NCBI GenBank assembly: GCA_963778545.1
Contig: CAVZUW010000003.1
Span: 26,365 to 90,364 of the forward strand
Direction of reading: 5' to 3'
Length of the DNA: 64,000 nucleotides
From: an uncultured Actinomycetes bacterium
GTDB lineage: Bacteria; Actinomycetota; UBA4738; HRBIN12
The notes under the pieces were generated by a model, which made no database searches, was not told the DNA's origin, and saw only the letters and a list, made by a program, of their open reading frames with translations. The translations under genes were made by a program, and so were the position numbers. This document shows positions 1-64,000 of the stretch, one piece after another. Every line of letters begins with the position of its first letter. Within the stretch, counting starts at the first letter, position 1.

Positions 1-198
1 GTAGGTGAGGAACCGCACGTTCTTCACCGTGACCGGCGCCGTCGAGACGGCGGAGGAAAGGATGGCCTCGCGGGCGGCGTCGGCGTAGATCGGCCCGGCG
101 ACCAGCACGCCGATCGTGAAGCCGAGCGTGACCACGATCGCCAGACCCAGCAGACGCTGGGCGAAGAACCGCTTCAGCAGGAACCGCAGGGTCGCCAT
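1..198 (-). CDS. ABC transporter permease (FtsX/MacB-like), N-terminal 66 codons only; the gene runs off the window edge
   Basis: Reverse translation from ATG (196-198) gives MATLRFLLKRFFAQRLLGLAIVVTLGFTIGVLVAGPIYADAAREAILSSAVSTAPVTVKNVRFLTY, a typical FtsX-family N-terminal TM helix. Absent from the ORF track because truncated. Confidence 0.5.
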   Translation of the reverse strand, partial: MATLRFLLKRFFAQRLLGLAIVVTLGFTIGVLVAGPIYADAAREAILSSAVSTAPVTVKNVRFLTY

Positions 199-323
199 GA
201 CAGCACGAACGCCGCCGAAAAGAGGCGGCGAGTCACTCGATGATACGCTGACCCGGCGGGCCCGAGATGGGCCGCGGAACCCACACCGAACGCCCCCCGA
301 AGAGCGCGACAGGAGCCTCCGAG

Positions 324-1484
324 ATGGACCGTCCCGAGATCATCCTGGCCCCCGGCCCGACCCCGATCCCGCCCGAGGTGCTGCTCGCGCAGGGGAGCCC
401 GCTCGTGTACCACCGGGGTCCGGGGTTCGGCGGCCTGATGCGGGACGTGACCGCCCGGTTGAAGGAGCTCTACCGCACCGAGAGCGCCGACGTCTTCCTG
501 ATGACCTCGTCGGGGACGGGCGGGCTCGAGTCGGCGGTCCAGAACGTGTTCTCGCCGGGGGACGAGGTGCTGGTGCCGCTCGCCGGGTTCTTCTCGGAGC
601 GCTGGAGCAAGCTCGCGGAGGCGCACGGCCTGGTCGTTCGCAAGCTCGAGTACGAGTGGGGTCGCAAGATCGTTCCCGAGGAGGTCGCGGCCGCGCTCGC
701 CGAGCATCCGGTCAAGGCCGTCCTGCTCACGCACTCCGAGACCTCGACCGGCGTGATCCAGCCGATCCGCGAGCTCGCCCGCGTCGCGAACGAGGCCGGC
801 GCGCTCGTGGTCGTGGACGTGGTCTCGAGCCTGGGAGCGGTGCCGTTCGCGTTCGACGAGTGGGGGATCGACGTCGCGGTCGGCGGCTCGCAGAAGGCGC
901 TGTCCGCGTCGCCCGGGATCGCGTTCGTCGCGATCTCGCAGCGCGCGTGGGCGATGCACCGCACCGCGACCATGCCCCGCTTCTACTTCGACTGGTCGAT
1001 CTACCGGGAGTTCGCCGAGCGCAAGGATCCCGAGAACCCGTGGACGCCGGCGATCAGCGTGATGCAGGGTCTGCACGCGGCGCTCGAGCTCTACTTCCAG
1101 GACGGCGTCGACGTCGCGCTGGAACGCCACCGAACGCTCTCGCGCGCGGTCAAGGACGGCGCGCAGGCGCTCGGGCTCGACCTGTTCGGGGAGGGCCTGG
1201 ACGACAACTGGACCGTCACCGCGATCCGCGCGCCCGAGGCCGCGGACGCCGACACGATCAGCGACCGGATGCGGTCGGACTTCGGCTGCGTGATCGCCCC
1301 GGGGCAGGGACCGCTCAAGGGGACCGTGTTCCGGATCGGGCACTTCGGGTACTTCAGCGAGCTCGACATCGTCCGGGGTCTGGCCGCGCTCGAGATGACG
1401 CTCGAGCGGCTCGGGCACCCGGTCAAGCGCGGCGCGGCCGTCGGCGCGGCCGAGGGCGTCTTCCAAGACGCGTTCGGCGCCTGA
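324..1484 (+). CDS. Class V PLP aminotransferase (phosphoserine / serine-glyoxylate aminotransferase type), directly upstream of serA
   Basis: ORF 267-1484. Internal ATG at codon 20 (MDRPEIILAPGPTPIPPEVL...) matches the N-terminus of class V aminotransferases. GGSQKAL (Lys) motif present. Adjacent to serA. Confidence 0.75.
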   Translation: MDRPEIILAPGPTPIPPEVLLAQGSPLVYHRGPGFGGLMRDVTARLKELYRTESADVFLMTSSGTGGLESAVQNVFSPGDEVLVPLAGFFSERWSKLAEAHGLVVRKLEYEWGRKIVPEEVAAALAEHPVKAVLLTHSETSTGVIQPIRELARVANEAGALVVVDVVSSLGAVPFAFDEWGIDVAVGGSQKALSASPGIAFVAISQRAWAMHRTATMPRFYFDWSIYREFAERKDPENPWTPAISVMQGLHAALELYFQDGVDVALERHRTLSRAVKDGAQALGLDLFGEGLDDNWTVTAIRAPEAADADTISDRMRSDFGCVIAPGQGPLKGTVFRIGHFGYFSELDIVRGLAALEMTLERLGHPVKRGAAVGAAEGVFQDAFGA

Positions 1485-1520
1485 CGCTGGAGCGAGCGGA
1501 GCCGTGCGGGTGGGCGGGTC

Positions 1521-3104
1521 ATGAGGGTCCTGGTCACCGAGAAGCTGTCCGACGCGGGTCTCGATCTCCTCCGTAAGGACTTCGAGGTGGATGTGCGTCC
1601 CGAACTCGCGACCGAGGGCCTCCCACGAGCCATCGCGCCGTACGACGCGCTCGTCGTTCGGTCGCAGACGCAGGTCACCTCGGACGTGATCCAGGCGGGC
1701 GACAACCTCAAGGTCGTCGCGCGCGCGGGGATCGGGCTCGACAACGTCGACGTCGACGCCGCGACGCGACGCGGCGTGATGGTGGTGAACGCGCCCTCGT
1801 CGAACATCGTCTCGGCCGCCGAGCACACGATCGCCCTGCTGCTCGCGCAGGCTCGGAACATCCCGCAGGCGCACGAGGACCTGAAGCAGGGCCACTGGGA
1901 CCGCGCGAAGTGGCAGGGCGTCGAGCTCCAGGGCAAGACGCTCGGGATCGTGGGGCTCGGGCGCGTGGGGGCGCTCGTCGCGCAGCGGAGCGTCGCGTTC
2001 GGGATGCGCGTGATCGCCTACGACCCCTACGTGCCGCGCGAGCGCGCCAAGGAGATGGGCATCGAGCTGATGCCGAGCCTCGAGGCGCTGCTCGTGCAGT
2101 CGGACTTCGTCACGATCCATCTGCCCCGCTCGCCCGAGACCGAGGGTCTGATCGGGGAGCGCGAGCTCGCGCTCGTGAAGGAGGGCGCGCGGCTGGTGAA
2201 CACCTCGCGCGGCGGGATCGTCGACGAGCAGGCGCTCGCGAAGGCGCTCGAGGAGGGCCGGGTCGCCGGCGCCGCTCTCGACGTGTTCGAGCACGAGCCG
2301 CCGCAGGACTCGCCGCTGTTCGGGTTCGAGCAGGTGGTGACGACCCCCCACCTGGGCGCCTCGACGGCCGAGGCGCAGGACAAGGCCGGGACCTCGGTGG
2401 CCGAGATGGTGCGCCTGGCGCTGAACGGCGAGTTCGTCCCGTACGCCGTGAACGTCTCGGCCGCCGCGGAGGTTCCCGAGCTCGTCCGCCCGTTCCTCCC
2501 GCTCGCCGAACGCCTCGGAGCGCTCCTCACCGGCCTCGCCGAGGGCGCGGTGAGGACCGTGCAGGCCCAGTACCTCGGCCGGATCGGCGAGGCGGACACG
2601 CGGGTGCTCACGCTCGCGGTGGTCAAGGGCGTGCTTCGGGGCGTCGTGCACGAGCCCGTGTCGTTCGTGAACGCGCCGATCATCGCGCGCGAACGCGGGA
2701 TCGCGATCAGCGAGATGCGCTCCTCGGTCTCGAGCGACTACGTGAACCTGATCTCGGTGACGGCCGAGACCGACCAGGGCGAGGTCTCGGTCGCGGGGAC
2801 GCTCGTCGGCAAGCGCAACGACCAACGCGTCATGCACGTGAACGGCTACGACATCGAGATGGCGCCGGCCACCAACATGCTGTTCTTCGAGTACGAGGAC
2901 CGTCCCGGGGTGATCGGCACGGTCGGCACGATCCTCGGCGAGCACGAGGTCAACATCGCGACGATGGACGTGGGTCGCGCGTCTCGCGGCGGAACCGCAT
3001 TGATGGGGCTCACGCTCGACAGCCCCGCGGGTCAGGACGTGATCGACGAGATCACCTCGTCGATCGGCGGCCGAGCCGCGAGGTTCATCGTCCTGCCCGA
3101 CTGA
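1521..3104 (+). CDS. serA: D-3-phosphoglycerate dehydrogenase, long form with ASB and ACT domains
   Basis: 527 aa. NAD-binding GIVGLGRVG motif, 2-hydroxyacid dehydrogenase catalytic motifs and a C-terminal ACT domain. Confidence 0.9.
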   Translation: MRVLVTEKLSDAGLDLLRKDFEVDVRPELATEGLPRAIAPYDALVVRSQTQVTSDVIQAGDNLKVVARAGIGLDNVDVDAATRRGVMVVNAPSSNIVSAAEHTIALLLAQARNIPQAHEDLKQGHWDRAKWQGVELQGKTLGIVGLGRVGALVAQRSVAFGMRVIAYDPYVPRERAKEMGIELMPSLEALLVQSDFVTIHLPRSPETEGLIGERELALVKEGARLVNTSRGGIVDEQALAKALEEGRVAGAALDVFEHEPPQDSPLFGFEQVVTTPHLGASTAEAQDKAGTSVAEMVRLALNGEFVPYAVNVSAAAEVPELVRPFLPLAERLGALLTGLAEGAVRTVQAQYLGRIGEADTRVLTLAVVKGVLRGVVHEPVSFVNAPIIARERGIAISEMRSSVSSDYVNLISVTAETDQGEVSVAGTLVGKRNDQRVMHVNGYDIEMAPATNMLFFEYEDRPGVIGTVGTILGEHEVNIATMDVGRASRGGTALMGLTLDSPAGQDVIDEITSSIGGRAARFIVLPD

Positions 3105-3343
3105 CCGCGGAACGTTCGCGTTCGGCGTCCTTCGCTTGTGACGTTCGTCACACCTGCTTCCTTCGCACGGGCTCCGCTGTTACACTCCGTCGATCATGAG
3201 GCGACTCCAGGTGTCGTTCGGGAGCAGGAAGACGGGTCTCATCCCGTTCTTCATCGCGGCCGTCTAGCGGTCGCAACCCCCGCCTCTCCGGCGGGACCCC
3301 GAACCACCGTCCCTCGATCCAACCGAGCAACAGGAGTCGTCCG

Positions 3344-4600
3344 ATGCGCACCTACTCACAACCTCGCAGCGCCGTCCGAAGGCTCGCCCTCGCACGCCTG
3401 ATCTCGATCACGGGCGGCGCGGCCGCGTTCGCGGCGCTGAACTTCACCGTCTACGAGCGGACCGGCTCGGCGGCGTGGCTCTCCGCGTCCCTGCTGCTCA
3501 CGTTCGGGGTGTCCGGCGTGTTCGCGCCGCTCGGCGGGATGCTGGGCGACCGGTTCGACCGCAAGCGCGTGATGATCGCGTCCGATCTCGCGGGCGCGGC
3601 ATGCTTCCTCGCGCTGGCGTTCGTCCACGAGCCGGTGCTGCTGATCTCGCTGGGGTTCGTCGCGGCGGTCGTCGAGGCGCCGTTCTGGTCCGCCTCGGCC
3701 GCGGCCGTCCCCAACCTGGTCGGCAAGGACGACCTCGCGTGGGCGAACGGCCTGCTCCAGGTCGGAGGGAACGCGGGGATCATGCTCGGTCCAGCGCTCG
3801 GAGGCGTGCTGCTCGCGGCGATCGGGCCGGGGATGGTGTTCGGCCTGAACGCGTTCTCGTTCGTCGTGTCGGCCGCGATCATCGCGACCGTCTACGGACG
3901 GTTCGCGGAGGATCGCACGGAGCACGACGACGAGCACCGGGGGTTCCGGGCCGGCTTCGTGTTCATCGCGCGTGACCGCGTGCTGCGCACGATCGTGCTC
4001 GCCTGGGTGGCGCTCGTGTTCGGGATCGGCCTCGCGATGGTGGCCGACGTGCCGCTCGCGGAGCTGTTCGGGTCGGGCTCGACCGGCTACGGGTTGATGA
4101 TCGGCGCGTTCGGCGCCGGGTCCGTGATCGGGTCGCTCGCCGGGCGCAAGCTGCACGAGCGCAACGAGGCGCGCGCGCTGATCCTCGGCACGATCGTGAT
4201 GGGCGCCACCACGGCGGGCATCGCGCTCTCTCCCTGGTTCCCGCCGATCCTCGCGCTGCTCCTCGTGTGCGGGGCGGCCGACGCCGTGATCATGATCGCC
4301 GACCGCAGCATCCAGCAGCGTCGGACGCCCGACGCGGTCCGGAGCCGCGTGGTGGGCGCGTCGGAGGCGATGATCGACATCGCACTCTCGATCGGGTTCG
4401 TCCTGGGAGGTCCGGCCGTCGCGGCGCTCGGCCCGAGGGCCACGTACGCGATCGGGGGAGCGTGCGGCCTGCTCGGCGCGGTGGTGCTGGTGCCCGTGCT
4501 GCGCGCCTCGAAGCGCGCGAGCGCGGCCGCGGCCGAGGTCGAGGACGTGCGGGAAGCCAACGAGGCGGACGAGCGCGTCGTCGCTCGGGTCGCAGGCTAG
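3344..4600 (+). CDS. MFS transporter (paralogue 1 of 3 in tandem)
   Basis: 418 aa with 12 predicted TM helices. GDRFDRKRVM motif in loop 2-3. AGGAG RBS upstream. Confidence 0.8.
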   Translation: MRTYSQPRSAVRRLALARLISITGGAAAFAALNFTVYERTGSAAWLSASLLLTFGVSGVFAPLGGMLGDRFDRKRVMIASDLAGAACFLALAFVHEPVLLISLGFVAAVVEAPFWSASAAAVPNLVGKDDLAWANGLLQVGGNAGIMLGPALGGVLLAAIGPGMVFGLNAFSFVVSAAIIATVYGRFAEDRTEHDDEHRGFRAGFVFIARDRVLRTIVLAWVALVFGIGLAMVADVPLAELFGSGSTGYGLMIGAFGAGSVIGSLAGRKLHERNEARALILGTIVMGATTAGIALSPWFPPILALLLVCGAADAVIMIADRSIQQRRTPDAVRSRVVGASEAMIDIALSIGFVLGGPAVAALGPRATYAIGGACGLLGAVVLVPVLRASKRASAAAAEVEDVREANEADERVVARVAG

Positions 4601-4617
4601 ACGGAGGTCGGGGGGCG

Positions 4618-5832
4618 GTGGACACTCAGCCGGTGACCGCCCCCCGATCCGCCGTTCGAAGGCTGGCGACCGCCCGGTTGATCTCGATCACGGGCGGGGC
4701 CGCGGCCTACGCGGCGCTGAACTTCACGATCTTCGAGAAGACCGGTTCGGCCTCGTGGGTCGCGCTGTCGCTGCTGCTCACCTTCGGCGTCCTGGGGTTC
4801 ATCGGGCCGCCGGCAGGCATCCTCGGCGACCGCTTCGACCGGCGGAAGGTCATGATCGCCTCGGAGCTGGCCGGAGCGGTGTGCTTCGGGATGATGGCGC
4901 TCTCGTCCGAGCCATCCTGGCTCCTGACGTGGGCGTTCCTGTCCGCGGTCGCGGAGGCGCCGTTCTTCTCGGCCTCCGAGGCGGCGATCCCCAACGTCGC
5001 CGGCCCCGAGCTCACGACGTGGGCGAACAGCCTCGTCAGCGCGAGCCGGCTCTCCGGGATCGCGGTCGGCCCGGCGCTCGGCGGGGCGCTGCTCGCGGTG
5101 TCGAACAACCCCGACCTCGTGTTCGGCGTGAACGCGGTGTCGTTCGTCCTGTCCGCGTTGATCATCATGAGCGTCCGCGCTCGATTCTCGGGGGAGCGAG
5201 GCGACGAGGAGTTCGGCGGGCTGCGGGCCGGCTTCCGGTTCCTTCGCCACGACCGCGTCCTGCGAACCCTGCTCTTCGCGTGGGTCGTGTTCATCTCCGG
5301 GATGGGGATGTCGATGGTCGCGGACGCCCCGTTGGCCGCGGTGTTCGACGCCGGGTCGTTCGGGTTCGGACTGCTGATCACCGCGTGGGGAGGCGGCTCG
5401 GCGATCGGGTCCCTGATCGCCAAGCGCATGCGGGAGGGGAGCGAGGGGACCTGGCTCGTGCGCGCGGGGATCGTGATCGCGGCGACCGGCATCGGCATCG
5501 GCATCTCGCCGTGGTTCGGCCTGGCCCTGGGGCTGATGTTCGTCATGGGCCTGGCGGACGGGACGACGATCGTCGCCGAGACCAACCTTCGGCAGCGACG
5601 GGCGCCCGACGCCGTTCGCAGCCGGGTCTCGGCCGCCTTCATGGGCGTGATGCACGTGATGCTTGCGTTCTCCTACGTCGTCGCTGCGTTCGTGGTCCCG
5701 TGGCTCGGGCCGAAGCCCACCTACCTGATCGGCGGCACGACGGCCGGGCTGGCGGTGATCGTGCTGATGCGGATGCGGCGGTACCTCGAGCTCGATGAGG
5801 CCGCGCGGCTCGAGGGTTCCGAGGCGACATGA
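4618..5832 (+). CDS. MFS transporter (paralogue 2)
   Basis: GTG start after a GGAGG RBS, 18 nt past the paralogue-1 stop. N-terminus VDTQPVTAPRSAVRRLATARLISITGGAAAYAALNF parallels paralogue 1. GDRFDRRKVM motif. Confidence 0.75.
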   Translation: MDTQPVTAPRSAVRRLATARLISITGGAAAYAALNFTIFEKTGSASWVALSLLLTFGVLGFIGPPAGILGDRFDRRKVMIASELAGAVCFGMMALSSEPSWLLTWAFLSAVAEAPFFSASEAAIPNVAGPELTTWANSLVSASRLSGIAVGPALGGALLAVSNNPDLVFGVNAVSFVLSALIIMSVRARFSGERGDEEFGGLRAGFRFLRHDRVLRTLLFAWVVFISGMGMSMVADAPLAAVFDAGSFGFGLLITAWGGGSAIGSLIAKRMREGSEGTWLVRAGIVIAATGIGIGISPWFGLALGLMFVMGLADGTTIVAETNLRQRRAPDAVRSRVSAAFMGVMHVMLAFSYVVAAFVVPWLGPKPTYLIGGTTAGLAVIVLMRMRRYLELDEAARLEGSEAT

Positions 5833-7034
5833 CCGCCCCCCGCGCGGCCGTCCGGCGCCTGGCGCTCGCGCGCTTGATCTCGGTCACCGGGAGCGCGGCG
5901 GCGTACACGGCGCTGATGTTCGAGATCTACGACCAGACCGGTTCGGCGGTGTGGCTCGCGGCGGCATTGCTCGTCACCGAGGGCGTGAGCGGCGCGGTCG
6001 GGCCCTTCGCGAGCGTGCTCGGGGACCGGTTCGACCGCCGCACCGTGATGATCGTGTCCGACCTGGCGGCGGCGGCCTGCTTCGCCGGCATGGCGTTGGT
6101 CGCCGAGTCACCCGGCCCGCTGGTGCTGATCGCGTTCCTGTCCGCGCTCGCCGAGGCGCCCTTCTGGCCGGCCTCGAGCGCGGCGATCCCGAACCTCGTT
6201 CCCCAGGACCAGGTCAGCTGGGCCAACAGCCTGGTCGCGATCGGCCGCAACGTCGGGATCATGGTCGGGCCGGCGATCGGCGGGATCCTGCTCGCGCTGG
6301 TGGGAGCGCCGTGGGTGTTCGCGATCAACGCCGCGTCGTTCGTGCTCTCCGCGATGCTCGTCGTCTCGGTGCGCGCCGACTTCGCGGGCGACCGAACCGA
6401 CGAGGCAGAGCACCACGGGATCTGGGCGGGCTTCCGGTTCCTGGTCCGCGAGCCGGTCCTGCGGAGGCTCTCGGTCGCGTGGATCGTCCTGGTCCTCGGG
6501 ATCGGGATGGCGATGGTCGCCGACGTACCGTTGACGGACCTGTTCGATGCCGGGTCGGCCGGGTTCGGGCTGATGATCGGGCTCTGGGGCGCCGGGTCGG
6601 TGCTCGGCTCCCTGGCGGGACGCTGGCTCACGCCCCAGACCGAGCTGCGATGGCTCGTGCTCGGGACCGCGTCCGTCGCGTGCGTCGGCGTCGCGATCGC
6701 GCTCTCGCCGTGGTTCGCGCTGGTCCTCGCGCTGAACGTCGCCTGGGGCATCGGCGACGGTCTCACGAGCGTCGCCGAGGAGAACATCCTGCAGCGGCGA
6801 ACGCCCGACTCGGTCCGCAGCCGGGTGCTCGGTGCCGTCGAGGGCCTGTTCCATGGGGGGCTGGCCGTCTCGTACATCGCGGCCGCATTCGTCCTGCCGG
6901 TGGTCGGCGCGCGCGGGATGTACGCGATCGCGGCGGTGGCCGCCGGGCTCGCGGTGCTCGTCCTGCTGCCTCTGCTGGCGCGCGGCGCGGAGCTCGGCAC
7001 CGAGGCTGCCGCGACCGCCGAGACCGCACCATGA
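5829..7034 (+). CDS. MFS transporter (paralogue 3)
   Basis: 401 aa. ATGA start/stop overlap with paralogue 2. Same N-terminal and GDRFDRRTVM motifs. Confidence 0.8.
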   Translation: MTAPRAAVRRLALARLISVTGSAAAYTALMFEIYDQTGSAVWLAAALLVTEGVSGAVGPFASVLGDRFDRRTVMIVSDLAAAACFAGMALVAESPGPLVLIAFLSALAEAPFWPASSAAIPNLVPQDQVSWANSLVAIGRNVGIMVGPAIGGILLALVGAPWVFAINAASFVLSAMLVVSVRADFAGDRTDEAEHHGIWAGFRFLVREPVLRRLSVAWIVLVLGIGMAMVADVPLTDLFDAGSAGFGLMIGLWGAGSVLGSLAGRWLTPQTELRWLVLGTASVACVGVAIALSPWFALVLALNVAWGIGDGLTSVAEENILQRRTPDSVRSRVLGAVEGLFHGGLAVSYIAAAFVLPVVGARGMYAIAAVAAGLAVLVLLPLLARGAELGTEAAATAETAP

Positions 7035-7041
7035 TGGTCGC

Positions 7042-7584
7042 GTGGAACCGCTGAGCGGGCACCTGCTGATCGCCGGGACCTCCCTCCTGGACCCGAACTT
7101 CCGCCGCGCGGTCGTCCTGATCGGTCACCACGACGACGAGGGCGCGGTCGGGGTCGTGTTGAACCGCGCGAGCGAGGTCGAGGTCGCCGTGGCGGTGCCG
7201 CCGCTCGCGAGCCTGGTGGAGCCGGGCGACCGGCTGTTCATCGGTGGGCCGGTCTCGTCGCAGTCGGCGGTGGTCGTGGCCGATTTCGAGAACCCCGAGG
7301 CGGCCGAGGTGGTGGCCTTCGACTCGGTGGGGTTCCTGCCCGAGGAGGCCGACGCCGCGTCGATCGGCGGCCTCCGGCGGGCTCGGGTGTTCGCCGGCTA
7401 CGCCGGGTGGGGCGCCGGCCAGCTCGAGGCCGAGCTCGGCGAGGGCTCGTGGATCACCGAGCGCGCCCTCGCGACCGACGTGTTCACGGACGACCCCGAC
7501 GCGCTGTGGGCCGATGTGCTCCGCCGCAAGGGTCCGGAGTACCGCCTGATGTCGACGATGCCGTTCGACCCGGACCTCAACTAG
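7042..7584 (+). CDS. YqgE/AlgH family protein (UPF0301)
   Basis: GTG start 7042 (VEPLSGHLLIAGTSLLDPNFRRAVVLIGHHDDEGAVGVVLNR...). Conserved LLDPNF and GYAGWGAGQLE motifs of the family. Confidence 0.7.
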   Translation: MEPLSGHLLIAGTSLLDPNFRRAVVLIGHHDDEGAVGVVLNRASEVEVAVAVPPLASLVEPGDRLFIGGPVSSQSAVVVADFENPEAAEVVAFDSVGFLPEEADAASIGGLRRARVFAGYAGWGAGQLEAELGEGSWITERALATDVFTDDPDALWADVLRRKGPEYRLMSTMPFDPDLN

Positions 7585-7625
7585 CGGCTAGGCTCGCGCA
7601 CCGTCCACCGAGCAGGGGAGCAACG

Positions 7626-8783
7626 ATGGCGTCCGAGACGTTCACGTTCTACGTCCAGCCCTGGTACCGGAAGTCGCCGTACTTCGAGGCGACCAAGCGA
7701 CACGGCTGCAAGAGCTGGGGCCTGTACAACCACATGCTGCTGCCGACCCTGTACGACGACCCGGTCACCGAGTACGAGGCGCTGCTCCACGACGTCACGC
7801 TGTGGGACGTCGCCGTCGAACGGTGCGTCGAGGTCAAGGGTCCGGACGCGTTCGACCTCGTGAACCTGGTCACCTGCCGCGATCTCACGAAGGTCCAGCC
7901 GATGCAGGCGCGCTACGTGCTGCTCACCGCGCCGTGGGGCGGCATCGTGAACGACCCGGTGCTGCTGCGTCTGGATCGGAACCGGTTCTGGCTGGCGCTC
8001 GCCGATTCGGACGCGCTGCTGTACCTGGCCGGCGTCGCGGGCGCGCGGGGGATGGACGTCGCGATCTTCGAGGCCGACGTCGCGCCGATGCAGATCCAGG
8101 GCCCGCGTTCCAAGGACCTGATGCGCGACCTGTTCGGCGATGCGGTGGCCGACCTCCGGTACTACTTCTGCGCCGAGGCCGAGGTCGACGGCATCCCCGT
8201 GGTGATCAGCCGTACCGGATGGACCGGCGAGGTCGGCTACGAGCTCTATCTCCAGGACACCAGCCGCGGCGACGAGCTCTTCGAGCGCGTGTTCCAGGCG
8301 GGAGAGCCGCACGGGATCCGCGTGATCGCGCCGAGCGAGGCGCGGCGGATCGAGGCCGGGATCTTCAACTACGGCTCGGACATCAGGGTCGAGGACACCC
8401 CGCTGCACGTGAGCGGGCTCGAGAAGTTCGTCGAGTGGGATCAGGAGGCGGACTTCCTCGGCCGCTCGCGGCTGGAGGAGATCCGCGACGGCGACCTGCT
8501 CGACCGCAAGCTCGTCGGGATCGACATCGGGGGCGAGCCCATGACCGACGAGGGCGCGCTCAACGACTTCTGGCCGTTGGTCAAGGGCGAGGCCCGGCTC
8601 GGCAGGGTGACCGCGGGCGCCTGGTCCCCCCGGCTCGAACGCAACATCGGCTACGCGTGGGTGCCGATCCGGTGGGAGGCGCCCGGTTCCGGGTTCGAGG
8701 CCGAGACGCCGCGGGGGCGGGTCCCGGTCACGGTCGCCGGGCTGCCCTTCGTCGACCCGTCCAAGGACATCCCGAAGTCGTAG
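7626..8783 (+). CDS. Aminomethyltransferase family protein (GcvT / DmdA-like folate-dependent demethylase)
   Basis: ATG 7626 after a GGGGAG RBS. 385 aa with GcvT fold motifs (TGWTGEVGYELY, GRVTAGAWSP). Confidence 0.8.
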   Translation: MASETFTFYVQPWYRKSPYFEATKRHGCKSWGLYNHMLLPTLYDDPVTEYEALLHDVTLWDVAVERCVEVKGPDAFDLVNLVTCRDLTKVQPMQARYVLLTAPWGGIVNDPVLLRLDRNRFWLALADSDALLYLAGVAGARGMDVAIFEADVAPMQIQGPRSKDLMRDLFGDAVADLRYYFCAEAEVDGIPVVISRTGWTGEVGYELYLQDTSRGDELFERVFQAGEPHGIRVIAPSEARRIEAGIFNYGSDIRVEDTPLHVSGLEKFVEWDQEADFLGRSRLEEIRDGDLLDRKLVGIDIGGEPMTDEGALNDFWPLVKGEARLGRVTAGAWSPRLERNIGYAWVPIRWEAPGSGFEAETPRGRVPVTVAGLPFVDPSKDIPKS

Positions 8784-8794
8784 CCTCGGACGTC

Positions 8795-9581
8795 ATGAGC
8801 GACTCGATCCGGTTCGACACCGCGGCCGGTCACTACGACACGACCCGGGCGATCTCCGACGAGTCGATGGAGCGCACGATCTCGCTCCTCGCCTCCGAGC
8901 TCCGGGACCGCGGCCGCGGTGCTCGAGGTCGGGGTCGGGACCGGCCTGCTCGCGCTCCGGCTCCACGATGCCGGGATCCCCGTCTCGGGCCTCGACCTGT
9001 CGGCCCCGATGATGGCCAAGCTCGTCGAGAAGGCGGGCGGCGAGCCACCGTTCCCGCTCGTGCTCGGCGACGCCACGAACATGCCCTTCGTGGATGGAGG
9101 GTTCGGCGGCGCGTACCTGCGGTGGGTGCTGCACCTGATCCCCGACTGGCGGGGCGCGCTCGCCGAGATGGCGCGGGTGGTACGTCCCGGGGGCGTGCTG
9201 GTCGTGTCGCTGGGAGCGTTCGACGAGGTGAGCACGGCGGTGCGCGCTCGGTTCTCCGAGATCACCGGCGTGTCGACCGATCCCGTCGGCCTGATGTGGG
9301 ACAACCACGACGAGCTCGACGCCGAGCTCGAACGGCTCGGCGGGCGGCTCCGCCTCCTCCCCCCGATCCCCGAGGAGGAGGAGGAGACGCTCGGATCGTT
9401 CCTGGACTGGATCGAGGAGGGTCGATGGTCCTGGACCTGGCACGTCCCCGAGGACGCTCGCCGCGACGCCGTCCGGCAGCTCCGACCCTGGGCCGCGGAG
9501 CGCTTCGGCCCGCTCGACGAGGTCGAACGCTACGAGCTCGAGACCGTGTGGCACGCGTACGACCTGCCCGGCGGAGGCTGA
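8795..9581 (+). CDS. Class I SAM-dependent methyltransferase with a +1 frameshift near 8905-8920
   Basis: N-terminus MSDSIRFDTAAGHYDTTRAI...ASELRDRG is in frame 2. Core VLEVGVGTGLLAL...(motif I)...VVRPGGVLVV is in frame 0 (ORF 8919-9581). A single base shift joins them. Confidence 0.7.
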
Positions 9582-9685
9582 ACCCGGACCCTGACCAGCC
9601 GCTATCCTGTCGCAACCGGGCCGAGGCCCCAGGAACCGATCGAGACCACGAACCAGAACCACGACCGCTCCGAGGAGGCTCCGAG

Positions 9686-10612
9686 ATGCCGATCACCGAG
9701 GTCGAGAAGATCTGGAAGGACGGGGAGCTCGTCGACTGGGCCGACGCGAACGTCCACGTGCTCTCCCACGCGGTGCACTACGGCAGCGGCGTGTTCGAGG
9801 GGATCCGCGCGTACGAGACCGCTCGAGGCCCGGCGGTCTGGCACCTCGACGAGCACCTGAAGCGCCTGTTCCGCTCGGCGAAGCTGTACCACATGGAGAT
9901 CCCGTACTCGATCGAGGCGATCACCGACGCGACGAAGGACGTGATCCGCGCCAACGGGTTGAACGCGTGCTACGTCCGCCCGCTGGTCCTCCGCGGATAC
10001 GGCGAGATGGGCGTGAACTCGCTCAACGCCCCCGTGAACGTGTTCATCGCGGTCTGGCCCTGGGGCGCCTACCTGGGCGAGGACGCGCTCGAACAGGGCG
10101 TGCGCATCAAGATCTCGTCGTGGCGGCGGAACTCCCAGAACGCGCTGCCGTCCTCGGCGAAAGCCTCGGGCCAGTACATCAACGGCGTGCTCGCCAAGAT
10201 CGAAAGCCTGAAAGCCGGGTATGACGAAGCCATCATGCTGAACGAGCAGGGGTTCATCACCGACGGTTCGGGGGAGAACGTGTTCATCGTCCGCGACCGG
10301 GTGCTGACCACGCCGCCGATCTCGGCCGGCTGCCTGGACGGCATCACGCGCGGCAGCGTCCAGACGATCGCCCGCGACCTCGGCTACGAGGTCACCGAGG
10401 AGAACCTGGTCCGCACCGACCTGTACAACGCGGACGAGTGCTTCTTCACCGGCACCGCCGCCGAGATCACGCCGATCCGCGAGGTCGACGACCGAGCCGT
10501 GGGCGAGGGGCACCGCGGTCCGATCACCAAGGAGCTGCAGGGCGCGTTCTTCGCCGCGACCAAGGGCGAGACCGACAGCTACGCCTCCTGGCTCACCTAC
10601 GTGAACGACTGA
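9686..10612 (+). CDS. ilvE: Branched-chain amino acid aminotransferase
   Basis: ATG 9686 after a GAGGAGG RBS. 308 aa, fold-type IV PLP enzyme. Motifs GVFEGIRAY, ASGQYINGVLAKIE and FFTGTAAEITPI. Confidence 0.9.
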   Translation: MPITEVEKIWKDGELVDWADANVHVLSHAVHYGSGVFEGIRAYETARGPAVWHLDEHLKRLFRSAKLYHMEIPYSIEAITDATKDVIRANGLNACYVRPLVLRGYGEMGVNSLNAPVNVFIAVWPWGAYLGEDALEQGVRIKISSWRRNSQNALPSSAKASGQYINGVLAKIESLKAGYDEAIMLNEQGFITDGSGENVFIVRDRVLTTPPISAGCLDGITRGSVQTIARDLGYEVTEENLVRTDLYNADECFFTGTAAEITPIREVDDRAVGEGHRGPITKELQGAFFAATKGETDSYASWLTYVND

Positions 10613-10616
10613 GCGC

Positions 10617-13194
10617 GTGACCGACCAGCCCGCCATCGGAGAGCGCGTGGACGACGACGAGGCTCGCTACCGCCTACCCCGCACCGTCCTCCCCCGTCGC
10701 TACGACCTGGTCCTCGAACCCGACCTGGAGGCCGTGACGTTCACCGGCTCGGAGACCGTGACGATCGAGGTGACGGAGCCGGTCGACGAGATCGTGCTCA
10801 ACGCGGCCGACCTCGAGGTGGGACCCGGGCGGCTCGAGGGTCCCGGCGGCACGCTCGAGGTCTCGACGATCCGCCTGGACCCGGAGACCGAGCGCGCGCA
10901 TCTGCTGCTGTCGGGGACGGCGGAGCCGGGGGAGTGGACGCTGCACCTGGAGTTCCGCGGGAGGCTCTCGGAGCAGCTGCAGGGGTTCTACCGCTCGACC
11001 TACACGGACGACGCGGGCGTCACCCACCCGATCGCGACCACGCAGTTCGAGTCCACCGACGCGCGCCGGGCGTTCCCCTGCTGGGACGAGCCGGATCTGA
11101 AGGCCGTGTTCGGCGTCACGCTGGTGGCGCAGGACGGGCTCCTCGCGATCTCGAACGGCCCCGAGATCTCGCGCGAGCCGGCCGAGCACGGACGCGTCCG
11201 CGTGCGGTTCGACGACACGATGGCGATGTCGACGTACCTGGTCGCCTTCGTCGTGGGCCCGCTCGAGGCCACCGAACCCGTCGACGTCGACGGGGTGCCG
11301 CTCCGGATCGTGTACCGGCCCGGCAAGGACGACCTCACGGCGTTCGCGAGCGAGGTCGGGGCGTTCAGCCTGCGGTTCTTCGCCGACTACTACGGGATCC
11401 CGTACCCGGACAAGAAGATGGACATGGTCGGGCTGCCGGACTTCGCGCAGGGCGCGATGGAGAACCTCGGGTGCGTCACCTACCGCGAGAGCCTCCTGCT
11501 GGTGAACCCGGACAACGCCACCCAGCCCGAGGTCGCCACGGTCGCCGACGTGATCGCGCACGAGCTCGCGCACATGTGGTTCGGCGACCTCGTGACGATG
11601 CGCTGGTGGAACGGGATCTGGCTGAACGAGGCGTTCGCGACCCTGATGGAGCTGCTGGCGGTGGACGCGTACCGCCCCGACTGGGAGCGGTGGAGCCAGT
11701 TCCTGCGGTCGCGCGCGATCGCGTTCGAGGTGGACGCGCTCGAGAGCACACGCTCGATCGAGTACCCGGTGCGCTCGCCCGACGACGCGGCCGGGATGTT
11801 CGACATCCTCACGTACACGAAGGGCGCGGCGGTCCTTCGGATGCTCGAGCAGTACCTGGGCGCCGAACGCTTCCGCGACGGGATCCGCCGGTACCTGGAC
11901 GAGCACCGGTTCGGCAACACCGAGACGCACGACCTGTGGGACGCGATCGAGAAGGCCACGGGCGAGCCCGTCCGCCGGATCATGGACGGCTGGATCTGGC
12001 AGGGCGGATACCCGCTGGTCTCGGCGCGGCTGCGCGACGGGAAGGTCGAGCTCGGGCAGCGCCGGTACCTGATCTCGGGCGAGGACGACGACACGGTGTG
12101 GGACGTGCCGCTGCTCGTCCGCACGCTCCGCGGGGACCGAACCCGTGCTGATCGAGCCCGGCGGCGTCTCGATCGAGGTCCCCGGCGACGGCCCGGTCGT
12201 CGTGAACGCCGGCGTGCACGCGTTCGTCCGCGTCGAGTACGACGACGAGCTGCTCGGACGGCTCACCGCGGACCTGCGCTCGCTCTCGACCGACGAGCGG
12301 ACGCAGCTCGTGGACGACACGTGGGCGGCGGTGGTCGCCGGCCGGCGCTCGCCGGTCGACTTCTGCCGGTTCGCGGAGTCGTTCGCCGAGGAGACCGAGC
12401 TCCCGGTGTGGCAGTCGTTGCTGCAGGGGCTCGCGTGGTGCGAGCGCTTCCTCACGGACGGCCCGCGCGAGCACTTCCGGTCGTGGATCCGCGGGCTGCT
12501 GTGGCCGGCGATCGAGCGGATCGGCTGGGAGCCGCGCGAGGGCGAACGCGACCTGGACAAGCCGCTCCGCGGCGCGCTGATGGCGGCGCTCGGCGTCCTC
12601 GGCGCGGATCCCCAGGCGTTCGGCATGGCGATGGAGATCGAGCGCGAGGCGCGCGGCGACGGCCAGGTCGACCCCTCGCTGGTGGCGGCCTCGGTCGCGA
12701 TCGTGGCCGCGGGTGGGACGCCGGAGGACTTCGAGCGGTACCTCGAGGCGATCGGTTCGGCGCGGACGCCCCAGGAGGAGCTCCGGTACCTGTACGCGCT
12801 CCCGGACTTCCGGGACGCCGGGCTCGTCCAGCGGACCGTGCAGATGACGCTGTCCGGCGAGATCCGGACGCAGAACGCGCCGGGCGTGCTCGCGCGGGCG
12901 GTCGCGAACCGCGAGCACGGAGATCGAGCGTGGGCGTTCCTCAAGGAGCACTGGGACGAGATCGTGTCGAAGCTCGCGCCGACGACGCTCGTCTACGCGG
13001 CCGACGGCGTTCGGTACCTCACGGAGCCCGAGCAGGTCGAGGACGCGGCCTCGTTCTTCGCGGCACACCCGATCCCGCAGTCGGCGCTCCAGCTCCGGCA
13101 GATCCTCGAACGCCAGCGCGTGAACCAGACGTTCCGCGATCGCGCGACCCCCGAGCTCATGGCCGCGTTCTCTGCCGGCCCCGAGCTGGGGTAG
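10617..13194 (+). CDS. pepN: Aminopeptidase N (M1 family) with a +1 frameshift in a GGGG run at 12132-12135
   Basis: Frame 0 carries GAMEN and HELAHMWFGDLVTMRWWNGIWLNEAF (HEXXH-E). The ERAP1-like C-terminal domain continues in frame 1 (ORF 12145-13194). Deleting one G restores ...TLRGTEPVLIEPGG. Confidence 0.85.
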
Positions 13195-14134
13195 TCCCGG
13201 CCTCGTCGGCGATCGCTTCGAGGTCGCCGTTCGCGCCGCAGACGACCACGGCGACGTGCTCGCTCGGTTCGGCGACGTACGCGCCAGAGAGCAGCGCCGC
13301 GAGCGCGGCCGCGCCGCCCGGCTCCGCGAAGATCCGGACCTCGTGCCAGAGCCGGCGCTGCGCCTCGAGGATCTGGTCGCCCGAGACCAGGACGACGCGT
13401 TCGACGTGCTTCGAGACGATCTCGAACGCGATCTCGCCCGCGCGCTTGGTGCCGAGCGAGTCCGCCGCGTACCCGCCGTAGGTGACGTCGACCGGCCCGC
13501 CCGCCGCGAGCGCCGCGGTCATCGAGGTGCTCGTCTCGGGCTCGACGCCGATCACGCGCGTCCGGCCCTCGTACCACGCGCCGATGCCGCCGATCAGCCC
13601 GCCGCCGCCGATCGCCACGAGCACGGTGTCGGCGTCTGGGACCTGCTCGGAGAGCTCGGCGCCGACCGTGCCCTGGCCGGCGACGATCTCGGGCTGGTCG
13701 TACGCGTGCAGCACGAGCGCGCCGCTCTCCTCGGCTCGGGCGCGGCTCGCGTCGAGCGCCTCGTCGTAGTACCCGTCGACGACCGTGACCTCGGCGCCGA
13801 GCGCCCGGATCCCGTCCGCCTTGACCTTCGGCGAGTTGGAGGGCACGAAGATCTCGGCGCCGTGCCCGAGCGTTCGCGCCGCGTACGCGACCGCCAGCCC
13901 GAAGTTCCCGCCCGACGCCGCGATGACGCCGACGTCGGGAACCTCGGAGGCGAGCAGCTTGTTGAACGCGCCCCGCGGCTTGAACGAGCCCGTGTGCTGC
14001 GTGAGCTCGAGCTTCAGCGTGACCCGGCCCTCGAGCCCGAACGCACCCGGCCCGAGCTCGAGCACCGGCGTGCGGCGCACGTAGCCGTCGATCCGCTCTC
14101 GCGCGGCATCGACGTCGGCTCGTCCGAAGGTCAC
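13157..14134 (-). CDS. Threonine/serine dehydratase (fold-type II PLP enzyme)
   Basis: 325 aa with GSFKPRGA PLP-lysine motif and glycine-rich GGGGL loop. GTG start. Confidence 0.8.
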   Translation of the reverse strand: MTFGRADVDAARERIDGYVRRTPVLELGPGAFGLEGRVTLKLELTQHTGSFKPRGAFNKLLASEVPDVGVIAASGGNFGLAVAYAARTLGHGAEIFVPSNSPKVKADGIRALGAEVTVVDGYYDEALDASRARAEESGALVLHAYDQPEIVAGQGTVGAELSEQVPDADTVLVAIGGGGLIGGIGAWYEGRTRVIGVEPETSTSMTAALAAGGPVDVTYGGYAADSLGTKRAGEIAFEIVSKHVERVVLVSGDQILEAQRRLWHEVRIFAEPGGAAALAALLSGAYVAEPSEHVAVVVCGANGDLEAIADEAGTTPARGRQRTRP

Positions 14135-14143
14135 CGACGCAGG

Positions 14144-15238
14144 CTAGCGGTCGAGCCGGTAGAAGCGGAGGAAGTCGTGGTCGATCGGCAGGACCGAGAC
14201 CGCGTCGAACCCCGCCTCCTTCGCGTAGCGCTCGAACGTGTCCTGGCGCATGACGGTGCCGGTCGCCGCGGACGAGGGGTCGTCCATCGCCGAGGGCAGA
14301 CAGCACAGGACGCTGTACGCGTAGAAGAGCCGCTCGGTCTCGCTCGCCGGGGCCGTGAACGCGTCCTCGGTCCGCTCGTCGGCCACGATGAGCGTGCCGC
14401 CGGGCTTGAGCATCTCGCGGATCGCGCCGAGCACCGCGACGGGTTGCGACAGGTCGTGGATCGACTCGATCACCGTCGCGAAGTCGTACGCACCCTTGAG
14501 CGCCGGTTCGGCCGCATCTCTGGCCTCGAACTTCACCCGATCGGCAACCCCCGCCTCGGCGGCGTTGCGCCGGGCGATCTCGATCGAGTACTCGTCGAGG
14601 TCGAACCCATCCACGGTGATGTTCGGGTACGCGCGGGCGAGCGAGATCGCGGCCCAGCCGACGCCGCACGCGACGTCCGCGACCTTCGCGCCGTTCGACA
14701 GCCGCTCGTGGAGGTCGGGGATCGAGCGCAGGTACTCGGTGCCGAACGACCCGACGAGCCACCACCGGTTGAAGTCGCCCTGCGCCTCGATCATGTCGCG
14801 ACCGTAGGCGTCCCACGGCACCGGGCCGCCGGACCGGAACGCCGAGACGAGCTCGGGCATCACGCCGGCGATCGCGACGAACGACTTGCAGAACGCCGCG
14901 ATCCAGTACGGGCTCTCCGGGTCCAGGAGCGGTTCCGCGTGCCCGGTGGGGAACCCGTACCGCCGCTGGTCGGGGTCCGCCGACACGTCGTCGACGGTGA
15001 CGATCCCGGCCGCCGCCTGCTGCTCGAGCCACTCCCGCGCGTACCGGGGGAAGATCCCCGTCTCGCTCGCCAGCTGTGGGGCGGTCATCGATCCGTTCCG
15101 GTGCATCGCGCGGTAGAGCCCGAGGGTGTCCCCCAGGTACACCGTCAGGACCTCCGACATCCCCAGGGTTGCCGCGAACAGCCGCTCCACGAGCCCGTCT
15201 CGTTGTTCCTCCGTCACGCTCACAGGTCCCTCCTCCAC
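14144..15238 (-). CDS. SAM-dependent methyltransferase with an N-terminal winged-helix dimerisation domain (O-methyltransferase-like)
   Basis: 364 aa. Motif I VADVACGVGW and a post-I acidic residue. The N-terminal 90 aa are wHTH-like. Confidence 0.75.
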   Translation of the reverse strand: MEEGPVSVTEEQRDGLVERLFAATLGMSEVLTVYLGDTLGLYRAMHRNGSMTAPQLASETGIFPRYAREWLEQQAAAGIVTVDDVSADPDQRRYGFPTGHAEPLLDPESPYWIAAFCKSFVAIAGVMPELVSAFRSGGPVPWDAYGRDMIEAQGDFNRWWLVGSFGTEYLRSIPDLHERLSNGAKVADVACGVGWAAISLARAYPNITVDGFDLDEYSIEIARRNAAEAGVADRVKFEARDAAEPALKGAYDFATVIESIHDLSQPVAVLGAIREMLKPGGTLIVADERTEDAFTAPASETERLFYAYSVLCCLPSAMDDPSSAATGTVMRQDTFERYAKEAGFDAVSVLPIDHDFLRFYRLDR

Positions 15239-15323
15239 GCCGTTGGGCTCCGGGTCGATGGATACTCGACGGGGCTCCGGCGGGCGTCAAACGCGCGCCG
15301 CGGCCCACCGTTTGACATACGCG

Positions 15324-16838
15324 GTGGCTCGTTCCTATCGTTCGGAACCGAACGACCTTCCCCGAGGAGAGGAGCCCCCTACGGGCGGAACCGCCGAGAT
15401 CGAGGGCGTCGAGGTCTCGACCGAGCACTGGATCGGCGGCGAGCGGGTCGGCTCGTCGGAGACCTTCGAGGACGTCTCGCCGATCGACGAGCAGGTCATC
15501 GCCGAGGTCGCGCGCGGCGGCCGAGCCGAGGCCGACCGAGCCGTGGCGGCGGCCCGGGGTGCGTTCGACACGTGGGGGCGGACCTCGGCGGCCGACCGCG
15601 CCAAGGTCCTGCACCGGATCGCCGAGCTCGTCGAGGAGCGCGTCCCCGAGCTCGCGCCGGTCGAGACGCGCGACAACGGCTCGCTCCTGCGCTCGCACCT
15701 GAACTCAGTCATGCCGCGGGTCGCGAGGAACTTCCGCTTCTTCGCCGACCAGCTCACCGAGCTCGGCGACGAGGCGTTCGAGATGAACGAGTTCGTGAGC
15801 CGCACCGAGTGGGACCCCTCGGGCGTCACGGTCGTGATCACGCCGTGGAACGCGCCGCTGATGCTCGCGACGTGGCGCATCGCGCCGGCGCTCGCCGCCG
15901 GCAACAGCGTGGTCGTCAAGCCGCCCGAGTGGGCGCCGCTGACCGCATCGCTCCTGGCCGACATCACGCGCGAGGCCGGCTTGCCCGACGGCGCGTTCAA
16001 CGTCGTGCAGGGGATCGGCGAGGAGGCCGGCGCCGCGCTCACGGGGCACCCCGGTGTCGACCGGATCGCGTTCACCGGCTCGATCGAGACCGGGAAACTC
16101 GTCGCGCAGGCCGCGGCCGCGAACCTCACGCCCACGTCGCTCGAGCTCGGAGGGAAGTCGCCGTTCGTTGCGTTCGCCGACGCCGACCTGGACGCGGTCG
16201 TGAAGCAGGCCGTGAACCAGTTCGACAACGCCGGGCAGGTCTGCCTGGCGGGGACGCGGCTGATCGTCGAACGCTCGATGCACGACATCTTCCTCGAACG
16301 CTTCCTCGAGGCCGCCCGCGCGATCCGCCAGGGCGACCCGCGCGAGGAGACCACCGACATCGGGCCGCAGATCACGCGCGAGCACTTCGAGCGCGTGGAC
16401 GGGTTCGTGCAACGCGCGAAGGCGGAGGGGGCGGAGGTCCTGCTCGGCGGTGGTCCGAACGAGGAGCTCGGGGGCCTGTTCTACCGGCCGACGCTGTTCG
16501 GCTCCGTCCCCGAGGGCGCCGAGGTGCTCCGCAAGGAGGTGTTCGGGCCCGTCCTCACGCTCCAGACGTTCGAGACCGAGGACGAGGCGATCGCGCTCGC
16601 CAACGAGACCGACTACGGCCTGGCCGCGATCCTGTACACCGGCGACCGCGAGCGCGCCGAACGCGTCTCCGAGCGCCTGGTCGCCGGCACGGTCTGGGTG
16701 AACTGCTTCTTCGTGCGCGACCTGCGCGCGCCGTTCGGCGGCGCGAAGTCCTCGGGCGTCGGGCGCGAGGGCGGCGTCTACAGCTTCGATTTCTACGCGG
16801 ACGTCAAGAACGTCTGCTCGGCCCCCTGGGAGGCATAG
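15324..16838 (+). CDS. hpaE: 5-carboxymethyl-2-hydroxymuconate semialdehyde dehydrogenase (HpaE/HpcC-type aldehyde dehydrogenase). Start uncertain
   Basis: Full-length alignment logic to HpcC (HWIGGE...TPWNAPLML...ELGGKSP...CLAGTR). Candidate starts are GTG 15324 or ATG 15258. A strong GGAGGAGAGGAG RBS at 15362-15373 is followed by no canonical start codon. Confidence 0.7.
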   Translation: MARSYRSEPNDLPRGEEPPTGGTAEIEGVEVSTEHWIGGERVGSSETFEDVSPIDEQVIAEVARGGRAEADRAVAAARGAFDTWGRTSAADRAKVLHRIAELVEERVPELAPVETRDNGSLLRSHLNSVMPRVARNFRFFADQLTELGDEAFEMNEFVSRTEWDPSGVTVVITPWNAPLMLATWRIAPALAAGNSVVVKPPEWAPLTASLLADITREAGLPDGAFNVVQGIGEEAGAALTGHPGVDRIAFTGSIETGKLVAQAAAANLTPTSLELGGKSPFVAFADADLDAVVKQAVNQFDNAGQVCLAGTRLIVERSMHDIFLERFLEAARAIRQGDPREETTDIGPQITREHFERVDGFVQRAKAEGAEVLLGGGPNEELGGLFYRPTLFGSVPEGAEVLRKEVFGPVLTLQTFETEDEAIALANETDYGLAAILYTGDRERAERVSERLVAGTVWVNCFFVRDLRAPFGGAKSSGVGREGGVYSFDFYADVKNVCSAPWEA

Positions 16839-17723
16839 ATGGGTGAGATCGTCGGCGCGGCGCTCGTGGCACACGTCCCCACGATCATGCTGCCGGAAGA
16901 GGTACGGCTCGAGATCAACGAGGGCAAGGAGATCACGCTCGTCCCGGGCCTGCACCGCATCAAGTCCGAGAACCTGGACCGGCTCCAGCCGGACGCCGTG
17001 ATCGTGTTCGACACGCACTGGGAGTCCACGTTCGAGCACATCGTGACGAGCCACGAGCGCCGGCAGGGGAAGTTCACCAGCCACGAGCTCCCCCGCGGCA
17101 TGAAGCAGATCCCGTACGACATGCCGGGCGACCCCGAGCTCGCGAACCTGATCGCCGCGCAGGCCGAGGGCCGCGACGACTGCTGGATCCTCGCGAACGA
17201 CGACCCGTACCTCCCGCTCTTCTACGGCACGGTCAACATCTGGACGTTCCTCGGCGATCCCAAGACCGCCTGGCTCAGCGTGGCCCTGAATCAGTGCTGC
17301 GACACCGACGACTTCCTGCTGTTCGGCCGGCTGATCGGCGACGCGATCCGCCAGAGCGAACGCCGGGTGGTGCTCCTCGCCTCGGGAGGGATGACGCACC
17401 GCTTCTTCAACTTCAAGGATCTCCGCCAGCGCGAGAGCCAGAAGGCGCCGGACAACATCTACGACCGGAAGTACTACGACGCCGACATGGGGGTGCTCGA
17501 GAAGTTCGGCAAGGGCGACCACGCCGGCGTGATCGATGGGATGCCCGAGTACCGCAAGGCGTACCCGGAGGGGCATTTCGGGCACTACCTGATGATGGCC
17601 GCGGCGCTCGGCGGAAGGGACTGCACCGCAACCGGAGAGCTGTTCAGCGAGTACGAGGCCTCGGTGGGCACGGGTCAGGTGCACGTGTGGTTCGAGCAAC
17701 CCGAGGGGGGCTGGACGGCGTAG
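16839..17723 (+). CDS. hpaD: 3,4-dihydroxyphenylacetate (homoprotocatechuate) 2,3-dioxygenase, LigB-type class III extradiol dioxygenase
   Basis: 294 aa. VIVFDTHW, LASGGMTHRF and SVGTGQVHVWF match E. coli HpcB. The ATG abuts the hpaE stop. Confidence 0.8.
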   Translation: MGEIVGAALVAHVPTIMLPEEVRLEINEGKEITLVPGLHRIKSENLDRLQPDAVIVFDTHWESTFEHIVTSHERRQGKFTSHELPRGMKQIPYDMPGDPELANLIAAQAEGRDDCWILANDDPYLPLFYGTVNIWTFLGDPKTAWLSVALNQCCDTDDFLLFGRLIGDAIRQSERRVVLLASGGMTHRFFNFKDLRQRESQKAPDNIYDRKYYDADMGVLEKFGKGDHAGVIDGMPEYRKAYPEGHFGHYLMMAAALGGRDCTATGELFSEYEASVGTGQVHVWFEQPEGGWTA

Positions 17724-17775
17724 GCCCGCCGGGGTAGGAAGCACCAGCAGATCCGTTCATCGGAGGGAGGGGTCC

Positions 17776-19246
17776 GTGGAAGGCGAACGACCGTTGGTGG
17801 TGACCGAGGAGTACGAACGCCTCGGCGGCAAGAAGCTCTCGCTGATCGACGTGCTCGCGCAGTCGGTCGGCTTCATGGGGCCGGTGTTCAGCGCAGCGTT
17901 CATCATCCCGCTGATCATCGGCGTGAACGCGTCGGGTCGAGGCGCGGGAACCTCCGCCGCGCTCGCCGTGTTGATCGCCGGGATCGGCGTGTTCGCGCTC
18001 GGCTGGATCGTGGCGCAGTACGCGAAGAAGATCCACGCCGCGGGGTCGCTGTACGACTACGTCTCGAACGGGCTCGGCAAGACGATCGGCGCCGCGACGG
18101 GATGGTTGTACTACGGCGGCACGATCATCCTCACGACCGGGCTGGGGTTGCTGATCGGCGGATACGTCCACGACAACCTCCTGCCGGTCCTGGAGATCGA
18201 CCTCGACCTGCCGATCTGGGTGTGGGACACGATCTTCGCGCTCGGCCTGTTCGCCGTCCTGTACTTCGGCGTGCAGATCTCGACGCGGGTGCAGCTCACG
18301 CTCGCGCTGATCTCGATCGCGGTGGTCCTGATCTTCTTCATCACGGTGATCGCCGACCTCGGGGGCGACAACGACATCGCGAAGGCGTTCGACCCGTCGC
18401 CGGCGGGTGGGTTCAGCGGGATCCTGTTCGGCGTGCTGTACGGGGTGCTGATCTTCGTCGGGTTCGAGACCGCGGCGAACCTGGCGGAGGAGACCGCGGA
18501 GCCCAAACGCGCGATCCCACGGGCCGTGCTCGGGGCCGTGGCGATCGTGTCGGTCTTCTACCTGATCGCGGCCTACGTCGAGGTCGCGGGGTTCGGGTTC
18601 GACCTCTCGGTGATCACGAGCCCGGAGGTTGCCGGCGCTCCGCTGTTCGCGCTCGGCGCCCCACCGGGCCCGCCGGGGTCGGAGTTCTGGCTGAAGATCC
18701 TGCTGGTCGTCGTGTTCCTCGACATGCTGGCGGTCTATGTCGGGGCGGCCGTCGCGTCGACCCGCGGCGTGTTCGCGATGGCTCGGGATCGCCGACTCCC
18801 GGGTGGGCTCGCCAAGGTGTCGAAGCGCTACGGGACGCCGGTGGCCGCGATCGTGCTGCTCATGGTCGTGCAGGCGATCCTGATCGTGGTGTCCGAGGCG
18901 AACGACACGCTCCTCGCGTTGCCGGGGCTGCCCGCACTACTTCTCGGTCTTCGTGTGGTGCGCGACGTTCGGAGGCTTCGCGCTCCTGGTCGTGTACTTC
19001 CTGATGTCGATCGGGGCGTTCCGCGGCGTCGGGGAGGACAAGGCGACCGCCGGCCTCATCGTCGCGGCGCTCGTGGGGATCGCGATCACGGCGGCGGCGA
19101 TCTTCGGGTCGTTCTACAAGGTGACGAGCCCGACGCTGCTGGCTCCGTGGTCGGCCGTGATCTGGTTCGCGATCGGCTTGATCTACATGGCGCTGGTCAA
19201 GGGACGCGAGCCCGCGAGCGACGCGCTGGCGGACCTCCGCACGTAG
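17776..19246 (+). CDS. APC-family amino acid permease with a +1 frameshift in a GGGG run at 18924-18927
   Basis: TM-rich N-terminal 385 aa in frame 1. The C-terminal 97 aa (ORF 18953-19246, HYFSVFVWCATFGGFALLVVYFLMSIGAF...) is in frame 2. Deleting one G gives LALPGCPHYF. Confidence 0.8.
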
Positions 19247-19260
19247 CGTCTGATGTCCGG

Positions 19261-19290
19261 AGGGGGAGGCGGGGCCGTCCGGCCCCGCCT
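19261..19290 (+). terminator. Perfect 12-bp stem / 3-nt loop hairpin (GAGGCGGGGCCG-tcc-CGGCCCCGCCTC) 15 nt after the permease stop
   Basis: Inverted repeat read directly in the sequence. No U-tract, as is common in high-GC genomes. Confidence 0.5.
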
Positions 19291-19355
19291 CGTCCTCATC
19301 CTGAGCGAGAACCACACGCTCGATCCCGGCGCGCGATCTCGGGGCGCTGGTTCGG

Positions 19356-20210
19356 ATGGCCGTCGATGCCGAAGCGGCGGGGTTCGACGCCGTGATGGTG
19401 AGCGAGCACGTCGTGCTCGGTCGCGGGGCGGACGCCGGCGGGATGCCCGAGAACCCGCGCGACTACGCGCTGCCCGGGAACCAGGACCCGTCGACGCCCT
19501 GGCCGGACGCGCTCACGATGCTCGCGGCGGTCGCGTCGGCGACGTCACGGCTCCGGCTGGTCGCGAGCTCGATCATCGCGCCGCTCCGTCACCCGCTGCT
19601 GCTGGCCAAACAGCTCGCGACGCTCGACCTGCTGTCCGAGGGACGCCTGGTCGTCCAGCCGACGGTGAGCTGGCACCGGCCCGAGTACGAGGCGCTCGGG
19701 GTGCCGTTCGAGCGGCGCGGCGAGCTGCTCGACGAGCACCTGGCCGCGTGGCGCGTGCTCTGGCGCGACTCGCCGGCGTCGTTCGAAGGTCGCCACTACC
19801 GCTTCTCCGACGTCTGGCTGGAGCCCAAGCCCTTCCGGCCGGAGGGCCCGGCATTGTGGTTCGGCGGCGAGACGATGCACGACCGGCTTCTGAGGCGGCT
19901 GGTCGAGTTCGGGAGCGGGTTCAACCCGCTCGGGCGCCCGAGCGACGAGGATCTCGAGCGGTTGCGTTCGGGGATGAAGGCCGTCGGCCGAGACCCCGCC
20001 GAGCTCGAGATGGTGGGCGGGACGCGAGGGCGGTTCGACGGCCCGGACGGCGTGGCCGATCTGGGCGAGGCGCTCGCGTCGATCCCCGCGCAGCTCGAAC
20101 GCGGCTTCACCACGATCTGCATCAAGCCCTCGCAGTTCATCGACGACCCACGCGAGATCCCCGCGTTCTGCCGCGAGGTCGTCGAACGCGTCGACGCGCT
20201 CGTGAGCTAG
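19356..20210 (+). CDS. LLM-class (luciferase-like) flavin/F420-dependent oxidoreductase. The N-terminus may be longer
   Basis: 284 aa from the first ATG, beginning MAVDAEAAGFDAVMVSEH, which is normally ~30 residues into the LLM fold. Upstream frame 0 reads ARDLGALVRM with no start and frame 2 reads LVLILSENHTLDPG, so an unresolved start or frameshift near 19320-19340 is likely. Confidence 0.7.
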   Translation: MAVDAEAAGFDAVMVSEHVVLGRGADAGGMPENPRDYALPGNQDPSTPWPDALTMLAAVASATSRLRLVASSIIAPLRHPLLLAKQLATLDLLSEGRLVVQPTVSWHRPEYEALGVPFERRGELLDEHLAAWRVLWRDSPASFEGRHYRFSDVWLEPKPFRPEGPALWFGGETMHDRLLRRLVEFGSGFNPLGRPSDEDLERLRSGMKAVGRDPAELEMVGGTRGRFDGPDGVADLGEALASIPAQLERGFTTICIKPSQFIDDPREIPAFCREVVERVDALVS

Positions 20211-20590
20211 GTCGAAGGGCCGTCGACCTCGATCGTCGGCGGGCCGTCGCCGCCGGCACGGATCACGACGCTCCGCGAGGGCTCGTCGCCCGGCGTGCTC
20301 TCGCGATGGACGAGACCGCTCGGGATCACGAGGAAGTCGCCGGCTCCGGCCCGGACGGCCTGCCGGCCACCCTCGCCGAAATCGATCGCCACGGAACCCG
20401 ACATGACGTAGACGATCGTGTCGTGGCCCCCGTGGTGGTGCCAGCCGCTCACGAGGCCGGGCTCGGTCGTCGTGAGCCCCGCCCACAGGCCCGGCTTGGC
20501 GAACGCCTGCCGCCGGTGGATCTCGGGCGGCCCCTCGATCTCGACGAGCTCGTCCGGTCCGATCCGCACGGCGTCCTGTACCTGGCTCAC
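20207..20590 (-). CDS. Cupin-domain protein
   Basis: 127 aa. Cupin motifs WHHHGGHDTIVYVMSG and GDFLVIPSGLVHRE. Confidence 0.65.
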   Translation of the reverse strand: MSQVQDAVRIGPDELVEIEGPPEIHRRQAFAKPGLWAGLTTTEPGLVSGWHHHGGHDTIVYVMSGSVAIDFGEGGRQAVRAGAGDFLVIPSGLVHRESTPGDEPSRSVVIRAGGDGPPTIEVDGPST

Positions 20591-20602
20591 GCGACCACCC
20601 CC

Positions 20603-21949
20603 TCAGATGACGTCGAAGTAGCGCCGTCGTTCCCACTCGCCGACGGCGCCGGGGGACAGGAACTGCTCCCACTCCCACCGGCCCGCCTCCGCGTAGTGCG
20701 CCACCACGTCCTTGCCGAACGCCTCGGGCGCGAACGCGCCGTCGCGGAAGCGTTCGACCGCCTCGCCGAGCGTGGTCGGCAGCGGCGCGACCGGGCGCTC
20801 GAAGTCGGCGCCCATCAGCGGCTCGCCAGGCTCCGCGTCGGTCTCGATCCCGTCTCGAGCCGAGGCGAGCAGCGCAGCGATCGCGAGATAGGGATCCACG
20901 TCGGCGCCGGGCACGCGCCACTCGAGCCGGGTGGACTCGGGCGATTCGGTGAGCACGCGGCACGAGACCATGCGGCTGTCGAACCCCCACGACAGCCCGT
21001 TGCCCGAGAACTCGCCGCTCGTCGTCCGGCGGTACGAGTTCACCGTGGGCGCGTAGAACGGCATGAGCTCGGGCGCGCGTTGCAGCACACCGCCGATCGC
21101 GTGACGGAGCGTCGTCGAGATCCCGTCGCCGTCCTCCGCGTCGTGGAACACGTTGCGGCCGTCGCCGTCGACGAGCGAGAGATGCAGATGGCACGACGAG
21201 CCGGTCGTATCGGCGAACGGCCGCGCCATGAACGTGACCGCCATGCCGGCGTTCGACGCGAGCGTGCGCATCGCGAGCTTGAAGAGCAGGTGCCGGTCGG
21301 CCATCTCGAGCGCCCGCTGGTACTCGAGGTTGATCTCCCACTGGCCGAGGCCCCACTCGACCTGGCTGGTCCACGGTCCGAGCTCCGAGGCGGCGAGCGC
21401 GTCCCGAACGCCCGAGAAGAAGCCCTCGTACCGGTCGCCCGCCTGGATCGTGTAGTCGGCTCGGGCGAGCGTGGTGGGGACGAGCGTCTCGTAGCCGTTC
21501 GCGCGACCCTCGTCGTAGCTGCCGTGGTACAGCGCGAACTCGAGCTCGCTCGCGACCTGCGCGGTCAGGCCGGACTCGGCGAGTCGCTCGACCTGCCGCC
21601 GAAGGATCGTTCGCGGCGCCACCGGCGCGAGCTCGTCCGAACCCATCTCGGCGAAGTCGGCCACGCAGATCGCCGTGCGTTCGAGCCAGGCGGCCGGCCG
21701 CAGCGTCCCCAGGTCCGGGACGAGCCGGACGTCGTGCCACCCGGTGTGGTGCCCGGTGTACTCCTGCACGGGACCCGGCCACTGGTCGACGTCCCAGCCG
21801 AGGACGCAGGAGCTCAGCGGGATCCCCTCGTGCACGACCCTGCGGAACACGTCGACCGACACGCGCTTGCCGACCGGGCGCCCGGTCACGTCCGCCGAGG
21901 TCACGATCACCGTCCCGAACCCGTCCAGATCTGTGAGCTCGAGCGTCAT
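20603..21949 (-). CDS. Glutamine synthetase family protein (type III / gamma-glutamyl-amine ligase-like catalytic domain)
   Basis: 448 aa from ATG 21949 (MTLELTDLDGFGT...). GS catalytic motifs (SCHLHLSL, NSYRR). ATGA overlap with the upstream SDR gene. Confidence 0.85.
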   Translation of the reverse strand: MTLELTDLDGFGTVIVTSADVTGRPVGKRVSVDVFRRVVHEGIPLSSCVLGWDVDQWPGPVQEYTGHHTGWHDVRLVPDLGTLRPAAWLERTAICVADFAEMGSDELAPVAPRTILRRQVERLAESGLTAQVASELEFALYHGSYDEGRANGYETLVPTTLARADYTIQAGDRYEGFFSGVRDALAASELGPWTSQVEWGLGQWEINLEYQRALEMADRHLLFKLAMRTLASNAGMAVTFMARPFADTTGSSCHLHLSLVDGDGRNVFHDAEDGDGISTTLRHAIGGVLQRAPELMPFYAPTVNSYRRTTSGEFSGNGLSWGFDSRMVSCRVLTESPESTRLEWRVPGADVDPYLAIAALLASARDGIETDAEPGEPLMGADFERPVAPLPTTLGEAVERFRDGAFAPEAFGKDVVAHYAEAGRWEWEQFLSPGAVGEWERRRYFDVI

Positions 21950-23511
21950 CGGGTCAGCCACCCCCCGTCGACCGGCAGCAGCGCGCCGGTGATGAACGAC
22001 GCGTCGTCCGAGAGCAGGAACGAGATCGCCGCGGCGACGTCCTCGGGTTCGCCGACGCGGGGGACCAGGAGCCGGTCCTTCATCGAGGCCCACGCCTCGG
22101 GCGAACGCAGGTCGGCGCCGGGGATGAACGAGGTCGCGATCGGTCCCGGCGCGACCGCGTTGACGCGGATGCCGCGGTCGGCGAGCTCGACCGCGAGCGC
22201 CTTCGTCAGCATCTTCACGCCGCCCTTCGATGCGTTGTAGTGCACCTGCGGGTGGCCCGTGGAGGCGACCACGACCTCGGACTCGATCGTCGCGAGGTTC
22301 ACGATCGCCCCGCCGCCCGCGCTCGCGATCACCGGCGCGATCGCCTGCGTCACCAGGTACATCCCCTTGAGGTTCGTGTCCAGGACGAGGTCCCATTCGT
22401 CCTCGGCGAGCTCGTCGAGCGTCGACATCCGGACGAGGCCGGCGTTGTTCACGAGGTAGTCGATGTGCCCGAACGCGTTCACCGCGCCGTCGCGAGCGCT
22501 CTCGATCTCGGAGCGATCGCGCACGTCGGCGTCGAACGCCACGCCGGTCCCGCCGCCGTCCGCGATCGCCGCCACCGTCTCCTCGGCCGCCTCGAGCTGG
22601 ATGTCGACCACGGCCACCGCGGCGCCCTGCGACGCCAGCCGGAGCGCGGTGGCGCGGCCGATGCCGGAACCGGCGCCGGTGATCATCGCGATCTTCTCCG
22701 AATGGTCGAAGCTCACTGGCAGCTCCTGCTGGTACGCGACCTCGGTGAGGTCCATCGCGAGCCCGCCGCCGTCGGCGACGAGCGAGGTCCCGGTGACGAT
22801 CGACGACTCGTCGCTCGCGAGGAACAGGCAGCACGCCGCGATCTCGTCGGCGGTCGCCGGTCGACGGAGCGGGGTGTACTTGGTCACGAGGGCGTAGGCC
22901 TCGTCGAGCGAGATCCCGCGTTCGGTCACCAGGTCCTCCATCGCGCGATCGCCCATCTCGGTGATCACCCAGCCCGGACAGATGGCGTTCGCGCGGATGC
23001 CCTTCGGGCCGTAGTCGACGGCGATCGAACGCGCGAGCCCGTTCATGGCCGCCTTCGAGGTGCCGTAGGCGGCGCTCTCGGTGCCGCTCACGAACGCGTT
23101 CACGCTCGAGATCAGGACGATCGAGCCGCCGCCGCGTTCGATCAGCGGTGGGATCGCGGCCCGCGCGAGCCGGAACGCTCCGGTCAGGTTCACGTCGAGC
23201 GTCCTCTGCCAGCGCTCGTCGTCGACGTCCGCCGCGGCCCCGCCGAACCCCAGACCCGCGTTGGCGACCACGACGTCGAGCCCGCCGAACGCCTCGACCG
23301 CCGTCGCGACCGCCGCGCGGACGTGCCCGTCGTCCGCCGTGTCGCCGGCGAAGGCGAGGCCGCCGGTCTCGGCGGCGACCTCCTCGAGCGGCTCGGCGCG
23401 GCGGCCCGTCACGACGACCTTCGCGCCCTCCCGCGCGAAGAGCCGAGCCGCGGCGGCGCCGATCCCGGTCCCGCCCCCGCTGACGATCGCCACCTTGCCC
23501 TCGAGCCGCAT
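21946..23511 (-). CDS. Fused tandem short-chain dehydrogenase/reductase (two complete SDR domains in one reading frame)
   Basis: ATG 23511 with a GGAGG RBS. Domain 1 has TGGGTGIG...YGTSK. Domain 2 starts around MDLTEV...ITGAGSGIG...YNASK (internal ATG 22755). There is no stop between the domains. Confidence 0.75.
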   Translation of the reverse strand: MRLEGKVAIVSGGGTGIGAAAARLFAREGAKVVVTGRRAEPLEEVAAETGGLAFAGDTADDGHVRAAVATAVEAFGGLDVVVANAGLGFGGAAADVDDERWQRTLDVNLTGAFRLARAAIPPLIERGGGSIVLISSVNAFVSGTESAAYGTSKAAMNGLARSIAVDYGPKGIRANAICPGWVITEMGDRAMEDLVTERGISLDEAYALVTKYTPLRRPATADEIAACCLFLASDESSIVTGTSLVADGGGLAMDLTEVAYQQELPVSFDHSEKIAMITGAGSGIGRATALRLASQGAAVAVVDIQLEAAEETVAAIADGGGTGVAFDADVRDRSEIESARDGAVNAFGHIDYLVNNAGLVRMSTLDELAEDEWDLVLDTNLKGMYLVTQAIAPVIASAGGGAIVNLATIESEVVVASTGHPQVHYNASKGGVKMLTKALAVELADRGIRVNAVAPGPIATSFIPGADLRSPEAWASMKDRLLVPRVGEPEDVAAAISFLLSDDASFITGALLPVDGGWLTR

Positions 23512-23574
23512 CTCGCCTCCTCGATGGGCATAGTCTGCCCTACCGGCGGTCGATGAGCGCGGGGAGGTCGGTGC

Positions 23575-24162
23575 GTGGCGAACATGCAACCGCTGCGGCG
23601 CGAGGAGCACCCGGAGCTCGAGGAGCTCTTCCGGCTGTACGACGACACGTTGTCGTTCGTCCCGAACAGCCTGTTCACGATGGCCCGCCGCCCCGAGATC
23701 CTCCGGGCGTTCAGCGAGCTGATCACCCAGATCTGGCGGACGGGCACGGTCCCGGTCGGGCTGAAGCCGCTCGTCGCGATCGTGGCGAGCACCGCGGCGG
23801 GCTGCCGGTACTGCCAGGCGCACGAGACCGTCGACGCGAAGATGCGCGGGGTCGACGAGGTCAAGATCGCCGAGATCTGGGACTTCGAACGCTCACCGCG
23901 CTACTCGGAGGCCGAGCGCGCAGCGCTGCGGTTCGCGCGCGACGCGAGCGTCGTCCCCAACGCCGTCACGCCCGAGCACTTCGAGGACCTCCGCGAGCAC
24001 TGGGACGACGGCGAGATCGTCGAGATCCTCGCGGTCGTCGGTCTGTTCGGTTTCCTGAACCGCTGGAACGACTCGATGGCGACCGACCTCGAGGAGATCC
24101 CCACCGTGTTCGCCGGGCGGACGATCGGGGCCCACGGGTGGGAGCCGGGGAAGCACGGATGA
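23575..24162 (+). CDS. Carboxymuconolactone decarboxylase / AhpD-like family protein
   Basis: 195 aa. AhpD-core CxxxH-type motif (GCRYCQAHE). Confidence 0.75.
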   Translation: MANMQPLRREEHPELEELFRLYDDTLSFVPNSLFTMARRPEILRAFSELITQIWRTGTVPVGLKPLVAIVASTAAGCRYCQAHETVDAKMRGVDEVKIAEIWDFERSPRYSEAERAALRFARDASVVPNAVTPEHFEDLREHWDDGEIVEILAVVGLFGFLNRWNDSMATDLEEIPTVFAGRTIGAHGWEPGKHG

Positions 24163-25337
24163 CGTTCGGCGAGCAGATCACCCTCGAGGAGCTCGAGCGG
24201 GACCCGTACCCGATCTACGCGCGCCTGCGCGACGAGGAGCCGGTCGCGTGGGTTCCGGCGGTGCAGCTGTGGCTCGTCACGCGGTACGAGGACGTCCGGA
24301 CGGTCGACCTGTCGCCCGAGGCGTTCACGGCCGCGACCGACCCCTCGACGCTGAACCGCACGATGGGCGTCAACATGCTCGGCTCCGAGGGCCCGGACCA
24401 GCAGCGGGTCCGGCGCGTGGTCGAGCCGCCGTTCCGCCCGCGCGACGTCGAGGAGCGGACGAAGGGGATGATCCCGGCGCTCGCGAACGAGCTGATCGAC
24501 GGCTTCGAGGCGCGGGGGGAGGCCGACCTGTTCACCGAGTTCGCCGACCCGATGAGCGTGCGCTCGCTCCGGTTCATGCTCGGGCTCGACGAGGTCGCGT
24601 GGGAGGACCTCCTGCGCTGGAACCAGGGCCTGATGCTCGGGCTCGCGAACTTCGAGGGCGACCCAGCCAAGCAGGCGCCGGCCGACCAGGCGAGTGCGTC
24701 GCTGTCCGAGGTGATCGACCGCGTCCTGGACCGGCTCGCGGACGAGCCCGACGGCTCCGTGCTTTCCGCGATGCTCCACCACGATCGGGACGGCGACCGC
24801 ATGTCACGCGAGGAGATCGTCGCGAACACCAAGCTGATGCTCTCGGGCGGGCTGCAGGAGCCGCGTGACGTGATCGCACTCGTGCTCCACGCGCTCGGCT
24901 CGAACCCCGAGCAGCTCGAGGAGGTTCGCGCGGACCGGCGGCTCGTCAAGCCGGCGGTCGAGGAGACGCTGCGGTGGGCGGGACCCGTCGGCACGTCGAC
25001 GCGGCAGACGACCGAGACGACCGAGCTCGCGGGCGTGAAGCTCGAGGAGGGCGCGCTGATCGGCGCGGTGCTCTCGAGCGCGAACCGCGACCCTCGCCGG
25101 TTCACGGATCCCGACCGGTTCGACGTCCACCGAAAGGAGGGCGCGCACCTGGCGTTCGCGGTCGGGAATCACTTCTGCCTCGGCGCGTGGTTCGGGCGGC
25201 ATCTCGCGCGCGTCTCGCTCGAGATCCTGCTCGACCGACTGCCGGGTCTGCGGCTCGACCCCGACCGCCCGGCGACGTTGTCGGGTTGGGAGTTCCGAGC
25301 CCCGGATTCCACCTGGGCCCGCTGGGATCGCAGCTAG
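24159..25337 (+). CDS. Cytochrome P450
   Basis: 392 aa. EETLRW (ExxR) and haem-ligand loop FAVGNHFCLGAWFGR. ATGA overlap with the upstream AhpD-like gene. Confidence 0.9.
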   Translation: MTFGEQITLEELERDPYPIYARLRDEEPVAWVPAVQLWLVTRYEDVRTVDLSPEAFTAATDPSTLNRTMGVNMLGSEGPDQQRVRRVVEPPFRPRDVEERTKGMIPALANELIDGFEARGEADLFTEFADPMSVRSLRFMLGLDEVAWEDLLRWNQGLMLGLANFEGDPAKQAPADQASASLSEVIDRVLDRLADEPDGSVLSAMLHHDRDGDRMSREEIVANTKLMLSGGLQEPRDVIALVLHALGSNPEQLEEVRADRRLVKPAVEETLRWAGPVGTSTRQTTETTELAGVKLEEGALIGAVLSSANRDPRRFTDPDRFDVHRKEGAHLAFAVGNHFCLGAWFGRHLARVSLEILLDRLPGLRLDPDRPATLSGWEFRAPDSTWARWDRS

Positions 25338-25546
25338 ATCGAGCACGAGGTTAAGGCTGGGTCAAGGATCCGGAGTGCGCGAACGCCGGAGGGAGCAACA
25401 CGGGGAGCGGAAGCGGTTCGGGCTCCGGCTCCGGCTAGGGGGGAAGGGAGGCTTCCCCGCCAGGTTGAGCCGTGCGGAAGTCGCGCCCTCTCGCGGGTTC
25501 GACCGTGCCCTCCAAGTCGGGCAAACGGGCAGGGGCCCGGGACGTC

Positions 25547-25585
25547 CCCGAACCCCTGCCCGTGCTGCGGTGCGATCGGCCTGCA
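25547..25585. terminator. Bidirectional hairpin (GGGCAGGGG...CCCCTGCCC) between the convergent P450 and secreted cupin genes
   Basis: 9-bp GC stem with a 17-nt loop, read directly in the sequence. Confidence 0.4.
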
Positions 25586-25597
25586 GCGTCGGCGGCC

Positions 25598-26063
25598 CTA
25601 CGTGACGTCGCAGTCCTCCGGCTGCGGCTGGTCGATCCGGGGACTACCGTCGGTCGGCACCTTGAAGAACACCACTCCGAGTTCGACGGGCTCCGTGGTC
25701 TCGTTCCGCCCGACGTGAACGGTCGATCGGGAGCTCCACGAACGCGTCCCCTGGTTCGTAGACCAGCGGGGCGCAGTCCTCCGCGTGGTACACGGTGAAG
25801 GTGCCCGACTTGACGGTCACGAGCGTCCGGCCCGGATGTGTGTGCCAACCGGTCGACGAGTTCGGTCCGAACGTGAAACTCGCCACGACGGTGTTCGTGT
25901 TGGGTTTGGCGCGGAACTCGAACTTCTCCTCGGTCGCCCCCGCTCCCAGCACCTCGGAAACAACGGAGCCGGTTGGCCCTGTCGCGATCGCCACGCCGGA
26001 GAGCGTGAGCGACACGGCCATGATCGAAAGAGCGACCACCCACTTGCTGCGGTACTTCATCAT
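25598..26063 (-). CDS. Secreted cupin-domain protein (GWHTHPG family) with a +1 frameshift near 25715-25730
   Basis: Signal peptide MMKYRSKWVVALSIMAVSLTLSGVAIA. Cupin core ...GWHTHPGRTLVTVKSGTFTVYHAEDC...GDAFVELPID. After the shift the frame reads VHVGRNETTEPVELGVVFFKVPTDGSPRIDQPQPEDCDVT and ends at the TAG whose complement is at 25598-25600. Confidence 0.65.
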
Positions 26064-26308
26064 CGTTCCTCCCTCCTCGGATTTCGCGTGATACGCCGAT
26101 CCGCGAGCGCTCCGCCCGTTGTGCGTCCTCCTTCCCTCCGTCGCCGTTTGACTGTCCTCCCGAGGTGAACCGCGGGAGGCTCGGGAGCGATGCGGAGCTC
26201 GAGCTCGCGACCATTCCAGTCGGCGGGCCGCCTCCGCGCTACCGTGCCAGCACGGCAGTCAGTTCACGACCGCATGGCTGGTCTCAAGCGGACTAATCTT
26301 TGGATCCG

Positions 26309-27442
26309 ATGCACCTGCCACGCCGCCCCGCCCGCGCCGAGGTCGTCGGTTCTCTCCTGCGGCCGACCGCTCTACGAGAGGCCATCGACACCTTCTACGA
26401 GCGGGGGCATTCGGCCGTCCTGGATGAGGAGCGCGAGAAGGATCGGACCGCGCTCCGTGAGATCGAGGACGAAGCCATCCGTGGAGCCGTCCAGCGGCAG
26501 ATCGATCTCGGCTTGGATGTTGTTACGGACGGCGAGTTCCGGCGATGGATGTTCATGAACTCGTTCTACGACGCGGTGTCGGGGATCCGGACGGGCAAGA
26601 CCGTGACCTTTCGGAACGACCGTGGCGAGGACGTCGAGCTCGCCGTCCACGAGGTCGTCGAACCCCTCAAGCAGGTCGATTCCCCTGCCGCTCGGGAGGC
26701 AGCGTTCATGGCGAGTGTGACGGCCGGGCATCCCTTCAAGGTCACGCTGCCAGCCGCTTCCATCTTCCTGCACCCGTTCACGACCGTGACGCCGGCATAC
26801 CCGTCGGTGGACGAGTTCGCCGCCGAGGCGATCCGTATCGAGCAGCGGCTCGTTCAGGACATCCTCTTTGCCGCGCCGGATATCCGATTGCAGTTCGACT
26901 TCCCGCTCTACCCCTACCTCGTCGACCCGGCGTGGGTCGAGCGCTTCGAGGCGCGCGGTCATCGCCTGGCCGATCTGGTCGACGCTGCGGTGGCAGCCGA
27001 CACCGCGGTGCTCGAGGGCATCCCCGACGACGTGACCGTGGCGCTCCACATCTGCCGCGGGAACTACCGCTCGTCGTGGATGTGCGAGGGCTCGCTCGAA
27101 CCGGTCGCCGAGCGCGTGTTCGGCGAGCTCCCCTACGACGCTTTCCTGGTCGAGTGGGACGACCTCGGTCGCGACGGCGGGTTCGAGCCCGTGCGGTTCC
27201 TCAGGAAGGGTTCCACGATGGTCATGGGGATCGTCTCGACCAAGACGCCGACGCTCGAGGACGAGGAAGAGCTCGTGCAGAAGATGGAGGCGGCGGCGAG
27301 CCACGTCGGCGGGATGGAACGGCTCGCGATCAGCCCGCAGTGCGGGTTCGCGAGCGTGATGGTGGGCAACGAGATCGACGAGGACGCGCAGTGGCGCAAG
27401 CTCGAGCTCATAGCCCGCGTCGCCGATCGGATCTGGGGTTAA
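26309..27442 (+). CDS. Cobalamin-independent methionine synthase catalytic-domain family protein (MetE C-terminal-like, Meth_synt_2)
   Basis: 377 aa. Motifs HICRGNYRS and ISPQCGF are typical of the MetE-like UroD/MetE fold. Confidence 0.75.
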   Translation: MHLPRRPARAEVVGSLLRPTALREAIDTFYERGHSAVLDEEREKDRTALREIEDEAIRGAVQRQIDLGLDVVTDGEFRRWMFMNSFYDAVSGIRTGKTVTFRNDRGEDVELAVHEVVEPLKQVDSPAAREAAFMASVTAGHPFKVTLPAASIFLHPFTTVTPAYPSVDEFAAEAIRIEQRLVQDILFAAPDIRLQFDFPLYPYLVDPAWVERFEARGHRLADLVDAAVAADTAVLEGIPDDVTVALHICRGNYRSSWMCEGSLEPVAERVFGELPYDAFLVEWDDLGRDGGFEPVRFLRKGSTMVMGIVSTKTPTLEDEEELVQKMEAAASHVGGMERLAISPQCGFASVMVGNEIDEDAQWRKLELIARVADRIWG

Positions 27443-27521
27443 CGCCCTCGCGTTACCTCGTCCGTCGGAGCAGCGCGAGGACCCTACACTTGGCCGTACC
27501 ACAACCTTGCCGGCGGTGCGC

Positions 27522-28217
27522 ATGCAGGACGACCTCAACATCGAGATCGCGGGGACCCTTTCCGAAGGGGAAGGCAAGGATGCGCACGCGCGATCTCCGA
27601 AAACCGGCTGGGAGGAGGTCGTCGAGATCCTGGAGGCGTTCCTCCTCGCCTTCGTCGCGATCGCGACCGCGTGGAGCGGGTATCAGGCGGCGAGGTGGGA
27701 CGGCCGTGAAGCGGAGCTCTACGCGCAGGCCTCGACGATCCGTGTTCGTGCGGACCAGATCCTGACGCTCGGGGGACAGCAGCGCCTGCTCGACGTCACC
27801 ACGTTCAACACGTGGATCGAAGCACGGTTCGAGGGTCGAACGGAGCTGATGGCGCTGTACGAACGTCGCTTCAGCCCCGAGTACAAGGTCGCATTCGATG
27901 CCTGGCTCGCGACCGAGCCGTTCTCGAACCCGGAGGCTCCGCCCGGGCCCAGCTTCATGCCCGAGTACGTCAACCCCCAGCTCGAGCGGGGAGCGGCGAT
28001 GAACGAACTGGCCGCACGCAGGTTCGAGGAGGGAACGATCGCGAGGGGCCACGCCGACGATTACATCCGGACGACCGTGATGCTCGCGACGGTGCTGTTC
28101 CTCATCGCGCTCTCGCAGCGGTTCAGGGTCCGGCGCGTTCGCTACGGCGTCCTCGGGGTGGCGGGCGGACTGATGATCTTCGGGCTCGTGACGATCCTCA
28201 CGTTCCCCCGCCTGTGA
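27522..28217 (+). CDS. Hypothetical membrane protein (DUF4337-like). N-terminal amphipathic region plus a C-terminal TM helix
   Basis: ORF 27507-28217. ATG at codon 6. C-terminal hydrophobic helix TTVMLATVLFLIALS and a second helix GVAGGLMIFGLVTILTF. Confidence 0.5.
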   Translation: MQDDLNIEIAGTLSEGEGKDAHARSPKTGWEEVVEILEAFLLAFVAIATAWSGYQAARWDGREAELYAQASTIRVRADQILTLGGQQRLLDVTTFNTWIEARFEGRTELMALYERRFSPEYKVAFDAWLATEPFSNPEAPPGPSFMPEYVNPQLERGAAMNELAARRFEEGTIARGHADDYIRTTVMLATVLFLIALSQRFRVRRVRYGVLGVAGGLMIFGLVTILTFPRL

Positions 28218-28243
28218 GTTCCGAGACCGGTAGCATCCGAACG

Positions 28244-29656
28244 ATGACCGAGGCCGACGTCCCGCTGCGGCTCGACGCCCCGCGCGAGGAGGTGCTCGAG
28301 CACGCGGCCAAGCTCGTCGCGGAGGCCTGGCAGAGCTTCGACCGGTACCGGCCCGAGGAGCCCCCGCTCGACGAACGCGTCCGCCGGCTCCTGCAGACCG
28401 AGCTCCCGACGACGCCCGGTTCGGCGCACGAGGCCGTCGACGATGCCGCCCGGATCCTCGACGAGTCGATCGCGCAGCCGCGGCCGCGGTACTTCGTCGG
28501 GGTGGGTTCGAGCGGTCTGGAGATCGGGACGATCGGCGATCTGCTCGCGCACACCTACGACATCAACCTCGCGGTCGACGCGCGCGCCGCGACGCTGATC
28601 GAGAAGCAGGCGGTCCGGTGGGCGGCCGAGTTCATCGGGTACGCGCCCGACGCCGCCGGTGCGTTCACGAGCGGCGGGACCGTCTCGAACACGACCGCGC
28701 TCGCCGCGGCGCGCGAACACGCGCTGCCCGGCTCGCGGTACGAGGGGCTCGGCGGCAAGCGCGTGGCGATCTACTGCTCGCAGGAGGTGCACTACTCGGT
28801 CACCCGGGCCGTCGAGACGCTCGGCGTCGGCTCGGCGAACCTGCGGGCGATCCCCCTCGGGGCCGAACGCGGGCTCGAACCCGATGCCCTCGCCGGGGCG
28901 ATCGACCGGGATCTCGCGGACGGCGTGACGCCGATCGCGGTGGTCGCGACCGCCGGTACGACGCTCACCGGTGCGATCGATCCGCTCGAGGCGATCGCGG
29001 ACATCTGCGAGGAGCGCGGGGTGTGGTTCCACGTCGACGGCGCGTACGGGCTGCCCGCGGTCGCCGCGCGCCCGGAGCTCTTCGCGGGGTTCGAGCGCGC
29101 GCACTCGGTCGCGGTCGACGCCCACAAGTGGCTCTACCTGCCGAAGGCGTGCGGGGTCCTCCTGGTGCGGAACCAGGAGGACCTGGTGGCGTCGTTCGGG
29201 CACGAGCAGGGGTACCTGCCGCACCAGCGGCACGAGCTCCACGCGATGGACACGACCTTCGAGTACTCCAGGCCCTTCCGCGCGCTGAAGTTCTGGCTGG
29301 CGATGCGGGTGCACGGGGCCGCGGCGTTCGCCGAGGCGATCGAACGCAACCTGGCCCAGGCGCAGCTCCTGTACGACACGGTGTCGGCGCGGGACGACTT
29401 CGAGGCGCTCGGGCCGCCGAAGCTGTCGATCGTCGCGTTCCGTCACGCTCCCGCGAGCGCCGGCGACGTCGGCGCGCACAACGAGCGGCTGGCCGAGGCG
29501 ATCCAGGCCGACGGGCGCGTCTGGATGTCGAGCGCGCTGATCGACGGCGAGGTCTGGCTCCGGCCGTGCTTCGTGAACTTCCGAACCACCGAGGAGGACG
29601 TGCTCGACGTGGTCGAGATCGCCGCCGAGATCGGCGAACGCCTCGCCACCGTTTGA
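28244..29656 (+). CDS. Group II PLP-dependent amino-acid decarboxylase (DABA/tyrosine/glutamate decarboxylase-like)
   Basis: 470 aa from ATG 28244. Motifs TSGGTVSNTTAL and SVAVDAHKWLYLPKACG (PLP lysine). Confidence 0.85.
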   Translation: MTEADVPLRLDAPREEVLEHAAKLVAEAWQSFDRYRPEEPPLDERVRRLLQTELPTTPGSAHEAVDDAARILDESIAQPRPRYFVGVGSSGLEIGTIGDLLAHTYDINLAVDARAATLIEKQAVRWAAEFIGYAPDAAGAFTSGGTVSNTTALAAAREHALPGSRYEGLGGKRVAIYCSQEVHYSVTRAVETLGVGSANLRAIPLGAERGLEPDALAGAIDRDLADGVTPIAVVATAGTTLTGAIDPLEAIADICEERGVWFHVDGAYGLPAVAARPELFAGFERAHSVAVDAHKWLYLPKACGVLLVRNQEDLVASFGHEQGYLPHQRHELHAMDTTFEYSRPFRALKFWLAMRVHGAAAFAEAIERNLAQAQLLYDTVSARDDFEALGPPKLSIVAFRHAPASAGDVGAHNERLAEAIQADGRVWMSSALIDGEVWLRPCFVNFRTTEEDVLDVVEIAAEIGERLATV

Positions 29657-29714
29657 GGGACGCCCGCCCGTCTAGACTGCTCACGCTGAACACACGGAGG
29701 GGAGCTCACCGGAG

Positions 29715-30209
29715 ATGACCGAGCCGTTGGTCGGTGTCGTGATGGGGTCGGCGTCCGATTGGGACACGATGCAACACTGCGCCCAGCAGCTGGAGGCGTT
29801 CGGCGTCCCGTTCGAGACCCGGGTGCTCTCGGCACACCGGACGCCGAAGGAGCTCGCGGCCTGGATCGAGGACGCCGAGTCCCGTGGCGTCGAGGTCTTC
29901 ATCGCCGCCGCGGGCATGGCGGCCGCGCTCCCCGGCGTCGTCGCCGCCCACACCACCAGACCCGTGCTCGGGGTGCCGATGGAGTCCAAGCTCGCGGGCG
30001 GGCTCGACTCGCTGCTCTCGATGGTGCAGATGCCGGGCGGGATCCCGGTCGGCGTGCTCGCCGTCGGCAAAGCCGGAGCGGTGAACGCGGCGATCCTCGC
30101 GACCCAGGTGCTCGCACGCTCGCAGCCCGGGTTGGACGAGGCCGTGCGGAAGCACCGTGAGGCCAAGGCGGCCGAGATCCTGGCCAACCTCGATCCTTCC
30201 GAGGCTTGA
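29715..30209 (+). CDS. purE: 5-(carboxyamino)imidazole ribonucleotide mutase
   Basis: 164 aa. GVVMGSASDW, AHRTP and GVPMESK motifs. Confidence 0.9.
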   Translation: MTEPLVGVVMGSASDWDTMQHCAQQLEAFGVPFETRVLSAHRTPKELAAWIEDAESRGVEVFIAAAGMAAALPGVVAAHTTRPVLGVPMESKLAGGLDSLLSMVQMPGGIPVGVLAVGKAGAVNAAILATQVLARSQPGLDEAVRKHREAKAAEILANLDPSEA

Positions 30210-30212
30210 CCG

Positions 30213-30479
30213 GTGGCCTACCTGACGTGTCCGTGGTGCCTCACGCCGCAGCTGATCGCTGACGAAGCGCCCGAGTACCGGTGCTACACGTGCGCCGCCG
30301 AGGTCCGGTTCTTCAAGTGCCCGAACTGCTCCCTCGTGCAGACCGTGAGCAAGCAGTGGCGGATGTTCACCTGCGGCAAGTGCGACACGAAGCAGGACCT
30401 GCCGTTCCGCTGGGGCTACGATCGGGCGTCGACGGCGGTACGTGTCGAGGGGACCGGGAAATCCTGGCCCCCGTTGTGA
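30213..30479 (+). CDS. Small zinc-ribbon protein (four CxxC pairs)
   Basis: 88 aa. CPWC...CYTC...CPNC...CGKC. GTG start 4 nt after the purE stop. Confidence 0.5.
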   Translation: MAYLTCPWCLTPQLIADEAPEYRCYTCAAEVRFFKCPNCSLVQTVSKQWRMFTCGKCDTKQDLPFRWGYDRASTAVRVEGTGKSWPPL

Positions 30480-30480
30480 G

Positions 30481-31353
30481 TCAGCTCCGGCGCCGGTAGG
30501 CCCACCAGCCCAGGCACGAGGCGAACAACCCGAGCGCCATCATCCCTCCGAAGCTGATCAGGCCCGGCAGGCGTTCGATCACCACGATCGGGATCGGCTG
30601 CTGGTCGAGCAGCTGCGTCATCTCGCGCGTCGTGAACCCGACGTTCTCGGCCCGGGCGATCATCGCGTCCTGCCAGACGAACCACACCATCGAGGAGAGC
30701 AGCGCGACGCCCAGACCCGCGACCGTGACGAGGATCGAGAGCACGGGGTTGAGGATCCCGGGCATCGACCACCCGCGTTGGAAGCCGTAGAAGAACCACA
30801 GGAGGCCCGACGCGGCCAGCATGACCGCCAGCACCGTGCCCACGGTCCCGACGAAGGCGGCGTGGCCTCGCACGGTGACCTCCACCACGAGGGCCTCCAC
30901 CGTGTCGGTCGCCGGCTGGGTGATCGTGAGGTGCGCCCAGGGCTCCTTCACCGCGAAGAAGGCCAGGACCCCGGCGACGGTCGCCGCCATCCCGGCCCAC
31001 AGCATCCACATGTCCGGGCCGAACGCACGCCGGGAGTTCGGGATCGCGCGGTGCGTCGACGGGTCCGAGAGCGGTGAGGTCGGGGGGCCGCTCGACCAGG
31101 TGTCACGGGGCGGGGCCGAGCCGAACGGCGCGGCGGCCGGCTTGGGCGGCGCCGCGACGGTCACCGACGGTGCGGTCGCGAACGACTCGGCGACCGGTTC
31201 GGTCTGGCCCGACGGGGAGCTCTGCTTGCCGGGAGGGCTCGCCGGGGGGGCGGTCTCGAGGTCGATCTCGCCGTCGCGCAGGTTCCGGCGACAGTGCGTG
31301 CACCGGACCACCGAGTCCCGGATCTCGCCACCGCAGTGCGGGCAGGTCTTCAC
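30481..31353 (-). CDS. Zinc-ribbon domain membrane protein: N-terminal CPHCGGEI...CTHC ribbon, Pro/Ser-rich linker, 4-TM C-terminal domain
   Basis: GTG at 31353 (VKTCPHCGGEIRDSVVRCTHCRRNL), parallel to the ATG-initiated paralogue at 57045. The C-terminal 180 aa are strongly hydrophobic. Confidence 0.6.
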   Translation of the reverse strand: MKTCPHCGGEIRDSVVRCTHCRRNLRDGEIDLETAPPASPPGKQSSPSGQTEPVAESFATAPSVTVAAPPKPAAAPFGSAPPRDTWSSGPPTSPLSDPSTHRAIPNSRRAFGPDMWMLWAGMAATVAGVLAFFAVKEPWAHLTITQPATDTVEALVVEVTVRGHAAFVGTVGTVLAVMLAASGLLWFFYGFQRGWSMPGILNPVLSILVTVAGLGVALLSSMVWFVWQDAMIARAENVGFTTREMTQLLDQQPIPIVVIERLPGLISFGGMMALGLFASCLGWWAYRRRS

Positions 31354-31391
31354 CCGATGAGTTTCGACGCGCCCGGATCGGCCCTTGAGGC

Positions 31392-32957
31392 TCAGCCCTC
31401 CGGGGGCGCTTCCGTGCCCGGCGGCTCGGGGACGGTGAGCTCGCGAAGCCTGCCCTCCGCGGCCGTGCGGGCTGCGGCGTGGGCGGGTTCGTGCCCGGTC
31501 ATCGTGCGCAGGAAGACGTCGCGTTCGAGCGACAGGAGCCGGACATGGGTCGCGGCGACCACGGTGGCGGTCCGGGGCACGTCGCGGAGCAGGGCGATCT
31601 CGCCCACGTGGGCACCGGGCCCGAGCCTGGCCACATGGCTCCCGTTCGAGGACACGTCGGCCTCGCCCGACGCGATCACGTAGACGCGGTCGCCGACGTC
31701 GCCCTCGCGGATGATCGTGGTCCCGGCGTCGACGACGAGCGGGACGCTGTTGCGGGCGAGCCGTTCGACGGCCGCGACCGGGAGCGGCTCGAACAGCGAC
31801 GTCCGTCGCAGGAGCGCCAGGTCGTCCGTCGGGACCCTCGCGCCGACGTCCACGGCCCGCAGCTGGCGCCGAAGCACCAGGAACGTCACCGGGATGATCG
31901 CGCCGGCGATCGCGAACGTCCACCGCGCACCGATCAGCGTGGCGAGGACCGCGGCGGCGAACGCGCCGAGCCCCTCGCTCCCCATGTAGACGGACTCGAG
32001 GACGCCGAGGGACCGGGTGAGCTTCTGGTCGGGGATCAGGCGTTGGAGCATCGTCCTGCCCGAGACGTCGTACAGGACGGCGCCCGAGCCCGCGACGCCG
32101 AGCAGGAGCGGCGCGAGCGCGGGGACGGCCCCGATCGCCGCGACGGGAACGCCGTACAGGAACGAGCCCGTTCGGAACGCGGGGAACAGCCGTTCACGGC
32201 TCCCGGCGACGACCGCGAAGGCCGCGCCGATCACCCCGCCCACACCCAGCGCGGCGTTCAGCGCGCCGACGCCGGTCTGACCGATCCCGAGCACCTCGAG
32301 CGCGAGCAGGACGATCAGGGTGTCGATGAATCCGAGGACGAACGTCCACAGTCCGAGGGTCCCGATCAGTACCCGCGGGCGTGGATCGGACCAGACGTAG
32401 CGGAACCCCGCGCCGAGCTCGCTCAGACCCGCGGAGGTCCGCTGCTGCGGATCCGGTGGCGGCGCCTGGCTGTGGACGCCGTACAGCAACACGGCGCCGA
32501 CGCCGAGCAGCACGGCGAGCGCCGCGTAGACGAGCCCGACCCCCGGGACGCCGAGCGCGGCCCCGAGAGCGAAGAAGGCCGTCGCGATCAGCGGACCAAA
32601 CAGGACGCAGCTGCTCTCGATCAGGCCTGCCGCCGTGTACGCCGTGGTGAGCTCGGTCGGGTCGCGCGCGAGCCAGGGGAGCAGGGCTCCGTGCGTCGGC
32701 CGCACGAGCGTGAGGAGCCAGCCCACCGAGCAGGCAGCGGCGTAGATCACGATCGAGGGCGCGTCGAGCAGCGCCGCGACGGCGGCGAGCACGCACGCCA
32801 CGCTCATCGACGCCTCCGCGAGCATGAAGACCTTCTCGCGCGGGAACCGGTCGCCCAGGACCGAACCGAGCGGCGCGATGATCGCGGCGGGGATGAGCTG
32901 GACCAGCGAGATGATCCCGACCACAGCCGCCCCGCCCTGGTCGAACGCGAACACCAT
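31392..32957 (-). CDS. MFS transporter fused to a C-terminal cyclic-nucleotide-binding (cNMP) domain. The true N-terminus probably lies upstream (in-frame TM1 continues to about 33150 without a canonical start)
   Basis: 521 aa from ATG 32957. The cNMP domain has GDVGDRVYVIASGEADV and GEIALL. Upstream in-frame translation IDDPPAEAASALSEIKRDLVVSARALAASFRNPDLARAQLAFVAFSICEWASFIAL looks like an MFS TM1, but the only start candidates before the TAA are CTG/ATC. Confidence 0.75.
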   Translation of the reverse strand: MVFAFDQGGAAVVGIISLVQLIPAAIIAPLGSVLGDRFPREKVFMLAEASMSVACVLAAVAALLDAPSIVIYAAACSVGWLLTLVRPTHGALLPWLARDPTELTTAYTAAGLIESSCVLFGPLIATAFFALGAALGVPGVGLVYAALAVLLGVGAVLLYGVHSQAPPPDPQQRTSAGLSELGAGFRYVWSDPRPRVLIGTLGLWTFVLGFIDTLIVLLALEVLGIGQTGVGALNAALGVGGVIGAAFAVVAGSRERLFPAFRTGSFLYGVPVAAIGAVPALAPLLLGVAGSGAVLYDVSGRTMLQRLIPDQKLTRSLGVLESVYMGSEGLGAFAAAVLATLIGARWTFAIAGAIIPVTFLVLRRQLRAVDVGARVPTDDLALLRRTSLFEPLPVAAVERLARNSVPLVVDAGTTIIREGDVGDRVYVIASGEADVSSNGSHVARLGPGAHVGEIALLRDVPRTATVVAATHVRLLSLERDVFLRTMTGHEPAHAAARTAAEGRLRELTVPEPPGTEAPPEG

Positions 32958-33236
32958 CAGCGCGATGAAGCTCGCCCACTCGCAGATGCTGAACGCGACG
33001 AACGCGAGCTGCGCGCGGGCGAGATCGGGGTTGCGGAACGACGCGGCCAGGGCTCGAGCCGAGACGACGAGGTCGCGTTTGATCTCGGAGAGCGCGGAGG
33101 CCGCCTCAGCGGGCGGATCGTCGATCGGGGTGCCCTTCTCGTTCGGGTCCGGTGGCCCGCGGGTGGGCCGCGGGGCCTCACGTTACGCTCCCGCGCCCCC
33201 TTCCATCCCGCAGCGGGACCTCGGTAGCCTTGACCC

Positions 33237-34148
33237 ATGGCTACCGCCGTGTGGACGGGCACCCTGTCGTTCGGGCTGATCACGCTCCCGGTGCGGCTGT
33301 ACCCGGCGACGCAGCCCAAGGACGTGCGCTTCCACCTGTACGACCGCGAGGGCCGTCGGATCCGCTACCAGCGGGTCGTCGAGGCGGAACTCGGCGCGTC
33401 GTCGGACCGGGAGGAGCCCGCGACGCCGGAGCCCGGCGCGGACGAGCCCGAGACCTCGGCGCGCGACGAGCGCGCGACGAGCTCGGGATCGGTCGAGACC
33501 CCCGTCGCGTGGGACGACGTCGTGCGCGGCGTCGAGACCGAGGAGGGCGAGCTCGTCACGGTGCCGAAGGAGGAGCTCGAGCGGATCCGTCCCGAACGGA
33601 GCCGTTCGATCGACATCGAGGATTTCGTCGAGCTCGAGCAGATCGACCCCGTGTCCTTCGACAAGAGCTACTACGCGATCCCGATGACGCCCGAGGCGAC
33701 CAAGCCCTACGTGCTGTTCCACCACGCGATGCGCGAGGCGGGGCGGATCGGGATCGGGCGGTTCGTGCTGCGGACCAAGCCGCATCTCGTCGCGATCCGA
33801 CCGATGGAGAAGGTCCTGGCCGTCGAGACGATGTTCTTCGGCGACGAGGTCCGAGATCCGGCCGAGCTCGCTCCCGGCCTGGACGGCGTCGAGGTCGACG
33901 AGCGCGAGTTGGACCTCGCGGTCACGCTCATCGAGACCCTGAGGACGGAGTGGGATCCCGGCCGGTACGCCGACACGTACCGAGAGGAGCTCCTCCGCAT
34001 GCTCGCGGAACGATCGCCGACGAGGGGCGCCCAGGTTGAGCCGTCCTCGGCGGGCGGGTCGCCGGTCGAGGAGCTGATGGCCGCCCTCAAGGAGAGCGTC
34101 GCCGCAGCCAAGCGCGACCGAACCCGGACGGAGAAGGCGATCGGCTAG
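33237..34148 (+). CDS. ku: Ku protein (non-homologous end-joining DNA-binding protein)
   Basis: 303 aa. N-terminus MATAVWTGTLSFGLITLPVRLYPATQ matches bacterial Ku. Contains an acidic low-complexity insertion (ELGASSDREEPATPEPGADEPETSARDERATSS) where the Zn loop normally is. Confidence 0.85.
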   Translation: MATAVWTGTLSFGLITLPVRLYPATQPKDVRFHLYDREGRRIRYQRVVEAELGASSDREEPATPEPGADEPETSARDERATSSGSVETPVAWDDVVRGVETEEGELVTVPKEELERIRPERSRSIDIEDFVELEQIDPVSFDKSYYAIPMTPEATKPYVLFHHAMREAGRIGIGRFVLRTKPHLVAIRPMEKVLAVETMFFGDEVRDPAELAPGLDGVEVDERELDLAVTLIETLRTEWDPGRYADTYREELLRMLAERSPTRGAQVEPSSAGGSPVEELMAALKESVAAAKRDRTRTEKAIG

Positions 34149-34158
34149 GTTCCGAGGC

Positions 34159-34866
34159 TCAGGCGAGCGCCACGTCGACCAGGATGAGCTCGCTGGTCGC
34201 GTTCGCCGAGATCTCGACGTGTTCCTCGCCGGTGATCTGCGCGGCGGATCCGGTCTGCATCCGCTCGCCGTTCACCTCGACATCGCCCTCGATCACGTAG
34301 AGGTACCCGCCGCGTCCCGGCGCGAGCTGATGCTCGACCGAGCGACCGGCGTTCAGGCGCGAGACGAACACGTGGGCGTCCTGGTGCACGAGCACGGCGT
34401 CGCCGCCGTCACCGCTGATCGCCTTCAGGAGCGTGTCGGTGCGGTCCGCCGGGGTGAACACCTTCTGCTCGACGCCGGGCGCCAGACCGCGTTCGGCGGG
34501 CATGATCCAGATCTGGATGAAGCGCATCGGCTCGGTTTCGGACGCGTTCTGTTCGGAATGGTTCGCGCCGCTCCCGAGCGTCATCCGCTGCACCGAACCT
34601 GCGGGCAGCGGTCCCGGCGACCCGCCCACGTCGTCCTCGTGGCGGAACATCCCCGCGACCACGTAGGTCAGCCCCTCGATGTCGCGGTGCGGATGCATCG
34701 GCCACACGGCGCCGGGCACGAGCCGGTCGTCGTTGAACACGCGCATCGTGCCGAACCGCGTGTACTCGGGGTCGACGTAGCTGTCGAACGAGTAGTGCCA
34801 CCGGGCGCGGAACCACCCGCCTTCCACGTCGGAGATCTCGTCGTCCGTGCGGATCTTCAGCGGCAT
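34159..34866 (-). CDS. Pirin family protein (bicupin)
   Basis: 235 aa. Pirin metal-site motifs HPHRDIEGLTYVV...H...E. Confidence 0.85.
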   Translation of the reverse strand: MPLKIRTDDEISDVEGGWFRARWHYSFDSYVDPEYTRFGTMRVFNDDRLVPGAVWPMHPHRDIEGLTYVVAGMFRHEDDVGGSPGPLPAGSVQRMTLGSGANHSEQNASETEPMRFIQIWIMPAERGLAPGVEQKVFTPADRTDTLLKAISGDGGDAVLVHQDAHVFVSRLNAGRSVEHQLAPGRGGYLYVIEGDVEVNGERMQTGSAAQITGEEHVEISANATSELILVDVALA

Positions 34867-35187
34867 CTCCGCCGAAGCCTACCCGGCGAGCCTGCTCGCG
34901 AGGACGTCCACCTTCTCGATCGTCGGGGGCTCGGACAGGAGCTCGCCCGCCTTCTCCATCAACGCCGTGGCGATGGGTCCGGACAGGTGCACGTCGCGAC
35001 CGGAGCGTGAGGTCCGCGACGAGCCGGATATGGGAGGACGCCCACCTGCGAGGGGCGAGGCGGACGTCCTCCTTGTTGCCAGACCTCGTTGGTACCCGCC
35101 CCTGGGTCGAGGAAACCGCGCAGCGTTTCTGCGTCCCCGTTGCGGGAACACCCTGGAGGTAGGCACCGGAAGGAGGGAGTCGACCAG

Positions 35188-35784
35188 ATGGCGAACGCTT
35201 CGGCGCACCGGCTCGGGCGAGTCCTCGCGATCGCGCTCGTCCTCGCTGCCGCGACCGTCCTCCATGCGAGCGACGCGACGGCCGGGGGCGCCTGCACGAT
35301 CACGGGCACGGCCGGCGACGACCGGCTACGCGGAACCAACGGTCCCGATGTGATCTGTGGGCTCGGAGGCGACGACCGGATACGCGGTCGTTTGGGGAAC
35401 GACCTGATCCGAGGGGGAGACGGCAACGACAACCTCTTCGGCAACGCCGGCAGCGACCGGCTCGTCGGCGGGTCGGGGAGCGACTTCATGGTGGCGGGCC
35501 GAGGTCGCGACCTTTCGCTCGGTGGAGCAGGCTCGGACTTCAGCGGGGTCAGCTCTCAGGGTTCGGACCGATGGAGCGGCGGGCCGGGCATCGATCACCT
35601 GACCGACTTCAGTGGGGCTGACCGCATCTCGGGAGGGACGGGGGCCGATGGTTGCCTCGCGACCGAGGACGGTGTGGGTGACGACACGATCCGTGGCGGA
35701 CCCGGGCGTGACGTTGGGGACGCCGATGACGGCGACACCGTGTCGAGCCTCGAGATCCAAGGGCGTGTCTGTTTCGCGGACTGA
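35188..35784 (+). CDS. Secreted RTX (haemolysin-type calcium-binding) repeat protein
   Basis: ATG 35188 after a GGAAGGAGGGA RBS. Signal peptide. At least 8 GGxGxDxL/I/F nonapeptide repeats (GGDDRIRG, GGDGNDNLFG, GGSGSDFMVAG...). Confidence 0.75.
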   Translation: MANASAHRLGRVLAIALVLAAATVLHASDATAGGACTITGTAGDDRLRGTNGPDVICGLGGDDRIRGRLGNDLIRGGDGNDNLFGNAGSDRLVGGSGSDFMVAGRGRDLSLGGAGSDFSGVSSQGSDRWSGGPGIDHLTDFSGADRISGGTGADGCLATEDGVGDDTIRGGPGRDVGDADDGDTVSSLEIQGRVCFAD

Positions 35785-35876
35785 CGTCGTGGAGGGACGG
35801 CACTTCGGTATCTGACGAGTGCCCCTCGAACCCATCAGACTTCGGGGACGCCGACCTCGAAGCCTACGAGGGGAGC

Positions 35877-38597
35877 CTAGCCACCGGGTGCCTGGTCGAC
35901 CCGGACGTGATCCAGGTTCATCGTGAAGGTCTTGGAAGCGTTGTCACCGATCTGGACCCATCCGATCGGGGTGGTGCCCGTGTTCGCGGACCAGGCGTTC
36001 ACGATGCGGACGCCGTCCCGGTACAGGTCCCAGGTCGTGGCCGACCCGACCGTGCCGCACAGCTCCACGGAGTGCCACCCCGAGCCGAGCGCCACGCCGG
36101 AGTTGAGCTGGACGCCCGAGACGTCCGAGCGCAGGGTCAGCGTGTTGGTGGAAGAGACGAAGGCCTTGATGATGGGCCCGTTCGACGCCGTGCGGAGTCG
36201 GAACAGGTCGACGTTGTTGCCCGATGCCAGGTTGACGCTCGCACTCAGGCAGGCCTGCGGGTAGGTCTGCGCGAGCGTCTTGTTCGCGAACGCGCTCTGG
36301 TTGACCACCTGAGCCCGCGCCGAGGGTGCCGACGGGCTTCCGGCGCCCGCATCGATCGTGAGCCGGGTCGTCGAGCTCCAGCCGGCGAGGTTGGCGAAAT
36401 CATCGGCGAAGATCGCTCCGGCCGCCGAGGACACGGTGATCGGCGCTGACTCGGGGCTGGAAACGCTCGCGTTGTTCATCGCGTCGACCGCATCGACCGC
36501 GTAGGTATGCATCGAGCCGGCCGCCAACCCCGTGTCGGTGAACGACGTGGCGGTCGTGGAGCCGATGGAGGACCCACCACCATCGCGGTAGACGCGGTAG
36601 GTGATCGGCGGCGAGTCGTCCGTGGAGCCGGCCCAGGCGATCTGGATCGTGCCTGCGGAGGGACTCGTTCCGGTGGGCGTCCCCGGGACGGTCGGAGGCA
36701 CGAAATCCGGCGTGCTGCTCTCGCCGGGTGCCTGGTCGACCCGGACGTGATCCAGGTTCATCGTGAAGGTCTTGGAAGCGTTGTCACCGATCTGGACCCA
36801 TCCGATCGGGGTGGTGCCCGTGTTCGCGGACCAGGCGTTCACGATGCGGACGCCGTCCCGGTACAGGTCCCAGGTCGTGGCCGACCCGACCGTGCCGCAC
36901 AGCTCCACGGAGTGCCACCCCGAGCCGAGCGCCACGCCGGAGTTGAGCTGGACGCCCGAGACGTCCGAGCGCAGGGTCAGCGTGTTGGTGGAAGAGACGA
37001 AGGCCTTGATGATGGGCCCGTTCGACGCCGTGCGGAGTCGGAACAGGTCGACGTTGTTGCCCGATGCCAGGTTGACGCTCGCACTCAGGCAGGCCTGCGG
37101 GTAGGTCTGCGCGAGCGTCTTGTTCGCGAACGCGCTCTGGTTGACCACCTGAGCCCGCGCCGAGGGTGCCGACGGGCTTCCGGCGCCCGCATCGATCGTG
37201 AGCCGGGTCGTCGAGCTCCAGCCGGCGAGGTTGGCGAAATCATCGGCGAAGATCGCTCCGGCCGCCGAGGACACGGTGATCGGCGCGGACGCAGGACTCG
37301 GTGGCCCCGTGTTCACCTCGTCGCTCGCGACGACCACGTAGGTGTGCGTGCTCGCGGCCGCGAGCCCCGTGTCGGTGAAGGACACGTTCGGGCCGGCACT
37401 CACGACGCTCCCCACCGGTGCCGGACCGCCGTCGCGATAGACGCGATAGGTGAGAGTCGCGTCGTCGGGGTCGGTCGCCGCCGACCAGGTAAGGGCGATC
37501 GCCCCCGGAGCGCCCGCTGCGCCGCTCGGCTGTCCGGGCGCCGTGGGCGGAGTGGTGTCATCGGGCGGCGAGGCCACAGCGGTGAAGTACGGGTCGGCCC
37601 CCATCGCGGTGAAGGCCGTCAATGAGGAGGCGCTGGAGTCGATCAGGAAGTTGCACCCGGGGTTCGCCCAATCGACGGTGTTGAAGTAGAGCGCGGCGCG
37701 GAACGATTCCCATCCGGGTGACTTGAGCAGGGCCCGGGCGTCGTTGAACCACTGCGCCTTGCGGCCGGGCACCGATGGATCCTCCACGGTGCCGAACTCG
37801 GGAAGCATCAGAGGGATCGTGGGATGGTTCTGACCGAACAACCGGAGAGGGTTCACGATATCGAAGAACGATTTCCAGGGACCGTTCGGGAAGCCTGCCT
37901 TGCAGTTATGCCAGTTGTACGCGTCTGCTCCGATCGCGTCGACGTACCCATCGCCCGGATACCAGTTCGCCGCGGCGTGCTCGCCTGTGATCCAGAAGGC
38001 TTCATCCGTGAGCGTCCAGACGAACTGCGCATTGACCGTCCCTTCGGCCTCGAAGACGTTCCACACCCGCCGCCAGGCATCGATGTAGTCGGTGCTCGTC
38101 CCGAGATCGTCGTTCCGCATCATCTCCGGTTCGGGTGAGAACAAGAAGTAGAGCGGCGCGCCGTAGTCGCGGATACGTCGCGCCCAGCTCACGAGGTCGT
38201 TGTAGACGGGTGATCCCACTGGTGCGTCGGCGATGGTCCTCCACAGCACGGGCGTGCCGTTCCCGTATCGGGTGGCTAGCGAGAGGAAGAGCGTGTGGTT
38301 CGTATCGCGCATCCACAGATCCAATGGCGTGGGGAATGCCGAGTCCCAACGGTCGAACTCCCGTATGGCCGCCAGCGGACGACCGATGTCCGCCTCGATG
38401 TTCCCGATCTCCTGCTGCGTGACGGGCACGGGATGGGCGCCGAGGATGATGGTCGGGAGCGCGGGGTCGGCGGACGCGGGCAACGGAGCGCCGACCACCC
38501 CTGACGCACATGCCACGGCCACAAGGAGCACGAACACCACGGGCGCGAAGAGGCCGGTGGGCTCGCCTCGACGTCGCCGCTGAGGTGTGAGCGTCAT
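35877..38597 (-). CDS. Secreted multidomain glycoside hydrolase, GH26-like (mannanase family) catalytic domain + [FN3 + ~185-aa jelly-roll/ConA-like module] x2
   Basis: 906 aa from ATG 38597 (MTLTPQRRRRGEPTGLFAPVVFVLLVAVACASG is a signal peptide). GH26-like region WRRVWNVF...WTLTDE...WYPGDGYVDAIGADAYNW...EFG. Two FN3-like segments and a duplicated C-terminal module. Confidence 0.8.
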   Translation of the reverse strand: MTLTPQRRRRGEPTGLFAPVVFVLLVAVACASGVVGAPLPASADPALPTIILGAHPVPVTQQEIGNIEADIGRPLAAIREFDRWDSAFPTPLDLWMRDTNHTLFLSLATRYGNGTPVLWRTIADAPVGSPVYNDLVSWARRIRDYGAPLYFLFSPEPEMMRNDDLGTSTDYIDAWRRVWNVFEAEGTVNAQFVWTLTDEAFWITGEHAAANWYPGDGYVDAIGADAYNWHNCKAGFPNGPWKSFFDIVNPLRLFGQNHPTIPLMLPEFGTVEDPSVPGRKAQWFNDARALLKSPGWESFRAALYFNTVDWANPGCNFLIDSSASSLTAFTAMGADPYFTAVASPPDDTTPPTAPGQPSGAAGAPGAIALTWSAATDPDDATLTYRVYRDGGPAPVGSVVSAGPNVSFTDTGLAAASTHTYVVVASDEVNTGPPSPASAPITVSSAAGAIFADDFANLAGWSSTTRLTIDAGAGSPSAPSARAQVVNQSAFANKTLAQTYPQACLSASVNLASGNNVDLFRLRTASNGPIIKAFVSSTNTLTLRSDVSGVQLNSGVALGSGWHSVELCGTVGSATTWDLYRDGVRIVNAWSANTGTTPIGWVQIGDNASKTFTMNLDHVRVDQAPGESSTPDFVPPTVPGTPTGTSPSAGTIQIAWAGSTDDSPPITYRVYRDGGGSSIGSTTATSFTDTGLAAGSMHTYAVDAVDAMNNASVSSPESAPITVSSAAGAIFADDFANLAGWSSTTRLTIDAGAGSPSAPSARAQVVNQSAFANKTLAQTYPQACLSASVNLASGNNVDLFRLRTASNGPIIKAFVSSTNTLTLRSDVSGVQLNSGVALGSGWHSVELCGTVGSATTWDLYRDGVRIVNAWSANTGTTPIGWVQIGDNASKTFTMNLDHVRVDQAPGG
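35881..36437. repeat. Copy 1 of a 557-bp perfect direct repeat (part of an 840-bp tandem duplication inside the GH26 gene)
   Basis: 35881-36437 is identical to 36721-37277 (period 840 bp). The identical 113-aa and 180-aa antisense ORFs in the track arise from this. Confidence 0.85.
36721..37277. repeat. Copy 2 of the 557-bp perfect direct repeat
   Basis: See copy 1. The flanking ~280 bp (FN3 segments) have diverged. Confidence 0.85.
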
Positions 38598-38797
38598 CCG
38601 ATGGGGCGGTCGACCCCCGGTGAGGGACTCGACCGACGGCGCATCGTAGACGGGGGTGGGGCCGAGGCGCAATCCTTCATCCGGATGAAGATCCTCGTCG
38701 GGATCATGCGGCCTAGAGGGATTGCTTCCGGGGTGCCACGCGTGAGTGGCGAGGCAATGAGGCGACGCCGCCCGTAGACGTCGATCTGCGTTCCCTG

Positions 38798-38841
38798 GTG
38801 CGCCGGGGAGGACTCGAACCTCCGACCCGCTGCTTAGAAGG
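38798..38841. repeat. 44-bp direct repeat identical to the 3' part of tRNA-Arg(TCT) (49833-49876); candidate attR of an integrated element
   Basis: GTGCGCCGGGGAGGACTCGAACCTCCGACCCGCTGCTTAGAAGG occurs at both positions. It covers the acceptor 3' strand, T-arm, variable loop and the 3' anticodon stem/loop. Confidence 0.75.
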
Positions 38842-38999
38842 TATGCGGGAGCGGAACGACGTGCGAACATGCCTGGACGCACCGTATCGAGCGAGCGGAA
38901 TGCGCTTAGTTAGCGGGTCGGGTCACGGTGCATTGGGCTGTCCGAGCCGCCGCGTACGGTACCTGTGCTTCCCCCCGACTACGTCCGAGCGAGGTGGTC

Positions 39000-39242
39000 A
39001 TGACGTTGCGACCGTTGGCCCCGCGATGCCAGCGGGTAGACGATGACATCCAATGCAGGTTCGATGCCGTGCGGCGGGTGCTCATCGTCGGCGGTGACCC
39101 GCCGGACCCCGATCAGTCGGGCTTCGCTGGGACGATCTACACGGTCCAGGTCTGCAAGCAGCACGACCCCGACCCGCGCCAGTCGATGCCGATCCCCCGT
39201 CCTCCGGGTTCCGTGCCGATCGGGGAACGTCCGCACTTGTAG
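39000..39242 (+). CDS. Hypothetical small protein
   Basis: ORF 38928-39242 (internal ATG 39000). No recognisable domain. Confidence 0.3.
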   Translation: MTLRPLAPRCQRVDDDIQCRFDAVRRVLIVGGDPPDPDQSGFAGTIYTVQVCKQHDPDPRQSMPIPRPPGSVPIGERPHL

Positions 39243-39302
39243 GGCGCAGCGAAATCGTGGCCGGAGGCCTAATTCCCCATCAGCGGGAGTAGGCTCCTAG
39301 CC

Positions 39303-39668
39303 GTGGACCATGCCCCCATTCCTCCAGAGCAGTACCGGGCGGGTGTACCACTTCTCTTTCTCGAACTGTTGGCGAAGTCCCCGCGCAACGGCGGAGAGGA
39401 AGCGGTGCAGAAGTACTACGAACTTCGTGATGCGAGAATGATGACACTGGCGAAAGGGACCGCCGCGGCGGCGGTCTCCATCTTGACTGCTTGGTTCATA
39501 CCCTTCCTCAAGAATGAGTACGAGGACGCCCCGGAGTGGTTGATCTTGTGGCCCCCTCTTGCGTTGCTCGTCGTATTGGTGATTGCAGGGGGACTGGCTT
39601 TCATCAACCTAAACAGGATTCACAAATCGCTCATCCGAGCGATGTCTCTCTTGGAGCTCTACCGATGA
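39303..39668 (+). CDS. Hypothetical 2-TM membrane protein in a lower-GC segment
   Basis: 121 aa with two C-terminal TM helices (AAAAVSILTAWFIPFL; LILWPPLALLVVLVIAGGLAFI). AT-richer codons (aaa, ttt, att) are atypical for this genome. Confidence 0.55.
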   Translation: MDHAPIPPEQYRAGVPLLFLELLAKSPRNGGEEAVQKYYELRDARMMTLAKGTAAAAVSILTAWFIPFLKNEYEDAPEWLILWPPLALLVVLVIAGGLAFINLNRIHKSLIRAMSLLELYR

Positions 39669-40177
39669 GGATCGTCGCCGGATCCACAGCGTTTCTTACT
39701 GCCTTGTCCCTTCTAGCTACTGGACTCGCCGTGGCCCTTGCTTTGGTGTGGATCATTCAGCAATCGCGAATGAAATCGGCCAGGGAGAGGGTGGCGGAGT
39801 CCCCGGTCTGGGATCAAGTCGTAGGGTTCTGGACCGAGTCTAAGACGCAGTCAGAGGGCGCCTTTATCAGTCAAGTCCAAGAAAGAATCTCGACGCTTGG
39901 GCAGATATCCGTCAGGTTCGGACGGGTTCTCGACGGGGAGGAGGTCGCCTCTCGGCTTCGCGAGGCGCTCCCGGACGCGAGACAGTTGGAGCAACGACTT
40001 CGCAAGGAACTAGAGAAACAGGGCAGGGTCGTTGGTGCAATCAGTCACTTCCCGATAGAGACGTTGGATGGGAATCAGGAGGCGCTGCTCGTGAGCTACC
40101 TCAGAGAGTGGAAAACGCTAAGGGATCTGGAGGATCGCCTAAGCCGAGAGATATCCCGCCTCTCATTCGCTCTCTGA
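39665..40177 (+). CDS. Hypothetical membrane-anchored coiled-coil protein (N-terminal TM helix)
   Basis: ATGA overlap with the previous gene. MRIVAGSTAFLTALSLLATGLAVALALVWII TM helix, then a charged helical region (RLREALPDARQLEQRLRKELEKQ). Confidence 0.55.
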   Translation: MRIVAGSTAFLTALSLLATGLAVALALVWIIQQSRMKSARERVAESPVWDQVVGFWTESKTQSEGAFISQVQERISTLGQISVRFGRVLDGEEVASRLREALPDARQLEQRLRKELEKQGRVVGAISHFPIETLDGNQEALLVSYLREWKTLRDLEDRLSREISRLSFAL

Positions 40178-40245
40178 CTCGCCGGGGATCACGTCCTCGG
40201 TTGGACGCTTGGGTCCCCCCGCGCCCCGTGCCGAATTCCTCCACG

Positions 40246-40390
40246 TCCCTCATGCTCCCCCGACTTCGAACGAGCCGACAGGATCGGCGAGTTCTGGAGT
40301 TACCGCAGAGCCGCACCTTCGCCGAGTTACTGATCGACTGCGAAAAGAGGATCAGGTGCTGCGAGCGGTGCTGGTCGGAATGTTGCGAGA
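40246..40390. repeat. Copy 1 of a ~145-bp imperfect direct repeat in a 770-bp non-coding stretch
   Basis: Roughly 85% identical to 40643-40790. Shared core ...GGATCGGCGAGTTCTGGAG.TACC..CAGAGCCGCACCTTCGCCGAG...TGATCGACTGCGA... Confidence 0.5.
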
Positions 40391-40642
40391 GGGCCAGCGC
40401 TGGGGTCCCTCCTAGGAACACCCAACCGGCGAGAGTACGTCGATTGAGCGATGCGCACCCTCCTCGGCGTTCCTACGATTCTGATGCGGTTCAGGGACAC
40501 CGGGCTTGCTGTGGTCGGGCCACCGCAAGGGCCTCCCCTCAGGACCATCGAACGGGTCCGCTCGGTGTCCCTGACCGACCACAAGATCACCGAGCCATCG
40601 GGCTTCCCCGCCCCGGTCGGAAGCGAGGGACGGGGCCGGTGT

Positions 40643-40790
40643 TCTCAATGCTCCCCGACTTCGAAACGCCCCACCGGATCGGCGAGTTCTGGAGCTACCC
40701 ACAGAGCCGCACCTTCGCCGAGCTGTTGATCGACTGCGAGGAGGATCGGACGCTCCGTGCGGTGTTGGTCGGATGCTCCGGGAGACTCAG
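40643..40790. repeat. Copy 2 of the ~145-bp imperfect direct repeat
   Basis: See copy 1. The indels between copies do not preserve a reading frame, which argues against protein coding. Confidence 0.5.
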
Positions 40791-40945
40791 CAGGGGCGCT
40801 AGGTGCGGTCGGGAACCGCCCCGCACGGCGAGCAGTCGGAGAAGTTCGCATTCTGTAGGGATTCTGGGGAGTAGACCTTCGGCGGGGCGGCTCCCCAACT
40901 CGTCCGACTGTGTGGCCGGCTTCCAGATGCCACGATTCGCGGGTT

Positions 40946-41287
40946 ATGGCGATCATCGAGATGATCGGAAGGCCCGACTCACGCCCATACGTCGTGGTTC
41001 GGGGACGGTTGACCGACGAAGACGAGGGACGCCTGCTCGCACGTGTCCTGACTTCGCGCCATGTCGATGTCGTGGTCGATCTATGTGAGATCGACGAGGT
41101 GACGGACGAGGGTTGCACCGCGATCAAGAACGTGGCCGAGCACATGGATAAGGATCAGACGATGGTGGTGGTGTACGTCCCCGACCGGGAGGCGACTCGA
41201 CCCCTCGAGCGATCCGGGATTACGGATGATGGCCGGATCGTGCTCGTCGCAGCCTCGCCGTCTCGTCGTATCAGTCTCGAGGTCTGA
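40946..41287 (+). CDS. STAS-domain protein (anti-sigma-factor antagonist-like)
   Basis: 113 aa from ATG 40946. Beta-alpha pattern MAIIEMIGRPDSRPYVVVRGRL...VVVDLCEIDEVTDEGCTAI typical of SpoIIAA/STAS. Confidence 0.6.
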   Translation: MAIIEMIGRPDSRPYVVVRGRLTDEDEGRLLARVLTSRHVDVVVDLCEIDEVTDEGCTAIKNVAEHMDKDQTMVVVYVPDREATRPLERSGITDDGRIVLVAASPSRRISLEV

Positions 41288-41471
41288 CACCCTGGGACAC
41301 CGCGAGCCCGCACCGTACGGCGAGCCGGCGGTCTGAGTCCGCACCGCGAGCCGTCATACACGGGCTGTAGAGCGCTCAGGCGACTCGACCGGCGGCCAAC
41401 CGCGCACGCAGAGTTCGGCGCGAGGAGGTGGGCTATGCATTCGAAGGTCTGCACAGTCTTCCGGACCTAGA

Positions 41472-41723
41472 GTGGCCTCCATGGGTCGCCGCGAGCACGA
41501 CATCTACGAGCATGCCGTCGGCGCGGTGATCGCGCAGGCCGCTGAGGAGAAGCGCGACATCTACGAGCACGCCGTCCTCGCGGTGATCGCGCAGGCCGCC
41601 AGGGAGACCGAGAGGGCCGGCGGGGAGCGCGAGCCTCGTCCGGGCGGAGGAATGAGGGGCATCTGGATCGGGCTCGCCCTATCTCTCCCTATCTGGGGCG
41701 TGATCATCTGGTGGCTGTCATGA
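41472..41723 (+). CDS. Small membrane protein with an internal 20-aa tandem repeat
   Basis: 83 aa. DIYEHAVGAVIAQAAEEKR / DIYEHAVLAVIAQAARETER (60-bp tandem duplication in the DNA). C-terminal TM helix IWIGLALSLPIWGVIIWWL. Confidence 0.45.
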   Translation: MASMGRREHDIYEHAVGAVIAQAAEEKRDIYEHAVLAVIAQAARETERAGGEREPRPGGGMRGIWIGLALSLPIWGVIIWWLS

Positions 41724-41875
41724 GGAACGAATCGTTGAAGTCACCAAGGAGGCGGCGCTCCACTGTCGGAGACCGCCTCGGCGTCACGCCCCGGCACTGG
41801 GCGCACCGGGAGCCCACGCCGCACGGCGAGCCGGGCTGGTGGTCGGAGGACGCAGCGCAGTAGCGTTGCCGCTAA

Positions 41876-42463
41876 GTGCAGAAGCCCGCGTTCATCCTGG
41901 GGGCGCTCGCCCTGGCCGCGATGCTGGCCGCCTGCGGTGGCAGCGGGCCGACCACCGAGAAGGATGGGGAGGGAGCGGTCTGGTCCACCCCCCACGCCTC
42001 CTGGGGCGTCAACCACGCGGGGGTGAAGGTCGGCAGCACATGGTCGGCAGGAGGCGTCCTGCTGTGCAGGACGGGCGAGGCCGTGCCAACGATCGCATCG
42101 GTCGTCCCGGTCCAGGTGTCCGGGGACGTGGAACTCGACAACATCGGGGTCCGCACCGCGAAGAGACCGGGGCCGAGTGGTCCCGCACCCACGGACACCT
42201 ACCTCGTCGGGACGATGCACGGCAAGCCCCCGGGCCTGCAAGCTCCGAGAGGCTACGTCGTGCCGAACGACTGCGGCGATGGTCCCGACGGCAGCCCGGT
42301 CGGCGATCCGATCGGCGAGGTCGTCGTCACGATGACCAGGACGGGGGCCTCCGGCGGCGCGCTGGACGGTCTGCGGGTCGCCTACACCGTCGATGACGAC
42401 GACGAGCAGCACGTCTTCGACATCCACTTCCACTTCGGGTTCAACAAGGCTCAGAGCCGGTAG
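41876..42463 (+). CDS. Lipoprotein, hypothetical
   Basis: GTG start. Signal peptide with lipobox LAACGG. 195 aa, Gly/Pro-rich, no known domain. Confidence 0.6.
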   Translation: MQKPAFILGALALAAMLAACGGSGPTTEKDGEGAVWSTPHASWGVNHAGVKVGSTWSAGGVLLCRTGEAVPTIASVVPVQVSGDVELDNIGVRTAKRPGPSGPAPTDTYLVGTMHGKPPGLQAPRGYVVPNDCGDGPDGSPVGDPIGEVVVTMTRTGASGGALDGLRVAYTVDDDDEQHVFDIHFHFGFNKAQSR

Positions 42464-42520
42464 CGGTGGAAGGGCCGGGCTCGCAGCGGACCCGACCCCT
42501 CCACCCGGGAGACCGTCCCA

Positions 42521-42820
42521 TCACGTCAGCCTGACCGTCGGCGGGTAGTCGCGGGACAGCTCGACGTCGAGGAGGTCCTCCTCCAATAGCGCTGCGGCCA
42601 TCCGGCCAGCCTCGGTGTCGACCAACCGGATCCTCATCTCGGCCGGCGTGAGCCGCTCGGCACAACCGACGATGTGCCGCCCGGCCCTCCAACGGACGCC
42701 GTCGTATACGTCCTGCTCGAGCATGAGCCTGAGCCGCCTTCCCATAGGCAGGCTGCCGAGCCCTGGCTCCAGCTGCGCCGCGATGACCGCCTCCGCCGTC
42801 GTCGGTTGTGCCGTCCTCAT
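42521..42820 (-). CDS. Hypothetical protein (element-borne)
   Basis: 99-aa ORF. Start overlaps the stop of the upstream gene. Confidence 0.4.
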   Translation of the reverse strand: MRTAQPTTAEAVIAAQLEPGLGSLPMGRRLRLMLEQDVYDGVRWRAGRHIVGCAERLTPAEMRIRLVDTEAGRMAAALLEEDLLDVELSRDYPPTVRLT

Positions 42821-43303
42821 CGCTCCTTCTTCCGCTCCCGGATCGCGGCGACCTCCGCGGCCTGTTGCCGGGCTCCTGCCTCGAGCTCCTCCTCCAGGAA
42901 TCGCGGCTTGGGCCGCTGACTGAACTCCTCTGCGGGCGACGCGTAGGCGGGATCGCCGGCCATGAGCGACTCGAACGGCGTCGACCCCTCCTGCGCCGGG
43001 ACGCCGGCGGCGATGGGCACCACCACAGCAGCGGCGGCACTCTCAGCCGCGATCCGGGCCAACCGCTCACGCTCTTCACGCAGCAGATCGCCGAGCACCT
43101 CGCGGCGCACGCATCGCCGACCCAGGTCGTCCTCGACGATCTCGACGCCGCGCTCGAGCAAGGACGAGCTCCCAGCCGACGATGGGTTCGGTGAGGTCGA
43201 GCGACAGATGCCCGATCGGGACCAGCTCGGCCTCGTTCAACCACTGCTTCGCGGCTCTGCGGGCGATCTCGGCGCCCTCGTTCGGTTCGATGTTCTCGTT
43301 CAT
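42817..43303 (-). CDS. Hypothetical phage-related protein with a frameshift near 43150-43165
   Basis: ORF 43076-43303 (MNENIEPNEGAEIARRAAKQWLNEAELVPIGHLSLDLTEPIVGWELVL) continues in ORF 42817-43161 (LERGVEIVEDDLGRR...). Confidence 0.4.
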
Positions 43304-43399
43304 CCTTCACTCCTTCCCTTGTAGACGTGGATCCTCGGGGTTGGCGCATGTTCGACCCTGGTCACACCGTCAAAGGCGATCATCGCCGCGAGCGCCGCC

Positions 43400-44742
43400 G
43401 CGATCGGTGCGCCCTGGGCAACGTCCAGGTCCGGGCGCGGTCCAGACGGTCCCGGCGATCAACCCAGGTTGGCGACGTGCCGCCGCAGCACGCGATCACC
43501 GTCGTGTGACAGGCGCTGCTCGAGGACGGCGTCGAAGAACTGCTGACCACTGCAACGCGAGGCGCTGCGGGCTCCTGGGGACCTTGGTGATCGGCAGGCC
43601 TTCCTCGGCGAGCATCCAGCAGCACCCACGACCAGTCGTGCCTCCGAACACAGGAACTCGTGGACGTTGTAGCGGGCCCAGACGGCCCGGAGCTCGTCGG
43701 CGACGTCGGAGGGATCGACGCGCTCGGCCTCCTCCCAGACCTGATCGGGAAGACGTGCGGCTCGTCGAGCGTGCAGCCGACGATCGCGACGGTGTCGCGA
43801 GCGCGAGCGGCGACGAACGCGACGACGACCTTGGTTCCCTCGGGGATGGCGCGGGCGACCGGCGGCGGCCTCCCACACCCCGTCTGCGAACGCGACGTCG
43901 CGCCCGGTCGTCCATTGGTTCAGGTGCAGCCGTCTGAACTGGTTCTCCGGGAGACGCCGAGCCATATCGACGAGGCGGGCCTGGACCAGGAACGGGTCCG
44001 GCACACGAAGGGCGGGGTTCGCGAGCCGCCACGTCCTCGGCGAGCGGTAGTCGGCCTCGGAGTCTTGGGGAAGACCGACCCACCGATACAGGAACCGCGG
44101 GTCCTTGCCCTCCTCGCCCTCGCGGACGAGATCACCCAGCAGCGAGCCGCGGTCGTAGCCGGCGGTGCGAGATCCCGAGCAGCAGCGGCTCGGTCCGCGC
44201 GCCGAACCCGGACTCGAGGACGTCCCACAACTCGCGCGACGGCTGGACGTGGACCTCGTCGAAGATGACGGCGCTCGGGCGCAGGCCGTGCTTGAGCGGC
44301 GCGTCGGCGCTCATCACCCGCCAGACCAGTCGGTGCCGGGGTCCTCGATCGCGTCGCGGAAGATCCGAAGCGTCGCCGACAGCCGCGGGGAGAACTCGAC
44401 CATCCGCTTGCCGGCGTCGAAGACGATGCGCGCCTGCGGCTTGTCGCCGGCGACCGAGATCACCTCGGCGCCGTAGGTCCCATCGGCGACGAGCATCTTG
44501 GTCCCGACCGCGGCCGCGATCTCCGACTTGCCGTTCTTCCGCGGCAGGCCCCACAGCGCGCGGGTGTAGCACGCGGTGGCCTGCGTGACCTCCCGGAACA
44601 ACTCGGTCAGGAAGTCGCGCTGGAACGCGCGGAGCTTGAACGGCCGGCCCGCCCACCGGTCGGAGGTGTGCCGGAGCTCGCCCTCGATGAAGCGGACCGG
44701 ATCGACGCGGACGAGGCCCCGAGCGCGAGCGCGCTCGGCCAT
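43400..44742 (-). CDS. Terminase large subunit, interrupted by at least two frameshifts. 3' end approximate
   Basis: Walker A GLPRKNGKS in ORF 44314-44742. ...AVIFDEVHVQPSRELWDVLESGFGARTEPLLLGIS in ORF 44132-44656. Nuclease region PENQFRRLHLNQWTTGRDVAFADGVWEAA, ELRAVWARYNVHEF and FFDAVLEQRLSHDGDRVLRRHVANLG in ORFs 43459-44083. Confidence 0.7.
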
Positions 44743-44859
44743 CAGCGTCGCCTTCCGATACTTCTCGGCGAGCTCCTGCTGGAGCGACTTACCTCGGAGC
44801 TGCGACAGGCCGATATGCGTCAGAGCGCGACGGGCTCCCGCCGAACTCGACCGCCAGAC

Positions 44860-45210
44860 GAGCCACCAGGGCGACGGCCTGGCGACCAGGCTCGGAAGGC
44901 CGGGTTCAGGATCGCCCCCCGGCTGCCGGTGACGCAGAGCTCCCCTTCCTCGAGCTCTGCGCGGCGCGCTCGGCCATGCCGACGGCGACGGCGAACTGAC
45001 GGAGCAGCGGCAGGTGGATCGACTGGAGCGCCCCGGCCTCGGCCAGCGGCTCGGCGACCTGGGTCCAGGCCTCCTGCTCGACCGGGCCGAGGTCCGCCGG
45101 CGGCTCCGGGACGGCCTCCAGCGGGGCGAAGCGGATCGGCTGGGGCAGGGCGCGCTTGCCGGGGTTGCCTCGGCGCTTGGCGATCTCGACGGGGACGGGT
45201 CTACGGGGCA
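44860..45210 (-). CDS. Terminase small subunit, P27 family, C-terminal part frameshifted. Coordinates approximate
   Basis: MPRRPVPVEIAKRRGNPGKRALPQPIRFAPLEAVPEPPADLGPVEQEAWTQVAEPLAEAGALQSIHLPLLRQFAVAVGMAERA matches the P27 small terminase family. The C-terminus continues in another frame (...GAILNPAFRAWSPGRRPGG...). Confidence 0.55.
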
Positions 45211-45212
45211 TC

Positions 45213-45475
45213 GACGTCCTCCCAGTCCGGGCCACCTTCCCAGCCAGGACCGCCGGCCAGGAAGCGACGCAGGACCTCGCGGATCTCCTCTGCTCGCGCC
45301 GGGGGGGCCACATCACGGCCTGCATGTAGAGCTGGTCGTCTGGCGTTAGGGCGGTGGAGAGCATGAACACGCCGGTGAGCTCGTCGCCGGGGCGGGTCAG
45401 GACCTTCCGGGCGATCTCGGCGACCTCGTTCAGCGCCTCATCGCTCGGAAGCGTCACCTTCGGTCGGTTCTTCAC
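45213..45475 (-). CDS. Hypothetical small phage protein with a frameshift in a C7/G7 run at 45302-45308
   Basis: VKNRPKVTLPSDEALNEVAEIARKVLTRPGDELTGVFMLSTALTPDDQLYMQAV, then after a 1-nt shift ...PPARAEEIREVLRRFLAGGPGWEGGPDWEDVDAP*. Confidence 0.35.
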
Positions 45476-45610
45476 GTCATCCTCTCCTTCTGGGCCGTTC
45501 TGGGGCGTTCTGGGGCCTGGTACAAGCCCTGGTACAAGCCGGCGGGAAGTGCGGCGGCGCACACCGGCCAAGATGTGGCGGTACTAGCAGCGCGGCTCAA
45601 AGAATCGGTC

Positions 45611-45957
45611 TTCATCGCCGACCTCGCTTCCGCTTCTTCCCGATCTCCGAGTCGCGGTGGTTCTTCTCGTTCGCGTGCATCGCGCACAACGACTGAAGGT
45701 TCTCCTCGTTGTCGTCCTCCACCGAACGCCTTGGCCTGGATGTGGTCGACCGTGGTCGCGACCGCGCCACAGACTCGACAGCCGGGCTCGAGCCGGAGGT
45801 GGGCGGCCCGGATCTTGGGCCAACGTGAGCCGTAGTCCCGCCCTGCGGTGACCCACCCTCCGCCTCGACGGGTGTGGTCGGGGCACCTGCCGCCGTACCT
45901 GGTGCGGTTGGGGCAGCCTGGCTCGGCGCACTGAACGGGCAGCAGGTTCAGGCTCAT
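45611..45957 (-). CDS. HNH endonuclease with a +1 frameshift at the GGTGGAGGA run (~45715-45725)
   Basis: MSLNLLPVQCAEPGCPNRTRYGGRCPDHTRRGGGW...CRVCGAVATTVDHIQAKAFGG, then the shifted frame gives EDDNEENLQSLCAMHANEKNHRDSEIGKKRKRGRR*, completing the HNH motif (DH...N...LC..CHN.K). Confidence 0.7.
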
Positions 45958-46119
45958 GCCGTCCCGCCGTTCAGCACGTGCTCGACCACGATCGCGGTCC
46001 ACGTAGCACGGCCAGGTGGAGGCTCCACGCCGAGGGTGTTCAGCTCGAACGCGGCGGCCGTCTTCGGGCTGCCTGCGCCGGCGTGTGCAACCAGGGTCTC
46101 GCGGACGGTCCGGGCGATC

Positions 46120-48172
46120 TCACCCAGGGGATACAGTGCCGAAGACCCTGGCCCATCCTGGCCCACCGCCTCTGACCTGCGGGAATCGCTCTGAGCCACC
46201 CTGGCCCGGATCCTGGCCCAGCGTGGCCTGGGCCGGGATGGGCCGGGGTCCGTCCAACTGTTCTTCCAGGAGATCGTCATCGTCGGGGTCGGCTGGGCCT
46301 CGGAGGCCGATGCCCTCGATGTATCGGTCTCGGATCTCGCTCGCAGGGGTCCGGTGCCGAACCTCACGCAGGCCGGGGTAGGCGGCGTGCAAGTCTCGGA
46401 ACAGCACCGCCTTGGTGCCGGCGCGGTCCTTGCCCTCGTCCTGGCACCAGTCCTTCCACGCCGTCCAGAGCTCGTCCTTGCGAACCTCATGGACCGGCAC
46501 CGACGACGCAACGGTCCCGTACGAACGCGGAGACCGGGGAAGCGAGATCCTGGAGGCGCTGGAGGGCGGCCTCGGGACGACTGCGGGCATCTCGAAGTAG
46601 CCGCGAGCGTTCAGGCGATCCAGACCGTCGAGGGACCAGTTGAAGATGCCGGGTGCCTCGGCCAGCAAGGCATCGGTGAGCCCTGGGTCCTCCTGTCCGA
46701 AGAAGCTGTTCGTGAGCACCAGGACGATGAACCGGGACGCGAGGGCGCCGGATGCGTCGGTGAACCTGGGGACCTCGTTCGTCAGGACCATGAACCGCGT
46801 CGGGAGTCTGCCCGTCCAGGGGTCGCGGTACTTCCGGTCGATCGTCAGCGAGTCCTCGCCGGAGATCGACAGCAGCCGCTCGACCGCGACCGTCCCGTCC
46901 GCCCGCGTTGATAGGCGTGCATCGGAGATCAGCCCGAGCGGTCTTCCGATGAGCGGGGACAGGCCGAAGTTGGTCGTGAGCCCCGCGAGGGTCGGCGCGG
47001 CGACGTTGTGGGCGCCCAGCAGACCGGTCAGGACGCGACCGATCGTGCCCTTGCCCGAGCGGAGCGGCCCGACGAGCATGAAGATCTTCTGCAGGTCCGT
47101 GCCGCCTCCCAGGATGTAGCCCATCACCTCGGCCAGCGCGTCACGGGACTGCTCGTCCTCGGGCCACAACTCCTCGAGGAACCGGAGCCACCGGGCCGGG
47201 CGTCGGCGCCGTGCGGTCGTACTCGAACGGCAGGACATGCGGGGCGAAGTACGCGGGGGTGTGCGGGATCAGCTTGCGCGTCGAGATGGTCAGCAGCCCG
47301 TTCGCGAGTGGCACAACCTGACCCTGGTCCTCCCCCACGATCCACGCCGGCGTGGTGATGTGCATGTCCAGGTGGGTGTTGGCCCGGATGGCGTCGATGA
47401 GGTCGGCGATCTTGTAGCGGGTCGGCTCGAAGTCGACGAGCTCCACGTCGTCCTTGACCTTCTTCCAGTACTTGGCGCCGTCCAGCCACCGGTACAGGTC
47501 GCTCTCGAGACGGCGTTCGTCGAACTCGGGCCACGAGGTGCCGTCGTAGCGGTGGAACGTGTTGCGGTGATGGCGGACGAGCGACTCGACGACGTCATCG
47601 GGGTAGTGGTGCTCCAGGAACATCTTCCCGACGGCGTAGGGGTTCGACGGCGCGGGGACGGTCAGCGTCTCGACCGGCGCCAGCTTGGGCAGGTCCCGCG
47701 TGAACTCGTCGTGGAGGTCTTCGGCCGTCGGGTCCGTCACGCCGGCCTCCTCAGGTCGTGGCCGAGCTCGCGCCAGCGGTCCAGGTCGGTCGTCGAAGGC
47801 AGAGGGCGTCGGCATTCCGGGGCAGCGATCGTGGCCGCGACGCAGGAGCCGGCGGTTCGCGTCGATAACGTCACGCGGTACGCGCTGGTCGCCCTCGAAC
47901 AGGTGGCGGCAGCCCCGCCAGATCGCGGTCTCGAGGAACGCCGCGTTCTCCGAGCGGCGAGTTCGGGCCATCATCTCGAGCAGCGCCTTGCACTTCGCTT
48001 CGACGGTCAGCTCGGGATCGTCGGCGACGAGACGGGCGGCGGTCTCCCAGCGCCTGATCTCGGCGAGGACTCGTTCGGTCGCTTCGTCGGTGTAGGATTC
48101 GGGCTGGCGGTACGTCTTGGTAGTGGCGTTGGCCCCGGAGCCCTCCGGGGCCGTTCGCTGTCCAGGGTTCAT
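46120..48172 (-). CDS. Phage/plasmid primase, P4/D5 family (primase C-terminal domain plus D5-type NTPase), frameshift in 47141-47238
   Basis: ORF 47141-48172 (...NGLLTISTRKLIPHTPAYFAPHVLPFEYDRTAPTP) and ORF 46120-47238 (RWLRFLEELWPEDEQSRDALAEVMGYILGGGTDLQKIFMLVGPLRSGKGT...) together make the TIGR01613-like domain and a Walker A motif. Confidence 0.8.
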
Positions 48173-48420
48173 CCCGAACCACCCGACCTGCGAGCAGCCC
48201 GGACCTTGGCGCTCTTGTAGGCTAGGCCGAGCATGTAGGCCTTGCGGGCGTGCTCGGCACGACGTGCGCGCTCGGCGGGATCCAGCACTCCGTCGGGATC
48301 GACCTGACGCTCGAACCGCTCGGCGTTGGCCTTGCGGGCTGCCTCCGTCGTCTTACGCGCATCGTGCATCGAATGCGCGGCGACTTGGTGGCGAAGGGAC
48401 TTCTCAACGACTGAACCCAC
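48169..48420 (-). CDS. Hypothetical small basic protein (element-borne)
   Basis: 83-aa ORF reads protein-like (AERARRAEHARKAYMLGLAYKSAKVRAAR). No known domain. Confidence 0.4.
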   Translation of the reverse strand: MGSVVEKSLRHQVAAHSMHDARKTTEAARKANAERFERQVDPDGVLDPAERARRAEHARKAYMLGLAYKSAKVRAARRSGGSG

Positions 48421-48559
48421 GGCCCACCTCCTCGGTGGTCACCGTGGGTCCCTGGTCCCACGACACCCGGCGTCTGCCGGAGAGCCGATATCGAGGGTGA
48501 TTCTAGGGGTCCGGCGTACGACGTGCAACGACGGCGTCGCTGACAGGACTTGCCCGTCC

Positions 48560-48797
48560 CCGGTGTCCGCCGACGGAAGTGGACGGCCACGCTACCGTCG
48601 CGTTGTGCCGTCTCGAACTCGGTCTTCTCGATCGCCACCACACCGTGCTTCGGACACATCGACACGACGGAGTACTCGCCCTCCAGCACGATGTCGGCCG
48701 CGCTTCGGACGCCGACCCACCGCTCCCATGTTCCGGGTCTCAGGCGCCGGCCACAGATCTTCCCGCGACCGTCAGAGATGCCACACAGCAGCTTCAC
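48560..48797 (-). CDS. Putative small Cys-rich (zinc-finger-like) protein, translationally coupled to the integrase. 3' end uncertain
   Basis: GTG at 48797 overlaps the integrase stop (GTGA). VKLLCGISDGRGKICGRRLRPGTWERWVGVRSAADIVLEGEYSVVSMCPKHGVVAIEKTEFETAQRDGSVAVHF. Downstream the frame degenerates to Arg/Pro-rich junk. Confidence 0.3.
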
Positions 48798-49738
48798 AGC
48801 CGATCCCCCGGCGCGGTCCGTCGATGGGCGTCGTCGAGAGCGCGTTCGGCGGCGACGCACGAGCCGTAGCGCGACAGCATCGAGCGGCTGCGCCAACCGG
48901 CGAGGGCCATCAGGTTCTCGCCCTCGACGCCGTCGGCCATCCTGTCGTGGGCGAAGGTGTGGCGGAACCGGTGCAGGTTGATGCGCTCGTCGATCCCGGC
49001 GTCCCTGGCCCGCTTGCGGACGATCTGGGCGATGCCGTTGTCGGTGAGCGGTCCCGCGAGACCGAGCCACAGGTTCGGCAAGTGCGCAGCGCGGTGTCCG
49101 GCGCGGGCGCGCAGGTAGCGGTCGAGCGCCTGGGCGCACTTGTGGCCGAAGGCGACGGTGCGGATGCGCCGACCCTTGCCGGTCACGGTGGCCTGTCGGA
49201 GCCGGAGGTCGATGTCGTCCGTGGACAGGTTCGTCAGCTCGGCACGCCGGCAGCCGGTGTCCACGAACATGCGGATGATCGCCAGGTCTCGCCGGTCGGC
49301 GAAGGCCGTCCCCGAACACGCCTTGATGAGCGCGGCGAGCTGGTCGTCGGCGATCACCGGGACGGGCTGCTCGGGGACGATCGGCGGGTGCATGTTCACC
49401 ATCGGGGAGACGCTGATCTCGCCGTCGGAGACGGCCCACCGGAAGAACTGTTGGAGCCCCCGATAGCGGATGTGCACCGAGGTCGGACTCACGCGCTTGA
49501 GCTCGGCGGCAACGAACGCCTCGACGTGTTCCCGCGTGATCGCGTCCACGCGGGTCGGCATACCGGAGCGCTCGAGGAACGCGGCGAACAACTCGACGGC
49601 GTCTAAGTAGGTGCTCGTTGTACGGGGCGACAGGTTGCGCGCCGCGAGCGCGATCTCGAACGACTGCGCGAGCCGACGGACGTCACCGAGGTCGGATGCG
49701 TCACGCCGGCGTGACGCCTTGGCGGTCCTGGTCCCCAT
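48794..49738 (-). CDS. Tyrosine-type site-specific integrase/recombinase
   Basis: 314 aa. N-terminal SAM-like domain. C-terminal catalytic motifs R...(HRFRHTFAHD)...RY with ...LSRYG. Located 95 nt from the tRNA-Arg 3' end. Confidence 0.9.
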   Translation of the reverse strand: MGTRTAKASRRRDASDLGDVRRLAQSFEIALAARNLSPRTTSTYLDAVELFAAFLERSGMPTRVDAITREHVEAFVAAELKRVSPTSVHIRYRGLQQFFRWAVSDGEISVSPMVNMHPPIVPEQPVPVIADDQLAALIKACSGTAFADRRDLAIIRMFVDTGCRRAELTNLSTDDIDLRLRQATVTGKGRRIRTVAFGHKCAQALDRYLRARAGHRAAHLPNLWLGLAGPLTDNGIAQIVRKRARDAGIDERINLHRFRHTFAHDRMADGVEGENLMALAGWRSRSMLSRYGSCVAAERALDDAHRRTAPGDRL

Positions 49739-49833
49739 ATCCTCCTGCCTGTCCAGTTAGCGGCTCACTATGCGGTGTGCATGAGGTGAGCGTCAATCGA
49801 GGGAGGCTGGATATGACCTCTGACCTGGGGTTG

Positions 49834-49908
49834 TGCGCCGGGGAGGACTCGAACCTCCGACCCGCTGCTTAGAAGGCAGCCGCTCTGTCCAGACTGAGCT
49901 ACCGGCGC
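49834..49908 (-). tRNA. tRNA-Arg (anticodon TCT)
   Basis: 75-nt cloverleaf read on the minus strand: GCGCCGG-TA-GCTC/AGTCTGGACA/GAGC-G-GCTGC/CTTCTAA/GCAGC-GGGTC-GGAGG/TTCGAGT/CCTCC-CCGGCGC-A. Confidence 0.9.
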
Positions 49909-50009
49909 GTCATGAGCGTGTGCCCGAGGGACCCTATCGGGCCGCGTCCTCGGATGCGACTCTCGATCCGGTGAGGGCACGAGGCGAGATCGCAGAACGG
50001 TTCGCCGAC

Positions 50010-50489
50010 ATGGCTCAGAGTGTAGGTGACGGGAGGTGCCTGCGGAGGACCTCCGTCGAGTTGGGAGCGAGGGACGAGAAGGTGTCGAGATGGGAATCGC
50101 CGCTCATCGACGTCATCCTGTGGGCGTTCGCGCTCGTGGCGACCGGGGTCACCATGTGGTATTCGCTGGGACCCCGACCTCCTGGCCACGGTTCCGACAA
50201 GGACCTTCACGCGGTTGCCTACTTCGTGAACACCCTCGCGGTCCTGCTCGCCTTGGTCTGGCGGCCGGGCCGGGCGCCGCGTCGATACGACGGGTGGGCG
50301 CTGCCGGTCGCGCTCGGGATCCTGATGCTCGGCGGGGTGATCGAGATCGCGCAGGCGGGGTTCGCCGACCGAGATGCGCAGTTCGGCGATTGGATCGCGG
50401 ATGCGGTCGGCGTCGTGCTCGCCCTCTGGGTGTTCACCGTGATGCGCTGGGTGTCGGATCGGCGACGACGCGAGCATCCGACCCCGTGA
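50010..50489 (+). CDS. VanZ-like family membrane protein
   Basis: ORF 49833-50489, but its first 59 codons overlap the tRNA. ATG 50010 (or GTG ~50081). VanZ-type helices HAVAYFVNTLAVLLALVW...GGVIEIAQ. Confidence 0.65.
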   Translation: MAQSVGDGRCLRRTSVELGARDEKVSRWESPLIDVILWAFALVATGVTMWYSLGPRPPGHGSDKDLHAVAYFVNTLAVLLALVWRPGRAPRRYDGWALPVALGILMLGGVIEIAQAGFADRDAQFGDWIADAVGVVLALWVFTVMRWVSDRRRREHPTP

Positions 50490-50558
50490 AGGTCCGCATC
50501 CGGAGCGGCATGGACGTCTTCGGGGCGGGACGACGTACCCGGCGTCAGCAGAGGATGC

Positions 50559-50726
50559 TCACGCCACCGGGCCGATCAACAGCCCCAGGACGATCAACAC
50601 GATGCCGTGGATCGCGCCTCCTCGGATCAGGGTGATGACCCCGGCGATCACCAGGAGCCCCGCGACGACCCACAAGATGGTGGACACCGCGCCTCCGCAT
50701 CCCCCCGCTGCTATCAGAAGGTTCAT
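50559..50726 (-). CDS. Putative 55-aa hydrophobic membrane peptide (not in the ORF track)
   Basis: Manual reverse translation gives MNLLIAAGGCGGAVSTILWVVAGLLVIAGVITLIRGGAIHGIVLIVLGLLIGPVA*. Two predicted TM helices. Confidence 0.35.
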   Translation of the reverse strand: MNLLIAAGGCGGAVSTILWVVAGLLVIAGVITLIRGGAIHGIVLIVLGLLIGPVA

Positions 50727-50951
50727 CCTGTCTCCCTTTCGCGACGGCAGTCGAACGTGCGTCCGACATCCTGCCTCACGACGAGCGGCCGCACCACCGT
50801 GATCGTCCGCTCGGACCGTGCGCTCGGACCGTGCGCTCGGCTCAACCCCTCGGAAGACCTCGATCCGGGCGGCACGTCTCGTCCGTTCTCCGACCGCCCC
50901 TGCCCAGATCCGGCGAACCCACCGACCGAGGAGAGAGGCCTGCGGGGCCGA

Positions 50952-52452
50952 TCAGAACATGACCGACGCCGTGTTGGAGCAGACGGTCGTGTTGTACTCG
51001 CAGACCTTGTAGACGATCGTCCCGCCGTTGGTCATGACCACGTCCGTGAACGTGCCCGTGTTGGCCGCCGCCCCGAAGTTCACGCCGTCGCGGTACAGCG
51101 ACAGGTACTGCGACGTCGCGCCCGTCCACGTGAGTGTCACGAGCTTCACGGTCGCGAAGAACGTCTGCCCGCTCGCGGTCAGCGTGAACGTCCCCGGTTC
51201 GGGCGGTGGAGGCGGTGGAGGCGGTGGAGGCGGCGGAGGTGGCGGGGGCGGCGGGGGTGACGCCGTGAAGCCCGAGAACAGCAGGCGGTTCGGCGAGCCA
51301 GAGCCGGGGCTCTTCACGACCCCCTGCGTCGCGCTCGAGGTGATCGTCGAGGCGACCTGGGCGGGGGTGGCGGTCGGGTTCGTCTCGAGGTAGGTGGCGA
51401 CCACGCCCGCGACGTGTGGCGTCGCCATCGACGTGCCGCTGATCGTGTTCGTGGCGGTGTCGCCCGAGCCCCATGCGGAGGTGATGTTCACGCCCGGCGC
51501 GAACACGTCCACGCAGGTACCGATGTTCGCCCACGACGCCTTCGTGTCGGTCGAATCGACGGCGCTCGACGGTGAGCGCCGCCGCGACCCTGGCCGGCGA
51601 GCTGTTGCACGCGTTCGCGGCGAACCCGAAGATGTTGCCGTTCCCGGCGGCGATCGCGTACGTCACACCGTCGCTGATCGACCTCGAGACGGCCTGGTCC
51701 ATCGCCGTCGACGCCGAGCCGCCCAGGCTCATGTTCGCGACGGCGGGCTCGCCGGGGTCGTGGTCCTGGGTCACCCAGTCGATGCCCGCGACGACCTGGG
51801 ACGTGCTGCCCGAACCCTGGCAGTTCAGGACCCGGACGGCGACGAGGTTCACCTGCTTGGCGACGCCGTACGTCGAACCGCCGATCGTCCCGGCGACGTG
51901 CGTGCCGTGGCCGTGGCAGTCATCGGCGCTCCCGCCGTCGATCGCGTCGAACCCGCTCGTCGCGCGCCCGCCGAACTCCTGGTGCGAGAACCGGATCCCG
52001 GTGTCGATCACGTACGCGGTCACGCCGCTCCCGGTCGCCGTGTACGTGTACGCGTTGTCGACCGGCAGCGAACGCTGGTCGATACGGTCGAGGCCCCAGG
52101 TCGCCGGCGTCTGCGTCTGGGACAGGCGCACCACCGCGTCCTGCTCGACGTACGCGACGCGTGGGTCGCGACTCGTCCGGAGCGCCTGCGCCCGAGACAT
52201 GTCGGCGACGAACCCGTTCAACGCGGACGAGAACACGCGCTGCACGCTGGCTCCGTACGCACGCTGCATACCGGTCGCGACGAACCCGGGTGCCCGAGGT
52301 ACCGGGGATCGCAGCACGACGATGTAGCGGCCGGGGATCGCGTGACGGTGGAGGATCAAGCGGCCGGGACGGGCTGACGCCGGTCCGGCTCCCCACACCA
52401 GCAGGCCCGCGATCAGGGACAGGACGGTGAAGGTTCGGAGATGGCGACGCAT
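50952..52452 (-). CDS. Secreted subtilisin-like serine protease (S8) with a poly-Pro linker and C-terminal beta-domain; +1 frameshift near 51553-51570
   Basis: Signal peptide. Catalytic D (VIDTGI), H (HGHGTHVAG) in ORF 50842-52452. The S-containing segment GTSMATPHVAG is in ORF 50952-51512. The shift-restored junction reads ...[31 protein letters not shown]. 20x Pro linker. Confidence 0.85.
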
Positions 52453-52632
52453 CGCTCAGACCCCCTCAGGTCATAGGACGTCCATGTGCGACTCTGGGGC
52501 GATTCTGTGCGCCCGCCCGCCGGCGCCGCATCGGCCGAAGGGCTACGGCTCGAGCACGACGGGGTCCGAACGGCCACACCCGGAGAGGGGACGGCCCCCG
52601 CCTCGGCGGTCCTCGGGCGTAGCATCCGAACC

Positions 52633-53037
52633 ATGCCGGCGAAACGCAAACCCGCCGCGTCGAAACCGAAGACGACCAAGCCCACGAAGAGCCCGAAGAT
52701 GCCGACCGCCGGGCCGAAGACGGTCCGGCGCTTCGACGAGCTCGCCGAGACCTTCGTCGCGCGGGGCGCGACCCGTTCGCAGATGTTCGGGATGCCGGTG
52801 CTCAAGGCGGGGGACAAGGTGTTCGCCGGGACGTTCGGCGACGCGATGACGTTCAAGCTGGGGCCCGACGATCTCGAGAAGGCCCGATCGCTGACGGGCG
52901 TCGAGGCGTTCGAGCCGATGAAGGGCCGCCCGATGAAGGAGTGGGTGCTGGTCCCGCTCGCGCAGGCGAAGCGCTGGTCCGATCTCGCGGAGCGAGCGTT
53001 CGAGTACCTCTCAGGGACTCGACGTCCGCGGATCTAG
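52633..53037 (+). CDS. MmcQ/YjbR-like small protein with a Lys/Pro-rich N-terminal tail
   Basis: ATG 52633. KPAASKPKTTKPTKSPK tail, then MFGMPVLKAGDKVFAGTFGDAMTFKLG...MKEWVLVP, a YjbR/MmcQ-like pattern. Confidence 0.5.
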   Translation: MPAKRKPAASKPKTTKPTKSPKMPTAGPKTVRRFDELAETFVARGATRSQMFGMPVLKAGDKVFAGTFGDAMTFKLGPDDLEKARSLTGVEAFEPMKGRPMKEWVLVPLAQAKRWSDLAERAFEYLSGTRRPRI

Positions 53038-53640
53038 CCGGCGTCGAGCCGCGCGGCCAGCGACGTCGCGGCCGCGCTCGGTGAGCCCGCTCGCCACGAC
53101 CACGTCTCCGCTCGTGATCGGCGCCTGCACGGTGGGTGCGGACACGATCCGCCCGTCGACGAGGATCGCGATCCGCGAACCCATGGCGGTCTCGGTGGCG
53201 GTCTGGAGGGCGGCGGTCCCGTCGGCCGTCAGGTTGACCGAGATCGACCAACCGGTGCTCGGCGGCGCATCCGGTGCGGCCCCCGCGTTCTCGATATCGC
53301 TTGCGTCCACGAAGCCCGGGCCGAGCACGTACTTGTCCCCCGCAGGTCCGAGCAGGACGATGCGCGGCGCGTCCAGGGCGGCTCCGACGCAGTCTCGGAG
53401 CCCTTCGCCTCGAACCGCGCACGTGAGCTCGGTCTGGTCCCAGGCGGCCGCGGATCTCGGCACGACCTCGATCACGGGACGCAGCTGGAACGCTCCGCCG
53501 TCCGAGGCGACCGTCGAACCCGACGGCGGCGGTGTGTCCTGGGTGGAGCTGCACGCCGAGGCGATCACGAGCGCGAGGAGCCACAAGGCCAACCGACGAT
53601 CTCGTTGGGTTCCGGTCGCTCCGCCCGCGCGCCGAACCAT
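53011..53640 (-). CDS. Lipoprotein with a SecD/SecF-P1-like periplasmic domain. C-terminus uncertain
   Basis: Lipobox LVIASAC. ...AILVDGRIVSAPTVQAPITSGDVVVASGLTE resembles the SecD head-domain signature. Confidence 0.5.
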   Translation of the reverse strand: MVRRAGGATGTQRDRRLALWLLALVIASACSSTQDTPPPSGSTVASDGGAFQLRPVIEVVPRSAAAWDQTELTCAVRGEGLRDCVGAALDAPRIVLLGPAGDKYVLGPGFVDASDIENAGAAPDAPPSTGWSISVNLTADGTAALQTATETAMGSRIAILVDGRIVSAPTVQAPITSGDVVVASGLTERGRDVAGRAARRRLDPRTSSP

Positions 53641-53657
53641 CGCGCGAGGTCCGAGAC

Positions 53658-54077
53658 CTACAGGGGCGGCGAGTCGAGGATCTTCCGGGTGCGCTTGGCC
53701 ATACCCTCGAGCAGGCGGATCGCGAGGTCGGGCTCCTTGCGCAGGAGCTTGCGGAACTCCGACCGTTCGATCCTCACGGTCTCGAGCGGCGTCTCGGCGA
53801 CGACGGTCCGACTCCGGGAGTCGCCGTCCAGCAGCGAGAGCTCGCCGAAGAACTCGCCGCGTCCGAGCTCGGCCTCCTTCTTCCCGCCCGGCGTCGTGCC
53901 GGCGACCACCTTCGCCTTGCCGTTCGTGATCACGTAGAACGCCTTACCCGGGTCGCCCGCCTTCACGATCACCTGCCCCTCGCGGTAGATGCGCTCCTCC
54001 GACAGCGAGGCGACCCGCGAGAGGTCCATGCGCGTGCAGCCCTCGAACAGCGGGACCCGCCCGAGGAGGTTGACCAT
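53658..54077 (-). CDS. Cyclic-nucleotide-binding domain protein (stand-alone cNMP-binding/Crp-like sensor domain)
   Basis: ATG at codon 20 of ORF 53658-54134 (MVNLLGRVPLFEGC...). GEFFGELSLLDGDSRSRTVVA cNMP-binding signature. Confidence 0.7.
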   Translation of the reverse strand: MVNLLGRVPLFEGCTRMDLSRVASLSEERIYREGQVIVKAGDPGKAFYVITNGKAKVVAGTTPGGKKEAELGRGEFFGELSLLDGDSRSRTVVAETPLETVRIERSEFRKLLRKEPDLAIRLLEGMAKRTRKILDSPPL

Positions 54078-54178
54078 GGGGCGGCGCGCACTTGCCATGC
54101 CAGGCATGGTCGCAGCCGTCGGCCCGGGGCGCAAACGGCGACCGTCGGGGTTCGGAACCGCGACGCTAGGATGGCGCG

Positions 54179-55738
54179 ATGGCGCGGACCGTCTCCTCGT
54201 TGATCGCGGGCCGAGCGCGCGAGGACGCCCCCGGCGGCACGCAGGACGTCCCGAACCCCGCCCGGCTCGACGAGATCGTCGCCACCGTCGGCCTGGCCGA
54301 CGCCACGACCTTCGTCGAGGCCTGCGCGGCGGCTCGGAGCGCGCAGCGAGACTGGGCGCGCGTCCCGGCGCCCGTGCGCGGGCGCGCGATCCAGCAGCTC
54401 GGGCGCCTGGTCGAGGACAACGCCGAGACGCTCGCGCGGATCATGACCCGCGAGATCGGCAAGCCGATCGCGGAGGCGCGCGGTTCGGTCCAGGAGGTCG
54501 TCGACACGTGCAACTTCTTCGTGTCGGAGGGACGGCGGCTCTACGGGATGACCGTCCCGTCCGAGCTCCCGGACAAGCAGCTGTTCACGTTCCGCAACCC
54601 GGTCGGCGTCGCGGCGATCGTCACGGCGGGGAACTTCCCGGTCGCGGTCCCGTCGTGGTACCTGGTCCCGGCGCTCCTGTGCGGCAATGCGGCCGTGTGG
54701 AAGCCGGCCGAGTACGCGCCCGCCACCTCGGAGGCGCTCGCCCAGCTGTTCCTGCATGCCGGCTTCCCCGACGGGGTGTTCAACATGGTGCTCGCCGACG
54801 GGGCCTCGACGTTCGAGGGGCTCTCGCAGGCGCTCGAGGCGGGGCTGGTCGACAAGGTCGGGTTCACGGGTTCGAGCGAGGTGGGGCGGCGGCTCGGCGA
54901 GCTCTGCGGGCGCCACCTGCAGACGCCGTGTCTGGAGCTCGGCGGCAAGAACCCGCTCGTCGTGATGCCCGACGCCGACCTCGAGCTCGCCGTCGAGGGC
55001 GCCCTGTTCAGCGGGTTCGGCACGGCGGGGCAGCGGTGCACCTCGCTGGGCACGGTGATCGTGCACGAGGGCGTGCACGACGAGTTCCTCGATCGCTACG
55101 CCGAGGCCGTCGAGACCGCGCCGATCGGCGATCCGTTCGAGGACGTGCTGTATGGGCCGATGATCTCGTCGCGCTTCTGCGAACGCTTCCTCGGGTGGCT
55201 CGACTGGGTGCAGCCGCACCACACGCTCCGCGGCTCGACCGGCAAGGGCAGGATCACGCCCGACAGCCCTCGCGAGGGGTTCGTCGGTGACCCCGATGGG
55301 GGTCTGTTCGTGCACCCGACGATCGTCGACGGCGTCACGATGGACGACGACCTCTACAAGCAGGAGACGTTCGGGCCGATCGTGGGGGTGGCGTCGTTCG
55401 GCGACTTCGACGAGGCGATGGCGCTCGCGAACGGCCACGGCTACGGACTGTCGGCCTCGATCTACACGACGGACCCGCTCAACGTGTTCCGGTTCCGCGA
55501 GCGCATCTCTGCGGGCATGGTGAGCGTGAACAACTCGACGACCGGCGCCGAGGCCCACCTGCCGTTCGGGGGCAACGGGCGGAGCGGCAACGGGGCGCGG
55601 CAGTCCGGCGTGTGGGTGCTGGATCAGTTCACGCGCTGGCAGGCGATGAACTGGGACTACTCGGGCAAGCTGCAGAAGGCCCAGATGGACGTCGCGGACG
55701 TCTCGGCCGACCCGTCGTTCCGGCTGACCGAGCCGTGA
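54179..55738 (+). CDS. Aldehyde dehydrogenase family protein
   Basis: 519 aa. ELGGKNP and catalytic Cys GQRCTS motifs. Confidence 0.85.
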   Translation: MARTVSSLIAGRAREDAPGGTQDVPNPARLDEIVATVGLADATTFVEACAAARSAQRDWARVPAPVRGRAIQQLGRLVEDNAETLARIMTREIGKPIAEARGSVQEVVDTCNFFVSEGRRLYGMTVPSELPDKQLFTFRNPVGVAAIVTAGNFPVAVPSWYLVPALLCGNAAVWKPAEYAPATSEALAQLFLHAGFPDGVFNMVLADGASTFEGLSQALEAGLVDKVGFTGSSEVGRRLGELCGRHLQTPCLELGGKNPLVVMPDADLELAVEGALFSGFGTAGQRCTSLGTVIVHEGVHDEFLDRYAEAVETAPIGDPFEDVLYGPMISSRFCERFLGWLDWVQPHHTLRGSTGKGRITPDSPREGFVGDPDGGLFVHPTIVDGVTMDDDLYKQETFGPIVGVASFGDFDEAMALANGHGYGLSASIYTTDPLNVFRFRERISAGMVSVNNSTTGAEAHLPFGGNGRSGNGARQSGVWVLDQFTRWQAMNWDYSGKLQKAQMDVADVSADPSFRLTEP

Positions 55739-56964
55739 GCGACGACCTGACGCGCATCCGCGCCGGGTGGCTGGTCGACGTCGTCGCCGGCGAGGTGCTC
55801 CGAGATCGGGTCATCAACGTCCGCGGCGACCGCATCGAATCGGTCGGCGACGACGACGGCACGCCGGTCGAACTCGATCTAGCCCACCACACGGTGCTCC
55901 CGGGGCTGATCGATTGCCATGCCCACCTGATCGGCGAGATCGAGGGCGGGCACGGGTACGCGGCGCTCGTGCAGCGGACCGGGGCGCAGGAGGCGCTCAC
56001 GGGCGTTCGGAACGCGCGCGACACGGTGCTGGCCGGGTTCACGAGCGTCCGCGACGTCGGGACCTTCCGGGCGTTCGTGGACGTGGCGCTGCGCGACGCG
56101 ATCGAGGCGGGCGATGTGGTCGGACCGCGGATGCTCTGCGCGGGCGCCTACGTGACGAGCTCCGGCGGCGGCGGCGACGTGACCGGTCTCGCGCCCGACG
56201 TCGACGCCGTGATCCCGCGCGAGCTCCGGTTCGGCGTCGCGAACTCGGTCGACGAGGTACGCCGGGTGGTGCGCGAGATCCTCCACGGCGGCGCCGACTT
56301 CATCAAGGTCATCGCGACCGGCGCGGTCCTGACCGAGGGCACCGTCCCGTCGGCGCCCGAGTTCAGCGAGGCCGAGATCCGGGCGGCGGTCGAGGAGGCC
56401 GCGCTGTACGAGACCCACGTCGCCGCCCACGCGCACGGCGCCGAGGGCATCAAGCGGGCGGTCCGCGCCGGCGTGCGTTCGATCGAGCACGGCTCGCTGA
56501 TGGACGACGAGTCGATCGCGCTGATGGCCGAGCACGGCACCTACCTGGTCGCGGACGTGTGGATGGGGGACTGGACGATCGAGCAGGGCGAACGCGAGGG
56601 CTGGTCGCCGAACGTGATGCGCAAGCTGCGCGAAACCACCGACGTGCAGCGCGAGGGGTTCGCCAAGGCCGTCGAGGCGGGGGTCCGGATCGCGTTCGGG
56701 ACCGACAGCGGGACCTACCCGCACGGGATGAACGCGCACCAGTTCACGACGATGGTCAAGCTCGGGATGACCCCGATCGAAGCGATCAGCTCGGCCACCG
56801 TGGTCGCCGCCGAGCTCCTCGGGTGGCGAGATCGGGTGGGCGCGATCGAGCCAGGGCTGTTGGCCGACCTCGTCGCCGTTCGGGGCGACGTGATGAGCGA
56901 CGTCGGGCTGCTGACCGATGTCGACGTCGTGATGAAGGGTGGAAGGATCCTCACGGCGGGCTGA
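55735..56964 (+). CDS. Metal-dependent amidohydrolase family protein
   Basis: GTG 55735 overlaps the ALDH stop (GTGA). HxH metal motif (IDCHAHL), HAHGAEG and the distal Asp (FGTDSG). Confidence 0.8.
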   Translation: MSDDLTRIRAGWLVDVVAGEVLRDRVINVRGDRIESVGDDDGTPVELDLAHHTVLPGLIDCHAHLIGEIEGGHGYAALVQRTGAQEALTGVRNARDTVLAGFTSVRDVGTFRAFVDVALRDAIEAGDVVGPRMLCAGAYVTSSGGGGDVTGLAPDVDAVIPRELRFGVANSVDEVRRVVREILHGGADFIKVIATGAVLTEGTVPSAPEFSEAEIRAAVEEAALYETHVAAHAHGAEGIKRAVRAGVRSIEHGSLMDDESIALMAEHGTYLVADVWMGDWTIEQGEREGWSPNVMRKLRETTDVQREGFAKAVEAGVRIAFGTDSGTYPHGMNAHQFTTMVKLGMTPIEAISSATVVAAELLGWRDRVGAIEPGLLADLVAVRGDVMSDVGLLTDVDVVMKGGRILTAG

Positions 56965-57044
56965 GCCGGTTTTCCTCAGGTCGGGGTCCCGGGTACGCTG
57001 TCGAGCCTGTCGCCGGCTACGCGGAACACGGAAGGAGCGCGCCG

Positions 57045-57558
57045 ATGAAGACCTGTCCGTACTGTGCCGAGGAGATCAAGGACGCGGCGATCAAGTGCCG
57101 CTGGTGCGGATCGTGGCTCGTCGATGAGATCCCGGCTTCGGCGGAGACGCCGCCCGAGAAGTCCGAGGCAGCGGAGGCGGAAGAGCCCAAGGTCGAGGAG
57201 AAGGCCGTCGCCCCTCCGCAGGCCACGATGATGGCGCCGGTCCCCGCCGCCCAGCCCAGGGTCGAAGCCGCTGCCGCTGCGCAGGCGCCTGCCGCGGCGA
57301 CCGCCGAGCCCGCGGCCGAGCCCAGGCGAGCCCGGCGGCAGGCCCCGCCCCGAAGCCAAGATCGAGTTCACGCACACGGGTTCGCGCTACCTGCTCGGGT
57401 ACGCGCCGGATCACTTCGGGATCTGGGATCGGAACACGCCGCAACAGCCCGTCGAGACCTTCCCGCGCAACGACGACGGTTGGGCCGCGGCATGGGCTCG
57501 CTACGCTTCCATCGAGACGAGCTGGATGGATCTGCGGACCGGTCAGAAATCCGGCTAG
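57045..57558 (+). CDS. Zinc-ribbon protein (paralogue of the 30481-31353 N-terminus): ribbon + Ala/Pro/Glu linker + conserved C-terminal domain; +1 frameshift inside the linker (~57310-57350)
   Basis: GGAAGGAG RBS, then [25 protein letters not shown]. After the shift the frame reads ...PEAKIEFTHTGSRYLLGYAPDHFGIWDRNTPQQPVETFPRNDDGWAAAWARYASIETSWMDLRTGQKSG*. Confidence 0.6.
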
Positions 57559-57574
57559 GGCCGTGTGGCCTGCG

Positions 57575-57611
57575 TCGAGCGGGCGCCGGGACTCGAACCC
57601 GCACCACGAGC
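57575..57611 (-). other. Degenerate partial copy of the tRNA-Gly 3' portion (34/37 identities). Putative relic attachment site
   Basis: TCGAGCGGGCGcCGGGAcTCGAACCCGCACCACgAGC against tRNA-Gly TCGAGCGGGCGaCGGGAaTCGAACCCGCACCACcAGC (58168-58204), same orientation. Confidence 0.4.
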
Positions 57612-57747
57612 GCTGTGGGCTGATCCTCTCGTCCCGCCGACCTGCGCAGATGCGCGGCGAAGGGCACGTCCCAGGCCGGGACGGATTTGCAGGTGGAGGT
57701 TTCTCTCCCCTATCGTTCGAGGCCGCTGCCACTGGGAGGGGGGAGCC

Positions 57748-58119
57748 ATGCTTCGCAAGTCGATCCTCGTTCTGGCCCTGACGCTCGTGGTGTTCGTCAC
57801 GGGTGCCGGACCGGCACAGGCCGGTGGTTGGGATCTGATCAGCGACCGGAACGGTCACGGTCGGGTGACCCTTCGCGCATGGACCCGCAACTATCCCCAG
57901 GTCGCGTTCACGGCCAACCACGCCGGAACGAGGATCAGCGTCGATATCACGGTCGACTGTGCGGACGGCTATCACTTCGACGACACCTGGACCGACGGAG
58001 GTCGGAGGTTCGTCTTCAGGCTCCGCGGGCTGGCTGACAACGGCCGCTGCAACCACACGTTCCGGGTTCGGGCGAACGATTCGTTCCCGAGGTTAGAGCT
58101 GGCGGTCTGGGCGCGATAG
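57748..58119 (+). CDS. Small secreted protein, hypothetical
   Basis: ATG after a GGGAGGGGGGA RBS. Signal peptide MLRKSILVLALTLVVFVTGAGPAQA. Two Cys (CADG...CNH). 123 aa. Confidence 0.55.
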   Translation: MLRKSILVLALTLVVFVTGAGPAQAGGWDLISDRNGHGRVTLRAWTRNYPQVAFTANHAGTRISVDITVDCADGYHFDDTWTDGGRRFVFRLRGLADNGRCNHTFRVRANDSFPRLELAVWAR

Positions 58120-58170
58120 GGATCCCCTAACCGGTCAGGCCTGGACGCCTGAACGGTCTTTGACCGGTCG

Positions 58171-58241
<71 letters not shown>

Positions 58242-58263
58242 GGGTCGGCCAAGCCTAGCAAGC

Positions 58264-58572
58264 TCACAGGAGCGCCCGGGCGAGCGCCGTCGTCACCGTC
58301 GCCAGGATCACGACCAGGAGCAGCGGCGCCTTCCGCCAGATCGCGATCGCGGCGACCGCGACGCCGAGCACGCGTTCGTCGACCGCGAGCGCCTGGCCAC
58401 TCCCGAACGTCTGCACCGCGACCAGCGCGCCGAGCAGGGCGGGCGCCAGGAGCTCGATCACGCGCGAGAGACCCTCGGGGAGCGGGCGGCCCCCGAGCAG
58501 CACGGGACCGATCGCCTTGATCGCGATCGTGCCGGCGCCGACCAGCGTGACGACGAGCCAGGTCTGGCTCAT
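58264..58572 (-). CDS. azlD: Branched-chain amino acid transport protein AzlD
   Basis: 102 aa with 3 TM helices. ATGA overlap with azlC. Confidence 0.7.
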   Translation of the reverse strand: MSQTWLVVTLVGAGTIAIKAIGPVLLGGRPLPEGLSRVIELLAPALLGALVAVQTFGSGQALAVDERVLGVAVAAIAIWRKAPLLLVVILATVTTALARALL

Positions 58573-59222
58573 CGCCTCAACCCGATGAGGCAGGCGGCGC
58601 CGGCCGCGATGATCGGCACCCCGGCGGGCGCGAACGGCGTGAGCGCCAGGGCGATCGCCGCCCCGAGGAGGGCGGCGGCGACGTGCCGCCGGTCGCGCGC
58701 GAGCGGGACGAGCAGCCCGAGGAACAACGCCGCGAAGGCCGCGTCGAGCCCGAACGTGGCCGGGTCGCCGATACCCGAACCGACGAGCGCGCCGATCGCC
58801 GTGCCGGCGACCCACGACAGGTAGAGGACGACCCCGGCGCCGAGCAGCATGCTGCGGGAGAAGCGTCCCTCGCCCTCGGCGGCGATCGCCCAGGACTCGT
58901 CCACGACGAGCTGCGCGTGCACGAACCTGGACCACAGGGAGCCGGTCAGGTACGGCGCCACCGAGATGCCGATCGGGGCGTAGCGCGCGTTCAGCAGGAG
59001 CGCGGCCGCGACCGCCGCGGCCACGGTCCCGCCGTCGCGCAGCACCGAGACCGAGGCGAACTGCGCCGAACCCGCGAAGGTCGTCGCCGACATCACGATC
59101 GGGGCGAGCCAGCCGAACCCGACCGCGCGTGCGATCACGCCGAACGAGATGCCGAACCCGACGACGGCCACCGCGAGCGGACCCACGGCTCGAGCCCCGT
59201 CGCGGAAGGTCCGTTCGGCCAT
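58569..59222 (-). CDS. azlC: Branched-chain amino acid transport protein AzlC
   Basis: 217 aa from ATG 59222 (MAERTFRDGARAVGPLAVAVVGFGISFGV...). AzlC-family TM pattern. Confidence 0.8.
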   Translation of the reverse strand: MAERTFRDGARAVGPLAVAVVGFGISFGVIARAVGFGWLAPIVMSATTFAGSAQFASVSVLRDGGTVAAAVAAALLLNARYAPIGISVAPYLTGSLWSRFVHAQLVVDESWAIAAEGEGRFSRSMLLGAGVVLYLSWVAGTAIGALVGSGIGDPATFGLDAAFAALFLGLLVPLARDRRHVAAALLGAAIALALTPFAPAGVPIIAAGAACLIGLRR

Positions 59223-59292
59223 GACCAACGGTAGCAACCTCTCGGTGGCGGCCCGAGGTTCCCGCTCGAGCTCGACCGCTAGAGTGCGCGAC

Positions 59293-60147
59293 GTGAACGT
59301 TCCCTTCCGGCTCGTCGACGTGTTCGCGCCGCGACCGCTCGCCGGGAACCAGCTCTGCGTCGTGCCGGGACCCGCCGACCTGGAGGACGCGACGATGCAG
59401 GCCATCGCGAGGGAGATCGGCTTCTCCGAGACGACGTTCGTGACCGAGAGCGGTGACGACCGCTACGCGATGCGGATCTTCACGCCGGCATCGGAGCTCC
59501 CGTTCGCGGGGCACCCGACGCTCGGGACGGCGTTCGTGTTGGTGAGCGAGGGGCGTGTGAGCTCGCCCGCGACGCAGGTCGTGGCCGCGGGCGAGATCCC
59601 GGTCGAGGTGGATCTCGAAGCCGGCACCGCGTGGATGACGCAGCTCCCGCCAGCGTTCGGGCCCGTCTTCGAGGATCGCGAGCTGATCGCCCGCGCGATC
59701 GGTCTCGAGGCGAGTGATCTCGACCCCGACCTCCCGGTCCGGACCGTCTCGACCGGTCTGCCACCGACGATCGTGCCGCTCCGCGACGCCGAGACGCTCC
59801 GGCGCGCCGTCCGGAACGCCGCGGTGGTGGCGGAGGCGGTCGCGGCCTCGGGTGGGGAGGACCTGTACCTGTTCGCGGTCACCGGGGAGGGCGTCACCGC
59901 GCGGATGTTCGATGCGGAGCTCGGCGTCGGGGAAGACCCGGCGACGGGGTCGGCGGCGGGTGCGCTCGGCGCCTACCTGGCCGAGCACGATCTGGCCGGC
60001 ATGCCGGGCTCGGTGCTGATCCGCCAGGGCGGGCAGGTGGGGCGGCCGAGCGAGCTGTTCGTCGAGACCAGCAGCGAGGACGGGGCATGGCGCGTCCGGG
60101 TCGGGGGAGGCGTCCACGTGGTCGGCCGGGGGACGTTCGAGCTCTGA
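59293..60147 (+). CDS. PhzF family phenazine-biosynthesis-like isomerase
   Basis: GTG 59293. VDVFAPRPLAGNQLCVV and ETTFV motifs. 284 aa. Confidence 0.8.
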   Translation: MNVPFRLVDVFAPRPLAGNQLCVVPGPADLEDATMQAIAREIGFSETTFVTESGDDRYAMRIFTPASELPFAGHPTLGTAFVLVSEGRVSSPATQVVAAGEIPVEVDLEAGTAWMTQLPPAFGPVFEDRELIARAIGLEASDLDPDLPVRTVSTGLPPTIVPLRDAETLRRAVRNAAVVAEAVAASGGEDLYLFAVTGEGVTARMFDAELGVGEDPATGSAAGALGAYLAEHDLAGMPGSVLIRQGGQVGRPSELFVETSSEDGAWRVRVGGGVHVVGRGTFEL

Positions 60148-60183
60148 ACGTGCCGTCTCGACCGCGCCCGGATCCCGTTCCTC

Positions 60184-60633
60184 GTGCCTCGACGGAAACG
60201 GAGGCACCCTCGTAGGCTTGCGTCCGTGCGCGTCCGCGTCGTCGTCCTGATCGTGCTGATCACCGGCAGCCTGGCCTGGGTCGGGACGCAGGCCCTATCC
60301 GGCAACCTCGTCTACTACGTCACGCCGACCGAGCTCCTGCACCAGCACCCGGCCCCGAACGAACGCCTGCGGCTCGGCGGCCAGGTCGTGCCGGGCTCGC
60401 TGCACGACGTCGCCGACGGCGTCGACTTCGTCGTGACCGACGGCACCACCAGGATGACCGTGGTCCACACGGGCTCGACGCCCGCGCTGTTCAAGAGCGG
60501 GACCGGCGTGGTGCTCGAGGGCATCTACGGGACGGACGGCGCGTTCCACTCGGACAACATGCTCGTCAAGCACGGCGAGGAGTACCGCCCGCCGCTACCC
60601 GGCGAGACGCCGCCACCCGACGAGGTGACCTGA
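60184..60633 (+). CDS. ccmE: Cytochrome c-type biogenesis protein CcmE (haem chaperone)
   Basis: N-terminal TM anchor, then VYYVTPTEL...RLGGQVVPGS...FVVTDG...V.HTG..P.LFK.G.GVVLEG...F.SD..LVKH motifs. Confidence 0.8.
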   Translation: MPRRKRRHPRRLASVRVRVVVLIVLITGSLAWVGTQALSGNLVYYVTPTELLHQHPAPNERLRLGGQVVPGSLHDVADGVDFVVTDGTTRMTVVHTGSTPALFKSGTGVVLEGIYGTDGAFHSDNMLVKHGEEYRPPLPGETPPPDEVT

Positions 60634-62649
60634 TGCCGGCGTTGGTCGGCACGCTGTCGCTCGCGCTGGCACTCGCCCTCGCGGTCTACGGGGTGACGGC
60701 TGCGATCGTCGGTGCGCGGACCGGCCGCCCGCGCGTGGTCGAGAGCGCGCGCACGGCGGCGTACTCGCTGTTCGCGCTCGTCGTCGTCGCGAACCTCGCG
60801 ATGCTCGCGGCACTTCTCGCGAACGACTTCTCGTTGCGCTACGTCGCATCGAACTCCAGTCGCGCGACCCCCACCTTCTTCAAGATGCTGGCGCTCTGGT
60901 CCGCCGACGAGGGCTCGCTGCTGCTGTGGAACCTCGTCCTCGGCGGCTACCTCGCCGCCGTCGCCTTCCGGTTCCGCCGCCGCCGCCCCGAGACCTTCCC
61001 GTGGGCGCTCGCGGTGATGTTCGGCATCTCGGCGTTCTACCTCGTCTTGGTGCTCGGGCCAACGACGCCGTTCGCGACGCTCGCCATTCGCGCCACCCGA
61101 CGGGCGGGGACCGCTCCCGCTGCTCCAGAACCATCCACTGATGGCGGCGCACCCGCCGTTCCTGTACCTCGGGTTCATCGGGTTCACGGTGCCGTTCGCG
61201 TTCGCGATCGCGGCGTTGATCACCGGGCGGGTGAGCGACGCGTGGATGCGGATCACGCGCCGGTGGACGATCTCGGCCTGGATCTTCCTCACGATCGGCC
61301 TGACGCTGGGCGCGCTCTGGTCCTACAGCGTCCTCGGCTGGGGCGGGTACTGGGCGTGGGACCCGGTCGAGAACGTCGCGCTCCTGCCGTGGCTGATGGG
61401 GACCGCGTTCCTGCATTCGGTGTTGGTGCAGGAGCGCCGCGGGATGCTGAAGGTCTGGAACCTGTCGCTGATCGTCGGGACGTTCGCGCTGACGGTCCTC
61501 GGGACGTTCCTGACGCGGGGGAGCATCCTCGCCTCGGTCCACACGTTCGCCGAATCGATCGTCGGGCCGCTGTACCTCGCGTTCCTCACCGTCGTGCTGC
61601 TCGGGGGGTTCGGGTTGATCGCGTGGCGCCGCGAGTCGCTCCGCGCCGAGGCGACGTTCGACACCCCGTTGTCGCGCGAGAGCGTGTTCCTCGGCAACAA
61701 CGTCCTGTTGCTGGTGCTCACGTTCACGGTGCTGATCGGCACGATCTACCCATTGCTCGCCGAGGCGGTGACCGGTGGCAAGGTCTCGGTCGGCTCGCCG
61801 TTCTTCAATCGGAACACCGCTCCGGTGGCGCTGCTGCTCCTGTTCCTGATGGGCATCGGACCGCTCCTGCCGTGGCGGGCGGCCTCGGCGTCCGCCGTCC
61901 TGCGCCGGCTGCAGGTGCCGATGTGGGCGGCGGCGGCGACCGCGGCGCTCCTCGCGCTGGTCGGAGCCGGGGTCGTGGCGGTGATCGTGTTCGGACTGGC
62001 GGCCTTCGTAGCCGCGGCGACGATCGCCGAGATGGTCCGCGGCGTCCAGGCGCAGCGGCGCGCGCACGCGATCTCGGTCGGCGCGGCGATCCGGGCGGCG
62101 GTGTCGAGGAACCGCCGGCTCTACGGCGGGCTCGTCGTCCACCTGGGCCTGATCGTCGCGGTCGTCGGCGTGTCGTGGGCCGCGCTCTCAGACCGCTCTT
62201 CGGAGGTGACGATCGCCCGCGGCGAGGTCGTGCACGCCCAGGGCTACGACCTGCGCTTCGACCGGCTCACGACCCGCGACGAGCCGCAGCGACGGGTCCT
62301 GGTCGCCGAGCTCACGGTCCTCGACCCCCAGACCGGACAGGAGGTCGTCCGGCTCCAGCCGTCGCTGAACCTGTACCCGGCGGCGTCCGAGCCGATCGGC
62401 ACGCCGTCGATCCGGGTCGGCACGCCCTTCAACGGCATGGTCGACCTGTACGCGTCCCTCGTCACGGTCGAGAACGGCACGCGGGCCTCGTTCCGCTTCT
62501 TCGTCAACCCGGGGATCGGGCTGCTGTGGTTCGGCGGCGCGGTGATGGCGTTCGGCGGCATCGTGGCGGCCTGGCCGTCCCGGCCGCGTGCGGCCAGCCC
62601 CCGCGGTCCCGAACCCCTCGCCGAGCGTCGCGAGGAGGTGACGGTGTGA
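60633..62649 (+). CDS. ccmF: Cytochrome c-type biogenesis protein CcmF (haem lyase), +1 frameshift near 61085-61095
   Basis: Frame 0: ...FKMLALWSADEGSLLLWNLVLGGYLA... Frame 1 (ORF 61141-62649): ...PLLQNHPLMAAHPPFLYLGFIGFTVPFAFAIAAL...WAWDPVEN... (WWD domain and the Pro-rich haem-handling motifs). Confidence 0.85.
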
Positions 62650-63245
62650 GCGTCGGCGTCGACGAGAAGGACGAGGCCGCCGAGCCGGAGGGCCGCGCGC
62701 GTTCGCGGCGCAGGTGGCGGACCGTCGCGATCGTGCTCGCGCCCCTGGTGCTGTTCGCGCTGCTGCTCGCCTCGGGCCTCGGGCGCGATCCGCGGGCGCT
62801 CCCGAGCGAGCTGATCGGACAGGCGGCGCCGACCTTCGCGCTGCCGAGGCTCGACGCCGGTGGCACGATCGATCTCGACGACCTGCGGGGGCAGGTGGTC
62901 GTCGTGAACTTCTGGGCGTCGTGGTGCGTGCCGTGCCGCGAGGAGCACGACGCGCTCGCGGCCGCGTGGGGCCGGTACCGGGAGCGGGGCGTCGTCGTGC
63001 TCGGCGTGTCGTTCGAGGACACGAAGGAGTCGGCGCTGGCGTTCCGGGACGAGCTGAAGGGGGACTGGCCGCTCGCCGACGACCCCGGCTCGCGAACGGC
63101 GATCGCGTACGGCGTGTTCGGGGTCCCCGAGACCTTCGTGATCGCGCCGGACGGGACGATCGCGGCGAAGACGACCGGCGCCGTCACCTACGAGTGGCTC
63201 ACCGACGAGATCGAGGGAGCGCTCCGGGCCGGGAACGTCGAGTGA
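62646..63245 (+). CDS. ccmG: Thiol:disulfide interchange protein CcmG/DsbE (TlpA-like thioredoxin)
   Basis: GTG overlaps the ccmF stop. TM anchor. NFWASWCVPCREEHD thioredoxin motif. Confidence 0.8.
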   Translation: MSVGVDEKDEAAEPEGRARSRRRWRTVAIVLAPLVLFALLLASGLGRDPRALPSELIGQAAPTFALPRLDAGGTIDLDDLRGQVVVVNFWASWCVPCREEHDALAAAWGRYRERGVVVLGVSFEDTKESALAFRDELKGDWPLADDPGSRTAIAYGVFGVPETFVIAPDGTIAAKTTGAVTYEWLTDEIEGALRAGNVE

Positions 63246-63719
63246 GCGGCCGAACGCGCTCGTTCGCGGTGCTCGCCGCGGCGATCGCGGTCGTCGGGCT
63301 CGCCGCCCTCATCGCGTCGCGGTGGTTCGGACCCGACCCGGACGCTCGACGAACGCGTGCACGAGATCGGCGCCGGGTTGCGGTGCCCCGTATGCCTGAA
63401 CCTCTCGGTCGCCGACTCCCCGTCGAAGCTCGCCGGTGAGATGCGCTCCGAGATCGAGACCCAGCTTCGCGCCGGCCGGAGCCCCGACCAGATCCGCGCG
63501 TTCTTCATCGATCGCTACGGCGAGTGGATCCTGCTGTCGCCGCGTCGGCACGGGTGGAACCTCCTGCCGTGGGCCGTGCCGATCGTCGGCCTGCTGGCGG
63601 GCGTCGCGCTGTGGGTGGCGTTCGTCCGGCGTCGCGCGCCCGCGCCCGCCGGCGAGGTGACCGAGACCGAGCACCGACGCATCGAGCACGAGCTCGCGGA
63701 TCTGGAGGAACCCGGGTGA
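63242..63719 (+). CDS. ccmH: Cytochrome c-type biogenesis protein CcmH, +1 frameshift near 63335-63345
   Basis: GTG overlaps the ccmG stop. N-terminal TM in frame 2 (VSGRTRSFAVLAAAIAVVGLAALIASRWFGPDPD). Then ORF 63357-63719 frame: LDERVHEIGAGLRCPVCLNLSVADSPS...RYGEWILLSP (LRCxxC haem-handling motif). Confidence 0.7.
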
Positions 63720-63750
63720 ACCCGAGGATGGACGCGGACCGGGGGCGCGG

Positions 63751-64000
63751 GTGAACCCGATCGCGATCTCGTTCGCCGTCGCCGGGCTCGCGCTCGTCGC
63801 GGGCGTCGGGGTGATCGCTGGCTATCTCCGCGAGGCGCCGGCGCCGGTCGAGCCGCTCGCCGACCCGCTCGAAGACCGTCGCGAGGCGCTGCTGCGATCG
63901 CTGGCCGACCTGGAGGATGCGCACGCGTCGGGAACACTCGACGCCGCCGACTACCACCGGCTCCGCGAACAGACCGAGGGCCGCATGGCGCGCGTGCTCC
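63751..64000 (+). CDS. CcmI/CcmH-C-like membrane protein, 5' partial (continues beyond the window)
   Basis: GTG 63751. VNPIAISFAVAGLALVAGVGVIAGYL TM helix, then RREALLRSLADLEDAHASGTLDAADYHRLREQTEGRMARVL, typical of the CcmI N-terminus. Confidence 0.45.
   Translation, partial: MNPIAISFAVAGLALVAGVGVIAGYLREAPAPVEPLADPLEDRREALLRSLADLEDAHASGTLDAADYHRLREQTEGRMARVL

Follow-up and report, generated by a model that had tools for sequence, protein, structure and literature searches.

The DNA analysed here, a 64-kb stretch that we call the window, carries on its minus strand a tRNA-Arg(tct) gene at 49833-49908, found by both ARAGORN and Rfam. The part of this gene that runs from the anticodon loop to the 3' end is repeated exactly over 44 bp (38798-38841 = 49833-49876), with no third copy within the window, and the calculated expectation for an exact 44-mer pair by chance in 64 kb is ~1e-17. 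The island between the repeats measures 11,035 bp, and an intact integrase gene lies 95 bp from attR. The sequence-only reading had proposed an insertion into tRNA-Arg with a tRNA-derived direct repeat, and these features establish it: a tyrosine integrase put the island into the anticodon-loop-to-3'-end segment, which regenerated tRNA-Arg(TCT) and left the 44-bp repeat behind. From the tRNA inward, the genes follow one another as integrase, small proteins, D5_N/DUF5906 primase-helicase, HNH endonuclease, an 85-aa protein (p85), P27-type small terminase (TerS), large terminase (TerL), and then small conserved proteins and cargo, every gene from the integrase through g99 pointing in the same direction. 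The features are as follows, labels such as L172 designating loci compared with the window.

38798-38841, no strand: attL, the 44-bp direct repeat copying the 3' part of tRNA-Arg
39000-39242 (+): conserved protein of ~76 aa that contains Cys, encoded nearest the att site; L172 4965-5175 is 86% identical in nucleotides
39303-40177 (+): cassette richer in AT (GC 0.57-0.60) that holds two ORFs for predicted membrane proteins, from composition and hydrophobic stretches
40174-40400 (+): g83 copy 1, a small conserved protein with many indels, homologous to an 83-aa gene of L172
40648-40800 (+): g83 copy 2, C-terminal half only (internal repeat D5/D6; alignment A2)
40910-41287 (+): 125-aa ORF, previously labelled STAS; ORF only
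41472-41723 (+): small membrane protein containing a tandem repeat of 57 bp (TRF array 41494-41607; ORF translation)
41876-42463 (+): predicted lipoprotein, 195 aa, uninterrupted ORF; signal peptide and Cys lipobox in the translation
42521-42820 (-): g99, small conserved protein whose gene follows g159; aligns to an 84-aa gene of L172
42823-43303 (-): g159, family marker; one frameshift relative to the L172 g159
43312-44742 (-): large terminase TerL, full length, at least 7 frameshifts; phrog_9
44749-45211 (-): small terminase TerS, P27 / Terminase_4 family, 3 frameshifts; phrog_83, 88% identity to the L092 TerS
45216-45475 (-): p85, small protein always upstream of TerS, 1 frameshift; 79% identity to an 85-aa ORF of L092
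45488-45540, no strand: short direct repeats immediately preceding p85 (three copies of a 10-mer, two of a 12-mer); TRF
45540-46002 (-): HNH endonuclease, ends approximate, at least 2 frameshifts; phrog_144/589 HNH, core aligned to the L007 HNH
45957-47692 (-): primase-helicase (D5_N + DUF5906 P-loop NTPase), full length; Pfam, PHROG
47740-48172 (-): Zn-ribbon protein of ~145 aa, conserved, preceding the primase, 1 frameshift; 71% identity to a 147-aa protein of L002
48199-48381 (-): small conserved integrase-proximal protein; 62% identity to an 83-aa protein of L175, no frameshift
48560-48797 (-): Cys-rich small ORF coupled to the integrase by a GTGA overlap, 3' end uncertain; translation
48794-49738 (-): tyrosine integrase, XerC/D-like architecture, intact; Pfam Phage_integrase + Phage_int_SAM_4/1
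49833-49908 (-): tRNA-Arg(TCT), whose 3' 44 nt are attR; ARAGORN, Rfam, repeat

Replication, packaging and cargo genes

The integrase ORF (945 nt) scores 85.9 bits with Pfam Phage_integrase, possesses a SAM-like N-domain and is colinear with the 310-aa integrase of L175 (50% identity, zero frameshifts), as expected from the earlier placement of an integrase next to the tRNA. The coupled Cys-rich ORF also proved to be there: its GTG start overlaps the integrase stop codon, and the coding signal of the region extends over 48607-48723. No AlpA/Stl-type regulator was detected near the integrase, the window ORFs giving no HTH_17 or HTH_3 match with Pfam and the window no alignment with the HTH proteins of L001, L002 and L004; HTH_17 is present in the relative L173. 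The primase-helicase, formerly described as a P4/D5-type primase-NTPase, retains that description through its PHROG primase and D5_N/DUF5906 matches (best PHROG phrog_6088, 149 bits); once five one-base insertions are corrected, it is 82.7% identical to P0002 across 573 aa.

The HNH nuclease, the P27-type TerS and TerL make up a complete phiC31/HK97-style packaging enzyme set. Their earlier assignment has PHROG support, and uninterrupted relatives exceed the Pfam thresholds: the L092 TerS for Terminase_4 (P27), and an intact 476-aa TerL relative in L092 for both TerL_ATPase and TerL_nuclease. After frameshift correction, TerL shares 85% amino-acid identity with P0121/P0122. L092 and L096 have both conserved the short repeats lying between HNH and p85/TerS, and we infer that these repeats are a candidate cos/TerS-binding site or an operator.

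The island was searched for capsid, portal, protease, tail and lysis genes with Pfam, PHROGs, tblastx against 82 viral loci and one structure model, and none was found, in agreement with the sequence-only reading; there was likewise no PHROG or Pfam match to head-tail adaptor or connector genes. By tblastx against the 82 IMG/VR loci, TerL, TerS and primase were matched and nothing else, and the control locus L010, treated with the same tool, gave clear portal, protease and capsid matches. None of the ORFs in 38842-43349 matches Pfam, PHROGs or PADLOC; the largest that have a coding-like composition and no assignment reach at most 213 aa, and a 326-aa ORF (40108-41088) is also without a match.

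The ORFs of 42521-43303, which the earlier note had singled out for a search for capsid or portal folds, are conserved genes of the family. g99 has no match in Pfam or PHROGs, and none of the 65 homologues of g159 carries a Pfam domain. The AF2 model of g159 (pLDDT 82.6) finds its best fold matches, which are weak, in the RacA, BldC and MerR DNA-binding domains; g159 is predicted to be a DNA-binding protein of the winged-helix type that includes a long helix, and the model does not resemble a capsid or portal fold. Towards attL, g83 is also present in L001, L002, L007, L093, L103, L173 and L175, and the counterpart of the att-proximal Cys-containing protein, itself without a Pfam match, adjoins the tRNA fragment of L172. 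The lipoprotein ORF is host-like in codon bias (GC3 0.89) and matches no family. The STAS label of 40910-41287 found no Pfam match at E<0.01 and no PDB sequence relative, and the membrane-protein cassette matches nothing in Pfam, PHROGs or PADLOC. The cargo block is variable, and the composition of this region is atypical.

Related elements at other tRNA genes

Two complete relatives were identified, L173, in which the copies of a 48-nt tRNA-Glu repeat lie 11,008 bp apart, and L175, in which those of a 38-nt tRNA-Ala repeat lie 9,409 bp apart; the partial L172 matches the gene order of the window from TerS as far as the fragment of another tRNA. L173 and L175 have in common the layout integrase-replicase-HNH-g159-cargo-g83, and head genes are absent from all three. 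In all, three or four tRNA genes host the head-less layout; the att repeats of each are its own and the integrases differ, which implies that the head-less unit itself has moved. As for the tRNA-Arg(TCT) locus, the only other genome of the species set with an identical tRNA, L009, is syntenic on the right flank (tRNA-Gly and the next gene), has a left flank unrelated to that of the window and is free of integrase genes over the 2.5 kb next to the tRNA 3' end; an empty site with strict synteny did not turn up in this set.

These comparisons bear on the view that the island is an ordinary prophage whose head, tail and lysis genes were deleted, its similarities to other loci reflecting a shared remnant ancestry. 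Phages of the HK97/phiC31 type have precisely this HNH-TerS-TerL order, and the atypical cargo composition would also suit such an origin. Viral relatives of TerL are located in canonical TerS-TerL-portal-protease-capsid modules, and in the nearest of them, L010, portal, protease and major capsid genes come next; the close TerL relatives (73-91%), unlike L010, are all without head genes. The recurrence of the same capsid-less layout at other tRNA genes, with repeats of their own, does not fit a randomly decayed prophage, element sizes cluster at 9.4-11.0 kb, and the ORF and tblastx searches gave no sign of portal or capsid genes. Moreover, the core members L173, L175 and L179 have retained integrase, replicase, HNH and g159 despite lacking any terminase. 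We accordingly give a deleted prophage little credence.

TerS and TerL stand between HNH and g159 in only a subset of the family, the window included; in L173, L175 and L179, g159 adjoins HNH. The TerS-TerL pair is an accessory module of the family, outside its core. Its absence from most members could be taken as a sign of an AICE-like integrative mobilisable or conjugative element that captured a terminase module and is transferred by non-phage means, since an integrase, a replication protein and cargo at a tRNA are the layout of AICEs and IMEs too. However, neither the Pfam scan of the window ORFs nor the precomputed annotation of the relatives L173-L179 shows an FtsK/TraB, relaxase or T4SS domain, the primase family matches PHROG phage primases, and the conserved core includes a phage-type HNH next to a predicted DNA-binding protein; we judge this origin highly improbable. 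The proposal of a satellite-like island was upheld in each test run, and the comparative data reinforce it.

Frameshifts: assembly errors or decay

The sequence-only reading had also stated that the replication and packaging genes are frameshifted, which is the case for every such gene in which mapping was feasible. Five of them (147-aa protein, primase, p85, TerS and TerL) together have at least 17 mapped one-base frameshifts, further ones occur in HNH, g159 and g83 (5 in 230 nt of g83 copy 1 relative to the L172 gene), and there is none in the integrase ORF or the lipoprotein gene. Their density is ~1 per 350 bp in the primase and ~1 per 120-200 bp in TerL, against ~1 per 7-9 kb in the flanks, which the phage-like genes thus exceed by a factor of more than 10. 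Given this contrast and the clean integrase and lipoprotein genes, a uniform error rate is insufficient, and real decay would provide an explanation: this copy, while belonging to the same family, would be truly pseudogenised, a dead satellite or prophage remnant with its integrase and cargo intact. Clear remnants do exist among the related loci, L007 consisting of an integrase fragment, TerL and HNH, L092/L096 of p85-TerS-TerL only, beside a chromosomal gene, and L103 having a TerL frameshift of its own.

Several observations nevertheless argue against decay. The flanking housekeeping genes pepN, ccmF and subtilase are also frameshifted, as seen from their split Pfam domains, so the assembly is demonstrably error-prone. 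Window-specific substitutions are distributed over codon positions 1/2/3 as 18/17/47 in TerL and 22/16/45 in the primase, and this third-position bias of the window lineage matches that of intact, functional relatives. The corrected ORFs are full length and contain no true nonsense codon, the one in-frame TGA being accounted for by a compensating indel pair, and many indels form closely spaced compensating sets. Lastly, the mapped indels comprise 15 insertions and 4 deletions (in TerL, 12 window-specific indel columns, 9 inserted and 3 deleted, two of the inserted columns being adjacent), whereas bacterial pseudogenes reportedly show a deletion bias (Mira, Ochman and Moran 2001). Judged from these sequence patterns, the frameshifts are most likely, for the greater part, consensus errors of an error-prone metagenome assembly, and if they are assembly errors the island copy may well be functional; true pseudogenisation appears possible but rather improbable. 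The reading that we consider probable is that the island is an integrated member of a ~9-11 kb, tRNA-targeting, PICI-like satellite family of uncultured soil Actinomycetota.

Position among known satellites and proposed life cycle

The island resembles PICIs by its ~10 kb size class (11.0 kb, in a SatelliteFinder-sense range of ~8-18 kb), its site-specific integrase at one end, its P4/D5-type primase-replicase, its small terminase and cargo genes, its HNH, which is occasional in PICIs, and the lack of tail and lysis genes. It differs from them in having no recognised AlpA/Stl-type regulator and in its genes being co-directional with the integrase, where those of classical PICIs are divergent. 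phiRv1 and phiRv2 encode a capsid and a prohead protease, which the island lacks. The median size of PICIs is 9.5 kb (PMC10085698), and the large terminase, a further difference of the island, is for de Sousa et al. a marker dividing cfPICI from PICI (PMC10085698). The statement that such elements are poorly described in high-GC Gram-positives stands only in part, as PICI-type elements were found by SatelliteFinder in Mycobacterium (phiRv1/phiRv2-like) and in Rhodococcus (PMC10085698). With cfPICIs the island shares integrase, primase, HNH, TerS and TerL in identical order (Alqurainy et al., bioRxiv 10.1101/2022.09.08.507074; PMC10085698), but cfPICIs are defined by major capsid, portal, protease, head-tail adaptor and connector genes (10.1101/2022.09.08.507074; PMC10085698), in place of which TerL is followed here by the 159-aa predicted winged-helix protein and then by cargo. 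Cos-type SaPIs of the SaPIbov5 family depend, as the island may also do, on the HNH-dependent cos packaging of an HK97-like helper. SaPIbov5 carries the cos site of its helper, which supplies HNH, TerS and TerL (PMC5052747, PMC8569155), whereas the island encodes these three itself; a Ccm-like capsid homologue was not found on it. The nearest cultured relatives of TerL belong to the Streptomyces phages phiC31, phiBT1 and TG1 (Lomovskayavirus), with ~35% amino-acid identity and the same TerS-TerL packaging type, but these are complete ~41 kb phages with portal, protease, capsid, tail and lysis genes. The design of the island might, tentatively, be placed between classical PICIs, which have TerS only, and cfPICIs, which have their own capsid.

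From their gene content, the members of the family most likely borrow helper-phage capsids. In the model we propose, a helper siphophage would set off excision by the integrase, possibly with a small protein as directionality factor, and the element would replicate via its own primase-helicase. The HNH-TerS-TerL complex would then recognise a site on the element, for which the repeats at 45488-45540 are the best candidate, and package its DNA into helper procapsids, tails and lysis also being provided by the helper. More speculatively, the family could represent a distinct actinobacterial satellite class (core integrase, replicase, HNH and g159), in which the subset with a private cos-terminase takes nothing but empty procapsids and tails from a helper resembling phiC31, g159 is possibly a packaging-specificity (TerS-like) factor, and the 11.0-kb unit, seen twice, is possibly packaged as multimers in a ~41-44 kb helper head; we regard this as conceivable, although it goes beyond what we would call probable.

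In conclusion, frameshift-rich mobile elements in long-read metagenome assemblies may look decayed without being so. Phage satellites influence gene flow and phage defence and are, to our knowledge, known almost solely from Proteobacteria and Firmicutes. If our reading is true, it would add a recurring family of satellites, built around a defined set of core genes, in uncultured soil Actinomycetota, for which g159, g83 and p85 would serve as markers for locating further members. It would also reveal a capsid-less hijacking design with its own terminase holoenzyme, classed between PICI and cfPICI, and would offer a concrete candidate packaging site together with a candidate helper lineage.

Insertion site and gene content

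The tRNA-Arg(TCT) gene lies at 49833-49908 on the minus strand (ARAGORN and Rfam), and its 3'-terminal 44 nt (49833-49876, from the anticodon loop to the 3' end) are duplicated exactly at 38798-38841, 11,035 bp away, with no third copy in the window. A tyrosine recombinase of 314 aa (48794-49738, minus strand), matching the Phage_integrase and SAM-like N-terminal domains, stands 95 bp from the intact tRNA. These observations bear out the insertion that the sequence-only reading had deduced from the repeat and the adjoining integrase, and show that the element integrated at the tRNA anticodon loop by way of a tyrosine recombinase. The Rfam scan for other RNAs in the island matched the tRNA alone.

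When genome contigs were scanned with the full tRNA sequence, a clean, syntenic empty site was not found: the sole return was L009, a distant Actinomycetota MAG (SMAG_U3866) with an identical tRNA, ordinary genes, no integrase beside the tRNA 3' end and only partial synteny with the right flank. The order tRNA-Arg(TCT), tRNA-Gly(TCC) and next gene is common to both (tRNA-Gly and next gene at 58170-58241 and 59299-60143 in the window, 6736-6807 and 6861-7705 in L009), and the spacing of the arrangement, 8.3 kb in the window versus 4.1 kb in L009, points to a possible further insertion in the right flank. On the left, the flanking gene encodes a secreted GH26/FN3 protein (35877-38570, minus strand), whose start near 38570 leaves no overlap with attL. 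This gene contains a 100% identical duplication of about 570 nt, 840 bp apart (35884-36183 = 36724-37023 and beyond), which repeats a C-terminal module of about 190 aa and stems from a very recent tandem duplication or else from an artefact of assembly.

The host is an uncultured Actinomycetota MAG, and raw ORF lists are noisy because the genome has about 70% GC. The genes were therefore called by codon-position GC, codon-usage Viterbi segmentation, HMM libraries and frameshift-aware protein-to-DNA alignment against homologues.

Features of the element, from the tRNA to attL
49738-48794, minus: integrase; no frameshift
from 48797, minus: Cys-rich ORF overlapping the integrase stop (GTGA)
48381-48199, minus: small conserved protein; no frameshift
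48172-47740, minus: zinc-ribbon protein of about 145 aa; 1 frameshift
47692-45957, minus: primase-helicase (D5_N/DUF5906); 5 frameshifts
about 46002-45540, minus: HNH endonuclease; at least 2 frameshifts
45475-45216, minus: p85, an 85-aa protein; 1 frameshift
45211-44749, minus: TerS; 3 frameshifts
44742-43312, minus: TerL; at least 7 frameshifts
43303-42823, minus: g159; 1 frameshift
42820-42521, minus: g99; no frameshift seen
41876-42463, plus, convergent with the minus-strand genes: predicted lipoprotein
41472-41723, plus: small membrane protein with a 57-bp tandem repeat
40910-41287, plus: 125-aa ORF
40174-40400 and 40648-40800, plus: g83, two copies
39303-40177, plus: AT-richer two-ORF cassette
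39000-39242, plus: conserved Cys protein of about 76 aa adjoining attL

The overlap at the integrase stop agrees with the coupling of a small Cys-rich protein to the integrase proposed earlier, and the HMM libraries, together with uninterrupted relatives, uphold the primase-NTPase, the HNH endonuclease, the P27-family TerS and the TerL. The frameshifted terminase pieces gave no match to Pfam in raw form, and their detection in the window relied on PHROGs and frameshift-aware alignment; the family assignments are confirmed by the uninterrupted genes of the related locus L092, whose TerS passes the Pfam threshold for Terminase_4 (P27) and whose TerL (476 aa) passes those for TerL_ATPase and TerL_nuclease. 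The STAS label previously given to the cargo ORF at 40910-41287 found no support, the ORF having neither a Pfam match nor a sequence relative in the PDB. A PADLOC search of the cargo ORFs for defence genes gave no match.

Frameshifts: assembly errors or decay

The frameshifts noticed earlier in the packaging and replication genes were recovered by frameshift-aware alignment, with one to five per gene and at least seven in TerL. Among the indel positions are 47821, 47203, 46587, 46571, 46498, 46194, 45306, 44967, 44882, 44827, 44327, 44167, 43857, 43738, 43638, 43616 and 43543. Once corrected, these genes are all full length and 79-88% identical to their closest relative, with readable catalytic motifs. 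Counted by codon position (1/2/3), the substitutions unique to the window lineage number 18/17/47 in TerL and 22/16/45 in the primase, the same third-position excess as in uninterrupted relatives (26/15/41 in the L092 TerL, 40/42/89 in the L001 primase), which indicates that the lineage evolved under purifying selection and argues against a neutral decay long enough to accumulate at least 12 indels, since such decay should have flattened the bias. The one-base indels in the mapped genes are mostly insertions (15 versus 4 deletions; among the TerL indel columns unique to the window, 9 versus 3), whereas natural bacterial pseudogenes are deletion-biased, and many fall in closely spaced compensating sets. 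The single in-frame TGA of TerL is not a nonsense substitution: the DNA alignment resolves it into two compensating indels.

Genes of the flanks are interrupted as well. Split Pfam domains reveal frameshifts in aminopeptidase N (pepN, ~12,135), a subtilase (~51,560) and CcmF (~61,085), and by a Viterbi scan the 53 kb of flank would hold 6-8 such sites, roughly one per 7-9 kb; such splits in housekeeping genes, with the domain continuing in another frame, point to residual indel errors in the assembly. Further flank candidates lie at 8907, 18930, 25722 and 63327. The alternative, a window copy that was really inactivated, draws its support from the uneven distribution of the lesions: the phage-like genes of the island are more than 10-fold denser in frameshifts than the flanks (about one per 350 bp in the primase, one per 120-200 bp in TerL, and five within the 230 nt of g83 copy 1), and the 945-nt integrase gene and the lipoprotein gene are free of them. 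A candidate explanation that fits this pattern is that cross-mapping of related sequences degraded the long-read consensus and polishing, for the frameshifted segments are those that other elements in these communities carry at 75-90% identity; the ENA assemblies behind two related loci, L002 and L172, are numbered in sequence. Taken together, the frameshifts of the window copy are probably assembly errors, and its real inactivation is the less likely alternative.

Virion genes, known satellites and packaging

The ORFs within 38842-43349 gave no match to Pfam, PHROGs or PADLOC; this includes the 326-aa ORF at 40108-41088, and the largest unassigned ORFs with coding-like composition do not exceed 213 aa. 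A tblastx comparison of the island with 82 IMG/VR loci found through TerL or the primase matched TerL, TerS and the primase and nothing else, and the island as a whole matched none of 50,697 phage records by megablast. In the positive control L010, the best viral TerL relative (47% identity), the ORFs downstream clearly match portal, head-maturation protease and major-head-protein PHROGs. The reported lack of recognisable capsid, portal or tail genes thus holds, and it extends to the ORFs of 42521-43303, which have no HMM match. The g159 family, modelled by AlphaFold2 from an alignment of 39 sequences (pLDDT 82.6), folds in the model as a beta-alpha-alpha-beta-beta winged helix followed by long helices, a predicted fold that is neither capsid, portal nor connector. 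Its best Foldseek matches, all sub-threshold (E at least 0.15, probability at most 0.96), are the DNA-binding domains of RacA, BldC and MerR regulators, and g159 is tentatively predicted to be a DNA-binding protein.

Judged by its genes, the element would work like a PICI: it has the integrase, the primase, the TerS, the size and the absence of structural genes, which sustains the proposed likeness to PICI-type satellites. It differs in having no recognisable AlpA/Stl regulator and in carrying TerL, whose presence separates cfPICI from PICI according to de Sousa et al. (PMC10085698); the capsid, portal, protease, adaptor and connector by which cfPICI are defined are absent. PICI-type elements were reported earlier in Mycobacterium (phiRv1/phiRv2-like) and Rhodococcus (PMC10085698), so that the mere presence of satellites in Actinobacteria is nothing new and the claim that they are poorly described in high-GC Gram-positives holds only in part. 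No satellite with both TerL and HNH but lacking capsid genes turned up in the literature search.

The gene content shows that the element possesses autonomous replication and packaging enzymes. A helper phage would supply the procapsids, tails and lysis, and the element's own HNH-TerS-TerL would cut and package its DNA. The nearest cultured TerL relatives, at about 35% identity, belong to phiC31, phiBT1 and TG1, which are cos phages of about 41 kb, and the order HNH-(site)-TerS-TerL of HNH-dependent cos phages is also that of the element. Exactly between HNH and p85, at 45488-45540, lie short direct repeats (TTCTGGGGCG x2.9 and CCTGGTACAAGC x2.1) that are conserved in the related loci L092 and L096, though the flanking DNA differs (upstream is an unrelated chromosomal gene), and that are a candidate cos/TerS site or late operator. 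More speculatively, g159, always coupled to HNH, may act as a DNA-binding specificity factor, and the unit sizes of the window element and of its relative L173 (11,008 bp), about one quarter of a phiC31-size genome, would allow multimer packaging.

A family of head-less elements

Relatives of the primase occur in many small tRNA-associated islands whose integrases and cargo differ (L001-L006). Many close homologues lie on contigs of 10-12 kb (10,199; 10,616; 10,618; 10,708; 10,777; 10,824; 11,182; 11,707; 11,849), a recurring size that hints at a discrete element; no terminal overlaps were found in a circularity test of related contigs, including L001 (10,616) and L173 (11,707). The small gene g83 (about 83 aa, motif PDFERADRIGEFWSYPQSRTFAELLIDCEED, without Pfam domain) is shared by many islands of soil Actinomycetota that look unrelated, often as two copies with cargo genes between them; it may serve as a regulator, as an addiction module or as the boundary of a cassette.

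Positions of g83 in the element and related loci
window: 40174-40400, 40648-40800
L001: 9650-9813
L002: 13861-14031
L007: 12904-13003
L093: 4082-4140, 7070-7139
L172: 4016-4206
L173: 9276-9442
L175: 7380-7564

The g159 family comprises 65 homologues, none with a Pfam domain, and its search yielded two complete relatives, each bounded by att repeats of its own. L173 repeats exactly 48 nt of tRNA-Glu(CTC), the stretch between its anticodon loop and 3' end, and reads integrase, HTH_17, primase, 290-aa protein, HNH, g159, small ORFs, cargo and g83. L175 repeats exactly 38 nt of the 5' half of tRNA-Ala(GGC), 9,409 bp apart (149-186 and 9558-9595), and reads integrase, 83-aa protein (62% identical to that of 48381-48199), helicase, HNH, g159, small ORFs, PD40 protein with ECF sigma factor, and g83. 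Its integrase is colinear with and 50% identical to that of the window, and L175 duplicates the tRNA 5' half rather than the 3' half, which places related integrases on opposite sides of the anticodon-loop crossover. HNH and g159 are again adjacent in L179. L172 is an ENA contig that begins within TerS and keeps the gene order of the window across TerL, g159, g99, the copies of g83 and the Cys protein at the terminus; its own end falls at a 3' fragment of another tRNA.

The p85-TerS-TerL block is found in the window, L172, L008 and L092-L096/L093/L103. Some of these loci are clearly reduced: L007 keeps an integrase fragment, TerL and HNH at a tRNA-Ala, and L092 and L096 carry the block directly beside a chromosomal transporter gene. 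In the Illumina rhizosphere contigs L092 (2114-4367), L096 and L093/L103, the cassette is intact with an open TerL of 476 aa, an orphan terminase operon without integrase, primase or HNH that adjoins a chromosomal ABC substrate-binding-protein gene. The reading of the genes that follow TerL in L093/L103 (PD40, ECF-sigma and kinase) as chromosome was abandoned, since the L175 repeats enclose PD40 and the sigma factor as cargo of such an element.

The main new result is this membership of a family. Its conserved core is integrase, replicase, HNH-g159, cargo and g83, into which the p85-TerS-TerL block is inserted between HNH and g159, as an accessory module, in a subset only, and its head-less layout has moved between at least four tRNA sites.

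Follow-up and report, generated by a model that had tools for sequence, protein, structure and literature searches.

A rare, tightly coupled gene pair for two predicted membrane proteins within a decayed integrative element

Small membrane modules and the closest described systems

The gene pair described here, P1 and P2, is a small membrane module of the kind carried by mobile elements, and several described systems offer points of comparison. Proteins of the SLATT/2TM group (Pfam SLATT_1-6 and DUF4231) act as effectors or accessories in CBASS, DRT10/UG17, and RADAR. SLATT proteins contain two to three transmembrane (TM) helices, are predicted to be pore-forming conflict effectors, and are highly mobile (PMC9226505). 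In SLATT-RT systems, tight stop/start coupling joins the gene to that of its partner (bioRxiv 10.64898/2026.04.29.721553). P1 resembles these proteins in being small, in its predicted TM hairpin flanked by cytoplasmic helices, and in the stop/start coupling to its partner gene; the P1 family also includes modular N-terminal fusions. However, the family has no HMM match at threshold, and P2 is a membrane-anchored helical protein rather than a nucleotide-signalling, RT, or enzymatic sensor.

A second point of reference is the RexA/RexB system of phage lambda. This pair mediates prophage exclusion, in which one partner senses infection and the membrane partner collapses the membrane potential; RexB has four TM helices and RexA is soluble. 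The likeness lies in a two-gene module on an integrated element and, as proposed below for P1/P2, in the combination of a sensor with a membrane partner. No sequence or fold similarity between the two systems was found, and P1 and P2 are both small and predicted to be membrane-anchored.

The envelope-stress sensor pair PspB/PspC provides a third comparison, in which two small proteins of the inner membrane are co-translated and have helical parts in the cytoplasm. P1 and P2 would likewise be small, co-translated membrane proteins with helical parts in the cytoplasm. The two pairs nevertheless differ in several respects: no homology between them was found, and P1/P2 have no pspA- or pspF-like neighbours and are rare, patchily distributed, and located in mobile DNA.

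The gene pair and the element that carries it

The window, that is, the whole 64-kb stretch of DNA analysed, is high in GC (about 70%). The two genes and their junction are located as follows:

39303..39668, + strand: P1, GTG start and TGA stop, 121 aa (open reading frame and translation)
39665..40177, + strand: P2, ATG start and TGA stop, 170 aa (open reading frame and translation)
39665..39668, + strand: ATGA overlap of the P1 stop and the P2 start, read directly from the sequence

An earlier note on this DNA had described two coupled genes with an ATGA junction, and the coordinates, lengths, and overlap all agree with that description. Hydropathy also bears out its count of two TM helices in P1 and a single N-terminal one in P2. 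The overlap implies that translation of P1 and P2 would be coupled. An antisense open reading frame at 39416-39607 is present in the homologues too; it is regarded as a by-product of P1 conservation.

The pair goes beyond chance because it is conserved at other loci and because dN in P1 is low against saturated synonymous sites. Between the closest loci, dN amounts to 0.14-0.32 for P1 and 0.74-0.92 for P2, with synonymous sites at saturation (pS 0.69-0.85). Protein identity for the same pairs of loci is 45-78% for P1 and 21-36% for P2. As judged from these alignments, P1 is under strong purifying selection, and P2 evolves several-fold (four to six times) faster. The possibility that P1 and P2 are not real genes is ruled out by their conservation together with dN values far below dS.

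The pair also stands apart in composition. Positions 39303-40177 have a GC content of 57.1%, lower than any other 875-bp stretch of the 64 kb (mean 70.0%, sd 2.6); the island as a whole has 67.8% and its flanks 70.5%. GC at third codon positions is 0.70 in P1 and 0.66 in P2, versus 0.85-0.96 in neighbouring genes. The foreign, AT-richer character that had been noticed by eye is therefore confirmed. The surroundings of the pair contain the following features:

38798..38841, no strand assigned: left att repeat, a displaced copy of the 3' part of tRNA-Arg and an exact 44-bp direct repeat with 49833-49876
40190..40394 and 40649..40785, + strand: two decayed copies of a downstream repeat (a repeat of ~140-240 nt or a 51-aa gene)
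46120..48172, - strand: primase-helicase, split into two overlapping open reading frames (Pfam)
48794..49738, - strand: tyrosine integrase (PHROG phrog_1, E 4.4e-39), adjoining the tRNA
49833..49908, - strand: tRNA-Arg(TCT) (ARAGORN), whose 3' 44 nt (49833-49876) form the right att repeat

The 44-bp repeats bound an insertion of ~11 kb. Its two primase-helicase frames (D5_N at 47141-48172, E 7.8e-08; DUF5906 at 46120-47238, E 1.1e-13) overlap, which suggests decay, and weak HNH and TerL-ATPase fragments are found in the element as well. The insertion is an integrative element of phage-derived or satellite-like character that has undergone decay. P1 begins 460 bp in from the left end of the element and reads inward. 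This end is integrase-distal, as the earlier note had placed it, since the integrase lies beside the tRNA at the opposite att end. The view of the pair as cargo of the element also stands, given its position inside the att bounds, its atypical GC, and its separation from element core functions. Moreover, the pair occurs elsewhere without any other gene of the island. The best explanation is that P1 and P2 are accessory cargo, separate from the machinery by which the element integrates or replicates.

The downstream repeat is also present 3' of P2 in the closest relatives only (loci L001, L002, and L004), and is therefore treated as an associated feature rather than a core part of the unit. A structured RNA was considered for this repeat and set aside: Rfam has no match, the fold z-score is +0.68, and covariation is negligible.

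The setting raises the reading that P1 and P2 serve an integrative element of the actinomycete type (AICE) in spread or entry exclusion, comparable to Spd-like small membrane proteins. The Spd genes of AICEs are short and translationally coupled, and their products are hydrophobic. The present pair likewise comprises small coupled genes for membrane proteins, on a tRNA-integrated element in high-GC, actinobacterial-like DNA. Such an origin is nonetheless hardly credible, as the island has no recognisable FtsK/TraB-like transfer gene and the pair is found elsewhere without any element genes.

Transcription of the unit has a candidate start signal close to P1:

39290..39295, + strand: TAGGCT, candidate -10 hexamer (TANNNT), 7 nt upstream of the P1 GTG

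The four closest loci, namely the window, L001, L005, and L009, each carry a TANNNT hexamer upstream of P1, at a distance of 6-7 nt from the start codon. Such hexamers occupy only 0.07-0.3% of positions in these sequences, and the chance of finding one so positioned is ~0.001-0.006 per locus. A sigma-70 consensus scan found no promoter. The chromosomal gene past the att repeat lies on the other strand and P1 reads inward, so the cassette would probably need a promoter of its own. The P1/P2 unit apparently carries one, and from the position of the candidate hexamer we infer a leaderless P1 mRNA. Leaderless transcripts are common in actinobacteria.

Predicted anatomy of the two proteins and searches for a family

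Hydropathy places the TM helices of P1 at residues ~50-69 (TM1) and ~79-102 (TM2). TM1 is borderline when this sequence is taken alone but stands out clearly in the profile averaged over the family, in which the 22 members show peaks at residues ~52-68 and ~80-98. The N-terminal helical region is conserved and predicted to be cytoplasmic (SPRNGGE-x-V-x-x-YY-x-x-R-x-x-R-x5-AKG). In the family alignment, the helix immediately before TM1 follows the pattern G-E/D-x-V-x-x-Y-Y/E-W/L-R-x-x-R-x5-AKG. A short acidic outer loop (LKNEY...) joins the two TM helices, with LK-x-E conserved across the family at the outer end of TM1, and a PP kink in TM2 is conserved within the close group. The C-terminus forms a basic amphipathic helix with a conserved R-I-H-x-S-Y/L. 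Across the 22 members, the net charge is basic in the tails and acidic in the loop between the TM helices, and an N-in/C-in topology is predicted throughout the family. AlphaFold2 (AF2) models P1 as a helical hairpin at low confidence (pLDDT 65). Four family members carry an additional N-terminal domain of 130-180 aa, which has no family match; the P2-like partner is still kept in these cases.

P2 starts with a short uncharged N-terminal tail. A TM anchor (~8-31) comes next, and a basic stretch beside the membrane leads into a domain that is entirely helical. The succession of short tail, TM helix, and helical domain is kept despite fast divergence, and a motif hP(I/V)(E/D)xL near residues 128-134 is conserved in an alignment of eight partners. 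Members of the P2 family have 0-1 basic residues before the TM helix and 1-6 after it (at least four in 5 of 8). Because the basic residues are concentrated after the TM helix, the helical domain is predicted to be cytoplasmic, and the predicted topology across the family is N-out/C-in. Both P1 and P2 are hence predicted to be membrane-anchored, with their soluble parts in the cytoplasm. The AF2 model of P2 (pLDDT 81, pTM 0.64) comprises five helices separated by turns. This model suggests that the soluble part is a compact helical bundle, in place of the long coiled coil that had been proposed.

Searches for a family were made at the level of sequence, profile, and fold. P1 and P2 had no usable match in Pfam, PADLOC, PHROGs, or NCBIfam, with no match at E<=10 in PADLOC-DB v2 and nothing below E 0.1 in sequence-profile searches of the PDB. 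Foldseek comparisons of the P2 model with the PDB and BFVD, and of the P1 model with the PDB, returned generic helical bundles and no hit with E<0.1. Eight members of the P2 family, scanned one by one, had no Pfam or PDB match either. In the individual scans of the 22 P1-family and eight P2-family members, matches of single members to DUF4383 (1.5e-4) and Rv2743c (1.7e-3) belong to a scatter of sub-threshold TM-type matches and were treated as noise. P1 and P2 are two families so far without a name, in line with the earlier statement that neither could be assigned with confidence.

The earlier note had suggested a membrane effector module of the SLATT/DUF4231 type. In architecture, P1 has the two TM helices and flanking cytoplasmic helices of a SLATT protein, as seen in hydropathy and the AF2 hairpin. 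The window P1, however, has no match to the Pfam SLATT families at E<=10. Among the 22 P1-family members, SLATT_1 scored below threshold in two (E 0.011-0.021; 15-16 bits against a cut-off of 26.3) and SLATT_3 in one (E 0.27), and three PADLOC CBASS '2TM effector' models each matched a single member (E 0.0066-0.51). These SLATT and CBASS models gave the only thematically recurrent weak matches, with scores no better than those of unrelated TM families such as Acyl_transf_3, DUF2231, and Chromate_transp. As such, they lie at noise level and represent a hint rather than evidence. In addition, no SMODS, SLOG, TIR, RT, or other nucleotide-signalling partner was present in the loci inspected. By HMM matching and gene context, the proposed membership in SLATT/DUF4231 is not upheld.

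Distribution, neighbourhoods, and possible function

A word-indexed search of 5.8 billion proteins returned four relatives of P1 (51-80% identity) and, when queried with P2, only P2 itself. Downstream of each of the four P1 relatives, the same strand encodes a protein 157-180 aa long, and proteins downstream of P1 relatives, including those at L001 and L005, are 30-34% identical to P2. An exhaustive HMMER search of 1.84 billion representatives with the P1 profile recovered just 26 clusters (E<=1e-3), and a metagenome scan added four further loci. A P2-like gene lies directly 3' of the P1 homologue in every sufficiently complete related locus examined (L001-L004, L005, L009, L010, L012, L014, L016, L018, and the P0023 contig, where only a 168-aa downstream gene call was seen). 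This pairing extends to members just 26-31% identical to P1. The junction is a stop/start overlap in 8 of 11 cases (ATGA, or GTGA/TGATG), and a gap of 3-7 nt separates the genes in the remaining 3.

The unit is at the same time scarce. No relatives of P1/P2 were found by tblastn in 50,697 phage genomes or in 72,556 plasmids, and the family was not found in 185,579 GTDB species-representative genomes (one genome per species). IMG/VR viral contigs yielded none as far as pattern scans reach, the alignments of distant members being too divergent for such scans. Taken together, these sequence comparisons show P1/P2 as a rare, conserved, and tightly coupled two-gene unit.

This distribution bears on the holin-like function considered in the earlier note, which would make P1/P2 a holin/antiholin-like lysis-timing pair left from a prophage lysis cassette. 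P1 has the form of a class II holin, with two TM helices, a predicted N-in/C-in topology, and a charged, basic C-terminal tail. P2, with its N-terminal TM helix, could act as the regulator, and the location is phage-derived, in an element with genes for an integrase and a primase-helicase as well as weak fragments of TerL and HNH. Several observations nevertheless weaken the case and render it very improbable. The phage genomes searched and, within the reach of the pattern scans, the IMG/VR contigs hold no relative; neither PHROGs nor any holin family gave a match. No lysin was seen in the island or at related loci, so that the placement beside an endolysin typical of a lysis cassette is missing at every locus. 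Moreover, the strongly conserved N-terminal region of P1, about 50 residues long and predicted to be cytoplasmic, is atypical for holins, and the position of the pair at the cargo end next to the att site separates it from what is left of the structural and packaging genes.

Outside the window, homology is limited to the P1/P2 pair and, in the closest relatives, the short repeat after P2. Cassette GC remains at 53-60% at every locus regardless of the flanking DNA, with the largest contrast in the window genome. Such constancy is consistent with horizontal movement. The related contigs are mostly 1-6 kb in length, and the tallies of neighbours rest on these short contigs. At L005, a same-strand gene encoding a SIR2(ThsA-like)-nSTAND-TPR protein lies 149 bp upstream, an arrangement that is not conserved elsewhere. 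L001 contains an N-terminal fragment of a type I methyltransferase (PADLOC 4e-22) together with a DUF5677 fragment. Transposases adjoin the unit at L017 (rve_3) and at L008 and L018 (Mutator family). Neighbours unrelated to conflict at other loci include tyrosinase, DoxX, DUF2252, DUF6519, and a beta-propeller protein. The comparison thus shows the P1/P2 unit in unrelated neighbourhoods, which vary and often include transposases, defence genes, or their remnants. Neither homology to housekeeping membrane proteins nor a core-genome context apart from mobile elements was found.

One tentative interpretation of these data, and the one preferred here, is that P1/P2 may form a self-contained mobile membrane conflict module that combines a 2TM effector with a sensor or regulator tethered to the membrane. 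As the effector, the 2TM hairpin of P1 would oligomerise and in this way perturb or depolarise the membrane. P2 would serve as a membrane-tethered cytoplasmic sensor or regulator that keeps P1 inactive. A trigger, for example, a product of a phage or other invading DNA, would free P1 from P2, and the outcome could be abortive infection or exclusion, protecting both the host and the resident element. A conserved P1 alongside a fast-evolving P2 is the pattern expected of a conserved effector with a rapidly changing sensor. The abortive-infection function proposed in the earlier note remains a leading guess, strengthened only by the conserved pairing, the asymmetry in rates, and the genomic context. 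Some points run counter to it. P2 may evolve fast for no other reason than that its helical domain is weakly constrained, and there is no significant defence, SLATT, holin, or toxin match in sequence or fold. In addition, some of the neighbours named above (DUF2252, DUF6519, beta-propeller, tyrosinase, and DoxX) are not conflict-related, and AF2 modelled P1 with low confidence (pLDDT 65).

The same neighbours lend weight to a different possibility, namely that P1/P2 are a physiological accessory membrane pair without any role in conflict, which would sense or signal envelope stress, for instance, as PspB/PspC do, or organise the membrane, and would be mobile by chance. Several of the adjoining genes are metabolic or have no assigned role, neither protein gives a defence-family signal, and the strong purifying selection on P1 would suit such a function. 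At L018, moreover, a fused P1 variant forms part of a four-gene overlapping operon together with a DUF2510 multi-TM protein. On the other hand, the family is extremely rare and patchy for a physiological trait, with the 26 clusters and the absence from species-representative genomes described above. The foreign composition, the position at the edge of an integrated element, the lack of conserved synteny beyond P1/P2, and the absence of a PspA-like or regulator gene adjoining the unit at any locus also argue against this proposal, which is regarded as rather unlikely.

The tight two-gene structure with its stop/start overlap and the association with mobile DNA, both the island and the transposases, would also fit a membrane toxin-antitoxin or addiction module. 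P1 would then be constitutively toxic and P2 its membrane-bound antidote, and together they would stabilise the mobile DNA that carries them. A remnant locus (L007), in which a truncated P1 is present without P2, can be counted in favour of this option. An apparently truncated P2 at L015 was considered as an argument against an antitoxin role and then discarded, as the truncation coincides with a run of N (a scaffold gap). A toxin gene in first position followed by a larger antidote is atypical of classical type II systems, however, and P1/P2 contain no DNA-binding or autoregulatory domain and match no toxin-antitoxin family. Although this option overlaps largely with the conflict-module reading and is not separable from it in silico, an addiction module as such appears quite improbable.

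A more far-reaching version of the conflict-module reading is doubtful at present. It would make P1 and P2 the founding members of an undescribed, self-sufficient two-protein membrane immunity system, in which the effector is gated directly by the sensor with no enzymatic or nucleotide-signalling component. This system would be independent of SLATT or only very distantly related to it, and would spread among soil bacteria as a leaderless, coupled mini-operon on prophage remnants and beside IS elements.

P1/P2 is one of many uncharacterised cargo gene pairs, and its immediate significance is modest. If the function in membrane exclusion or abortive infection proves true, the pair would add a minimal system devoid of enzymatic domains from a poorly sampled group, the high-GC soil bacteria. 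A further gain would be a compact model of ~290 residues for the way small TM hairpins are silenced and then triggered. Whatever the function, two families, their obligatory pairing, and their predicted topology are now defined, such that the unit can be annotated.

Apparent decay of the element's core genes

The replication and packaging genes of the tRNA-Arg-integrated element (43459-48172, minus strand) look decayed. The primase-helicase is broken into two overlapping ORFs, and only sub-threshold TerL-ATPase and HNH fragments are left besides it in this interval.

47141-48172, minus: primase-helicase, first overlapping ORF (D5_N)
46120-47238, minus: primase-helicase, second overlapping ORF (DUF5906)
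45612-45770, minus: HNH fragment, sub-threshold match
44314-44742, minus: TerL-ATPase fragment, sub-threshold match

Repeats around the membrane-protein pair

Repeat copies of about 140-240 nt lie directly 3' of P2, the second gene of the overlapping membrane-protein pair, and recur at two related loci, L001 and L002.

Window 40190-40394 and 40649-40785, plus: two copies
L001 5580-5777, plus, and 3014-3188, minus: two copies
L002 1328-1525: one copy

Identity between the window and L001 copies reaches 80-87%, compared with just 72% at the DNA level for the neighbouring gene P1. Only the L001 and L002 loci hold copies in which a 51-aa ORF (MLPDFERADRIGEFWSYPESRTFVELLIDCEEDWTLRAVLVGMLRKSDRPY) is intact, and the remaining three copies carry frameshifts. 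Variation across the three codon positions (14/7/15) is ambiguous. The repeat matched nothing in Rfam, Pfam, NCBIfam, PADLOC or plasmids, and a search for an RNA-structure signal found none. It could stem from a family of small genes that is decaying, or it could be a repeat at the level of DNA.

A separate tandem duplication with an 840-bp period lies left of the pair.

35884-37023: tandem duplication inside the minus-strand ORF 35877-38882 (1001 aa)

Positions 35884-36183 and 36724-37023 are 100% identical over at least 300 nt, and a module of about 280 aa is present twice in the ORF, both copies being identical in translation. Either the duplication happened very recently or the assembly introduced it as an artefact.

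Other cargo of the island

Two further ORFs follow the post-P2 repeats, the first of which separates them from the remaining cargo.

40910-41287, plus: ORF of 125 aa
41472-41723, plus: ORF of 83 aa
41494-41607, plus: 57-bp tandem repeat within the 83-aa ORF

The 125-aa ORF has a moderately low GC3 (0.73) and no match in Pfam or PADLOC. The 83-aa protein is a further orphan cargo gene product, in which two 57-bp copies (88% identical) encode a repeated 19-aa segment (R-x-HDIYEHAV-x-AVIAQAA); its C-terminal end carries a hydrophobic stretch.

Neighbours of the pair at related loci

Homologues of the pair have distinct neighbours at two other loci.

L018 103-2305, plus: run of four overlapping genes, fused-variant lineage
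L005 2-2689, plus: large protein (>895 aa) with SIR2_2 (ThsA-like), nSTAND NTPase 5 and TPR domains

The L018 run, close to a Mutator-family transposase, includes a 294-aa P1-domain protein of the fused variant, which bears an extra N-terminal domain. The same run also takes in, upstream of it, a multi-TM protein of 223 aa whose C-terminus bears a DUF2510 motif and, downstream, a P2-like protein of 217 aa. At L005, the large gene shares its strand with the P1/P2 homologues and precedes them by 149 bp; its product may be a separate defence protein or a functional partner of the pair in that lineage.
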